Positions 1 to 39,946 of a DNA stretch of 39,946 bases are shown here, one piece after another. The notes beneath the pieces are model-generated. The model saw only the letters and a program-made list of their open reading frames with translations. It did not search any database and had not been told where the DNA came from. The DNA comes from Bacteroidaceae bacterium. Lineage in GTDB: Bacteria; Bacteroidota; Bacteroidia; Bacteroidales; Bacteroidaceae. Within the stretch, counting starts at the first letter, position 1. Each line of letters starts with the position of its first letter. The stretch is taken from assembly GCA_021443405.1 (NCBI GenBank), contig JABUUA010000002.1:1-39946 (forward strand), written 5' to 3'. The translations under genes were made by a program, and so were the position numbers.

Positions 1-2228
1 TGCTGCACGCCGTAGAGCTCGCTGTCGGGCGAGAGGCTGAGCTGGGTGGTCTCGACGGTGGACTGCAGTCCGTTGGCATAGATGGCCTGAACGCCCACGG
101 TGCGCTGGCCGAAGGCGACCTGCGGCAGCGTGGCGGAAGTGGCGGCGGTGGTGGTGGCGAGAGCGCCATCGACAAAGACGTTGTACTTCTCCACCTTGTC
201 GGCGTCGGCGCCCAACTTGGGATTGTCGATGACGAGACCGATGGCCCACGATACCTCGTTGGTGGTGGCGGATTGCTGGGCCAGCGCGTAGAGCGAGTCG
301 AACTTGGGGTCGATGGGGAGGCGGAGCAGGTCGGTGACGCCGCTGGTGCAGCGGCCGTAAACCATGCCCACCACGTTGTACGAGGCGGTGAGACTGCTCA
401 CGGTGGGAGCGACGCCCACCACGATGTCGTTCTTCAGGTCGCCGATGTTGAGCGTCTTGTCAAGCGCGATGGTGTTGAGCTGGCCGAGGGCGAGGGTCTC
501 GCTGACCTGCTGCTGGTGGAGCGTGGTGAGCGTTCCGTCGGCGGCCATCTCGTAGATGGTGAGCGTCCAGGCGAGCTGGGCCGACATGGGATAGAACTGC
601 ACGGCGCGAATCTGCTGGCCCTTGTACTGCAGCATCTCCTCGCGGTCGATGCGGATGGCCACCTCGAAGGAGTTGTCGCCGCCGCCGAAACCGACAATCT
701 CGTCGGTGGCGTCGTCGAAGTAACCCTTGGTGATGTGGTTGGTGCGGGGCGCATGCCACTGGATGGCAGCGCCTTGGAAACCGCGCTGACGGGCAAACAC
801 GGCGTAGGGCGACTGCAGGCAAGAGGTGGTCACCTCGGCGCTGGCAGCGGCCGTAGCGGGACTGGTGGTTCCGTCGGCATAAGTGGCGGCCACGCTGTAG
901 GCGTAAGTGCCGTCGGAAAGATTATTGTCGAAGAAGAGACGGCTGGTGGCGGGCACTTCGGCCACGGCGTTGCCGTCGCGATAGACGATGTACTTTTGCA
1001 CAGCCTCGGCGTTGGCGAGCGGCGCTTTCCACTCCACGCGGGCCGTCCCCTCGCCACGCAGTCCGCGGGCCTTGAGACCGCAGGGAGCGCGGTGGGTGAG
1101 TTCCTGGTCCGTCAGCACGATGGAGCTCTGGGTGTAACCCGTGGGCTCGTAGTGATAGAAGCCCATGGCCTTGGCGTCGGCCGAGATGGCATAGCCGCAC
1201 TGCACCACGGGATAGGGGAACTGCTCAGGGTCGTAGAAGACATAGGGGTCGTTGAAGAAGTCGTGAATGCCCTGCTCCTTGAAGTAGTCGGTGACGAAGT
1301 GGGGCGTTCCGTCCTTGTAGATGATGGCGCGGTTCAGTCCGTCGTCGGCCTCGTAACCGAGGATGGTCCCGTCGTCGGCCAGGGCAAAAATGTCGAAGTT
1401 GGCGGGATTGTCGCTGATGGTTCGCACGTTGGTCATCTCCTGCGTCTCCACGTCATAGACGACGTCCATGTTGGCGGCCCTGTTCAGCAGTGTGTTCTTC
1501 CAGCCGTTCCACATGAGCACTTTCTTGCCGTCGCTGGTGAACTGCTTGGCGGCACACCAGGGAGCGCCGTAGCGACTGAGCACGCGGGGCGACTCCTCGG
1601 CCAGGTTCCACACGAAGGAATAGCGGACTCCGTAGTCGTCGGTGATGTATTTCCAGCCGCCGATGTGGGAGCCGTCGCACGAAATGCAGTAGGGAACGCA
1701 GTCGGTTCCGTCGAACAAATCGCGGTAGAGCTGACCGTCCTTCCAGACCATGGGATGCAGCTTCCCTTCGATGTAGGAAGCGCCCGTCATCCAACGGCCG
1801 TCGGGCGAAATGCCGCCGGCAATGCCGCCGCCCATGGAGGCGAACAGCTCAACGCCGGGAACGAACTCGCCCACCATGGGCAACGTGTGCCAACGGTCGG
1901 TGAAGTAGCCCGGAGTCTCCACGGGAGCGCCGTTGGGCGAAATGTCGGTGGCCATGTAGTTGCCCACGACGGTTCCGTCGTTGGCAATGCCCGAGGGAAC
2001 GGAGATTTCGAGCGACGAGAGCATCTGAATCTCATCGCTTTCCAAGTTCCAGCGGAAGGCGAAGGGGTTGTAACTGTAGTCGTAATAAACACCGGCCGCC
2101 CACTTGCCGTTGGGCGAGATGTAGATAATCTGATACTCCTGCGGCGAGCGAAGCACCAGCGTTCCGCGCTCGGCCATGGCGCTCAGCGCCGAGAGCACGA
2201 GAACGAGGGACAAAAGAATGCTTTTCAT
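1..2228 (-). CDS. Secreted multidomain surface protein, 5' part only. The ORF runs off the left edge and is absent from the supplied track. It has a signal peptide, beta-propeller-type repeats (HAF/PD40-like), then FN3/Ig-like modules.
   Basis: ATG at 2228 (cat 2226-2228). My own translation is MKSILLSLVLVLSALSAMAERGTLVLRSP... and stays open for 742 codons to position 3 (...TVETTQLSLSPDSELYGVQ). Repeats: ISPNGKWAAG, IANDGTVVGNY, ISPDGRWMTG, ISCDGSHIGG, FTSDGKKVLMW, LADDGTILGY. FN3-like stretch: KYIVYRDGNAVAEVPATS...YAYSVAATYADG. No listed minus ORF uses this frame. The 696-aa plus ORF is its antisense shadow. Confidence 0.8.
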   Translation of the reverse strand, partial: MKSILLSLVLVLSALSAMAERGTLVLRSPQEYQIIYISPNGKWAAGVYYDYSYNPFAFRWNLESDEIQMLSSLEISVPSGIANDGTVVGNYMATDISPNGAPVETPGYFTDRWHTLPMVGEFVPGVELFASMGGGIAGGISPDGRWMTGASYIEGKLHPMVWKDGQLYRDLFDGTDCVPYCISCDGSHIGGWKYITDDYGVRYSFVWNLAEESPRVLSRYGAPWCAAKQFTSDGKKVLMWNGWKNTLLNRAANMDVVYDVETQEMTNVRTISDNPANFDIFALADDGTILGYEADDGLNRAIIYKDGTPHFVTDYFKEQGIHDFFNDPYVFYDPEQFPYPVVQCGYAISADAKAMGFYHYEPTGYTQSSIVLTDQELTHRAPCGLKARGLRGEGTARVEWKAPLANAEAVQKYIVYRDGNAVAEVPATSRLFFDNNLSDGTYAYSVAATYADGTTSPATAAASAEVTTSCLQSPYAVFARQRGFQGAAIQWHAPRTNHITKGYFDDATDEIVGFGGGDNSFEVAIRIDREEMLQYKGQQIRAVQFYPMSAQLAWTLTIYEMAADGTLTTLHQQQVSETLALGQLNTIALDKTLNIGDLKNDIVVGVAPTVSSLTASYNVVGMVYGRCTSGVTDLLRLPIDPKFDSLYALAQQSATTNEVSWAIGLVIDNPKLGADADKVEKYNVFVDGALATTTAATSATLPQVAFGQRTVGVQAIYANGLQSTVETTQLSLSPDSELYGVQ

Positions 2229-2240
2229 TGTCAAGTTTGT

Positions 2241-2275
2241 AAAAAAAGTTGCTCCTGCGGGGGAGGAGTTTTTTT
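2241..2275 (-). terminator. Weak hairpin with T-tracts on both strands, between the third and fourth cargo genes. Possible attenuator.
   Basis: CTCCT (2252-2256) / AGGAG (2264-2268) with a 7-nt loop. Flanked by A7 (2241-2247) and T7 (2269-2275). The stem is only 5-6 bp. Confidence 0.25.
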
Positions 2276-4673
2276 ATTGCTGAACGAATTTCTTCGAGCC
2301 TTCAATCACAATGCCGCGGTAGTTGCGACCCACGCGCTGGCCCTGCAGATTGTAACGCGGTGAGGCAGCGGCGCGGTCGGTCTCCACTTGCTGGATGGCT
2401 GTGGCGGGGGTGAACTGCAGCGGAGCGGCGCAAGTGAAGCCGCAGCGATAGTCCATGTTGTTGTCGAGTTCCACATACTGCACAATGTACTCACATTCAG
2501 CAGCGGGAGCGGGCAGACCGCAAATCCAGTCGAGCATAAATCCGTATTCATCGACCACCAGATACTTGTCGTCGAGGAACGAGAGACCCTTGGCCATGAC
2601 CACGCCGTCGCAGTAGATGTTGAAGGCGGCGAGACCGGCACGGCGGTCGGCAGCGGGCATGGCGGAGATGAAGACACTGTCGGCGTCGGCGCGCAGAATC
2701 TTGGCGGTGGGCGTGTAACCCAAGCCGGTGGTCATCATCTTGCAGACGAGGTTGGCGCTCTTCTTCCACTGACCGGCAGCGGCATTGTAGTCGTAGCGGA
2801 CGCCCGTCAGCACTTCGTCGTCGTCGGTCTGCGAATAAACCACCTGATAAAGATTCGTCTTGGTGATGTTGCCGTTGGAGCGGACCTTGTTCTGCGTGGT
2901 GGTGCTCTCGGTCAGGAAGTCGTTGCTGTCGTAAGTGTAAGTGGTCTCGACATACTGCGTGTGAGCTTCGTTCCAGACGGCCTCGGTGAGCAGACGGCCG
3001 CGCTCGTTGTAAGTGCGGTCGGCTCCCGCCTCGCGAACATATTCGGTGAGCTCGTCAGTGCCGTCGGCCGTAACGTTGTAAGTGGCGCGGCGCATCACGG
3101 TGTCGTCGCCGCCATAGAGCCAGACGGTCTTCTGGGCGGGAACACTGGCGTCGTCGAAGGTGGTCAGCTGCTCGGTGATAGAGCGGGCGTCGTAGGTCAC
3201 CGTCACATAGTCCTTGGGATTCACGGTGAGATAGTCGCTGTTGGCCTTTCCAATCGGATAGACGGCCTGCACAAGGAAGGCAAACTCCTCGCTCATTCCT
3301 TCGAGGGTCCACTCCAAAGCCTGACCGTCGGCGTTGCGATTGTCGGCAGCGACGAAGTTCTTCAGAATCACGTTGTAGCGCAAGGGCTTCAGGTCGTCGG
3401 CATACTGCGGCTCGTCCCAAGCCACGGTGACGGAGTAGTCGCCGTACTTGTCCTTCTCGGCGCCCACAACTCGGAGATTGGTGGGAGCGGCGAGCGGTGT
3501 ATTGTGAACTTCGCTGACGGGGTTGCTCACCAGCCACTCACGGGCAATCTTCCCGTCGTCGTCCAGCTCCACATACTGAGCCATATACTCGTGATAACCG
3601 TTCGGCAGACCGGTCACGCTGTAGTGAAGATTGCCGTCGGCCTCGACCTCGCTGACCGGGAGAACGACCATCGTGCGGGCGCGGTCCATCAACTTCACCG
3701 CGGCTTTGGGGTTCGACTTCACTGCGGCTGGAAGTTCGATGCAGAAGAACGTGGCGTTGTAGGCCGTGGACTCTTTCTTCTCCAGCGTGAGCACGGGAGC
3801 TTGCTGACCGGTGTAGTCGGCATATTCCTCCACCGAAGTAGTGGCGTTGTTGCTCCACATGTCCATGAAGTAAGACTGACTCTTGCGGCGGATGCGCAGG
3901 GGATTCTCGCTCTCCTTGGTGTAGAGCATGCGGTAGTTGTCGGCCTCTACGCCGTTCTCATCCACACGCTTCTCCTCATACATGGTGCAGAACCCCGTCT
4001 CGTCGTAAGTCCAATACTGAGCGCCCTTGAGCAACGTGAGGTTCTCGGGGCTGTAGTGCAACTCCGAAACCTTGTTGCCGTCGGCGTTGTAAGTAATCAC
4101 GCCCGTGTAGTTGTAAGAATCCCAACGGCCCGAGTTCTGCACTTTCACACAACGGCCCTGCTCGTCGTACTCCGTATATACAGTAGTCTCGGCGAGAGCG
4201 CTCTCCAGTGTCCAGGCGTCATAGGTATAACGCTCTTTCTTCACCAGATAGCCCTCGTCGCTGTAAGTGTAGTCCAAGCGCTGGTAACCTTCGGAATATT
4301 CGCTAACGATCTGGCCCTTATCGTCATAAGTATAGTAAGTCGTGTCTTTGTTCGACTTGAAGGCAATGTCCTCGCCGTCGTAAGGTCCATACTGCTCGCT
4401 CCACGTCTTGGTAATCAAACCGGCGGCGTTGTATTCATAAGTGGTCAGGCGACTCAGTTCATAAATGCCTGTCGCGTAGTTACGACCATAATGAGCCTTG
4501 CTGAGCAGCTGGCCCTGCTGATTGTAAAAGCAAGCGTCATAAACAGAGATAACGTCGTTGGCCGTCTGACCCATGGCGTCGCCATACACTTGGTTGTAGC
4601 GCAGACGAAGGTCTTGTGCCGAAACGCCAACCGTAGCGAGCAACGCTAAAAGTGTGAGTAGAGTTTTCTTCAT
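2274..4673 (-). CDS. T9SS-secreted protein with YD/RHS-like beta-hairpin repeats, an FN3-like module and a type-A T9SS C-terminal sorting domain.
   Basis: Signal peptide MKKTLLTLLALLATVGVSAQ. Repeats: TYEYNAAGLITKT, YYTYDDKGQIVSEY, DYTYSDEGYLVKK, TEYDEQGRCVKV, ITYNADGNKVSEL, TYTYDSNDFLTES. FN3-like stretch: APTNLRVVGAEKD...VTVAWDEP. C-terminus: SPRYNLQGQRVGRNYRGIVIEGSKKFVQQ. Confidence 0.8.
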   Translation of the reverse strand: MKKTLLTLLALLATVGVSAQDLRLRYNQVYGDAMGQTANDVISVYDACFYNQQGQLLSKAHYGRNYATGIYELSRLTTYEYNAAGLITKTWSEQYGPYDGEDIAFKSNKDTTYYTYDDKGQIVSEYSEGYQRLDYTYSDEGYLVKKERYTYDAWTLESALAETTVYTEYDEQGRCVKVQNSGRWDSYNYTGVITYNADGNKVSELHYSPENLTLLKGAQYWTYDETGFCTMYEEKRVDENGVEADNYRMLYTKESENPLRIRRKSQSYFMDMWSNNATTSVEEYADYTGQQAPVLTLEKKESTAYNATFFCIELPAAVKSNPKAAVKLMDRARTMVVLPVSEVEADGNLHYSVTGLPNGYHEYMAQYVELDDDGKIAREWLVSNPVSEVHNTPLAAPTNLRVVGAEKDKYGDYSVTVAWDEPQYADDLKPLRYNVILKNFVAADNRNADGQALEWTLEGMSEEFAFLVQAVYPIGKANSDYLTVNPKDYVTVTYDARSITEQLTTFDDASVPAQKTVWLYGGDDTVMRRATYNVTADGTDELTEYVREAGADRTYNERGRLLTEAVWNEAHTQYVETTYTYDSNDFLTESTTTQNKVRSNGNITKTNLYQVVYSQTDDDEVLTGVRYDYNAAAGQWKKSANLVCKMMTTGLGYTPTAKILRADADSVFISAMPAADRRAGLAAFNIYCDGVVMAKGLSFLDDKYLVVDEYGFMLDWICGLPAPAAECEYIVQYVELDNNMDYRCGFTCAAPLQFTPATAIQQVETDRAAASPRYNLQGQRVGRNYRGIVIEGSKKFVQQ

Positions 4674-4680
4674 AATTTTA

Positions 4681-6399
4681 TTAGTTAATTATTTTCTTTC
4701 CATTCATGATAACAATACCGCGGTAGTTGCGACCCACTCGTTGTCCTTGCAGATTATAACGAACAGCCGACGAAGCACCGCCGGTCACCGCCGTAACGCC
4801 CGTAGCCAATTGCACGGCCGCCTGCGCATCAACCTTGGCAATACTTTCCCGCGCCGTCTCCATCAGCAATTGTTTGGCAGTGGCCGTAGTGAGTGTGGGA
4901 TTGGCTTGCAACATCAGCGCCACCACACCGCTCACCACTGGAGCAGCCATCGAGGTTCCCTGCATATAGCCATAGCGAACGGTGAGGTCGTTGTAGTCGT
5001 AAGCATGTCCAGACAAGACGGTTCCGCTGTTGTCGTGACTCGACACGGCCGACAACGTAAGACAGCCGGGAGCCGTCACTTCTGGTTTAGCGCGACCGTC
5101 GGGAGTCGGCCCAACGCTTGAGAACGAACAAAGGACTCCTTCGGTCTCTCCGTCAAGAGTTCGGTCCTGACTCTCACCCAACAAACGGTAAGTAGTGCGC
5201 GTGGCATAAGCTCCCACGGAAATAATGTCGTCGGAAGTTCCACCTATTTCGCAGAGGGTCAACTGATGGTCAGCCGCGCTGAAGCCCTCAATGTTCTTGG
5301 AACTCAGCCCAAGATATACGTTGTCGGCCCACACATTCACTTCTCCCGCAGAGAGAGGAATCACCTGAAGACCAAGAGCGTAACCGTTTCGAACATTGGT
5401 AATGCGGGAAGAAATCATCACATGCAGACAACCGTTGGCGGCGTTGACCTCGGAAGCAACTAAAAGTTCGCCCTTGAGATTGCTCGCAAACGCCACGGTC
5501 TGCGCGCCGGGCTCAGCAGTATTCTCGGCACCGTTCTCAGTTCCCAATCCCTCAAACACGCTGAGAGTTTCGGTGGCAGTCTTAGTCTTGGTATTGTAAC
5601 ACAACAGTCGAACTGCAAAATTTGCACCGGGACGACCCCAGATTTCCACATCGCCCAAAGCATTCTCCGCCGTTGGAGCCGTGCGGTAATCCACAAAAGT
5701 CTGAAGAGGAGCGTCGTCGGAAGAAGCAAAAACAGCGCTGAGATGGAAATCGTCCTTATGATGATTACCCGATGAACCCACAAGCACAAGACCTTCCTGC
5801 TGAAAATCGGCAAGAGCACGGTCAAAAGCCGAAGTGCCGTCGTGCGGTCCTGCTTGATTGCCAAGACTCATATTGATGACACAAGGTTTGCCCACGGACT
5901 GAGCATATTCCCATACATAGCGAATGCCATCCAGAATATTTTGGTTGCCACGCTGGTAATCGGCCTTACTCACCAACACAATCTCTGCTTCAGGCGCAAG
6001 TCCCACAAGGCGCGAAGCCTGAGTCGTGTCGGCCCCGGCAATGATGGCTGTCACGTGACTGCCATGAGAATTATCTGAGATATCGCCCTTTGCACCGAGA
6101 ATTGCTTCGGGAGTGGTCAGTTCCACCCCATAAGAAAAACCTGCGGGAGCCTGCAAGTCCTCAGTAGCGGTTGTACCTTGTTCCCACACACGACTGATGC
6201 GCAGCGTGGTGCGGTCGGCAGAAAGAAAAGCTGGGTGTGTGTAGTCGAAACCGCCATCGATGACGCCCACCACTACCCCACTGCCTAACAAAGAAGCACG
6301 ATGCAGCGCGTCGATACCCAAGTCTCGGCGCACAAGGTCAATGGCTGAAACGCTCAGCGAGACAAGGCACAGAAGCGCCGCACACAGCAATTTTCTCAT
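4681..6399 (-). CDS. Subtilisin-family (S8) serine peptidase with a T9SS C-terminal sorting domain.
   Basis: Signal peptide MRKLLCAALLCLVSLSVSA. Catalytic motifs in D-H-S order: VGVIDGGFD, HGSHVTAIIAG, GTSMAAPVVSG. Oxyanion-like NMSLGN. C-terminus: VRYNLQGQRVGRNYRGIVIMNGKKIIN. Confidence 0.9.
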   Translation of the reverse strand: MRKLLCAALLCLVSLSVSAIDLVRRDLGIDALHRASLLGSGVVVGVIDGGFDYTHPAFLSADRTTLRISRVWEQGTTATEDLQAPAGFSYGVELTTPEAILGAKGDISDNSHGSHVTAIIAGADTTQASRLVGLAPEAEIVLVSKADYQRGNQNILDGIRYVWEYAQSVGKPCVINMSLGNQAGPHDGTSAFDRALADFQQEGLVLVGSSGNHHKDDFHLSAVFASSDDAPLQTFVDYRTAPTAENALGDVEIWGRPGANFAVRLLCYNTKTKTATETLSVFEGLGTENGAENTAEPGAQTVAFASNLKGELLVASEVNAANGCLHVMISSRITNVRNGYALGLQVIPLSAGEVNVWADNVYLGLSSKNIEGFSAADHQLTLCEIGGTSDDIISVGAYATRTTYRLLGESQDRTLDGETEGVLCSFSSVGPTPDGRAKPEVTAPGCLTLSAVSSHDNSGTVLSGHAYDYNDLTVRYGYMQGTSMAAPVVSGVVALMLQANPTLTTATAKQLLMETARESIAKVDAQAAVQLATGVTAVTGGASSAVRYNLQGQRVGRNYRGIVIMNGKKIIN

Positions 6400-8186
6400 T
6401 GTACAATCTTCTTGCCGTTAGCAATCACAATACCTTTATACTGTTCACCGACACGCTGACCAGACAAATTATAACGGACAACATTCCGAACATCGCTATT
6501 CACCGCACTAATCCCTGTTGCAGATTTCACAAGAGGAATCTGAACGCAGTTGAAAACCTCATTGCCATTGTAGTCATTCTCACTATAAGCAGCCACATAA
6601 GCCGTGAGTTTCATATTGGAGGCCTCCGTAGCAATGTTGGGTGCAAAACCTTCATAAGAAGTGCCAGCCGTGGACTCTATGCTTGCGGGCAAAGTATAAT
6701 TCGTCTCGTAGTGCAGTGTTTCTCCTTCCTTCAAACTGACGAGTCGTCCCCATGCACTACCCACAATATTGCCGCGAGCCACCGCATTGTGAACGTATCC
6801 GCTTCCGCCATTCGACTGCGGAGCAATAATGCTATCCTGCGACAACATGATGTTGAACACCGTCTGAGCACACGAAGGCAAGCGCAAGCACTCAATGTCA
6901 ACGGCAATCTTGGCTGTGTTGGTCGCAGCGTCGTAGTCACTGGTCATGTTCATCTGCACATACGGCTCACGGTCAAGCACCGACAACGCAGCCTGTTCAA
7001 TAAGAAGAGCATCAGCATTCAGGATGGGACCGGGCTTCGATGACAAGGTAGCGCAACGCCAACGATTGAGCATAACGGCAGGGGCAAAAGTACTGTTCGA
7101 CCCATAGAAAAAGCAATAAGCTCCATCGTCTTCCATCGAGAAAGCATCGGGCTCGTAACCAGCATGGTGTGTTACCTCATACACCGTCACGCCTTTACTC
7201 TCCAGAGATTCAATCGCAGTTTTCTCGGCACGATGCCCGGCAGGACAGTTGGGACAAGCCTGGCCCGTAAAACCTTCGAGCAGTATATTCTTCTGCACAT
7301 CGGCAGGATAAAAGAACACCGCTGCGGCGGTAGCATTGTCACTGGGCTCAGCATCTGCCAAAGCACCGTCGGCCGTAGCAATGTTGTCAAGCGTCACCGT
7401 TACCTGCTGATAACCCTTATCGTCCGAACGAAGTGTGGGCAACTCCACCGAGTGAGTGGCATTTGCCGCCAATGAGATGTCTGCAACACTTATGCGCTGT
7501 TGCGCTCCATCGCCGATACGGACCACTGCATCAAAAGCAGTGATGGTCTTCTGACCGAAGTTAAAGACCTCAATGGAATGTTGGTAGTCTTGTCCACCCT
7601 TGTAATAGCCCTGCTGCGTGTAAGTTTTGAGCATCAAGTCAGCGCTTGCTGGAGTCCCTTCCGCCAACACACGCACATTAGGCATACCGAGCGACATGCC
7701 GTAAGTATCTTGCCAAACACCTTCATTATAAGCAAAAGAAACATCCTTGGAATCTTGAGTCAGGTCGTAAGACAAGGCCTGATAGTTGCCGGCTTTACAC
7801 GTATAGCCCACATAGAGCGCCGGTTCATTGCCCGTCACCGTATAAGCGGCATCAAAGGCATAGTCAGCCCAAACATTGGCCTTGGCTGGCACAATGCTGG
7901 CATGGGCGAGATTAGCGCCCTCGGGAGACGTGCGCACAAAAACGTCATAATCTTGACAATTACGACTGCCCACGACTACGGAAACACCCGTAAGTTTCGC
8001 CCCCACCAAGGCCTTAACCTTATCAGCACTAAGCCGCATCATCTGGCCTTGCACATCGGCAGAACCAATGCTTGTCAAATTGTTTCTGCCACACTGTCCA
8101 TTGCTAAAGCCCACAGCCTGTTGTGCACAAACAACAGTTGTCAACGTCAGCATGAGCATCATAAAAAGGGAAAATCTACGAATCAT
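6396..8186 (-). CDS. T9SS-secreted CxxC protein, Omp28-related / thioredoxin-fold-like.
   Basis: Signal peptide MIRRFSLFMMLMLTLTTVVCAQQ. Motif LLEGFTGQACPNCPAGH. C-terminus: VVRYNLSGQRVGEQYKGIVIANGKKIVQ. Its TGA overlaps the ATG of the S8 gene (ATGA at 6396-6399). The family call is from memory of the motif only. Confidence 0.7.
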   Translation of the reverse strand: MIRRFSLFMMLMLTLTTVVCAQQAVGFSNGQCGRNNLTSIGSADVQGQMMRLSADKVKALVGAKLTGVSVVVGSRNCQDYDVFVRTSPEGANLAHASIVPAKANVWADYAFDAAYTVTGNEPALYVGYTCKAGNYQALSYDLTQDSKDVSFAYNEGVWQDTYGMSLGMPNVRVLAEGTPASADLMLKTYTQQGYYKGGQDYQHSIEVFNFGQKTITAFDAVVRIGDGAQQRISVADISLAANATHSVELPTLRSDDKGYQQVTVTLDNIATADGALADAEPSDNATAAAVFFYPADVQKNILLEGFTGQACPNCPAGHRAEKTAIESLESKGVTVYEVTHHAGYEPDAFSMEDDGAYCFFYGSNSTFAPAVMLNRWRCATLSSKPGPILNADALLIEQAALSVLDREPYVQMNMTSDYDAATNTAKIAVDIECLRLPSCAQTVFNIMLSQDSIIAPQSNGGSGYVHNAVARGNIVGSAWGRLVSLKEGETLHYETNYTLPASIESTAGTSYEGFAPNIATEASNMKLTAYVAAYSENDYNGNEVFNCVQIPLVKSATGISAVNSDVRNVVRYNLSGQRVGEQYKGIVIANGKKIVQ

Positions 8187-8213
8187 CTAATTATATTTTG
8201 TCTTATCAGCTTA

Positions 8214-8245
8214 CAAAGATACAAAAAAAGCTATAGCTTTACAAG
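8214..8245 (-). promoter_or_regulatory. Bacteroidota-type promoter of the T9SS-cargo operon.
   Basis: The minus-strand sense reads CTTG-N20-TATCTTTG. The -7 box TAnnTTTG lies at 8214-8221, 28 nt upstream of the ATG at 8186. The -33 element is imperfect (CTTG). Confidence 0.5.
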
Positions 8246-8275
8246 CAGAAACACTGTGTTAACACCGCATACAAC

Positions 8276-8311
8276 AAAAAAAAGAGGTACGAATGCGAGC
8301 ACTCGTACCTC
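8276..8311 (-). terminator. Rho-independent terminator ending the ribosomal superoperon after rplQ.
   Basis: Perfect 9-bp stem GAGGTACGA (8284-8292) / TCGTACCTC (8303-8311) with a 10-nt loop, followed on the minus strand by T8 (8276-8283). Confidence 0.85.
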
Positions 8312-8336
8312 ATAGTATATGGAATGGATGTGTGAT

Positions 8337-8858
8337 TTACTCAGCAGCAGCCTCGGGAGCAGCCTCAGTAGCAGGAGCCTCTTCCACGGTTTCAGCAGCA
8401 GATGCCTCGGCAACAGGAGCCTCTGCTACGGGAGCATCAGCAGCCTTCTTGCTTGAACGGCGCGTGCGCTTAGCCTTCTTCTCGGTCTTTGCCATGTTCT
8501 CGTCAAAGTCAACGAGCTCGATGAAGCACATGGGGGCGTTGTCGTTGGCACGGAAACCGGTCTTGATGATACGGGTGTAACCACCGGGACGATCACCAAC
8601 CTTCTCTGACACCACCTGGAACAGCTCGGTGATGGCGTACTTGTTCTGCAGATAGCTGAATACTACACGACGAGAGTTCGTGGTATCCTCCTTAGCCTTT
8701 GTAATCAGCGGCTCTACGTACTTCTTCAGGGCCTTAGCCTTAGCGAGGGTCGTAGTGATTCTTTTGTGCATAATCAAAGAAGTAGCCATGTTGCTCAACA
8801 TAGCACTTCTGTGAGATGCAGTACGACCCAGATGGTTGAATTTTTTATTGTGTCTCAT
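8337..8858 (-). CDS. rplQ: 50S ribosomal protein L17 with an Ala/Glu/Pro-rich C-terminal tail.
   Basis: [29 protein letters not shown]... is canonical L17. Its position after rpoA also fits. Confidence 0.97.
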
Positions 8859-8864
8859 TGTAAA

Positions 8865-9857
8865 TTAATCTTTATCTAATTTGTACTTAGAAATATCAGT
8901 CCCAAACGACAGATTCAGACTCTCGAGCAAATCATCAAGCTCCGTGAGCGATTTCTTACCGAAGTTGCGGAACTTCAAAAGGTCGTTCTTGTTGAACTGA
9001 ACAAGATCACCGAGTGTTTCCACATCGGCAGCCTTCAAACAGTTCAAGGCGCGCACGCTCAAATCCATATCAACCAACTTGGTCTTGAGGAGTTGACGCA
9101 TGTGAAGCACCTCCTCATCGAACTCTTCATTGCCTTCACCATCAGAATTCTCGATGGTAATCTTCTCGTCAGAGAACAGCATGAAGTGATAAATGAGAAT
9201 CTTGGCAGCCTCTTTAAGTGCATCTTTCGGGTGAATGGAACCGTCAGTTGTGATTTCGAGTACGAGCTTCTCGTAGTCAGTTTTCTGTTCTACGCGGAAG
9301 TTCTCGACAGCATATCTCACATTTCTGATAGGAGTGTAAATTGAATCGATTGGCAGTACATTGACGTCGGTGCAGAACTCACGATTCTCATCAGCAGGCA
9401 CGTAACCGCGACCCTTGTTGATGCTTATCTCCATCTGCATCGTTGCCTTTGCATCTAAATGGCAAATAACTAATTCAGGGTTTAACACTTCAAATCCAGT
9501 CAGATACTTATTAAAGTCACCTGCCTTGAACACCGTCGTGTTCTCAACCGTAACCGAAACTTTCTCGTTCTCGAATTCTTCAACTGTTTGTTTGAAGCGA
9601 ACCTGCTTCAAGTTCAAGATAATGTTGGTAACATCCTCCTTAACACCAGGTACGGTCGCGAACTCGTGCTCAACACCACCGATTGCAACGGTGTTGATTG
9701 CGAAACCGTCTAATGAAGAGAGAAGTATACGGCGCAAAGCATTACCTACGGTAGTACCAAAGCCACCTTCCAGAGGACGAAACTCGAACTTACCGTACTT
9801 GTCATCGGCCTCCAACATTATTACCTTTTCGGGTTTTTGAAATGCTAATATCGCCAT
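8865..9857 (-). CDS. rpoA: DNA-directed RNA polymerase subunit alpha.
   Basis: 330 aa. N-terminal domain [26 protein letters not shown]-terminal domain [21 protein letters not shown]. Confidence 0.97.
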
Positions 9858-9866
9858 CCTTAATTA

Positions 9867-10472
9867 TTATTTAGAGTACAACTCAACGATCAACTGCTCC
9901 TTAATGGTCTCGGGAATATCGGCACGCTCAGGCTTGTGCAAATACTTACCACTCTTGGTGGTCTCATCCCACTCAATCCAAGGATATTTGCTGTGGTTGA
10001 AGCCTGCCAAAGCTGCTTCAATAACTTCCAGACTCTTTGCACGCTCACGCACACCGACAATCTGGCCGGGCCTCACGCTATAAGAAGCGATGCCTACGAC
10101 CTGACCATCAACTACGATATGCTTGTGGTTGACAAGCTGACGAGCAGCACGACGAGTGGGGGCAATACCGAGACGGTATACAACGTTATCGAGACGACTC
10201 TCAAGGTTCTGCAACAGAATCTCACCAGTGATACCGCTGGTACGAGCAGCCTTCTCAAACATATTGCGGAACTGCTTCTCCAATACACCATAAGTGTACT
10301 TAGCCTTCTGCTTCTCAGCCAGCATGACACCATACTCCGATGTCTTACGACGACGATTATTGCCGTGCTGGCCAGGAGGGAAGTTTCTGCGGGCACGAAC
10401 CTTCTCCGAGCCCAGTATAGTCTCACCGAAACGACGGTCGATTCTTGATTTTGGTCCAGTATATCTAGCCAT
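9867..10472 (-). CDS. rpsD: 30S ribosomal protein S4.
   Basis: [17 protein letters not shown]... and [13 protein letters not shown]. Confidence 0.97.
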
Positions 10473-10586
10473 AATTATTTTTAGTTTAGTTGGTAGTCCT
10501 TGTCAGGGTAGCAGCCGCGGCCACAGAAAGGAAATGTAAGCCAAAGACCTGCCAAGGGATGTACCGTTGTTTGTGTCTGTACAGAA

Positions 10587-10976
10587 TTATACTCTTCTTC
10601 TTTTGGGAGGACGGCATCCGTTGTGGGGCAACGGAGTAACGTCGATAATCTCAACCACCTCGATACCTGCACCATGCACAGTACGAATAGCAGACTCACG
10701 GCCGTTACCGGGACCCTTCACATAAGCCTTCACCTTTCTCAAGCCAAGATCATAAGCAACCTTTGAGCAATCCTGCGCTGCCATCTGAGCTGCGTAAGGA
10801 GTGTTCTTCTTAGAACCGCGGAAGCCCATCTTACCAGCTGAAGACCAAGAAATCACCTGACCCTCGCTATTGGCCAAAGACACAATAATGTTGTTGAAAG
10901 AGCTGTGTACGTGGAGCTGACCCATAGCGTCAACCTTCACGTTTCTCTTCTTAGCTGCGACTGTTTTCTTTGCCAT
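10587..10976 (-). CDS. rpsK: 30S ribosomal protein S11.
   Basis: [14 protein letters not shown]...[14 protein letters not shown]. Confidence 0.97.
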
Positions 10977-10984
10977 ATTAATTA

Positions 10985-11365
10985 TTATTTAGTAGCCTTT
11001 TTCTTGTTAGCAACGGTCTTCTTCTTACCCTTGCGAGTACGAGCGTTGTTCTTAGTGCTCTGACCGCGAACGGGCAGACCATTACGATGACGAACGCCAC
11101 GGTAACAACCGATATCCATAAGACGCTTGATGTTCATAGCGATCTCTGAACGAAGGTCACCCTCTACCTTATACTCAGCACCGATAATCTCACGAATCTT
11201 GGCTGCCTCGTCATCTGTCCAGTCCTGAACCTTCTTGTCACGATCAATGCCAGCCTTATCCAAAATCTTGGCCGAGCTACTGCGACCTATACCAAAAACA
11301 TAGGTCAAAGCGATTTCACCTCTCTTGTTCTGAGGTAAATCTACACCAACAATTCTAATTGCCAT
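10985..11365 (-). CDS. rpsM: 30S ribosomal protein S13.
   Basis: [27 protein letters not shown]...[18 protein letters not shown]. Confidence 0.97.
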
Positions 11366-11395
11366 ATATTAATTTATTCTTTAGCAATACTACAA

Positions 11396-11512
11396 TTAAC
11401 CCTGACGCGTCTTGAACTTAGGGTTCTTCTTGTTAATTACATACAGACGTCCCTTACGACGCACAATTTTGCAGTCAGCGGTACGTTTCTTCAAAGAAGC
11501 TCTTGTTTTCAT
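11396..11512 (-). CDS. rpmJ: 50S ribosomal protein L36 (38 aa, Cys-poor C-minus form). Not in the ORF track.
   Basis: Hand translation: [41 protein letters not shown] at 11512, TAA at 11396-11398. Lies in the canonical slot between infA and rpsM. Confidence 0.93.
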
Positions 11513-11523
11513 ATTTTCTTGTT

Positions 11524-11742
11524 TTATTTATATCTGAATACTATGCGTCCCTTCGACAAGTCATACGGGCTCATTTCGACCTTTACCTTGTCGCCGGGGA
11601 GAATCTTGATGTAGTGCATTCTCATTTTTCCTGAGATATGCGCTGTTATCTCGTGTCCATTCTCGAGTTCAACGCGGAACATTGCATTCGAGAGCGACTC
11701 TACGATAACGCCATCTTGTTCTATTGCGGACTGTTTTGCCAT
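11524..11742 (-). CDS. infA: Translation initiation factor IF-1.
   Basis: 72 aa: [53 protein letters not shown]. Confidence 0.97.
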
Positions 11743-11743
11743 A

Positions 11744-12535
11744 TCAGTTCTTTTCTATTTTTTCAATTTCGTCAAACGAGGAGAGTATGTCAACTCTTCC
11801 TTGGTGGATAGCTATGGTATGCTCGAAGTGAGCCGCCGGTTTATGGTCGAGAGTCTTCACGGTCCAACGATCCGACATCATGCCAATCTTTGGGCTGCCC
11901 ATCGTAATCATTGGTTCGATAGCTATGCATAAGCCGTTTTTGATTTGCTTGCCATCTCCTCTCTTCCCAAAGTTGGGGACTTGGGGATCTTCATGCATAT
12001 TCCTGCCGATTCCGTGTCCCACAAATTCCTTTACGACTCCGAACCCTTGCGCTTCACAATGAGACTGAACGGCATAACCGATTTCTCCAATTCTGCGCCC
12101 GAGCTGGGCAGCCTCAATACCTTTATATAAAGCCTCCTTTGTTGTCTTGAGCAGTTGCTTCACTTCTTCGCTGACCTCACCCACACAAAACGTGTAGCAA
12201 GAATCGCCACAAAATCCGTTCAGCAAGGTACCACAATCCACAGAAACGATGTCACCATCCTGCAGGGGCTTGTCATTGGGTATCCCATGTACCACCTCGT
12301 CATTTACAGATGTACAAATCGATGCGGGAAACGGACCACCATAGGGGTTCGGGAACCCCTTGAAGGTGGGGACCGCTCCGTTATCTCTTATATACTCCTC
12401 GGCAATCTTATCAAGTTCCAGGGTGGTTACCCCAGGCCTTATTGCCTTTCCAAGTTCTGCGAGCGTTTTGCCAACTAATAGATTGGCCGCTCTCATCAGT
12501 TCAATTTCTTCCTCTGTCTTCAGAAATATCTGCAT
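11744..12535 (-). CDS. map: Type I methionine aminopeptidase.
   Basis: Motifs [23 protein letters not shown] place the start at [15 protein letters not shown] (ATG at 12535), which removes the overlap with the secY stop at 12543. Confidence 0.93.
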
Positions 12536-12542
12536 AGACCTT

Positions 12543-13880
12543 TTAATAGGCAGAAACGCCACCACGACCGCGAATTCTTCCTGAGCTCAACAAGCCGTCG
12601 TAATGTCTCATCAGCAAATGACTCTCAATCTGTTGCAAAGTATCGAGAACGACACCCACAAGAATCAGCAATGAGGTACCTCCGAAGAAATGTGCAAACT
12701 CAGGCTTCACATCAAGCAGACCAGCAAGAGCAGGCATGCACGCAATGAAAGCGAGAAACACAGAACCAGGAAGTGTGAGGTGAGACATAATATCATCCAG
12801 ATAATCTGCTGTATCCTTACCGGGACGAACACCGGGGATGAAACCATTGTTACGTTTGATGTCCTCCGCCATTTGAACAGGGTTCATGGTAATGGCCGTG
12901 TAGAAATAGGTGAACGCGACGATTAACAAAGCAAAAATGCAATTGTAAGGCAGACTGGTATAGTCTGACAACAACATCGCAATACCAGTGGTAGCATTTC
13001 CCTTTGAGAACAAACCTGCAAGAGTCGCAGGAACGAACATGATAGCCTGGGCAAAAATGATTGGCATCACATTTGCCGCAAACAACTTCAAGGGAATGTA
13101 CTGTCGAGCACCACCCACCTGCTGACCGCGTACCATACGCTGTGCATATTGCACAGGCACCTTACGGACGCCCTGAACAAGCAAGATAGATGCAAGGATT
13201 ACACCGAACAAAACAATAATTTCAATCAAGAAGGTTACCAGACCACCACCAGTCAGACCAGTGAAGCGGGAAACCACTTCCTGACCGAACGCCTGGGGCA
13301 GACGGGCAATAATACCCAACATGATAATCAAGGATACGCCATTTCCAATACCGCGATCCGTAATGCGCTCACCCACCCAGAGGATGAACATACTTCCTGC
13401 TGCCAAAATGATTGTAGAGGAAACAAGAAACATTGTCCAGGGGGCTACAATAGCGCCAGCGGACTGAACATGCAGGTTCAACAGATAGAAAGGAGCCTGG
13501 AACATCAGAATACCAATCGTCAAGTAACGAGTGTACTGATTAATCTTACGGCGTCCGCTCTCACCCTCACGCTGCATCTTTTGGAAATAAGGTACGGCAA
13601 GTGCGAGCAATTGGATAACAATAGAAGCAGAAATGTAGGGCATGATTCCCAATGCGAACACTGACGCATTTGAAAAAGCACCACCAGAGAACATATTCAA
13701 CAAGGACATAAGACCCTCATTGGTCTGCTCACGCAATGCCGTCAAGCGTTCAGGGTTAATGCCGGGAAGCACGATGAACGAGCCGAAACGGTAGATGGCA
13801 GCAAACGCTAAGGTCACGAGGAGACGACTACGCAAATCCTCGATTGCCCATATGTTCTTAACTGTATTTACAAACTTCAT
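12543..13880 (-). CDS. secY: Preprotein translocase subunit SecY.
   Basis: 445 aa, polytopic. Contains FSGGAFSNASVFALGIMPYISASII. Confidence 0.96.
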   Translation of the reverse strand: MKFVNTVKNIWAIEDLRSRLLVTLAFAAIYRFGSFIVLPGINPERLTALREQTNEGLMSLLNMFSGGAFSNASVFALGIMPYISASIVIQLLALAVPYFQKMQREGESGRRKINQYTRYLTIGILMFQAPFYLLNLHVQSAGAIVAPWTMFLVSSTIILAAGSMFILWVGERITDRGIGNGVSLIIMLGIIARLPQAFGQEVVSRFTGLTGGGLVTFLIEIIVLFGVILASILLVQGVRKVPVQYAQRMVRGQQVGGARQYIPLKLFAANVMPIIFAQAIMFVPATLAGLFSKGNATTGIAMLLSDYTSLPYNCIFALLIVAFTYFYTAITMNPVQMAEDIKRNNGFIPGVRPGKDTADYLDDIMSHLTLPGSVFLAFIACMPALAGLLDVKPEFAHFFGGTSLLILVGVVLDTLQQIESHLLMRHYDGLLSSGRIRGRGGVSAY

Positions 13881-13888
13881 AATGTATC

Positions 13889-14332
13889 TTACAATTTAGT
13901 GGCAGTACCACCAGCATTCTGAATAGCGTTTTCAGCGGTTGCAGAGAAAGCATGAGCCGTCACCTCAACCTTAGCGGTCAATGTACCATTGCCAAGAATC
14001 TTCACCAATTGACTGGCCTTTGCAAAACCTGCATTAACCAACTCCTCAATACCAATAGTGGTGATACCCTTATCGGCAAGAGCCTGCAACGTATCAAGGT
14101 TCACAGCCTGGTAAGAAATGCGGTTGATGTTCTTGAAACCATGTTTGGGAAGACGACGCTGCAAAGGCATCTGGCCACCCTCGAAACCAATTTTCTTCTT
14201 GTAACCAGAGCGAGCCTTAGCACCCTTGTGACCGCGAGTAGAGGTGCCACCCAGACCAGAGCCGGGGCCGCGACCAATACGACGTTCAGAGTGTGTAGAG
14301 CCAACTGCAGGCTTCAAATTATTCAATTTCAT
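13889..14332 (-). CDS. rplO: 50S ribosomal protein L15.
   Basis: MKLNNLKPAVGSTHSERRIGRGPGSGLGGTSTRGHKG. Confidence 0.96.
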   Translation of the reverse strand: MKLNNLKPAVGSTHSERRIGRGPGSGLGGTSTRGHKGAKARSGYKKKIGFEGGQMPLQRRLPKHGFKNINRISYQAVNLDTLQALADKGITTIGIEELVNAGFAKASQLVKILGNGTLTAKVEVTAHAFSATAENAIQNAGGTATKL

Positions 14333-14360
14333 AATCTTAATCGAATTAACAGTTGATTAA

Positions 14361-14537
14361 TTAGTCAATCACCTGAACCAAGTGATGAACCTTCTGCACC
14401 AAACCACGGTTTGAGGGATTGTCCTCAATCTCAACAACCTGATTCATCTTTCTCAGACCCAAGGTGTCGAGAGTGGCCTTCTGCGTGCGGGGAGCGTGAA
14501 TACGACTTCTAACTTGCTTTACTTTAATTGTTGCCAT
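14361..14537 (-). CDS. rpmD: 50S ribosomal protein L30 (58 aa). Not in the ORF track.
   Basis: Hand translation: MATIKVKQVRSRIHAPRTQKATLDTLGLRKMNQVVEIEDNPSNRGLVQKVHHLVQVID*. Lies in the slot between rpsE and rplO. Confidence 0.92.
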   Translation of the reverse strand: MATIKVKQVRSRIHAPRTQKATLDTLGLRKMNQVVEIEDNPSNRGLVQKVHHLVQVID

Positions 14538-14549
14538 AGTGTATCCTCC

Positions 14550-15062
14550 TTATCCTCTAAATACTTTTTCAACACTGATACCACGGCTGGCAGCAACTTG
14601 CTTAGCATCGCGCATCTCAGAAAGAGCTGCGATAGTAGCCTTTACCAGATTGTGGGGGTTAGAAGAACCCTTTGACTTAGCGAGTACGTCCGTAATACCA
14701 ACGCTGTCGAGAACGGCACGCATTGCACCACCGGCAACCACACCCGTACCATGTGACGCAGGCATAATCAGAACCTCGGCACCACCAAACTTAGCGATAG
14801 CCTCGTGGGGCACTGTACCCTTCACGACAGGAACCTGTACAAGATTCTTCTTAGCAGCCTCTACTCCCTTAGCAATGGCAGCAGTGACTTCACCAGCTTT
14901 ACCAAGTCCCCAACCGATGATACCATTCTCATTACCAACTACCACGATGGCGCTGAATGTGAATGTGCGACCACCCTTGGTAACCTTGGTAACACGATTG
15001 ATAGCAACCAATCTATCTTTTAATTCGATATCGCTATTTAACTTAACCTTATTAATTGCCAT
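14550..15062 (-). CDS. rpsE: 30S ribosomal protein S5.
   Basis: [38 protein letters not shown]. Confidence 0.97.
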
Positions 15063-15067
15063 AATCT

Positions 15068-15415
15068 TTAGAATTTAAGTCCACCGTTACGGGCGCCGTC
15101 TGCCAATGCCTTAACGCGGCCATGGTAGAGATAACCATTACGATCGAATACTACAGTAGTGATACCTGCCTCAAGAGCCTTTTTAGCAACCAGCTCACCT
15201 ACCTTAGTAGCCTGCTCCAACTTAGGACAAGACTCCATACCGAGAGATGATGCAGAAACCAACGTCTTACCAGTCGCGTCGTTATCGTTAATAATCTGTA
15301 CGTAGATTTGCTTGTTACTACGGAACACACTCATACGAGGACGCTCTGCAGTACCATTGACATTCTTACGAACTCTGTACTTAATCTTAATTCGTCTTTC
15401 TATTTTTGTTGTCAT
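15068..15415 (-). CDS. rplR: 50S ribosomal protein L18.
   Basis: [21 protein letters not shown]...[22 protein letters not shown]. Confidence 0.96.
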
Positions 15416-15433
15416 GATCTTACTGTTTTAAAA

Positions 15434-16006
15434 TTACTTAGCACCAGCTGACTTACCAGACTTTCTACGAATCTGCTCACCAACGAACAAGATACCCTTA
15501 CCCTTGTAAGGCTCAGGCTTACGGAAAGAACGAATTTTTGCACAAACTTGGCCCAAGAGCTGTTTGTCGCAAGACTTCAATATTACGAGAGGATTCTGGT
15601 TACGCTCCGACTTCGTCTCCACCTTAATTTCTGCAGGCAGTTGAATGAAGATGTTGTGAGTATAACCAAGCGAGAACTCAATCAAGTTACCCTGGTTAGA
15701 GGCACGATAACCGACACCTACCAACTCGAGCTGCTTCTCATAACCCTGAGAAACGCCAACCACCATATTGTTGACCAAAGAACGATACAAACCATGGAAA
15801 GCCTGCTTCTGCTTGCCTTCTACAGAATCATTCTGCTCGTCAATCTCGAAAGTCAACTCACCTTCGTTGATATTTACCTTAATTGAAGGATGAATAGCCT
15901 GACTCAGCTCACCTTCCTTACCCTTTACAGTGATTACGTTTTCGTCGCTTACGTTGATAGTAACACCTGAGGGAATAGTAATGGGCAATTTTCCAATTCT
16001 AGACAT
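15434..16006 (-). CDS. rplF: 50S ribosomal protein L6.
   Basis: MSRIGKLPITIPSGVTINV...LVGVGYRA...PEPYKGKGI. Confidence 0.96.
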   Translation of the reverse strand: MSRIGKLPITIPSGVTINVSDENVITVKGKEGELSQAIHPSIKVNINEGELTFEIDEQNDSVEGKQKQAFHGLYRSLVNNMVVGVSQGYEKQLELVGVGYRASNQGNLIEFSLGYTHNIFIQLPAEIKVETKSERNQNPLVILKSCDKQLLGQVCAKIRSFRKPEPYKGKGILFVGEQIRRKSGKSAGAK

Positions 16007-16021
16007 TGTTCAATCCTCCTA

Positions 16022-16417
16022 TTAATATACGTAGCAAAGAACCTCGCCACCGACTTTGAGCTCAGCAGCTTCTTTGTTCGTCATTACACCCCTGGAAGTG
16101 GATAAAATAGCAATACCCAATCCGTTAATAACACGTGGCATGTCTTTGTAACCGGTGTACTTACGCATACCGGGCGTAGAAATGCGAATCAACTTCTTGA
16201 TAGCATTGGCCTTAGTGGCAGGGTCATACTTGAGTGCCACCTTGATGCTACCCTGAGGGCCATCCTCCACGAACTTGTAGTTCAGGATGTAGCCCTTCTC
16301 AAAAAGGATCTTTGTAATCTCCTTCTTCAAATTTGACGCGGGGCACTCAACCACTCTGTGCTTTGCCTGAATTGCATTACGCAACCGAGTCAAATAATCT
16401 GCAATAGGATCTGTCAT
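16022..16417 (-). CDS. rpsH: 30S ribosomal protein S8.
   Basis: MTDPIADYLTRLRNA...GIAILSTSRGVMTNKEA...GGEVLCYVY. Confidence 0.97.
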   Translation of the reverse strand: MTDPIADYLTRLRNAIQAKHRVVECPASNLKKEITKILFEKGYILNYKFVEDGPQGSIKVALKYDPATKANAIKKLIRISTPGMRKYTGYKDMPRVINGLGIAILSTSRGVMTNKEAAELKVGGEVLCYVY

Positions 16418-16479
16418 TGTTTAAAATTTTAATTAATCGGGACGCTCCCGACAATATTAAAGAATTAATAATAAATGCT

Positions 16480-16779
16480 TTACCAACTTGCCTTCTTCAC
16501 ACCGGGAATCAAGCCATTTGAGGCCATCTCGCGGAACTGAATACGACTGATGCCAAACAAGCGGATGTAACCCTTGGGACGTCCGGTTATCTTACAGCGA
16601 TTGTGCAGACGTATGGGGTTAGCATTGCGGGGAATCGACTGCAACTTCTGCGCAGCCTCATAAGCCTCCACAGGATCGCCAGTGTTGACAATCTTCTTCA
16701 AAGCAGCACGCTTCTCAGCATACTTTGCAACCAATTTGGCTCTCTTGACCTCACGGGCCTTCATAGATTCTTTTGCCAT
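16480..16779 (-). CDS. rpsN: 30S ribosomal protein S14 (long form).
   Basis: [20 protein letters not shown]...[26 protein letters not shown]. Confidence 0.96.
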
Positions 16780-16785
16780 ATCTTA

Positions 16786-17343
16786 TTAGTCGTTTTTAGC
16801 ATTCTTGAAAGGCAAACCAAACTCCTTGAGAAGAGCATAGCCCTCTTCGTCGGTCTTAGCTGTGGTAACAAAAGTAATATTCATACCTAAGATGCGGTCG
16901 ATAGTGTCGATGTTAATCTCAGGGAAGATGATTTGCTCCTGAATACCCAACGTATAGTTACCACGACCATCAAATTTACTTTCGATACCTTTGAAGTCGC
17001 GGATACGAGGCAGAGCAACACGTACGAGTTTCTCGAGGAACTCATACATACGCTCACGACGCAGGGTAACCATCACGCCGATAGGCATTTTCTTACGCAG
17101 TTTGAAGTTTGCCACGTCCTTCTTTGAAACTGTAGCAACGGCCTTCTGACCGGTGATGGCAGTAATCTCGTTGATAGCAATTTCAATAATTTTCTTGTCA
17201 GCAGTAGCCATACCCAGACCTTGATTGATAACAATCTTCTTGAGCACGGGAATCTGCATAGATGAAGAGTAATTGAACTGCTTCATCAAAGCAGGCGCGA
17301 TGCGCTCTGCATATTCTTTCTTAAGGCTTGCAGTATTTGCCAT
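16786..17343 (-). CDS. rplE: 50S ribosomal protein L5.
   Basis: [12 protein letters not shown]...ITGQKAV...[13 protein letters not shown]...[10 protein letters not shown]. Confidence 0.97.
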
Positions 17344-17663
17344 TACTTAATCTCCTCTCCAGATTTTTTTGCATAACGGACAAGTTTACCGTCTGCATTC
17401 AACTTTCTACCAATACGAGTGGGCTTACCTGACTTGGGGTCAACTACGTTCAGATTTGAAATCTGAATGGGAGCCTCCATCTCAATAATGCCACCCTGAG
17501 GGAACTTGGCGCTGGGCTTCTGGCTCTTCTTCACCTTGTTCACACCCTCAACGATAGCGCGCTTCTCGCTTACAAACACTTTGAGCACGGTACCTGTCTG
17601 ACCCTTGCAATCACCAGCGTTTACATAAACGGTGTCGCCTTTCTTAATGTGTAACTTACTCAT
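17343..17663 (-). CDS. rplX: 50S ribosomal protein L24.
   Basis: [29 protein letters not shown]. There is a 1-nt TAATG overlap with rplE. Confidence 0.96.
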
Positions 17664-17685
17664 TACTGTGAATTACTTAAACTGA

Positions 17686-18051
17686 TTAAAGTACCTCAGG
17701 TGCCAATGAAACGACCTTCATGTTTGCAGCACGGAGTTCACGAGCAACGGGACCGAAAATACGGCTACCACGAAGCTCACCAGCATTGTTCAACAGCACG
17801 CATGCGTTGTCATCGAAACGGATGTATGAACCATCGGGACGACGCACTTCCTTCTTGGTGCGAACAATGAGGGCCTTAGAGACTGCACCCTTCTTAACAT
17901 CACTGGTGGGGATTGCACTTTTAATAGCAACAACAATCACGTCACCAACAGACGCATAGCGACGGCGAGTGCCACCGAGTACACGAATGCACAAGCACTC
18001 CTTTGCGCCACTGTTGTCTGCAACTGTTAATCTTGATTCTACTTGTATCAT
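17686..18051 (-). CDS. rplN: 50S ribosomal protein L14.
   Basis: [27 protein letters not shown]. Confidence 0.97.
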
Positions 18052-18053
18052 GA

Positions 18054-18311
18054 TTACTTAGCTCTTTCTACGATTTCTACTACTCTCCATCTCTTGGTCT
18101 TGCTCAAAGGACGAGTCTCCATAATCAGAACGGTGTCACCCTTGTGGCAATCGTTGTTCTCATCATGAGCATGGTACTTCTTCGTCTTGCTGACGAATTT
18201 ACCATAAATGGGGTGTTTCTCCTTGAACTTTGCAGCAACTACAATGGTCTTATCCATCTTTTCGCTAACTACAACACCAGTTCTTGTCTTTCTTAAATTT
18301 CTAGCTTCCAT
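18054..18311 (-). CDS. rpsQ: 30S ribosomal protein S17.
   Basis: [20 protein letters not shown]...[27 protein letters not shown]. Confidence 0.96.
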
Positions 18312-18328
18312 GTTGTTCGGACCATTAA

Positions 18329-18526
18329 TTATTTGTTGTCAAGTTCTCTCTGGCGCAAAACCGTCATCAGACGAGCGATATTACGACGCGCAGCCTTAAT
18401 CTGAGCATTGTTCTCAAGGGGAGAAACTGCGTGATTGAGCAACATCTGAGAGTATTTAGCCTTCTCAGTCTGCACGAGCTCCTGCAAGTCGGCGGTAGCC
18501 ATCTCCTTAATTTCAGCAATCTTCAT
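18329..18526 (-). CDS. rpmC: 50S ribosomal protein L29.
   Basis: 65 aa: [18 protein letters not shown]...[15 protein letters not shown]. Lies in the slot between rplP and rpsQ. Confidence 0.94.
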
Positions 18527-18528
18527 AA

Positions 18529-18954
18529 TTATGCGTTTTTATCGTAATCTCTTCTAACAATAAACTTGGTTGTAACGGGCAGCTTCTGAGCAGCCAAACG
18601 GAGAGCTTCCTTGGCAATCTCGTATGAAACGCCTTCAATCTCAAAGATAATGCGGCCGGGAGTGATGGGGAACACGAAACCTACGGGATCACCCTTACCT
18701 TTACCCATACGCACATCTGCAGGCTTCTTCGTGATTGGCTTATCGGGGAAGATGCGAATCCAGCTCTGTCCCTCACGCTGCATGTAACGAGTCATGGCGA
18801 CACGGGCTGCCTCAATCTGACGGGCAGTAATCCAGTGTGTATCCAAAGACTTGATACCGAACGAACCAAAAGCCAACTGGTTGCCACGCATTGCATTGCC
18901 CTTGCGAGCATTCTTTTGCGGTCTTCTGTATTTAGTTCTTTTAGGCTGTAACAT
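18529..18954 (-). CDS. rplP: 50S ribosomal protein L16.
   Basis: [21 protein letters not shown]...[13 protein letters not shown]. Confidence 0.97.
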
Positions 18955-18967
18955 GATGTTCTAATTT

Positions 18968-19699
18968 TTAACGATTGTTGTTCTTCTTGCGACGGTTGTT
19001 GTTACGACCACCGTTACCGAAGTTGCGGCCACCGTTCTCCTTCTGCTGAGCGAAGTTGGGAGCAAGATCCTTCTTGCCATAAACCTCACCACGGCAAATC
19101 CATACTTTGATACCGAGCAGGCCCACCTTGGTGAGAGCCTCTGAGTGACAATAGTCGATGTCTGCGCGGAACGTGTGCAAGGGAGTGCGACCCTCCTTGA
19201 ACATTTCGCTTCGTGCGATTTCTGCACCATTCAAACGACCAGAGATTAACACTTTGATACCCTCAGCACCAGCACGCATAGTATTAGCGATTGCCATCTT
19301 GATAGCGCGACGGTAAGCAATCTTACCCTCAACCTGGCGAGCGATATTGTTGGCAACAATAGTTGCATCAAGCTCAGGTTTCTTAACCTCAAAGATATTG
19401 ATTTGGATATCCTTGTCAGTTACCTTCTTCAACTCCTCCTTCAACTTATCAACATTCTCGCCACCCTTACCTATAATAAGACCCGGGCGAGCAGTGCAGA
19501 TAGTAATAGTAACGAGTTTCAAAGTGCGCTCAATAACGATTTTTGCGATGTTGGCATCGGCCAGACGAGCGTTCAGATACTTACGAATCTTGCTGTCCTC
19601 GAGCAGAGAATCACCAAAATTCTTGCCACCGAACCAATTAGAATCCCAACCGCGTACGATACCCAAACGGTTGCTAATAGGATTAACTTTCTGTCCCAT
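18968..19699 (-). CDS. rpsC: 30S ribosomal protein S3 with a Gly/Asn/Arg-rich tail.
   Basis: [23 protein letters not shown]...[14 protein letters not shown]. Confidence 0.97.
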
Positions 19700-19708
19700 A
19701 CTTTAAAC

Positions 19709-20110
19709 TTAATCGTTATTCTTTTTGGTATCAACATACAGGGTGATGTGGTTAGAACGCTTACGAATTCTATAACCACGGCCCTGAGGAGCGGGTCTCA
19801 TACGCTTGAGGGTAGCACCCTCGTCTACGAATACACGTGAAACGAACAGTTCGCCATCCTCGGCCTTGCGCTCGTTCTTCTGCTCCCAATTTGCAATAGC
19901 AGAGCGGAGAACCTTCTCTACGTCTGCAGAAGCAGCCTTAGCGCAGAACTTCAGGGTGCCAAGTGCTCTGTTAACCTCCATGCCGCGAATCAAATCAACA
20001 ACATATCTCATCTTGCGGGGAGAAGAGGGCACATCCTTCAGCTTTGCGAAATACTGGGTCTTCTTCGCTGCTTTAATAGCTTCAGCAGCCAGTCTTTTTC
20101 TTTTTCCCAT
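19709..20110 (-). CDS. rplV: 50S ribosomal protein L22.
   Basis: [21 protein letters not shown]...[29 protein letters not shown]. Confidence 0.96.
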
Positions 20111-20147
20111 TATATTATTACTCTAATTTTGTCTTTAATGTCCTGCT

Positions 20148-20417
20148 TTACTTCTTCTTGTTACCAGCATGACCGCCGAACTTACGAGTGGGAGCGAACT
20201 CACCGAGCTTGTGTCCAACCATGTTCTCAGTAACGTAAACAGGAATAAACTTGTTACCGTTATGCACAGCGATGGTATGACCAACCATATCGGGAGAAAT
20301 CATAGATGCGCGTGCCCAGGTCTTCACTACAGTCTTCTTGCCACTCTCATTCATGGCGAGAATCTTCTTTTCAAGATTTACCTCGATGTAGGGACCTTTC
20401 TTTAATGAACGACTCAT
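20148..20417 (-). CDS. rpsS: 30S ribosomal protein S19.
   Basis: [12 protein letters not shown]...[33 protein letters not shown]. Confidence 0.97.
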
Positions 20418-20441
20418 AATTTACTCAATTAACTTGCTAGT

Positions 20442-21269
20442 TTACTTCTTGTTTGCTCTCTCGATAATGTACTTGTTCGACTGCTTCTTAGGAGCACGAG
20501 TCTTGAGACCCTTAGCGTACAAGCCCTTGCGTGAACGGGGATGACCACCACTCTGACGGCCTTCACCACCACCCATGGGATGATCGTGGGGATTCATGAC
20601 AACACCACGGTTGTGAGGACGACGGCCCAACCAACGGCTGCGACCTGCCTTACCTGAACTCTCCAATGCGTGGTCTGAGTTGCCAACAGAACCAACAGTA
20701 GCCTTGCAAGCACTGAGAATCTGACGGGTTTCACCCGAAGGCAACTTGATGACGCAATAGCGACCCTCGCGAGAAGTCAACTGAGCGAAATTACCAGCGG
20801 AACGAACGAGCAACGCGCCCTGACCGGGACGGAGCTCAATGTTGTGGATTACAGTACCCACGGGGATGTTCTGCAAGGGCAGAGCATTACCCACCTCGGG
20901 AGCTGCTTCAGCACCACTCATCACAGTGGCACCCACCTTCAGACCGTTGGGAGCAATAATATAACGTTTCTCACCATCAGCGTAAAACAGCAGAGCGATT
21001 CTAGCCGAACGGTTAGGATCATACTCGATGGTTTTAACAACTGCTGGAACACCATCTTTCTCTCTACGGAAATCGATGAAGCGGAACTTTCTCTTGTGAC
21101 CGCCACCGATATAGCGCATAGTCATCTTGCCGACGTTGTTACGACCGCCAGATGAGCGCTTACCGCATACGAGAGACTTCTCAGGTACTGATGCAGTAAT
21201 CTCTTCGAAAGTACCTATAATCTTGTGTCTCTGGCCCGGTGTTGTGGGCTTAAATTTACGTACTGCCAT
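20442..21269 (-). CDS. rplB: 50S ribosomal protein L2.
   Basis: [15 protein letters not shown]...[23 protein letters not shown]. Confidence 0.97.
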
Positions 21270-21275
21270 CTTTTA

Positions 21276-21566
21276 TTAAATATTGCTATAGAAATCGATT
21301 GACTCGCCCTCCTTAAGAGTGACGATTGCCTTCTTAAAGGCATTGGTGCGGCCCTTGATGAGACCAGCCTTGGTGTAACGGGTCTTATTCTTACCGGCAT
21401 ACACACAAGTGTTGACAGCGACTACGTTCACATTGTAACGTGCCTCTATCTCCTTCTTAATCTCAATCTTGTTAGCTGCAGGAAGAACAACGAAGCCGTA
21501 CTTGTTCTGCTTCTCCGTCAGCGAGGTCATTTTCTCGGTGACCAGGGGTTTAACTATAATAGACAT
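21276..21566 (-). CDS. rplW: 50S ribosomal protein L23.
   Basis: 96 aa: IIVKPLVTEKMTSLTE...YKKAIVTLKEG-like sequence. Operon position fits. Confidence 0.94.
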   Translation of the reverse strand: MSIIVKPLVTEKMTSLTEKQNKYGFVVLPAANKIEIKKEIEARYNVNVVAVNTCVYAGKNKTRYTKAGLIKGRTNAFKKAIVTLKEGESIDFYSNI

Positions 21567-21581
21567 ACTTGTTCTTTTCCT

Positions 21582-22211
21582 TTATTTAGTTAAATTTGCA
21601 TCAACAACCTCGAGAGCACCTTCAGTCATAACAAGAACATCTGCATTGAGCACCTTGTAGGTGTTCAGTGCAGCTGCGGCCATAACTTCAGCGCGCTCAA
21701 GATTTCGCGACGACAAATATACGACTTTATCTGCACCTGGCAAAACGACGAGCGCCTTCTTATCAGAAAGTTTAAGATTATTTAACATCTCGACGAACGA
21801 TTTTGTCTTAGGAGTCTCGAAAGTGAAGTTCTCAATTACCATCAGCGCATTCTCCTGAACCTTGTAAGCAAGAGCAGAACGGCGAGCCAGCTGGCGCACC
21901 TTTTTGTTCAGTTTGAAGCTGTAGTTACGAGGGCGGGGGCCAAATACGCGAGCACCACCAACCAATACAGGCGAGTTGATGTCACCGCGACGAGCACCGC
22001 CACCACCTTTCTGGCGACCGAGTTTACGGGTTGAGCCGCTCATCTCGCTTCTTTCCTTGGCCTTTGCAGTACCCTGACGCTGGTTAGCCATATAGAGCTT
22101 CACGTCAAGATAGATTGCATGGTCGTTGGGCTCGATGGCGTAGATAGCATCGTTCAGAGAAACCTTGCGACCGGTCTCCTGACCCTGAATATTTAATACA
22201 CTAACTTCCAT
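21582..22211 (-). CDS. rplD: 50S ribosomal protein L4.
   Basis: [33 protein letters not shown]...[15 protein letters not shown]. Confidence 0.96.
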
Positions 22212-22212
22212 T

Positions 22213-22827
22213 TTACTTTACAACGCTAACGATTGAACCTTTGAATCCGGGAACACTACCCTTGATAAGGAGCAAGTTGTGTTCGGGAATCACCTTTAAC
22301 ACCTGCAGGTTGTGCGTGGTAACACGCTCATCACCCATGTGACCACCCATGCGCATACCCTTAAACACCTTTGCAGGGTAAGAACAAGCACCGATAGAAC
22401 CGGGCTTACGCAGACGGTCGTCCTGACCATGAGTAGCCTGACCTACACCACCGAAACCATGGCGCTTAACAACGCCCTGGAAACCGCGGCCCTTTGAGGT
22501 TGCGATAACGTCTACATACGAGCAGTCGTTGAAAAGCTCCACAGTGATGGTCTCACCGAGAGTTACCTGCTCAAAACCTGTGAACTCGGCCAAGTGGCGC
22601 TTGGAAGTGGTTCCAGCCTTAGCGAAGTGGCCCTTCATAGGAGCAGTGGTATTCTTCTCCTTAGCCTCTTCGAAACCGAGCTGAACAGCTTCATAGCCGT
22701 CAGTCTCCACGGTCTTAATCTGAGTAACCACACAAGGACCCAATTCGATAACAGTGCATGGTATGTTCTTACCCTCGGCACTGAACACGGAAGTCATTCC
22801 GATTTTCTTTCCTAATAATCCTGGCAT
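22213..22827 (-). CDS. rplC: 50S ribosomal protein L3.
   Basis: [15 protein letters not shown]...[18 protein letters not shown]. Confidence 0.97.
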
Positions 22828-22862
22828 TTCAGTTATTCTTTAAATAATAAAATTCAATCCAA

Positions 22863-23168
22863 TTAGACCTTAATCTCTACTTCTACACCGCTGGGCAACT
22901 CCAACTTCATCAGAGCGTCTACAGTCTTGGCGTTGCTGCTGTAGATGTCAACGAGGCGCTTGTAAGAGCTGAGCTCGAACTGCTCGCGTGACTTCTTGTT
23001 GACGAAGGTTGAACGGTTAACAGTGAAAATGCGCTTGTGAGTGGGAAGGGGGATGGGACCGCTAACGATAGCGCCGGTAGCCTTCACCGTCTTCACAATC
23101 TTCTCTGCTGACTTGTCGACCAAGTTGTGATCGTAAGATTTCAGCTTAATTCTGATTTTCTGACTCAT
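22863..23168 (-). CDS. rpsJ: 30S ribosomal protein S10.
   Basis: [25 protein letters not shown]...[14 protein letters not shown]. Confidence 0.97.
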
Positions 23169-23201
23169 TTTGTTTATTAATTTTTGATTGATTAATTGAA
23201 A

Positions 23202-23254
23202 GGAGGGAAGGTATGCCGCCTAAGAGTCGTTTGCTAGGACGACACCTTCCTTCC
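23202..23254 (-). promoter_or_regulatory. Nested stem-loop in the fusA-rpsJ spacer. Could be an attenuator, a processing site or a leader element.
   Basis: Outer arms GGAGGGAAGGT (23202-23212) and ACCTTCCTTCC (23244-23254), complementary at 10 of 11 positions. Inner stem GTCGT/ACGAC. On the minus-sense RNA it is followed by UUUCAAUU. Confidence 0.4.
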
Positions 23255-23272
23255 TCGTTTGTTTGTTTCGTA

Positions 23273-25390
23273 TTATACCAAATCTACGCGACCCTTAATC
23301 TCCTCCAACACAGTCTTGGCAATACCTGAGCTTACGGGAGCATGGTGATGGTAGGTCATTGAGCTGGTGGCACGACCTGAAGTGATGGTACGCAGAGCAG
23401 TTACATAACCGAACATCTCGGCCAGAGGAACCATTGCCTTTACAAGACGGGCACCGGTACGAGTGGTATCCATACCCTCAACCTGACCACGACGCTTGTT
23501 CAAGTCGCCGATAACATCACCCATATTCTCCTCGGGAGTAACAACCTCAAGGCGCATGATGGGCTCCATCAGCACGGGCTTGGCTTTTGCGCAGCAGGCC
23601 TTGTATGCCATCTGTGCAGCGAGTTCAAACGAAAGCTGGTCAGAGTCAACGGGGTGGAAGCTACCATCGAGCAGTTCAACCTTCATGCTGTCCATGGGGA
23701 AGCCGCCGAGAATACCATTCTTCATGGCAGCCTCAAAACCCTTCTGAACCGAGGGGATGAACTCCTTAGGAATGTTACCACCAGTTACCTGGTTGCTGAA
23801 CTGCAGACCTCCCTGAGTGAAGTCCTCGTCAACGGGACCTACATTCACGATGATGTCGGCGAACTTACCACGACCACCCGACTGCTTTTTATAAACTTCG
23901 CGGTGGTTAACAGTGGCAGTGATGGCCTCCTTATAGTTAACCTGGGGCTTACCCTGGTTACATTCTACCTTGAACTCACGCTTCAGACGGTCGATGATGA
24001 TATCAAGGTGAAGCTCACCCATACCGCTGATTACGGTCTGACCGCTCTGCTCGTCGGTCTTCACGGTGAAGGTGGGATCCTCCTCAGCCAGCTTGGCGAG
24101 ACCGTTCGACAACTTGTCGAGGTCCTTCTGAGTCTTGGGCTCAACAGCGATACCGATAACGGGATCGGGGAAGTCCATTGACTCCAGAACGATGGGTGCC
24201 TCCTCATCAGCGAGGGTATCACCCGTGTGGATATCCTTGAAACCAACGCCGGCACCAATGTCACCAGCACCAATCACCTCAACGGGATTCTGGTGGTTAG
24301 AGTGCATCTGGAACAGACGGCTCACGCGCTCTTTCTTACCTGAGCGTACGTTGTAGATGTAAGAACCAGCCTCTACCTTACCAGAGTAAACGCGGAAGAA
24401 GGTCAAACGACCTACATAGGGGTCGGTGGCGATCTTGAAAGCCAAGGCTGCCGTCTTCTCGTCCTCGCTGGGCTTGCGATCCTCTTCCTCACCCGTCTCA
24501 GGGTTAGTACCGATGATGTTAGGGGTATCCAGAGGAGAAGGCAAGAACATGCAGACGTAGTCAAGCAGTTTCTGCACGCCCTTGTTCTTGAACGAAGAAC
24601 CGCAGGTCATGGGCACGAGGTCAAGAGCCAGCGTACCCTTACGGATAGCAGCAACCAACTCGTCCTTGGTAATTGAATCGGGATCCTCGAAGAATTTCTC
24701 CATCAAGGCCTCGTCCTGCTCGGCAGCCTGCTCGATGAGCTTGTTACGCCACTCGTCGCACTCAGCGGCCATGTCAGCGGGGATATCCTCAACGCTGTAC
24801 TCAGCGCCCATGGTCTCGTCATGCCAGTAGATGGCCTTCATGTCGAGAAGGTCAACGATACCCTTGAAGTTTTCCTCGGCACCGATGGGCACAGCCACAA
24901 CGGCGGGGTTAGCACCCAGAACGTCCTTCATCTGGCGAACGACCTCAAAGAAGTCGGCTCCCGAGCGGTCCATCTTGTTTACGTAACCCATACGGGGAAC
25001 GTTGTACTTGTCAGCCTGACGCCATACCGTCTCAGACTGGGGCTCTACGCCACCCACTGCACAGTAGGCACCTACAGCACCGTCGAGCACACGTAACGAA
25101 CGCTCTACCTCTGCGGTAAAGTCAACGTGTCCCGGAGTATCAATCAGATTAAACTTATACTTGTTGCCATTCCAGTTCCAATAAGCGGTAGTAGCGGCAG
25201 AGGTGATGGTGATACCACGCTCCTGCTCCTGCGCCATCCAGTCCATGGTTGCACCACCTTCGTGCACCTCACCGATTTTGTGAGTCTTACCGGTGTAGAA
25301 CAGAATACGCTCTGACGTAGTGGTCTTACCGGCATCGATGTGAGCCATGATACCGAAGTTACGCGTCAAGTGAAGATCTTGTTTAGCCAT
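23273..25390 (-). CDS. fusA: Elongation factor G.
   Basis: 705 aa: [24 protein letters not shown]...DTPGHVDFT. Confidence 0.98.
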
Positions 25391-25412
25391 TTTGCTATAC
25401 CTTATTTATATA

Positions 25413-25889
25413 TTAGAATCGGAAGTGAGCGAATGCACGGTTAGCCTCGGCCATGCGGTGCATGTCTTCCTTACGCTTGAAGGCACCACCCTGCTCGTTG
25501 TAGGCATCCATAATCTCAGCGGCCAGCTTGTCAGCCATCGTCTTACCACCGCGCTTGCGAGCGAACTGAATCATATTCTTCATTGAGATAGATTCCTTGC
25601 GGTCGGGACGGATTTCCGTGGGCACCTGGAAAGTGGCGCCACCGATACGGCGGCTCTTCACCTCCACCAGAGGAGTAATCTTATCGAGGGCTTCCTTCCA
25701 AATAGTCAGGCTGTCCTTCTCCTCGTTGGCCATCTTATTCTTTACAATCTCAAGAGCTTTGTAGAAAATCTCGTATGAGACAGACTTCTTACCATCGTAC
25801 ATCAGATGGTTAACGAACTTCGACACCTTCACATCACCGAATACGGGATCGGGAAGGATGATACGCTTTTTTGGTTTTGCTTTACGCAT
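25413..25889 (-). CDS. rpsG: 30S ribosomal protein S7.
   Basis: I place the start at [19 protein letters not shown] (ATG at 25889). The 15 upstream codons of the track ORF are not S7-like. Confidence 0.95.
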
Positions 25890-25998
25890 TGTTGTGTTGT
25901 TTTGTGTTTTGGGGCTGCATTCTCGCGTCTTCAACTCTCCCTCTGGAGTGTTTACTCAACCTTAGTTTACAACCAAAACGAATTAATTCCTTTGTTTA

Positions 25999-26379
25999 TT
26001 ACTTTTTGGCCTTGGGGCGCTTAGCACCGTACTTCGAACGACGCTGTGTGCGGTTGGCAACACCAGCGGTATCCAGCGTACCACGAACGATGTGGTAACG
26101 TACACCGGGCAGGTCCTTTACACGACCACCACGTACGAGCACGATTGAGTGCTCCTGCAGGTTGTGACCCTCTCCGGGGATGTAGCTGTTGACTTCCTTA
26201 CCATTAGTTAAACGAACACGGGCTACCTTACGCATAGCCGAGTTAGGCTTCTTAGGTGTGGTAGTGTACACGCGCACGCACACGCCACGACGCTGGGGGC
26301 AGCTGTCGAGAGCGGGGCTCTTGCTCTTGTCTACCAACACGGTACGGCCTTTTCTTACCAATTGTTGAATTGTAGGCAT
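25999..26379 (-). CDS. rpsL: 30S ribosomal protein S12.
   Basis: [12 protein letters not shown]...[20 protein letters not shown]...[19 protein letters not shown]. Confidence 0.98.
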
Positions 26380-26460
26380 TTTGTTGTTTTTTAATTATTA
26401 TATTGTTTATACTTTGTTGCTTTTACTACGTAAACGGACATACTAAGCCCATTCGGACTG

Positions 26461-26468
26461 CAAAGGTA
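26461..26468 (-). promoter_or_regulatory. Candidate -7 box for the rpsL superoperon.
   Basis: The minus strand reads TACCTTTG (TAnnTTTG), 82 nt upstream of the rpsL ATG. I could find no TTTG -33 element at the expected spacing. Confidence 0.3.
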
Positions 26469-26970
26469 CAAAAAATATTCCGTTCCACCACGCGTTCCGA
26501 GCCACAATCTTGCTATGGTGCCCTGACTTTTCTGAAAGTTTAACTATATTTAACGATTCTCGTGCGTCAAGTTAAGATATCATAAAGTAAAGGCAAGTTA
26601 AAGGCAAAAGTCGTGAAGAACGCGACTTGCTTTCATTTTTTTAGTAACTTTGCATCGTCAATTGCTGGCGCGCATATCGCAATGCGGGTTTGCAGAGACG
26701 CATACATATAAAAGGCGTTCTAAGACGCTTGACTTCCTTAAAACGAGAATGTCGCAACCTCTCAAGTATATCCTGGAAGTGAAGCAACTAAGGATGTCCC
26801 TTGGGGTGTATTTACATACATCCCACTTTTGGCTAACTATTGTAGGCGGTCTGAAGTGGATGTTGTACATACATGTCGTGGGGTGTCGCGTTGCTCGTTT
26901 CAGGTATATAGGGCAATGCGACAGCCTTCGTTTTATGAAGCGGGTGACAAAGATGGCTCCACGACTCTTT

Positions 26971-27001
26971 TTTGTATGCTTTCCTTACGTTATTAACCTT
27001 G
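26971..27001 (+). promoter_or_regulatory. Near-consensus promoter candidate for the lipid cluster.
   Basis: TTTG (26971-26974)-N19-TAACCTTG (26994-27001), with one mismatch in the -7 box, about 40 nt upstream of the ATG at 27041. An exact TAACTTTG lies at 26645-26652 but has no -33 element. Confidence 0.3.
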
Positions 27002-27040
27002 CATTTGGAGCAGTGCAGCAAACATTATAAGATAGAAGCT

Positions 27041-28378
27041 ATGCATGCGTTGTTCAGAAAGAATTGGGTACAGATAGTTAATACAATTCTTGGCTTGCGA
27101 TTATTATTGTATATGTCATTGTTAGTCTTAAACATGATTCCTTCTGTAAAATTACCATGGCAGACACATCCTTTTCCTTTGCAAAGTTTCTTTTATCACA
27201 CCGAATTCCTAATCAGTTATAGAGGAGGGTATGTAAGGAGAGGTTTGCTGGGAGAATTGCTTTACTTACTTGCAACAAAATTAAACGTTGATATTCAATA
27301 TGTCATTGTCGCGCTTATCTGGGTTGCGTTCCTTGGCTTTGGGTATATCTTTTACCGTTTGTTGCGCAAAAACAGCGTAAGTTGGTGGATAATACCACTT
27401 AGTTATACTTTCTTTGGTGCAGACTTTATTCGCAAGGACTATTTGTGCATGCTCTTTGTTGTATCCATTATATATTTACTGAACAAGGACAGTCTAAATC
27501 GGTGGGCCAAATACATAATGATATGTATTTTATCAGTCGTTCTCTATAATCTGCATGAGGCATTCTTTTTTGTCATAGGTCCTTTCACGGCGTATTATTT
27601 GCTGTTCAAGGATAAAACCTTTGCTTCTTTGGGCGCCCGACTACTATTACAAATACCACTATGGGCCAGTTTTCTCATCCTCCTTGAGCATCATGGTGAT
27701 ATTTCAACAGCATTAGCAATACAGAATTCTTGGCACGAATTGTACCCAAAGCAGATACCATTTATTACCGAGGCAGCATGTGAAATGACATCTCCTCTAT
27801 CGAATTCAATAACTGCACTGGGGTGGGATACGTTTGAAACCCTTACGACACATCTTACAAGAACCTATTTGCACAATGATGGGTATCTGGCAATACCAGA
27901 ACCCCCAGGGTACCTGATAATGCCGATATTCTATTTGTTGATGATGTTCTTATATAGTTATAGCCCATACGTATTCAACGCAAACCAGAAATTATGTAAC
28001 CAACGGAACATTGCATCATTCTTGCTTATTGTTCTTTTTATATTCGCGTCTATGCTTCCCCTTTACTGCGGACTTTCATGTGACACCCAACGTCTTTGTA
28101 TGTATTGGTCTATGACTTCCTTGTCTATCTTATTTATAATGGGACAGGAGAAAGTTGGCGAGATGTTTCCGTCTACACTAAAAAGATTCTCCGAGAAGGT
28201 CGTAGTTGGGATGAACAATATCGTAAAACATCCTAAAGCTGCATGCATATTTATTATGTTATTTGTTGGAGCTCCAGTATGCACATATACCCTCCAACAA
28301 TTCTTTTCCCAAAGTGCATTTGCTTCATTTTTTTACCTTCCTTATGTATGGCTTAGGGATGGCACGAACTTGCTTTAA
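27041..28378 (+). CDS. Orphan polytopic inner-membrane protein with roughly 10 or more hydrophobic spans. Function unknown.
   Basis: The first in-frame ATG is at 27041 (MHALFRKNW...). The track start at 26972 is a TTG. Many hydrophobic segments. Motif YRGGYVRRGLLGE after the first span. Much more AT-rich than downstream genes (about 30% GC in one sampled 60-nt line against about 68% in sampled lines of the UbiA and CDP-alcohol transferase genes). Separated from the UbiA gene by 21 nt. Confidence 0.7.
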   Translation: MHALFRKNWVQIVNTILGLRLLLYMSLLVLNMIPSVKLPWQTHPFPLQSFFYHTEFLISYRGGYVRRGLLGELLYLLATKLNVDIQYVIVALIWVAFLGFGYIFYRLLRKNSVSWWIIPLSYTFFGADFIRKDYLCMLFVVSIIYLLNKDSLNRWAKYIMICILSVVLYNLHEAFFFVIGPFTAYYLLFKDKTFASLGARLLLQIPLWASFLILLEHHGDISTALAIQNSWHELYPKQIPFITEAACEMTSPLSNSITALGWDTFETLTTHLTRTYLHNDGYLAIPEPPGYLIMPIFYLLMMFLYSYSPYVFNANQKLCNQRNIASFLLIVLFIFASMLPLYCGLSCDTQRLCMYWSMTSLSILFIMGQEKVGEMFPSTLKRFSEKVVVGMNNIVKHPKAACIFIMLFVGAPVCTYTLQQFFSQSAFASFFYLPYVWLRDGTNLL

Positions 28379-28399
28379 TATGAACTGTACAGATTCCTC

Positions 28400-29278
28400 A
28401 TGAAGAACTTGTTACAATTACTCCGCCCCCATCAATGGGTGAAGAACGTATTTGTCTTTCTGCCTTTATTCTTCAACGGTCAGTTTGGCAACGTTCGGCT
28501 GCTCGTGCAGTGCGGGTGGGCATTTATGGCCTACTGCTGTGCGGCAAGCGCGATATATTGTTTCAATGACATTTGGGACGTGGAGGCAGACCGGAAGCAT
28601 TACAAGAAGTGCTTGCGGCCCATCGCCTCTGGCGCTGTCAGCAAGACGTCGGCTTATGTGCTTATGGGCTTTATGATTCTGCTGGCCGTAGGGATCGCAA
28701 CGATGTTGTGCGGGACAGGCAGATGGTGGGTGCTGGCCGTCGTTCTGTTCTATTTCTGTTTGAACATTGCCTATTGCGTATGGTTGAAGCGCATTGCGCT
28801 CATCGACGTTTTTGTGATTGCGCTTGGTTTTGTGCTGCGAGTGATAACTGGTGGTGTGGCAACGGGCGTGTGGCTTTCTCATTGGATTCTGATTATGACT
28901 TTTTTGCTCGCGCTATTCCTTGCCTTTGCAAAGCGCCGCGACGATGTGGTGCTTTACGAAGAATCGGGAGTGCTGGCACGCAACAACATCGCTCGCTACA
29001 ATCTGAGCTTCATGAATCAAGCCATAACAATTGTCGCCACCATATCGTTGGTCGCCTACATCATGTACACCATCTCGCCGGAGGTCGTGCAACGGTTCGA
29101 CTCACCGTTCGTTTATTCCACGTCCATCTTTGTGCTGTTGGGCATACTGCGTTTCCTGCAACTTACGATAGTGGACTTGCGCAGCGGCTCGCCCACGAAA
29201 GTGTTGCTCAGCGACCGCTTCCTGCAATGTTGCATCATAGGATGGGTGCTTACCTTCATCCTTATTATATATGTATGA
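28400..29278 (+). CDS. UbiA-family prenyltransferase of the decaprenyl-phosphate 5-phosphoribosyltransferase (DPPR synthase, Rv3806c-like) type.
   Basis: N-terminus LRPHQWVKNVFVFLPLFF. Asp-rich motif NDIWDVEADRKH followed by RPIASG. About 8 hydrophobic spans. C-terminal SPTKVLLSDRFLQ. The family assignment is from remembered motifs, not from a search. Confidence 0.8.
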   Translation: MKNLLQLLRPHQWVKNVFVFLPLFFNGQFGNVRLLVQCGWAFMAYCCAASAIYCFNDIWDVEADRKHYKKCLRPIASGAVSKTSAYVLMGFMILLAVGIATMLCGTGRWWVLAVVLFYFCLNIAYCVWLKRIALIDVFVIALGFVLRVITGGVATGVWLSHWILIMTFLLALFLAFAKRRDDVVLYEESGVLARNNIARYNLSFMNQAITIVATISLVAYIMYTISPEVVQRFDSPFVYSTSIFVLLGILRFLQLTIVDLRSGSPTKVLLSDRFLQCCIIGWVLTFILIIYV

Positions 29279-29288
29279 GGAGTTGTTT

Positions 29289-29891
29289 ATGAAGAACAGC
29301 AAAACGGTGTGCGCATTCGACTTCGACGGGACATTGACCACCAAAGATACGCTGCTGGAGTTTATCCGATACGCAAAAGGAAATCTATCCTTTGTGGTGG
29401 GATTCTCGCTGTTCACGCCCTTGTTCATACTGATGAAACTCAACGTGATGCCCAACTGGAAGGTGAAGCAATGGTTGTTTTCGTGGTATTTCAAGGGGAT
29501 GCGACTGGATGATTTTAACGACGTGTGCAAACGATTTGCGCTGGACAAGAGCTCACTGCTGCGCCCTTGCGGCATGCAGTGTGTAACGAAGGCCATCGAC
29601 ACAGGGGCGGCCGTCGTGATAGTGTCGGCCAGCATCGACAACTGGGTGACACCCTTCTTCAAAGGCTTGCCCGTTGCTGTGTGCGGAACGAGCGTAGAAG
29701 TGGCCGACGGCCGATTGACAGGACGCTTTTCGTCGCCCAACTGCTACGGCGAGGAGAAAGTGCGACGACTGCTTGCGCTACATCCCGACCGCACGTCTTA
29801 TGGGTTGATTGCCTATGGGGATAGCGATGGCGACAAGGCACTTTTATCATTTGCAGACGAAGTATATTACAAACCGTTTCGGTCATGTTGA
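29289..29891 (+). CDS. HAD-IB superfamily phosphatase.
   Basis: Nucleophile motif CAFDFDGTLT. Also VVIVSAS and YGDSDGDKALL. An alternative ATG at 29271 would overlap the UbiA stop by 8 nt. The 3' end overlaps the next gene (ATGTTGA). Confidence 0.8.
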   Translation: MKNSKTVCAFDFDGTLTTKDTLLEFIRYAKGNLSFVVGFSLFTPLFILMKLNVMPNWKVKQWLFSWYFKGMRLDDFNDVCKRFALDKSSLLRPCGMQCVTKAIDTGAAVVIVSASIDNWVTPFFKGLPVAVCGTSVEVADGRLTGRFSSPNCYGEEKVRRLLALHPDRTSYGLIAYGDSDGDKALLSFADEVYYKPFRSC

Positions 29892-30238
29892 AGTATATTA
29901 TAGCACTTATCAGTATTTTGTTGGGGTCTATGGCCCAATACTTCTTGAAAGTAGGCATGTCCCACCTGCCGCAGAGCGTTTCCTTATCCGATAAAGCACT
30001 CTATGCACTCACGTCATTAGACGTATGGATAGGGCTGGCATGCTACGGGTTGAGCATGTTGTTTTGGTTGTATGTGCTTTCCCTGATGGAGTTAAGCAAG
30101 GCATATCCGCTTGTGAGTTTGGGTTATGTGTTCACACTCGCCATCGGCTATTATCTCTTGCACGAACCTGTCAACGTCTGGCGACTAGTGGGCATCGGCT
30201 TGATAGTAGCAGGCGTTTGTTTTATTGCAAAGTCGTAA
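29885..30238 (+). CDS. Small four-helix DMT/SMR-type membrane protein resembling ArnE/ArnF undecaprenyl-phosphate-sugar flippase subunits.
   Basis: 117 aa. Contains SMAQYFLKVG, LSKAYPLVSLGYVF and LLHEPVNVWRLVGIGLIVAGV. From memory, these parallel E. coli ArnE AYPMLSL and LWHEPVS. Confidence 0.65.
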   Translation: MLKYIIALISILLGSMAQYFLKVGMSHLPQSVSLSDKALYALTSLDVWIGLACYGLSMLFWLYVLSLMELSKAYPLVSLGYVFTLAIGYYLLHEPVNVWRLVGIGLIVAGVCFIAKS

Positions 30239-30345
30239 TGCCCCATCGACCTTTAGAACACAAAACGAATCATCGCGCACTTTTCGTCCAACGGCAGAGA
30301 GAGCGTCTCCCACACAAGGCGACGCAGTAAATTTCGGTACAAACT

Positions 30346-30376
30346 TTTGGTTTTACCAAAATAAGCCGTATCTTTG
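30346..30376 (+). promoter_or_regulatory. Consensus Bacteroidota promoter in front of the inositol-lipid genes.
   Basis: TTTG (30346-30349)-N19-TATCTTTG (30369-30376), 32 nt upstream of the ATG at 30408. Confidence 0.6.
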
Positions 30377-30407
30377 CATATCTATTTAGTATTATTCGCG
30401 CGCAAGC

Positions 30408-30902
30408 ATGACGCAAGATAAAATCCGCAAGACCGACGTGGCATTGGTCACCACACTGGGCGCAGGTTTCTGGCCGTGGGGGCCCGGCACCGCAGGAGCT
30501 GCCGTCGGCGTGCTGTTCTGGTGGGTGGGCGCCCTCCTGTTCCCCTACTCCACTGTATGGTGGGGCACGCTCGCAGCTATTGTCCTTGTCAACACTTTTT
30601 CCGTTCCCGCCATCAACCGCATCGAGCGTCATTGGGGCGAAGACCCCAGTCGTGTGGTCATCGACGAGACGGTGGGCGTCTGGATTTGCCTGCTCGGCGT
30701 ACCGGCCACCATGGAGTGGTACTATATCCTTGCCGCGTTCCTGCTGTTCCGTTTCTTCGACATCCTCAAGCCTTTCGGCATTCGCAAGATGGAGGCGTTC
30801 CCCGGAGGATGGGGCGTGATGCTGGACGATATTCTGTCGGGCATCTACGGCCTCGTCGTGCTACTGGCGGCGCAGGTCGTTCTTCTTTGGTTCGCCAACT
30901 GA
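30408..30902 (+). CDS. PgpA-family phosphatidylglycerophosphatase A-like lipid phosphatase. By context, a candidate phosphatidylinositol-phosphate phosphatase.
   Basis: GAGFWPWGPGTAGA, VIDETVGVW, FRFFDILKPFGIRK and GGWGVMLDDILSGIYG all match the PgpA pattern. Confidence 0.85.
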   Translation: MTQDKIRKTDVALVTTLGAGFWPWGPGTAGAAVGVLFWWVGALLFPYSTVWWGTLAAIVLVNTFSVPAINRIERHWGEDPSRVVIDETVGVWICLLGVPATMEWYYILAAFLLFRFFDILKPFGIRKMEAFPGGWGVMLDDILSGIYGLVVLLAAQVVLLWFAN

Positions 30903-30909
30903 TTACATT

Positions 30910-31338
30910 ATGGGAAAGACGCTCCGACAATTAGGCAAGGCACAGCTTTCGGCGGCGACAGCCACGGCGCTCGACTATGCGGTCACGGCCTTTTTGTTTC
31001 GTTTCGTTGGTTTTTCCTATGGCGCCAGCACCCTATGCGGCACGGCATCAGGCGGACTGCTCAACTGCGCCATCAATTACTACTGGACCTTCTCGGGCAA
31101 CAATGTGCGCAAGCGCAACGTACTGTTCAAGTACCTCGTCACGTGGTTGGTAAGCATTGTGCTGAACACCGAAGGCACGGTGTGGATGACAGCTCTGCTG
31201 GAGCACACGGGCATGCCGGCGGGGTTGTCCACACTGATGACCGCCCGCATCATCGTGTCCGTGCTGGTCGCTGTGCTGTGGAACTTCCTTGCGCAGAAAT
31301 TTTTTGTCTATCGCAGAATCAACATCAAAAAACAATAG
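30910..31338 (+). CDS. GtrA-family small membrane protein.
   Basis: 142 aa with four hydrophobic spans. Contains LLNCAINYYWTFSG and LWNFLAQKFFVYRR, typical of GtrA-like proteins. Confidence 0.75.
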   Translation: MGKTLRQLGKAQLSAATATALDYAVTAFLFRFVGFSYGASTLCGTASGGLLNCAINYYWTFSGNNVRKRNVLFKYLVTWLVSIVLNTEGTVWMTALLEHTGMPAGLSTLMTARIIVSVLVAVLWNFLAQKFFVYRRINIKKQ

Positions 31339-31342
31339 CCCT

Positions 31343-32002
31343 ATGGCAAACTTTTACTCAGTTCTTCGCGACGGCATCCAGAAAGCCGTGTACGTGCTCA
31401 TCGACAAGCCCATCGCCTTGGCCGTGAAGATAGGCCTTACGCCCAACGGCATCACCACCCTTGGTCTGCTGGGCAACATACTGGCGGCCGGACTTTTCGT
31501 GCTGGCCACGCTCTACCCCGAACATCAGTACGCCTTCATCGGTTGGGGCGGTGCCACCATCCTCCTCTCCAGCATCATGGACATGGTGGACGGGCGCATG
31601 GCACGCACCTGCGACCTGTGTTCCACGTTCGGTGCTTTCTACGACTCGGTGCTCGACCGCTATTGCGAACTGCTCACCCTTGCCGGCATCGTTTACTATT
31701 TCTTTGCGGTCGGAGAGGAATGGATGGCTCTGGTCACCCTGCTCTCGCTCATCGGCAGCATCATGGTGAGCTATGTCCGTGCTCGCGCCGAAGGTTTGGG
31801 CATTGAATGCAAAGTGGGCCTCATGCAACGTCCCGAGCGCGTGGTGCTCACTTGCTTAGGTGCTGTGCTCTGCGGCGCGCTGGCACCGGTGGTTCCCTTC
31901 CACCCTCTTTGGCTTCTCGTCACGCCGCAAATCATCATCGCTGTGCTGGCTAACATCACAGCCTTCCACCGTATTCTCCACGTAGGCAAGCAGTGCTCAT
32001 GA
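31343..32002 (+). CDS. CDP-alcohol phosphatidyltransferase, phosphatidylinositol-phosphate synthase-like subgroup.
   Basis: Signature D-x2-DG-x2-AR-x8-G-x3-D-x3-D in DMVDGRMARTCDLCSTFGAFYDSVLDRYCE. Also SYVRARAEGLG...QRPERVVL. The start MANFYSVL (ATG at 31343) lies 4 nt after the GtrA stop. Confidence 0.85.
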   Translation: MANFYSVLRDGIQKAVYVLIDKPIALAVKIGLTPNGITTLGLLGNILAAGLFVLATLYPEHQYAFIGWGGATILLSSIMDMVDGRMARTCDLCSTFGAFYDSVLDRYCELLTLAGIVYYFFAVGEEWMALVTLLSLIGSIMVSYVRARAEGLGIECKVGLMQRPERVVLTCLGAVLCGALAPVVPFHPLWLLVTPQIIIAVLANITAFHRILHVGKQCS

Positions 32003-32802
32003 AGCGATTCATACTAAGTCTCATCGGGGTGTTCGCCCCCATCCTCCTCTACGCCGTGCTCTACTTTGCCATGGGACTATGGCCGAGTTGCAACATGCCC
32101 CACATCGACGTGCGCGAACTCTACGAAGCTGAGAAGGCCATCTTTGGCATTGCCACAGAAGCGGGCACGCAGACGCCCGGCGAATGGTTTGCCGAGCACA
32201 CCTACCCCCTCGCCGACTTGTACGCCGGTTTCTCCTATCTTTGCTGGGTGCCACTGCCGGTTCTCTTCGCCTTTGTCCTGTTCTTCCGCGAAGAACGGCC
32301 CCTTGCCTTCCGTTTCATGATGGCGTTCTTAGTGGTGAACCTCATCGGATTCGCAGGCTATTACCTCCATCCCGCGGCGCCGCCATGGTATGTGATGCAG
32401 CACGGCTTCGAGGTCATCAAGGGAACGCCCGGCAATGCGGCGGGCCTCATCCGCTTCGACGAACTGGTGGGCATCCCCGTGTTCCAGAGCATCTATACGG
32501 GCAACAGCAACGTGTTCGCCGCCGTGCCCTCGCTGCATTCCGCCTATCTCCCCATCACCCTCTTCTATGCCTTGAAGAGCCGCCACGCCCGTGGCTGGCT
32601 GCCCATCATCGTGGTGGTGATGTTCGGAATCTGGTTTGCCGCCGTGTATTCTGCCCATCATTATTGCATCGACGTCCTGTTGGGCATTCTCACGGCCCTA
32701 TTTGGCGTCATTCTCTTTGAAAAAGGTTTCAAAAGTCGCACCGGGAAGGCCCTTTTCCAACGCTACGCCGACTTTTTTGCATTAAAAGCACGAAAAAAGT
32801 GA
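31999..32802 (+). CDS. PAP2-superfamily membrane enzyme of the Aur1 / inositol phosphorylceramide synthase type.
   Basis: AAPPWYV, GLIRFDELVGIPVF, NVFAAVPSLHSAY and YSAHHYCIDVLLG parallel fungal Aur1 motifs PPWY, FGAFPSLHS and THHYFVD. ATGA overlap with the preceding gene at 31999-32002. Confidence 0.8.
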   Translation: MKRFILSLIGVFAPILLYAVLYFAMGLWPSCNMPHIDVRELYEAEKAIFGIATEAGTQTPGEWFAEHTYPLADLYAGFSYLCWVPLPVLFAFVLFFREERPLAFRFMMAFLVVNLIGFAGYYLHPAAPPWYVMQHGFEVIKGTPGNAAGLIRFDELVGIPVFQSIYTGNSNVFAAVPSLHSAYLPITLFYALKSRHARGWLPIIVVVMFGIWFAAVYSAHHYCIDVLLGILTALFGVILFEKGFKSRTGKALFQRYADFFALKARKK

Positions 32803-32820
32803 ATTTTATTTAAGATTTCT

Positions 32821-32851
32821 TTTGCGTATAAAGAAAAAATGTGTAACTTTG
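32821..32851 (+). promoter_or_regulatory. Consensus Bacteroidota promoter with no protein gene behind it.
   Basis: TTTG (32821-32824)-N19-TAACTTTG (32844-32851). Confidence 0.5.
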
Positions 32852-32856
32852 CAGTA

Positions 32857-32957
32857 CCACTAATATGACATCGGACGTTTCTACTGTCGATGTTAATTTT
32901 TTACTGTCGTTATAATGTACTACTGTACTGGCTCGGGAGAGCCGGTACAGTTTTTTT
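32857..32957 (+). ncRNA. Candidate small RNA of about 100 nt, bounded by the promoter at 32821-32851 and an intrinsic terminator.
   Basis: Two hairpins. ACATCG(G)AC...GTCGATGT (32868-32893) is followed by TAATTTTTT. GTACTGGCTC-GGGA-GAGCCGGTAC (32925-32948) is followed by AG-T7. The transcription start site is assumed, not observed. Confidence 0.4.
32925..32957 (+). terminator. Rho-independent terminator. It ends the lipid operon and/or the candidate sRNA.
   Basis: 10-bp stem with one G-U pair, GGGA loop, and a T7 tract at 32951-32957. Confidence 0.8.
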
Positions 32958-33458
32958 ATGCACCCGCTCCGTCGCCCCAGTCATCCACGGAACCCGGGCA
33001 AGACTTCCAGTTGACAAAATGTCAAAACGCAGGTGGCTCAAAACAGCCGTAAAATAAAATTTCGTCCAGCCGCCCGCTTCTGCGCAACGCCAGCGCGGGA
33101 TATTGTTCGTTGATAATAAGGCGATTGAGAATCTTCATCCCGAGAAAAGGTTGTAAAACCGCCGGAAAATCGGGAAAAACATACGGTCGAATGAGCCAAT
33201 TCGTCCAGACGAATTGCAACATTCATATAGAAGAATCGTCAAAGACAACCGCATGACCCATGCCGGGTCACCGCGGAAACCGTTTTTGGCCCTCCAGATG
33301 ACCTCATACAGTCATCCGTTCATTCTATTTCACTCGAAATTTCGTCTGAAATCCGTCGGCAAAAAGAAAGCGGAACCGCACGAGCGCGCGTAAAGTGAAA
33401 GCAAAAGGCGAGATTCGGCGACCGTCTGGTTATGGGCAATTACATAACAGAACATAAA

Positions 33459-33495
33459 CGAAAAATGACCTTAAAGACCACGAGGGTCCTTAAGG
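33459..33495 (-). terminator. Rho-independent terminator after the lipoprotein gene.
   Basis: On the minus-sense RNA: CCUUAAGGACC-CUCGU-GGUCUUUAAGG (11 bp, one G-U pair), then UCAUUUUUCG. It lies 24 nt after the stop at 33519. Confidence 0.75.
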
Positions 33496-33518
33496 CCATT
33501 ATAGATTCGATGCGCGGA

Positions 33519-34106
33519 TTACAGACCGAGGCCCTTCTTAGCCTTGGCAGCAGCGTCGTCGATGGCTTTGTTAGCGGCATCGGTTGCAGCCTTCTGAGCC
33601 TTAGCGGTCTCCTCAGCAACCTTCTGCTCAGCAGCAGCCTTTGCATCCTTTGCAGCGTCCTTCACAGCATTTTCAACGCCCTCAGCCACGCTCTGAGCGT
33701 CAGCCTTGGCAGCATCAACACCAGCCTTGGCAGCGTCCTCAGTAGCACCGGGAACACCCTTCACCAGGTCAACGATGTTAGCTACGTTGATGTTGGCGTT
33801 CTCCAGTTTCTCCTTGTTAGACTCGGCCCACTCCTGCAGCTTCAAAGCATACTTCTTAGCCTCATCAAGGTTGCCGGCAGCGATGAGCTCCTGAACCTTA
33901 GCCTTGGCACTCTCGATGAGCTCGGGGGCCTTGGTGAGATCACCGTTCACCACCTCCGTCAGAGCGTCGATGGGGTCCACCACTTCGTCAATCACAGCCA
34001 CGGTGTCGATGCTATCCACACCAGCAGCATTCTCTGCGGTCTTGTTGCCGCAGGCAGCAAAACTCATGGCTACAGCAGCCATAGCGAAAAGAAAAACTTT
34101 CTTCAT
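33519..34106 (-). CDS. Lipoprotein with a long Ala/Lys/Asp/Glu-rich predicted helical region.
   Basis: MKKVFLFAMAAVAMSFAACGNK gives a signal peptide plus a lipobox Cys. The rest is low-complexity, for example DAAKDAKAAAEQKVAEETAKAQKAATDAANKAIDDAAAKAKK. It has its own terminator. The overlapping plus ORF 33432-34130 is rejected. Confidence 0.75.
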   Translation of the reverse strand: MKKVFLFAMAAVAMSFAACGNKTAENAAGVDSIDTVAVIDEVVDPIDALTEVVNGDLTKAPELIESAKAKVQELIAAGNLDEAKKYALKLQEWAESNKEKLENANINVANIVDLVKGVPGATEDAAKAGVDAAKADAQSVAEGVENAVKDAAKDAKAAAEQKVAEETAKAQKAATDAANKAIDDAAAKAKKGLGL

Positions 34107-34158
34107 TGCTTTTTTGTTTTTTGTCGTTAATAAATATGGTTAATAAAAAAATGTTGTA

Positions 34159-36825
34159 TCAGAACGACGCCTTGAACGTTCCCCGGATGCCCCATCGCTG
34201 GGTGCCGGGATAGATGTAGTTCATGCGATGGACGTATTCGATGTGAAGAATCTTAAAAATATTGTGCAGACCGACGATGAGTTCCACGTACGGCTTCTTC
34301 CGGTCCATCACACGCGAGATGTACTCGTACTGCCCGCTCTTGTTGAACTGGCCAGGGAAATAGAACAAGCGACCGTCGCCCATGTTGCGCTCCAGGAAGG
34401 GATTGTTCTTGTCCGTCAGCATGCCCCATAGCATGTTGCAGCCGATGAACTCACGCCACTTCAGTCGCTTGATGAGCGGTATGCGGTTGAGCAGTTTGCC
34501 ATTCATGTCCCACGCGAGCATCAGCGCCGCATAACGGTCGTTAAGGAACTCCATGTTGCGAATCAGACTGAAGGTCTTGTCGTCAAGACGCATGATATAA
34601 CTCAGGTTGGTCGGGGGCATGCAGAGGTAGGGATAAGGCACTCTGTTCCACTGCACACCGCCTTTCATCGTGCAGTCTATCTTGCCCCACGTCTTCATCC
34701 AGAAGCGTTTGTAGATGGACATCTCCGTGAAGTTGTAGAGGAACCTCGAGTCGTCGGTGAAGCGACGCGAGCCCAGATAGCCTCCGGCCTCTATGTCACT
34801 CAAGCCACCCATGCCCACGGTATGGCTGACGAACATAATGGGCGAATCGAAGTTGGTGGTCAGACGGCGCTGCTTTGTGTTGATGTACGTGGCACCGGGC
34901 TGGTATTTGAGCGACACCGTGGCCTCGGCAAACCCGATGCGGCGCACGTTGCTCGAGGCATCGTAACCTGCCGTCGGCATGGTTTCATTCAGCGGACGAT
35001 AGATGAGCGAGCCGGTGGCCTCGTCCCACTCCCGGCGTGCCTGCAGATTGAGACGCATTCCGTTCTCCCACTCCCAGTCGTAGAGCACGTTGAAGCGCTC
35101 ATAGTAATTCATGTGCTTCACCGGCGACCACTTGAGGGCCATGAACACATTGTCGCGGTCGGTGCTAAGGAATTTGTCCGAGGGAGCCGTAACATCGTTC
35201 TGATAGGCCACGGTGATACTGCGCACGGGATACTCTCGCGGCATGTAACTCTTCTCGTTAAACGAGTAGGTCAGCTCGGCGGCGCCCTTCCAGCGCTGGT
35301 CGCCAAAACCGTATTTCACCGTTCCCTTCGCAAACCAATGCTTGTTCAGGTTCGCCGTCGTCTGGGCACTCACACGCAGACGGAAGCCTTCGACGGAGTT
35401 GGTGCCCACGAACGTGTTCACTGGCCCGAAGTCAACCTTCGAGGGATGCTCGGGATTGATACTGGTCTCCACAAAGTTCTCGATGAAGGCCTTGCCTATC
35501 CACACAAAGTATTTCATGCCACGGATGTTCTGCAGCCGCTTCATGAAAAGGTCCATCTGACTTTCGCCGGTGGTCAACGGCTCGGGGCGATACTCCTCCC
35601 AGAAGCCCACGTCGCGCATCTTGGCCGAGCTCTCCACTTTCACGTCGCCACGAATTTTGAAGGCGCGTTCGGGAATCTCCGTGAAGTCGTAACTGGTGTA
35701 CTGCACCGTGCGCTCCACCTGCAGTTTCTGCTGGATGAAGGAATAGAGCTGCAGTTGTATAATCATTTTGTTGTTGCGCACCACCTGTTCGCCACTCTGC
35801 AGCGGCTCGAAGTCCTGGATGATGTCCATGTGCTCCACAAAATTGATGTCGCTACGGGGCGGGATGTTCAGGTTGACGCGCTTCAGGCGCCACGTGCTGT
35901 CGGCCAACACATACAGCGAACCGGAGAAACCGAAGTCCTGCTGGTTGTTCGGCGTAAAGTCGAGCTTGAAGCATTTCTGGTGGTCCACGACGAGCGTGTC
36001 GGCGATAAAATAGCGATAGAAGCGGATGGCCGACGACGTGCTGATGGGCGAGATGAAGGGAAATTGCAGAAGACGGACCTCATCCTTGTAGATGTCCACG
36101 TCGGTGAAGCAGTCCGTCAGCAGGTTGTTCACGATGTCACCCGTGTTGATAATCTCGGTGACACCCTCGCTGCGCTGGCCCACCACGATGGTCTTCTCGC
36201 TCTTGGGGTCGCGACGGTATATCTGGCGACTCACCTTTTCCTCCACGGTGAGCGGCAGGATGAGCTTGCCTGTCTCGGGGCACACCTCCACGTGTTCCTT
36301 CAAGAACGGGAAGCGCTTGAAATGGTCGTCCTCAAACACCTTGGGCGTCACTTCGTTGAACGCCATCGTCATCTTCTCGTACTTATTGTAAGTGAAGTAG
36401 TCGCGCTGGTAGAGGTCGCTGGACTTCTTGGCTGCGATTACCTTGCGCATCATCTCCACGGCGGGGTTGTTCTTGCGACTGTACTTCTGCTTCTTCTTCA
36501 CCACTTCCACTTCGTTGAGCGCACTGGCCGTCTCCACCATACGGATGTCCACCTTTTGCGCACGGCCCAGCACGGGCACAATCTTGGTGTCGAAACCCAC
36601 CATCGAGAACACAAGGTCACCCTTGCGGGCCGCGATTCTGTAGTTGCCGTTGATGTCGCTGGTAACAAGGGTGTTCTTGTCGTCTGCAAAAAAGATGTGA
36701 ACACCGGGCAGAGGGTCGCCAAACTCCGTGTCGGTGACCGTTCCAGTAATCAGTTGGGCCGACGCTTTCAGCACGGCCATCATCAGCCATAGCGCCAGCA
36801 ACAAGCCTCTTTTGCAGGGTTGCAT
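34159..36825 (-). CDS. Outer-membrane protein with an N-terminal carboxypeptidase-regulatory-like domain and a large DUF5686-type region.
   Basis: The start MQPCKRGLLLALWLMMAVLKASAQ (ATG at 36825) lies behind a -7 box. Contains ITGTVTDTEFGDPLPGVHIFF...TSDINGNYRI. The C-terminus is beta-barrel-like (...GIRGTFKASF). Confidence 0.75.
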   Translation of the reverse strand: MQPCKRGLLLALWLMMAVLKASAQLITGTVTDTEFGDPLPGVHIFFADDKNTLVTSDINGNYRIAARKGDLVFSMVGFDTKIVPVLGRAQKVDIRMVETASALNEVEVVKKKQKYSRKNNPAVEMMRKVIAAKKSSDLYQRDYFTYNKYEKMTMAFNEVTPKVFEDDHFKRFPFLKEHVEVCPETGKLILPLTVEEKVSRQIYRRDPKSEKTIVVGQRSEGVTEIINTGDIVNNLLTDCFTDVDIYKDEVRLLQFPFISPISTSSAIRFYRYFIADTLVVDHQKCFKLDFTPNNQQDFGFSGSLYVLADSTWRLKRVNLNIPPRSDINFVEHMDIIQDFEPLQSGEQVVRNNKMIIQLQLYSFIQQKLQVERTVQYTSYDFTEIPERAFKIRGDVKVESSAKMRDVGFWEEYRPEPLTTGESQMDLFMKRLQNIRGMKYFVWIGKAFIENFVETSINPEHPSKVDFGPVNTFVGTNSVEGFRLRVSAQTTANLNKHWFAKGTVKYGFGDQRWKGAAELTYSFNEKSYMPREYPVRSITVAYQNDVTAPSDKFLSTDRDNVFMALKWSPVKHMNYYERFNVLYDWEWENGMRLNLQARREWDEATGSLIYRPLNETMPTAGYDASSNVRRIGFAEATVSLKYQPGATYINTKQRRLTTNFDSPIMFVSHTVGMGGLSDIEAGGYLGSRRFTDDSRFLYNFTEMSIYKRFWMKTWGKIDCTMKGGVQWNRVPYPYLCMPPTNLSYIMRLDDKTFSLIRNMEFLNDRYAALMLAWDMNGKLLNRIPLIKRLKWREFIGCNMLWGMLTDKNNPFLERNMGDGRLFYFPGQFNKSGQYEYISRVMDRKKPYVELIVGLHNIFKILHIEYVHRMNYIYPGTQRWGIRGTFKASF

Positions 36826-36864
36826 TCTTTTTACTTCTATAGAACCTATCTGTAAAATCGGGTA

Positions 36865-36872
36865 CAAAGATA
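36865..36872 (-). promoter_or_regulatory. -7 box for the DUF5686-type gene.
   Basis: The minus strand reads TATCTTTG, 39 nt upstream of the ATG at 36825. A second identical box lies at 36907-36914. Confidence 0.45.
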
Positions 36873-36990
36873 CTACTTTTCTACGAAAAAAGGAAAATTA
36901 TCACCGCAAAGATAGAGTGATTCGGACAATCAGAACACTATTCACGCCGATGGCTGCGGTGTATCTTCCAAGAAAAAGTGCTCTCGGTGC

Positions 36991-37023
36991 AAAGAAAAAG
37001 CCCCTCTCCATGCGGAGAAGGGC
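36991..37023 (-). terminator. Rho-independent terminator after nagA.
   Basis: On the minus-sense RNA: GCCCUUCUCC-GCAU-GGAGAGGGGC (10 bp, one G-U pair), followed by UUUUUCUUUG. Confidence 0.8.
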
Positions 37024-37049
37024 CCTGTGTCGTCGTGAGAAGCGGAGTA

Positions 37050-38216
37050 TTAGAACAGCGTGTTCTCGATGATTTTACCCATCTGCCAAACGCAGCGAAT
37101 ATCGAGTTTCTCGTCGAGAATCAGGATGTCGGCGTCCTTGCCACGCTGGAGCGTACCCTTACGGTCGTCCACGTGCATGATGTGCGACGGCGTCTCGCTG
37201 CACATGCGAACAGCGTCTTCCAAGGGAATCTCAGCCTGTTTCACCGCCACTTGTATCAGTCGGTCGGTCGTTGCTATCGAGCCGGCGAGGGCGGAACGGT
37301 CTGACAATTTGCACACGCCATTCTCGATTACCACGCGCGGGTCAAAGGCCTGTGCCTCCGTATTCTCGCAAGCGGCCACCGCCAGAGCGTCGGTAATGAG
37401 TGCCATGCGCTCCACGCCCTTGATTTTGTAGGCCATGCGCAAGATGGTGGGAGGCACGTGAATACCGTCGGACACGCACTCGATGGTCATGTCGTCAATC
37501 AGGTAAACGCTCTCCACCGTGCCCTCGTACTTATACTCACGCTTGTTGTGGAAGCCCGGCATGGCATTGTAGAAATGCGTCACGTGGGTGTAGCCGGCTT
37601 GGAAGGCGGCTTGCACGTCGCTGTATTCAGCGTGGGTGTGCGCAATACTGGGCAGGATGCCTTTCTCTGCACAGTAGCGCCCGAACTGTATGGCACCGGG
37701 CAACTCAGGGGCGGCGTCCCAGCGCTTGAGGCAAGGAGAGTTCTCCACGATGGGGATGTACTCGTTGGGGTCGGGGTCCTTTATCCACTCTGGCATCTGG
37801 GCGCCAGCCTTCAGGCGATTGAGGTAATGGCCCTCGAGGTGCAGACCGAGTATGGGTGAATTTTCTTCTTTCATCATGCGTTCGCACGTCTCCACCGCCT
37901 TCTGTATCATGGGAACAGTGCTACTGCTCAAGGTGGGGAATATGCTGGTGGTGCCGTGTTTGGCGTGTGACTCGCATGCAACACGGAAGGCTTCTTCGGT
38001 TCCTTCCTGGAAATCGCGACCGCCGCCGCCGTGCACGTGCATCTCGATGCCGCCCGGCACCACGTTCATGCCCTTGGCGTCGATGATGTGTGCGCCGATG
38101 ATGGCCAGGTCACAGTTGGTCACCTCCAAGATTTTACTATCGCGTAGGATGATGCTTCCGTTCTTCAGCCAACCTTGTGGCGTGAGAATGCGTCCGTTGA
38201 TAATCTGGGTCAACAT
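37050..38216 (-). CDS. nagA: N-acetylglucosamine-6-phosphate deacetylase.
   Basis: The start MLTQIINGRILTPQG is an ATG at 38216. Motifs GGIEMHVHGGGG, LGLHLEGHYLN, IAHTHAEY, THFYNAM and SDGIHV. Confidence 0.85.
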   Translation of the reverse strand: MLTQIINGRILTPQGWLKNGSIILRDSKILEVTNCDLAIIGAHIIDAKGMNVVPGGIEMHVHGGGGRDFQEGTEEAFRVACESHAKHGTTSIFPTLSSSTVPMIQKAVETCERMMKEENSPILGLHLEGHYLNRLKAGAQMPEWIKDPDPNEYIPIVENSPCLKRWDAAPELPGAIQFGRYCAEKGILPSIAHTHAEYSDVQAAFQAGYTHVTHFYNAMPGFHNKREYKYEGTVESVYLIDDMTIECVSDGIHVPPTILRMAYKIKGVERMALITDALAVAACENTEAQAFDPRVVIENGVCKLSDRSALAGSIATTDRLIQVAVKQAEIPLEDAVRMCSETPSHIMHVDDRKGTLQRGKDADILILDEKLDIRCVWQMGKIIENTLF

Positions 38217-38307
38217 AGTTTTTTGCCTTTTAAAGTGACTGGTTGACGGGCCGACAGCAGGCGCAACACCGCGGTGACGCCCACGCATCGGCCAGTCAGT
38301 CCATTGG

Positions 38308-39696
38308 TTATTTCGTCATGGCGTACACCACATCCATCACTTTCTTGCCTATCTCATCGGCCTCCTCCATCGTAGCCGCCTCGCTATAGACACGGATGAT
38401 AGGCTCGGTGTTCGACTTACGCAGGTGCACCCACTTGTCGGGGAAGTCAATCTTCACACCGTCGATATCGTTTACTTCCTGGTCGGCGTACAGTTCCTTC
38501 ACCTTGACTAAGATGGCGTCCACGTCGGTGTCAGGCGTGAGATCGATGCGATTCTTGGCAATCTGATAGGGGGGGTAAGTAGCACGCAGTTCGCTCGTCT
38601 TCAAGCCGCGCTTGGCCAGATAGGTAAGGATGAGGGCGATGCCCACGAGGGCGTCGCGACCATAGTGGGCAGCGGGATAGATGACACCGCCGTTGCCTTC
38701 GCCGCCAATCACGGCGCCCGTGTTCTTCATCAGCGTCACCACATTCACCTCGCCCACGGCCGAAGCGTTGTAGGTCTGACCGTACTTGCGGGTCACGTCA
38801 CGCAGAGCGCGGGTGCTGGACAGGTTGCTCACGGTGTTACCGGGCGTATGTTGCAGCACGTAGTCGGCCACGGTCACAAGGGTGTATTCCTCGCCGTACA
38901 TGGTGCCGTCCTCGCAGAAGAGAGCCAGACGGTCCACGTCGGGGTCCACCACGAACGCGATGTCGTGCTCACCTTTCTGCATCAAGGCCTTGATGTCGGC
39001 CAGATTCTTCTCCAAAGGCTCAGGGTTGTGCTGGAAGTCGCCAGTGGCCTCCGTAAACAGACCCGTCACCGTGGTCACGCCCAGTTGCTCCAGCAATTTG
39101 GGAAGGATGATGCCGCCCACTGAGTTCACTGCATCGAAGGCCACACGGAAATTCGCTTTCTTGATGGCTTCGACATCCACCAGTTCCAGCGCCTTCACCA
39201 TGTCGATGTGACGCTGGTCATAGGTAGTGTCCTCGCGGTAATGCCCGAGATGGTCCACATCGGCATACTCGAAATCCTCGGCTTCTGCAATGCGAAGCAC
39301 TTCCTCACCCTCGGCCTTATTCAGGAACTCACCTTTCTCATTGAGTAGTTTCAGGGCGTTCCACATGCGGGGGTTGTGCGAGGCCGTTATGATGATACCG
39401 CCGTCAGCCCCTTCCATCGTAACGGCGATTTCGGTGGTGGGAGTGCTGGCCAGACCGATGTTCACAACATCAAAGCCCATGCCCATAAGCGTTCCGCACA
39501 CGACGTTCTTCACCATTTCGCCACTGATACGCGCGTCACGGCCCACCACTATCTTGTTGCTCTTGACAGGACTGGTGCGACGAATGATAGTGGCATACGC
39601 CGACGTAAACTTCACGATGTCGAGAGGATTGAGGGTATCACCTGCGCGACCACCGATGGTGCCGCGGATACCTGAAATGGATTTAATCAGTGTCAT
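38308..39696 (-). CDS. glmM: Phosphoglucosamine mutase (alpha-D-phosphohexomutase family).
   Basis: The start MTLIKSISGIRGTIGG is an ATG at 39696. Active-site loop IIITASHNP. Four-domain length of 462 aa. Confidence 0.8.
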   Translation of the reverse strand: MTLIKSISGIRGTIGGRAGDTLNPLDIVKFTSAYATIIRRTSPVKSNKIVVGRDARISGEMVKNVVCGTLMGMGFDVVNIGLASTPTTEIAVTMEGADGGIIITASHNPRMWNALKLLNEKGEFLNKAEGEEVLRIAEAEDFEYADVDHLGHYREDTTYDQRHIDMVKALELVDVEAIKKANFRVAFDAVNSVGGIILPKLLEQLGVTTVTGLFTEATGDFQHNPEPLEKNLADIKALMQKGEHDIAFVVDPDVDRLALFCEDGTMYGEEYTLVTVADYVLQHTPGNTVSNLSSTRALRDVTRKYGQTYNASAVGEVNVVTLMKNTGAVIGGEGNGGVIYPAAHYGRDALVGIALILTYLAKRGLKTSELRATYPPYQIAKNRIDLTPDTDVDAILVKVKELYADQEVNDIDGVKIDFPDKWVHLRKSNTEPIIRVYSEAATMEEADEIGKKVMDVVYAMTK

Positions 39697-39717
39697 AATT
39701 TTTAAAAGTATATCATA

Positions 39718-39750
39718 CAAATTTAGGAATAATCCGAAGCAAATCACAAA
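39718..39750 (-). promoter_or_regulatory. Consensus Bacteroidota promoter for glmM-nagA.
   Basis: The minus strand reads TTTG (39747-39750)-N21-TAAATTTG (39718-39725), 22 nt upstream of the ATG at 39696. It lies inside the longer track ORF, which supports the shorter start. Confidence 0.55.
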
Positions 39751-39946
39751 AAATAGAGTACTTTTGCCGACCGATAAAAATTAAGCACATGCAGTTCTTC
39801 TGGACAGTTTCAACATATAGCCTTAAGCTCTGAGTAGCCTAATTCGTCACACTAGTGATTAACCAAGAAAGAATTTGGAATGATACCCTATCAGTTTGTT
39901 GCCGAAATAATGCTGTAATCGCGTGGTAAGCTGCGACGTCAACGCA

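Follow-up and report, generated by a model that had tools for sequence, protein, structure and literature searches.

A predicted pentofuranose cassette beside a predicted inositol-lipid operon in a Bacteroidaceae genome

Layout of the locus

The window analysed here, a stretch of 39,946 nucleotides from a Bacteroidaceae bacterium (contig JABUUA010000002.1, positions 1 to 39,946), carries eight co-directional genes, g1 to g8, which are packed into two tight units separated by a gap of 169 nt. All eight open reading frames were confirmed on the plus strand, together with the gaps and overlaps given for them in the initial annotation. The ATG of g1 at 27041 is kept among its relatives, and the true start of the first unit lies about 390 nt 5′ of this codon, at a −7 box (26645-26652) that is followed by a leader. 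Unit 1, the g1-g4 cassette with its leader, is taken here to span 26645-30238 and unit 2, g5-g8, to span 30346-32802. The features are as follows:

26645-26652, + strand: −7 promoter box TAACTTTG of the cassette, assigned by sequence match only
26652-26975, + strand: conserved 5′ leader RNA of about 330 nt with a hairpin and U-run at its end (attenuator-like), from nhmmer and a covariance model
27041-28378, + strand: g1, polytopic membrane protein of an uncharacterised family, candidate glycosyltransferase using a lipid-linked pentose
28400-29278, + strand: g2, DPPRS/PPPRS-type UbiA protein, polyprenyl-phosphate 5-phosphoribosyltransferase; 21-nt gap after g1
29271-29891, + strand: g3, HAD-IB phosphatase, probably a polyprenyl-P-ribose-5-P 5-phosphatase; 8-nt overlap with g2
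29885-30238, + strand: g4, four-helix ArnF/ArnE-like small transporter, candidate polyprenyl-P-pentose flippase; 7-nt overlap with g3
30346-30376, + strand: Bacteroidetes-type promoter TTTG-N19-TAtcTTTG of the inositol-lipid operon, from a search for the −33/−7 pattern
30408-30902, + strand: g5, PgpA-family phosphatase, counterpart of BT_1525 (PIP-DAG phosphatase)
30910-31338, + strand: g6, GtrA-like membrane protein, counterpart of BT_1524; 7-nt gap after g5
31343-32002, + strand: g7, phosphatidylinositol-phosphate synthase (CDP-alcohol phosphatidyltransferase), counterpart of BT_1523; 4-nt gap after g6
31999-32802, + strand: g8, Aur1-like PAP2 protein, counterpart of BT_1522 (phosphoinositol dihydroceramide synthase); ATGA overlap with g7
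32821-32958, + strand: strong intrinsic terminator preceded by a promoter-like motif, marking the end of the array or else a distinct transcript of about 100 nt

For the cassette promoter, leader copies extending far enough upstream share an aligned TAnnTTTG box at this position, and no −33 TTTG was found at canonical spacing. The promoter previously suggested for the 169-nt gap is indeed present as a Bacteroidetes-type −33/−7 pattern, which has four matches in the window versus 0.42 expected. Because the units share a strand and no convincing intrinsic terminator was found between g4 and g5, where there is a weak hairpin alone (30198-30214), read-through co-transcription of both units is possible. 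The single strong terminator reported to close the array is real (32922-32951, a 13-bp stem with a T-run), but it lies 120 nt beyond the g8 stop codon and is preceded by a promoter-like TTTG-N20-TAacTTTG at 32821-32851, so that it may instead serve a separate short transcript.

The predicted inositol-lipid genes g5-g8

Pfam and NCBIfam searches bore out every family call of the initial annotation (UbiA, HAD-IB, ArnE-like, GtrA, PgpA, PIP synthase and Aur1-like PAP2). In the second unit, g5 matches PF04608 at 2e-41 and g6 matches PF04138 at 2e-11, with a protein of 40% identity at the same position in two related loci, L088 and L089. The best NCBIfam model for g7, which carries a DmvDGrmAR...GafyDsvlD motif, is PIPSynBT1523 (246 bits, below its cut-off of 350), while g8 scores 321 bits on PhinosDhcerSyn (cut-off 480) and matches PAP2_3 at 8e-21. 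Relatives of g8 number 3290 at E<=1e-30, the nearest being 56% identical.

The order PgpA-GtrA-PIPS-PAP2 is common to g5-g8, L088, L089 and BT_1525-BT_1522 of Bacteroides thetaiotaomicron; families and orientation are likewise shared with the latter, and the catalytic motifs are present (PMC9246714, PMC8791184). Unlike the B. thetaiotaomicron cluster, the window contains no detectable myo-inositol-phosphate synthase (BT_1526) and has the pentofuranose cassette in the upstream position instead, and g7 and g8 stay under the NCBIfam equivalog cut-offs. A BT_1527-like DUF5686/CarboxypepD_reg protein is also encoded near g5-g8. As judged by sequence, g5-g8 is a divergent member of the BT_1525-BT_1522-type operon. 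By homology to the characterised enzymes, g7 would make PIP-DAG, g5 would dephosphorylate PIP-DAG to PI and g8 would transfer phosphoinositol to dihydroceramide, with g6 as a putative accessory protein. The B. thetaiotaomicron operon was reported to be necessary and sufficient for IPC synthesis, and deletion of BT1524 lowered IPC and raised PI (PMC8791184). The earlier view that such a pathway was undescribed in Bacteroidota is therefore out of date for its inositol half (Heaver 2022, PMC9246714; Sartorio 2022, PMC8791184).

The probable pentose cassette and its leader RNA

The donor genes g2-g4 are assigned to families with characterised homologues. On NCBIfam NF008978, g2 scores 215 bits, above the cut-off of 207, and its sole PDB match is the Mycobacterium tuberculosis DPPRS 8j8j (E=1e-37, residues 4-286, full length), with MenA, UbiA and CyoE unmatched in the same search; an NDxxDxEADRxH motif is conserved. 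These matches uphold the initial assignment of g2 to the DPPR-synthase type. For g3, PF12710 (4e-26), TIGR01490 (97.9 bits) and a DFDGT motif were found. For g4, the NCBIfam ArnF model matches at 2e-21 and EamA gives a match as well; an 80-residue stretch is 39% identical to Escherichia coli ArnF (E=6e-7). A GtrA-family protein takes the slot of g4 in at least 11 related cassettes.

Together, g1-g4 fit the three-component extracytoplasmic pentofuranose system described for ORF15/ORF14/ORF12 of Citrobacter youngae O1, in which a PPPRS and its HAD phosphatase are combined with a flippase of the ArnEF-like or SMR/GtrA type and with a polytopic transferase (Kelly et al., PNAS 2024, PMC11127046). 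The pentose half of the locus likewise matches a published system. Both use a UbiA-type phosphoribosyltransferase acting on PRPP, a HAD 5-phosphatase, an ArnE/F-like flippase and a large polytopic transferase. Each is modular and has spread horizontally, and ribofuranose is the sugar where an epimerase is absent. No epimerase gene was found within g1-g4, so the sugar is probably ribofuranose here too. The present cassette differs in its separate, unfused HAD gene, of which the paper notes one case on a Caudoviricetes contig, and in g1, which lacks a C-terminal carbohydrate-binding domain and has no sequence link to GT136 or any GT-C family. It differs further in its Bacteroidota host (neither Bacteroides nor Prevotella was found among the names given in the paper and its supplement), its place outside a polysaccharide locus and the structured leader RNA 5′ of the operon. 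By analogy with the characterised homologues, g2 would transfer ribose-5-phosphate from PRPP to polyprenyl phosphate, g3 would remove the 5-phosphate, g4 would flip polyprenyl-P-ribofuranose to the periplasmic face, and g1 would pass the pentose to an acceptor, most likely a polysaccharide or lipopolysaccharide.

The role of g1 is the least direct of these assignments. The protein has no match in Pfam or NCBIfam, belongs to a family of 3719 cluster representatives and has a nearest relative of 65% identity in a thinly sampled lineage. Its AF2 model (pLDDT 88.9) gave weak, insignificant Foldseek matches, and hhalign comparisons with ArnT and with a TMEM260-like GT-C were negative. This lack of any significant sequence or fold match to a glycosyltransferase, together with the absence of UbiA within the flanks at 34 of 85 loci with a g1 relative, would suit a g1 that is not a transferase (a polymerase, ligase, transporter or acyltransferase-like protein), the polyprenyl-P-pentose being used by an enzyme encoded elsewhere. 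We consider this quite unlikely, since g1 is the one product without an assigned role in a tight four-gene operon that otherwise encodes synthesis and flipping of the donor, and since a UbiA gene adjoins the g1 relative at the other 51 loci. Moreover, GT-C enzymes dominate the Foldseek matches (DPY19, PglB, AftA, ALG3, EmbB, GPI-MT-I), a PMT_2 match below threshold was seen in one family member, and in sister cassettes DUF6044 or DUF6080, likewise polytopic proteins, fill the g1 slot beside the UbiA-HAD donor module. We therefore regard g1 as a candidate transferase of the lipid-linked pentose. Its base composition is foreign, with a GC3 of 0.40 versus 0.57-0.79 in the other measured genes (0.73-0.76 in g5-g8).

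The leader RNA was found at 14 sites by nhmmer and covariance model, and matched no Rfam family. Its long-range helices are 92.7% paired versus 37-44% in slid controls, compensatory changes occur at 17 base pairs, and pairing reaches 96.5% in an alternative terminator helix. The RNA has a minimum free energy of −121.7 kcal/mol (z = −7.25). Copies also lie 5′ of other surface-protein operons.

Distribution of the two units and candidate acceptors

The initial annotation had proposed that the two units cooperate, with g1 placing the pentofuranose from the g2-g4 donor onto the PI-DAG or PI-dihydroceramide made by g5-g8 and thereby forming a small LAM-like or GIPC-like glycolipid. Mycobacteria build PI-anchored lipoglycans with a parallel enzyme logic. 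The resemblance to their Rv3806c/Rv3807c/DprE1/E2/Rv3789/Emb/Aft pathway extends from the DPPRS homologue and the dephosphorylation step to a small transporter for flipping and a polytopic enzyme for extracytoplasmic transfer; both organisms also have a PIP-synthase route to PI. The model is further favoured by the adjacency of the units on one strand with no strong terminator in between, by the lack of a settled role for the GtrA-like g6/BT_1524, by the cassette's position in place of the inositol-phosphate synthase, and by a TMEM260-like GT-C and deacetylase pair found next to g1 cassettes or, in different genomes, next to inositol genes. In contrast to the mycobacterial pathway, however, the cassette lacks DprE1/E2, so arabinose is not expected; its phosphatase is of the HAD rather than the PAP2 type of Rv3807c, its flippase is ArnF-like rather than GtrA-like, and a link between PI and pentose is unsupported at this locus.

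Comparison across relatives also speaks against cooperation. In 85 loci with a g1 relative (3 kb or more of downstream sequence in 68 of them; flanks totalling 1.2 Mb), a HAD gene is adjacent to UbiA in 43, and PgpA, PIPS or PAP2 genes occur in none; conversely, no g1-g4 cassette was found near a g8 relative at any of 15 loci. Thus, there is no second case of side-by-side modules among the sequences examined, in a thinly sampled lineage, which makes a joint pathway unlikely. In the closest cassette (L007, 60-85% protein identity), the flanks are rpsA, a GT2 gene, a folC-like gene, ThiF and map, and DNA homology to the window spans 26701-30234, ending at the g4 stop codon and 5′ of the separate promoter of the second unit. 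The foreign composition of g1 and the cassette's own flippase point the same way. Moreover, g1 relatives are known in Akkermansia, Chlorobiota, Flavobacteriia and Sphingobacteriia, whereas Flavobacterium, Sphingobacterium and Chlorobium lack the inositol cluster or rarely carry it (Heaver et al., PMC9246714), and a search of the B. thetaiotaomicron lipidomics paper (PMC8791184) for terms denoting glycosylated, hexose, mannose or pentose species found none. Overall, we judge a pentosylated inositol lipid made by the two units to be very unlikely.

Lipid A or the LPS core would be another acceptor, by analogy with ArnT; a neutral pentose there would alter charge and cationic-peptide resistance. 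The greatest similarity of g4 is to the ArnF/ArnE flippase of the Ara4N lipid A pathway, and a UbiA-HAD-GtrA cassette in Prevotella sp. oral taxon 299 adjoins an EptA-like phosphoethanolamine transferase and O-acyltransferases. Many cassettes also form scattered, stand-alone islands outside polysaccharide loci, with GtrA as an alternative flippase. Nevertheless, this is unlikely given that g1 has no detectable relation to ArnT and that several relatives lie within capsule- or O-antigen-type loci: g1-UbiA-HAD relatives in L002 and L003, and a lone g1 relative in the polysaccharide-type locus L001. To our knowledge, no pentofuranosylated lipid A is known.

The cassette also resembles the GtrABC serotype-converting O-antigen glucosylation cassettes of Shigella and Salmonella phages, which are likewise small, mobile and distant from the main glycan locus, and in which a polyprenyl-P-sugar is made, flipped and transferred by an acceptor-specific polytopic enzyme whose gene is the most variable member and low in GC. 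The donor differs, coming from PRPP via UbiA and a phosphatase rather than from a UDP-sugar via a GT2 (GtrB), and phage records yielded no g1 relative.

Overall, the locus probably represents two independent neighbouring operons, a mobile pentofuranose cassette and an inositol-lipid operon of the BT_1525-BT_1522 type. We propose that the cassette is under the control of its leader RNA. As a horizontally mobile unit, it would provide a probable extracytoplasmic pentofuranose decoration of a surface glycan.

Divergent inositol-lipid operon downstream of the cassette

Our comparative analysis indicates that two units have come to lie side by side by chance, namely a divergent inositol-lipid operon (g5–g8) and a probable Bacteroidota variant of an extracytoplasmic pentofuranosylation cassette (g1–g4). 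The ORF check recovered all eight plus-strand ORFs of the initial annotation with its coordinates and spacing, and every gene family that it named was borne out by Pfam and NCBIfam.

Genes and the downstream element of the locus
27041–28378 (+): g1, polytopic protein; 21-nt gap to g2
28400–29278 (+): g2, UbiA-type enzyme
29271–29891 (+): g3, HAD-IB phosphatase; 8-nt overlap with g2
29885–30238 (+): g4, ArnF/ArnE-like protein; 7-nt overlap with g3
30408–30902 (+): g5, PgpA-like protein; separated from g4 by 169 nt
30910–31338 (+): g6, GtrA-like protein; 7-nt gap after g5
31343–32002 (+): g7, PIP synthase; 4-nt gap after g6
31999–32802 (+): g8, Aur1-like PAP2 enzyme; ATGA overlap with g7
32821–32958 (+): promoter-like motif (TTTG-N20-TAacTTTG) directly after the g8 stop, with the strongest terminator of the region about 70 nt further on

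The promoter proposed for the 169-nt gap between g4 and g5 is present as a match to the Bacteroidetes −33/−7 pattern (TTTG-N19-TAtcTTTG at 30346–30376), for which a pattern search gave four matches in the window where 0.42 would be expected. No good terminator was detected between g4 and g5, so that read-through is possible. The strong terminator thought to close the array is real (32922–32951). However, it lies 120 nt past the g8 stop and behind a second promoter-like motif (32821–32851), and so may belong to a short transcript of its own. This downstream element may encode a small RNA of about 100 nt or a 16-codon ORF (MTSDVSTVDVNFLLSL), and no similar sequence was found among the loci fetched for comparison. 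At the other end of the window, positions 1–4700 have a GC content of 59–64%, compared to 42–58% across the remainder, and carry very long overlapping ORFs on both strands (273–2363 +, 2274–4673 −, 2388–4649 +). The long ORFs scanned in this region had no Pfam or NCBIfam match, and they are followed by a subtilase and an Omp28-like lipoprotein.

The genes g5–g8 are a divergent member of the inositol-lipid operon characterised in B. thetaiotaomicron (Heaver et al., PMC9246714; Sartorio et al., PMC8791184), where BT_1526–BT_1522 encode MIPS, a PgpA-like PIP-DAG phosphatase, a GtrA-like protein, PIP synthase and an Aur1-like PI-dihydroceramide synthase. The first two genes of the window unit encode PgpA (g5, Pfam 2e-41) and GtrA (g6, Pfam 2e-11) proteins, and the order PgpA, GtrA, PIP synthase, PAP2 is common to the window, two of the compared loci (L088 and L089) and B. 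thetaiotaomicron. The g7 motif DMVDGRMAR...GAFYDSVLD fits the PIP synthase pattern DX2DGX2AR...GX3DX3D; its best NCBIfam model is PIPSynBT1523, built on BT_1523, with 246 bits and thus below the 350-bit cut-off. The only NCBIfam match of g8 is PhinosDhcerSyn (321 bits, 1e-95), in agreement with an Aur1-like PAP2 phosphoinositol-dihydroceramide synthase. The equivalog cut-off of 480 bits is not reached, which marks g8 as divergent within this family. A BT_1527-like DUF5686 protein is encoded downstream in the window. A tblastn search with Bacteroidales MIPS found no such gene next to g5–g8 or elsewhere in the 39.9-kb window; exceptions to MIPS adjacency, for example P. copri, have been described (PMC9246714). 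The GtrA-like gene g6 belongs to the inositol operon and no pentose module is required to account for it. In one study, deletion of the GtrA-like gene of the B. thetaiotaomicron operon decreased IPC and increased PI (PMC8791184). The view that no such pathway was known in Bacteroidota thus does not hold for the inositol half of the locus, which is a known operon (PMC9246714, PMC8791184). Moreover, the closest g8 relatives (L097, L099 and L101) reside in another type of cluster composed of Wzi-like, Lipocalin_8, CDP-alcohol transferase and PAP2 genes with an optional MIPS gene, in which no PgpA or GtrA gene was called or matched. This cluster may be a third way in which inositol-lipid genes are arranged in Bacteroidales.

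Probable pentofuranosylation cassette and its candidate transferase

In three-component systems for the extracytoplasmic addition of pentofuranose, a polyprenyl phosphoribose synthase of the UbiA type works with a fused or adjacent HAD phosphatase that acts on the 5-phosphate. The lipid-linked sugar is handled by a small flippase, which is ArnEF-like or in some systems of the SMR/GtrA type, and used by a GT-C transferase (GT136); optional epimerases set Ribf, Xylf or Araf (Kelly et al., PMC11127046). In the window, g2, g3 and g4 would take the roles of phosphoribose synthase, phosphatase and flippase, and g1 that of the transferase. The protein encoded by g2 passes the decaprenyl-phosphate phosphoribosyltransferase equivalog model NF008978 (215 bits, cut-off 207), and among all solved structures its sole match is the M. 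tuberculosis DPPRS 8j8j (E=1e-37, full length). As in the UbiA homologues of Rv3806c defined by Kelly et al. in 2024 by their N-D-x-x-D-x-x-x-D loop, the NDxxDxEADRxH loop is retained, with FNDIWDVEADRKH of g2 aligned to VNDVRDVEADREH of 8j8j. Because only this structure matches and the loop is conserved, g2 is of the DPPRS type, as initially proposed, and does not group with MenA/UbiA/CyoE enzymes. The overlapping gene g3 encodes a HAD-IB enzyme (Pfam, NCBIfam) with a DFDGT (DxDGT nucleophile) motif, here a separate gene adjacent to g2. The product of g4 matches the NCBIfam ArnF model (2e-21) and shares 39% identity over 80 residues with E. coli ArnF (E=6e-7); based on this similarity, it is a candidate small flippase for a polyprenyl-P-sugar of the kind described by Kelly et al. 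GtrA-family proteins take its place in sister cassettes.

Neither an oxidoreductase nor an epimerase was found among the eight window genes with Pfam and NCBIfam, so ribofuranose would be the expected sugar. In this respect the locus differs from the mycobacterial LAM/arabinan pathway, which involves DprE1/DprE2 epimerisation and a PI-anchored mannan acceptor. The genomic context of relatives, some of which lie inside polysaccharide loci (L002 and L003 with g1–UbiA–HAD, L001 with a g1 relative alone), points to a surface glycan, decorated once it has left the cytoplasm, as the probable acceptor.

The only transferase candidate in the cassette is g1. It has no Pfam or NCBIfam family match, and its family comprises 3719 cluster representatives at E≤1e-3 with the invariant motifs GG-VRRG (62–68), RKD (131–133), HE (172–173) and D348/R351. 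The AF2 model is confident (pLDDT 88.9, pTM 0.90); Foldseek returned no significant match in the PDB (best E 0.66), with GT-C enzymes dominating the weak top matches. The family profile likewise matched no PDB sequence, and hhalign probabilities stayed under 1% both for E. coli ArnT and for an alignment of a TMEM260-like GT-C. The assignment therefore rests on association: of 85 loci, 51 have a UbiA gene next to the g1 relative, and 43 have a HAD gene, which also adjoins UbiA. The GC3 of g1 is only 0.40, whereas g2–g3 have 0.66, its operon partners 0.58–0.66, native neighbours 0.57–0.79 and g5–g8 0.73–0.76. Such values are commonly seen where a mobile cassette has exchanged its acceptor-specific gene. 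The cassette thus looks like a mosaic in which the transferase gene was replaced most recently. A tblastn search for g1 in phage records gave no match, and a UbiA search of these records found one gut contig labelled “Bacteriophage sp.” with a different transferase.

This contig is one of two cases in which the UbiA–HAD–flippase donor module is paired with another large polytopic protein that replaces g1. It carries the donor module with DUF6044 and an SDR epimerase (L096, MT837543.1, 898–5419). In the cultured Prevotella sp. oral taxon 299 F0039 (L103, NC_022111.1, 5947–13538), the module occurs with DUF6080, next to an EptA-like transferase and two O-acyltransferases. DUF6044 and DUF6080 are candidate pentofuranosyltransferases.

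Relationship between the two modules

The initial annotation proposed that both modules could serve one pathway for a pentosylated inositol lipid. A scan of 185,579 species genomes yielded 271 g1 relatives, of which 79 loci were kept and examined together with six metagenome contigs (85 loci with 1.2 Mb of flanks in all, 68 of them with at least 3 kb downstream). No PgpA-, PIPS- or PAP2-type gene was found near the g1 relative in any of these 85 loci. Conversely, no cassette was present near g8 relatives in ten metagenome loci and five further contigs, where the inositol genes stand without it. The comparison of g1 and g8 loci therefore revealed no link between the modules, and their adjacency was not seen outside the window.

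The closest cassette, in a Bacteroidaceae MAG (L007), shares 60%, 85%, 72% and 83% identity with g1, g2, g3 and g4, respectively, and is followed by rpsA, GT2, a folC-like ligase, ThiF and map. DNA homology to the window extends from 26701 to 30234 and ends at the g4 stop codon. In another locus (L004), the cassette is followed by defence-like genes. No target-site duplications or flanking repeats were found around the cassette. A census of 124 immediate cassette neighbours yielded 143 different Pfam families. The most common was GtrA, which follows HAD immediately in 11 cases and there takes the part of an alternative flippase; Acyl_transf_3 ranked second with seven.

Alternatively, read-through could place both units on one transcript, and g1 could attach ribofuranose to the inositol of PI-dihydroceramide or PI-DAG head-groups, which would give a pentofuranosyl-inositol (sphingo)lipid. 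The missing g4/g5 terminator would allow this. Furthermore, sampling of the lineage is poor: the nearest g8 relative has 56% identity, the window's own proteins are on record nowhere else, and an exact look-up of g2 retrieved no other record, which means that the genome was absent from the assemblies searched. A TMEM260-like (GT-C type) protein of about 1100 residues (L014 1886–5779, L021 9865–13245, L097 1283–5236, L099 11135–15122), usually with a Polysacc_deac_1 deacetylase, is encoded directly beside g1 cassettes in two loci (L014, L021), and this pair is found beside PIP-synthase/PAP2/MIPS genes in four loci (L097–L100) in two arrangements. This neighbourhood may be a hint that some Bacteroidales make glycosylated inositol lipids. 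These three points leave the joint pathway a slim chance, against which stands the complete separation of the modules in the 85 and 15 loci. If it existed, its product would correspond in bacteria to GIPC or LAM, with a polyprenyl-phosphate as sugar donor, and is so far undescribed in Bacteroidota. Overall, the observations and family assignments of the initial annotation are correct and its integrative hypothesis is unsupported; the locus is best described as two neighbouring, independent modules.

Structured leader RNA upstream of the cassette

The actually new parts of the locus are the transferase family of the cassette and a leader RNA. About 400 nt upstream of g1 are better conserved than the genes themselves, and single-base indels between relatives indicate that this region is non-coding. 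For the same reason, a ninth protein gene (ORF 26650–27030) was rejected.

Leader RNA
26645–26975 (+): leader beginning with a −7 box (26645–26652); RNA part 26652–26975, ending in a hairpin and U-run at about 26975

Using nhmmer and a covariance model, we detected 14 strong sites in about 1.6 Mb of loci, among them L007 595–925, L055 17298–17624 (−), L027 228–570 and 9467–9807, and L097 11124–11441. Eleven of the 14 are located upstream of g1–UbiA–HAD cassettes, and the g1 proteins at leader-bearing cassettes are only about 27–30% identical to that of the window, except for L005 and L007 (59–60%). The leader also precedes an OMP/RiPP-like operon of a small OMP, Cys-rich peptides and a radical-SAM/SPASM protein (L055), four unknown proteins (one L027 site) and the gene of a giant surface protein that exceeds 1300 residues (L097).

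The long-range helices are 92.7% paired compared to 37–44% in slid controls, and the 17 compensatory pairs were reached by none of 500 shuffles. An alternative, mutually exclusive terminator helix is 96.5% paired, and the window copy folds with z = −7.25. No match at the gathering threshold of Rfam 15 was obtained for the window or for seven other leader-bearing loci, and a permissive search gave only a chance match to mir-33 (E=0.22). An invertible promoter or MITE, as its palindromic nature might suggest, is less likely, since at all 14 strong sites the leader has the same orientation relative to the gene that follows, the −7 box is fixed in the copies that reach it and compensatory changes maintain the pairing. 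The simplest explanation is that surface-structure operons are preceded here by a leader of the attenuator or antitermination type. The chances are about even that it represents an undescribed class of cis-regulatory RNAs for such operons in Bacteroidales, which makes it a likelier novelty than a pentosyl-inositol lipid.

If the two modules are indeed unrelated, the locus adds little to inositol-lipid biology, as g5–g8 are a divergent copy of a characterised operon. PRPP-dependent extracytoplasmic pentofuranosylation would then reach gut and rumen Bacteroidales, Akkermansia and other phyla, with the transferase slot held by the large uncharacterised g1 family (about 3,700 cluster representatives) and DUF6044 and DUF6080 as apparently interchangeable alternatives. 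Moreover, the leader RNA is a concrete candidate for a new class of regulatory RNAs in envelope-gene control in Bacteroidales, and the pentofuranose cassettes probably drive the diversification of surface antigens among members of the microbiota.

Follow-up and report, generated by a model that had tools for sequence, protein, structure and literature searches.

An uncultured Bacteroidales bacterium carries, one after the other, genes for a UbiA-family enzyme, a phosphatase of the HAD superfamily and a small EamA/SMR-type membrane protein, which raises the question of what lipid-linked sugar such a set of proteins would make and where that sugar would be delivered. An earlier note on this DNA had described a module of three translationally coupled genes. 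In the window (the whole stretch of 39,946 nt that was analysed) their coordinates proved exact and the coupling real, the stop of the UbiA gene overlapping the start of the HAD gene by 8 nt and the HAD stop overlapping the EamA-like start by 7 nt (ATGTTGA); the HAD frame also offers an alternative ATG at 29289. The three-gene outline nevertheless left out a likely fourth member, an upstream gene for a 445-aa polytopic membrane protein, separated from the UbiA gene by a spacer of 21 nt. Its reading frame is open from a TTG at 26972, and the ATG at 27041 fits the lengths of its homologues. The four genes lie on the same strand (Table 1) and probably form a single operon. We propose, with a probability of roughly three in four and on the strength of sequence comparisons, that they would encode a three-component extracytoplasmic pentofuranose glycosylation system, by which lipid-linked ribose is made, flipped and transferred to a surface molecule.

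Table 1. Features of the glycosylation module and of the region preceding it.
Feature	Coordinates	Strand	Basis or remark
-7 promoter box, Bacteroidetes type (TAACTTTG)	26645..26652	+	pattern search
Structured leader RNA, ~320 nt	26655..26976	+	boundaries approximate
445-aa polytopic membrane protein, candidate GT-C-type pentofuranosyltransferase	27041..28378	+	linkage
UbiA-family polyprenyl-phosphate 5-phosphoribosyltransferase (PPPRS/DPPR-synthase type), 292 aa	28400..29278	+	NF008978, Rv3806c homology
HAD-IB phosphatase, 206 aa, predicted polyprenyl-P-ribose-5-phosphate phosphatase	29271..29891	+	PF12710, TIGR01488
EamA/SMR-type protein, 117 aa, four-helix, predicted lipid-linked-pentose flippase	29885..30238	+	PF00892

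The UbiA protein matches Pfam PF01040 (76.8 bits) and passes the NCBIfam model NF008978, 'decaprenyl-phosphate phosphoribosyltransferase' (215.2 bits, cut-off 207), whereas it stays below the cut-offs of two other DPPR-synthase models (NF008977, 211 versus 234; NF008976, 159 versus 474). Its alignment with Rv3806c (8J8J; residues 4-286, E = 1e-37) is full-length, and R9, K15, Y53, N56, D60 and Y125 are the retained equivalents of R22, K28, Y70, N73, D77 and Y138 in that enzyme. Two positions are substituted (Q135 to N122 and Y157 to F144), the Rv3806c structure paper reporting Phe at the Y157 position in some mycobacteria as well. Across 20 relatives N56, D57, D60, D64, K15 and Y53 are invariant, covering the NDxxDxxxD Mg2+/pyrophosphate motif and the 5'-phosphate contacts, and the contacts to Mg2+, pyrophosphate and 5'-phosphate known from the Rv3806c cryo-EM paper are retained. 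The diversity of function in the UbiA superfamily, the two missed cut-offs out of three and the name 4-hydroxybenzoate polyprenyltransferase that some sources give to relatives would suit an ordinary prenyltransferase whose substrate is not a sugar, in which case HAD and EamA would belong to an unrelated small-molecule pathway. We consider this most improbable: the conserved K15, Y53 and N56 are phosphoribose-binding residues which, according to the structure paper, are not common to prenyltransferase UbiA enzymes, and glycan chemistry is indicated by the linkage to GtrA, to PMT_2-like proteins, to acyltransferase-3 and to polysaccharide genes. With NF008978 passed and the PRPP-binding residues of Rv3806c kept, the enzyme is best regarded as a synthase of the DPPR type, as had been proposed.

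The second enzyme was likewise correctly recognised as a HAD-IB phosphatase with a DFDGT nucleophile. It passes PF12710 (93 bits) and TIGR01488 (HAD-IB; 70.8 bits, cut-off 45), and its catalytic motifs are intact, namely FDFDGT (the DxDxT nucleophile) at residues 16-21, VSAS and GDSDGD; among 60 relatives D19, G20, T21, K163 and G183 are invariant and D17, D184 and D188 at least 90% conserved. Of 80 non-redundant related Bacteroidales loci, 65 have a HAD gene immediately after UbiA, an arrangement that is not due to chance. Close relatives of the HAD protein are fused to GtrA, DUF6080 or Acyl_transf_3, and GtrA-DUF6080 fusions also exist; through the pairings of HAD with GtrA, of HAD with DUF6080 and of GtrA with DUF6080, the phosphatase, the flippase and the large membrane protein are linked to one another. 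The direct HAD-UbiA fusion, which the earlier note had suggested seeking, was found once, as a 477-aa PF12710-UbiA protein of Jannaschia, encoded in a polysaccharide locus on a distant alphaproteobacterial plasmid, but did not occur among the best 150 representatives of the closest HAD relatives. Only motif I aligns between our HAD protein and the Jannaschia domain (E = 0.005; one fused domain compared), and the nearest solved relatives are HAD-IB phosphoserine phosphatases, so that orthology with the characterised phosphoribose phosphatase is not established.

The 117-aa protein had been described as ArnE/ArnF-like. It does pass PF00892 (EamA; 38.5 bits, cut-off 28.2), and ArnF and ArnE are its best NCBIfam models, yet both cut-offs are missed (76.6 against 99 and 45.3 against 92, respectively). 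It has four hydrophobic segments with a nearly balanced distribution of K and R. Its EamA-type family follows the HAD gene in 8 loci, while in 18 others the flippase position is taken by a GtrA-family protein, free-standing or fused to HAD or to DUF6080; judging from these gene orders, the two types of small protein interchange at one position. A recognisable small flippase gene is absent from 55 of the 80 related loci.

The 445-aa protein matches no Pfam or NCBIfam model, and a profile search of the PDB gave no match. The search for relatives found only 39 homologues, and PMT_2 matches weakly in 2 of 40 homologues scanned. An AlphaFold2 model (pLDDT 88, pTM 0.90) had no significant Foldseek match in PDB or BFVD (best E-value 0.6); within the weak matches the GT-C enzymes DPY19, AftA, PglB and GPI-MT-I superpose best (TM-scores 0.23-0.36), the remainder looking random. 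The loop that follows helix 1 contains a nearly invariant E55 and two invariant residues, R66 and R67, a crude estimate of the topology being ambiguous. The family adjoins UbiA in 15 distinct loci. The large polytopic proteins found beside UbiA-HAD belong to at least six families unrelated to each other; two of these match PMT_2 (GT-C) below cut-off, and hhalign comparison of the 445-aa family with five other candidate-transferase families gave probabilities of 12% at most. From its linkage, the protein is the probable transferase of the module and a candidate for the GT-C type.

Which pentose would be transferred depends on the presence of an epimerase. The absence of FAD oxidoreductase and SDR genes from the window, asserted in the earlier note, was confirmed by Pfam scans of the large non-ribosomal ORFs and by tblastn of the whole window, in which three queries, a Bacteroidota DprE1-like protein, a DprE2-like protein and a GalE-like SDR taken from related loci, gave no match at E <= 1e-3. 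No PAP2 phosphatase adjoining the synthase was found in the window either, the only gene of that superfamily (31993-32802) matching phosphoinositol-dihydroceramide synthase. It is conceivable that the same module makes another sugar, with DprE1/DprE2 or a GalE-like SDR supplied from another part of the genome and polyprenyl-P-arabinofuranose or -xylofuranose as the donor. Related Bacteroidales loci (L003, L008) have a GalE-like SDR gene directly after the flippase, a Cytophagales locus without HAD, on a Bacteroidota plasmid, has DprE1-like and DprE2-like genes adjoining the synthase, and the GT136 transferase accepts Ribf and Xylf donors alike. These same loci, however, show that epimerases, where used, cluster with the module, and every system surveyed by Kelly et al. 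has its epimerase inside the gene cluster (PMC11127046). Since none is found within our 40 kb window, and no DprE1-like gene lies within 8 kb in any of the 87 Bacteroidales loci, we regard a different pentose as unlikely. Polyprenyl-phosphate-ribofuranose is consequently the best-supported product, in agreement with the earlier prediction of a PRPP-using UbiA enzyme, a HAD phosphatase and an ArnE-like flip, for which homology, PRPP-binding residues, gene order and fusions all speak. Literature searches found no ribofuranose-containing glycan in Bacteroidales.

The pathway would then run as follows. At the cytoplasmic face the UbiA enzyme is predicted to move ribose-5-phosphate from PRPP onto polyprenyl phosphate, the carrier expected in Gram-negative bacteria being undecaprenyl phosphate. 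From its context and the fusions, the HAD-IB phosphatase would strip the 5-phosphate to give polyprenyl-P-beta-D-ribofuranose. As no epimerase is encoded nearby, epimerisation would be skipped and the sugar probably remains ribose. The 117-aa protein, probably a dimer by analogy with EmrE and ArnE/F, would flip the lipid-linked sugar to the periplasmic face, where the 445-aa protein, judging by its linkage, may pass the ribofuranose to an acceptor, most likely a surface glycan or glycoconjugate.

Such a module had been presented as a different solution to the same chemistry, a claim that no longer holds: a system of the same type has already been characterised biochemically. Kelly et al. (2024, PNAS, PMC11127046) described a three-component pentofuranose system consisting of a UbiA synthase with HAD phosphatase, an ArnE/F-like flippase and a GT-C transferase. 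ORF15 of Citrobacter youngae, a UbiA synthase with a HAD phosphoribose-phosphatase domain, was shown to make polyprenyl-P-Ribf, its partners being the ArnE/F/EmrE-like flippase ORF14 and the GT-C transferase ORF12 (GT136), and an unfused HAD (in one case) as well as alternative transporter types appear in the supplement of the same paper (PMC11127046). The Ribf side-chain system of C. youngae O1 resembles ours in its PRPP-dependent UbiA-type synthase with HAD phosphatase, in the clustering of a large polytopic transferase gene with that of a small flippase of the ArnE/F/EmrE-like kind, and, in its ribose version, in the lack of an epimerase. It differs in that HAD is an N-terminal domain there and a separate, translationally coupled gene here, and our module lies in a Bacteroidales host and outside any O-antigen cluster. 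The transferase candidate also differs, having no detectable similarity to known GT-C families in a comparison that left the GT136 sequence aside. As the pathway type was worked out in 2024, the module is an ordinary new example of it and its chemistry is not new.

Other known systems resemble the module in part. The first enzyme of the mycobacterial DPA pathway (Rv3806c, Rv3807c, DprE1/DprE2, Rv3789, Emb/Aft) is a full-length homologue with the same catalytic residues, and there too a lipid-linked pentofuranose donor is used outside the cytoplasm. The window, in contrast, has no DprE1/DprE2, its phosphatase is of the HAD-IB rather than the PAP2 type, its flippase candidate is EamA/SMR-type rather than GtrA-type, and the mycobacterial carrier is decaprenyl instead of the expected undecaprenyl phosphate. 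The ArnT/ArnE-ArnF modification of lipid A with aminoarabinose likewise combines an undecaprenyl-phosphate-linked pentose donor, a polytopic periplasmic transferase and a small four-helix flippase, the best NCBIfam relative of the 117-aa protein; that protein nevertheless falls short of both Arn cut-offs and is encoded by one gene instead of a pair, and the source of the donor would be PRPP, where the Arn pathway has a GT2 enzyme use a UDP-sugar. O-antigen glucosylation by GtrA/GtrB/GtrV follows the same three-part logic of synthase, flippase and GT-C, and GtrA-family proteins stand in for the EamA protein in sister loci, but its synthase is a GtrB-type GT2 using UDP-hexose where ours is UbiA/PRPP-based.

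The genes downstream suggest one particular acceptor. The module occupies the place that the inositol-phosphate synthase gene holds in the inositol cluster of Bacteroides thetaiotaomicron, orthologues of BT_1525, BT_1524 (GtrA-like, no known phenotype), BT_1523 and BT_1522 follow directly on the same strand, and between the two gene sets there is no terminator-like hairpin exceeding 5 pairs. Decoration of phosphatidylinositol or phosphoinositol-dihydroceramide, to yield a glycolipid resembling PIM/LAM or GIPC, is nonetheless very unlikely. Not one of the four genes occurs within 8 kb in any of 86 other UbiA loci, not even at L001, the 85%-identical orthologue; a separate -7 box stands 32 nt before the PgpA-like start, and the GtrA of the window shows no relationship (E = 0.9) to the GtrAs linked to the module. 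Since the adjacency recurs at none of the other loci, we rejected the inositol-lipid genes as conserved functional partners of the module, for which a surface glycan or glycoconjugate remains the most likely acceptor.

The region upstream contains a structured leader RNA that ends in a stem and U-run 65 nt before the first start codon. The -7 box preceding it is conserved, as a consensus match, in the related loci L001 and L002, and 61 of 85 members of the leader family have such a box 60-79 nt ahead of their first hairpin; judged solely by its match to the consensus, it probably drives leader and module. The leader is 79.7% identical to that of L001 over 340 nt, which is higher than for any of the four coding genes, and at least 120 copies occur in metagenomes. 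A 126-aa ORF (26650-27030) considered as a gene was ruled out, as the family is non-coding, with every frame interrupted by stops and a lack of 3-nt codon periodicity. An upstream inverton was ruled out as well, its 20-nt inverted repeat corresponding to two divergent promoter boxes. The structural figures cover the long-range helix and the 3' domain: the former, of 7 bp, covaries at two positions, and the latter is 96% paired, compared with 42-50% in slid controls. Searches of Rfam 15 gave no match at gathering or permissive thresholds.

In six distinct UbiA loci this leader immediately precedes the module, and it probably acts in cis. It is not specific to the UbiA module: across Bacteroidales it is also found ahead of genes for capsule regulators of the NusG/UpxY type, for surface proteins (BspA-like and Ig-like) and for other envelope functions. 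We tentatively suggest, at somewhat less than even odds, that the pseudoknotted leader is an undescribed RNA class gating the module, that it serves surface-structure genes as a common switch working by attenuation or antitermination, and that it is perhaps the target of a specialised NusG paralogue. As a lead, it may be more original than the chemistry of the module.

At least 566 matching stretches were found among species-representative genomes, together with more than 7,600 protein clusters, and the route from PRPP to lipid-linked ribofuranose appears widespread among Bacteroidales of the gut, the rumen and the mouth. In public annotation the enzyme goes by the name 'decaprenyl-phosphate phosphoribosyltransferase' while its partners have none, and we found no literature on the use of the UbiA synthase by Bacteroidales or on DUF6080. 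Several uncharacterised families of probable transferases are indicated, among them the 445-aa family and DUF6080, and the module as a whole points to a pentofuranose decoration of Bacteroidales surface molecules.

The UbiA, HAD and 117-aa protein genes lie at the positions assigned to them in the earlier note, and their reading frames overlap, from start codon to preceding stop, by 8 nt (UbiA/HAD) and 7 nt (HAD/117-aa protein). The family labels also held in Pfam (see table) and in NCBIfam: the UbiA protein scores 215.2 against NF008978, one DPPR-synthase equivalog (decaprenyl-phosphate phosphoribosyltransferase; cut-off 207), the HAD protein is assigned to HAD-IB (TIGR01488), and ArnF and ArnE are the top models for the 117-aa protein, both under cut-off. 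The observation is confirmed; a probable fourth gene of the system, overlooked at that stage, encodes a 445-aa polytopic protein. Elsewhere in the window are a ribosomal-protein operon, genes for secreted proteins of T9SS type and housekeeping genes. At the 5' end, where long ORFs occupy both strands, the first ~4 kb have a G+C content of 0.58-0.63, compared with about 0.46-0.52 next to them; one ORF there, of 799 aa, encodes a signal peptide and a C-terminal tail that looks T9SS-like by eye, and after it come genes for an S8 subtilase and an Omp28-like protein.

Coordinates of features in the window and in related sequences
Feature	Sequence	Positions	Strand	Remarks
5' region	window	1-8186
799-aa ORF	window	2274-4673	-
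Leader RNA	window	26645-26976	+	~320 nt, with its own -7 box; conserved, non-coding, structured; terminal stem and U-run
445-aa protein gene	window	27041-28378	+	stops 21 nt ahead of UbiA start
UbiA gene	window	28400-29278	+	PF01040
HAD gene	window	29271-29891	+	PF12710
117-aa protein gene	window	29885-30238	+	PF00892
Inositol-lipid cluster	window	30408-32802	+	B. thetaiotaomicron gene order
Terminator-like hairpin	window	32922-32951		strong; 3' of inositol-lipid cluster
Leader copy	L001	585-991
Leader copy	L043	6533-6641
Leader copy	L057	6352-6617
Leader copy	L047	853-956
Leader copy	L050	575-678
Leader copies	L091-L210
HAD-less UbiA locus	L007	3208-6331
Arabinose-type set	L089 (CP139022.1)	6998-11367
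Synthase homologue H16	MT837543.1	4874-5746

Over its whole length, the UbiA protein aligns with M. tuberculosis Rv3806c (8J8J; E = 1e-37), whose substrate contacts have been defined by cryo-EM (PMC10994848). The corresponding residues (Rv3806c numbering in brackets) are R9 (R22) of the pyrophosphate-binding K/R cluster, K15 (K28) and Y53 (Y70), which bind the 5'-phosphate, N56 (N73) and D60 (D77), which bind Mg2+, and Y125 (Y138); N122 and F144 are substitutions at Q135 and Y157. Because all of these positions are invariant in 20/20 Bacteroidales relatives, and because the phosphoribose contacts are absent from true prenyltransferases (PMC10994848), the use of PRPP predicted from the protein sequence is well supported by homology. 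More than 7,600 homologues (E <= 1e-10), nearly all from Bacteroidales, carry the NCBI name DPPR synthase, and a one-genome-per-species scan gave at least 566 confirmed relatives. A synthase 61% identical to that of the window is also encoded by a 6.6-kb human-faecal record with the label 'Bacteriophage sp.'; this may be a Bacteroidales fragment under the wrong label or a seroconversion module carried by a phage, of the type that Kelly et al. mention.

The earlier note had presented this module as a different solution to the same chemistry. The mechanism it proposed is probably right, but the claim of novelty is not, since Kelly et al. 2024 (PMC11127046) have already characterised the chemistry, both in vitro and in vivo. 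There, the UbiA-type synthase ORF15 of C. youngae, whose N-terminal domain is a HAD 'phosphoribose phosphatase', converts PRPP to farnesyl-P-Ribf, and the 5-phosphate form builds up in the HAD-domain mutant D18A. ORF14 is the proposed flippase and in the model forms an antiparallel dimer resembling EmrE and ArnE/F; periplasmic transfer of the sugar is catalysed by ORF12 (GT136). Whereas the HAD domain of ORF15 is fused, that of the window is encoded by a separate, overlapping gene; the supplement of the same paper describes one case with an unfused HAD, as well as systems using other transporter types. Neither its text nor its supplement mentions a Bacteroidota example.

In the published clusters an epimerase, either an SDR or DprE1/E2, is optional and, where there is one, lies inside the cluster (PMC11127046). 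Related loci match this rule: in some Bacteroidales loci the flippase gene is followed by one for a GalE-like SDR, and a Flammeovirgaceae (Cytophagales) plasmid (L089) combines the synthase with DprE1-like and DprE2-like proteins and no HAD. In the window, as originally stated, Pfam scans of the large non-ribosomal ORFs found no FAD oxidoreductase or SDR, and DprE1-like, DprE2-like and GalE-like probes from related loci gave no tblastn match, which supports ribose as the sugar made here. The plasmid set is of the canonical arabinose type, in Bacteroidota, and comprises synthase, FAD_binding_4 oxidoreductase, SDR and a 406-aa hypothetical protein. In the HAD-less locus L007, the genes after UbiA encode a 105-aa protein, a D-2-hydroxyacid dehydrogenase and an adh_short SDR; the last two might form an alternative epimerase pair of oxidase/reductase type.

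Of 80 non-redundant loci whose downstream sequence is long enough, 65 have HAD immediately 3' of UbiA; small flippase candidates are of EamA type in 8 and GtrA type in 18. The suggested search for HAD-UbiA fusions retrieved one in a Jannaschia polysaccharide locus; other fusions joining module parts are HAD-GtrA, HAD-DUF6080, HAD-acyltransferase-3 and GtrA-DUF6080. Prevotella-type loci (L030, L039, L048, L055, L063, L065, L066, L076, L086 and others) show an enlarged set: an EptA/sulfatase-like 600-650-aa protein, two Acyl_transf_3 proteins, then UbiA, HAD and DUF6080 (often fused with GtrA or HAD), in some loci with a GT2 after it. No mention of DUF6080 was found in the literature searched.

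The 445-aa protein has no Pfam or NCBIfam match, and only 39 homologues were found. Members of its family are neighbours of UbiA in 15 distinct loci. Its sequence diverges more quickly than that of the synthase (60% versus 85% identity to the orthologues in L001). Invariant or nearly invariant are E55, R66, R67, R131-K132-D133, H172-E173, S230-W231 and D348/R351. Its AlphaFold2 model (m45fd5d648372) is confident (pLDDT 88.2, pTM 0.90), and Foldseek returned no significant structural neighbour in PDB or BFVD; the best-superposing weak matches are GT-C proteins (DPY19, AftA, PglB and GPI mannosyltransferase I; TM-scores 0.23-0.36). Elsewhere its place is taken by DUF6080, two PMT_2-like families and other large polytopic proteins, mutually unrelated at the profile level. 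By linkage rather than fold, the protein is a probable transferase, and may represent an unclassified family.

A 169-nt gap, which contains a -7 box of its own, separates the module from downstream orthologues of the B. thetaiotaomicron inositol-lipid genes BT_1525, BT_1524, BT_1523 and BT_1522, encoding, in order, a PgpA-like PIP phosphatase, a GtrA-like protein of BT_1524 type, PIP synthase and phosphoinositol-dihydroceramide synthase; this cluster lacks the gene for inositol-phosphate synthase. Such proximity might point to an inositol lipid as acceptor, but this is unlikely because the adjacency is unique to the window, being seen at none of 86 other UbiA loci, that of the 85%-identical orthologue included.

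The ~390 nt upstream of the module, from the conserved TAACTTTG box (26645) to the first start codon, are closer to L001 than is any coding gene: identity reaches 79.7% over 340 nt, versus 65-76% for the genes and 45% for the sequence preceding the box. At least 120 metagenomic copies of this non-coding family, which has no counterpart in Rfam 15, were retrieved with a motif scan; the 79 representatives under 88% identity have a median identity of 73% for pairs aligning over at least 200 nt. The -7 box lies 60-79 nt upstream in 61/85 copies. Nested helices closed by the stem and U-run form the 3' domain (96% pairing versus 42-50% in slid controls), and its observed covariation score was reached by 0/500 shuffles. 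A 7-bp helix joining the 5' and 3' halves (99-100% pairing) shows covariation at two neighbouring positions, with CTTCGCA/TGCGAAG in 41 copies, TCTCGCA/TGCGAGA in 28 and TGTCGCA/TGCGACA in the window. Downstream, the following ORF on this strand begins at a median distance of 65 nt and belongs to diverse envelope genes, most commonly NusG/UpxY-like (8/83), less so BspA LRR, Big_2, PEGA, sulfatase and M48. Of the 84 UbiA loci, six distinct ones carry the leader, always immediately ahead of the module; they represent two different transferase families. Most simply, it is a shared cis-acting leader with a terminator. A paper on B. fragilis capsule leaders reports leaders that vary and contain ops-like pause sites, but does not describe this element, which merits separate follow-up.

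The chemistry of the module is already known and the Bacteroidales case is a further example of it; what it adds is the extension of the pathway to Bacteroidales, together with unclassified families of probable transferases.
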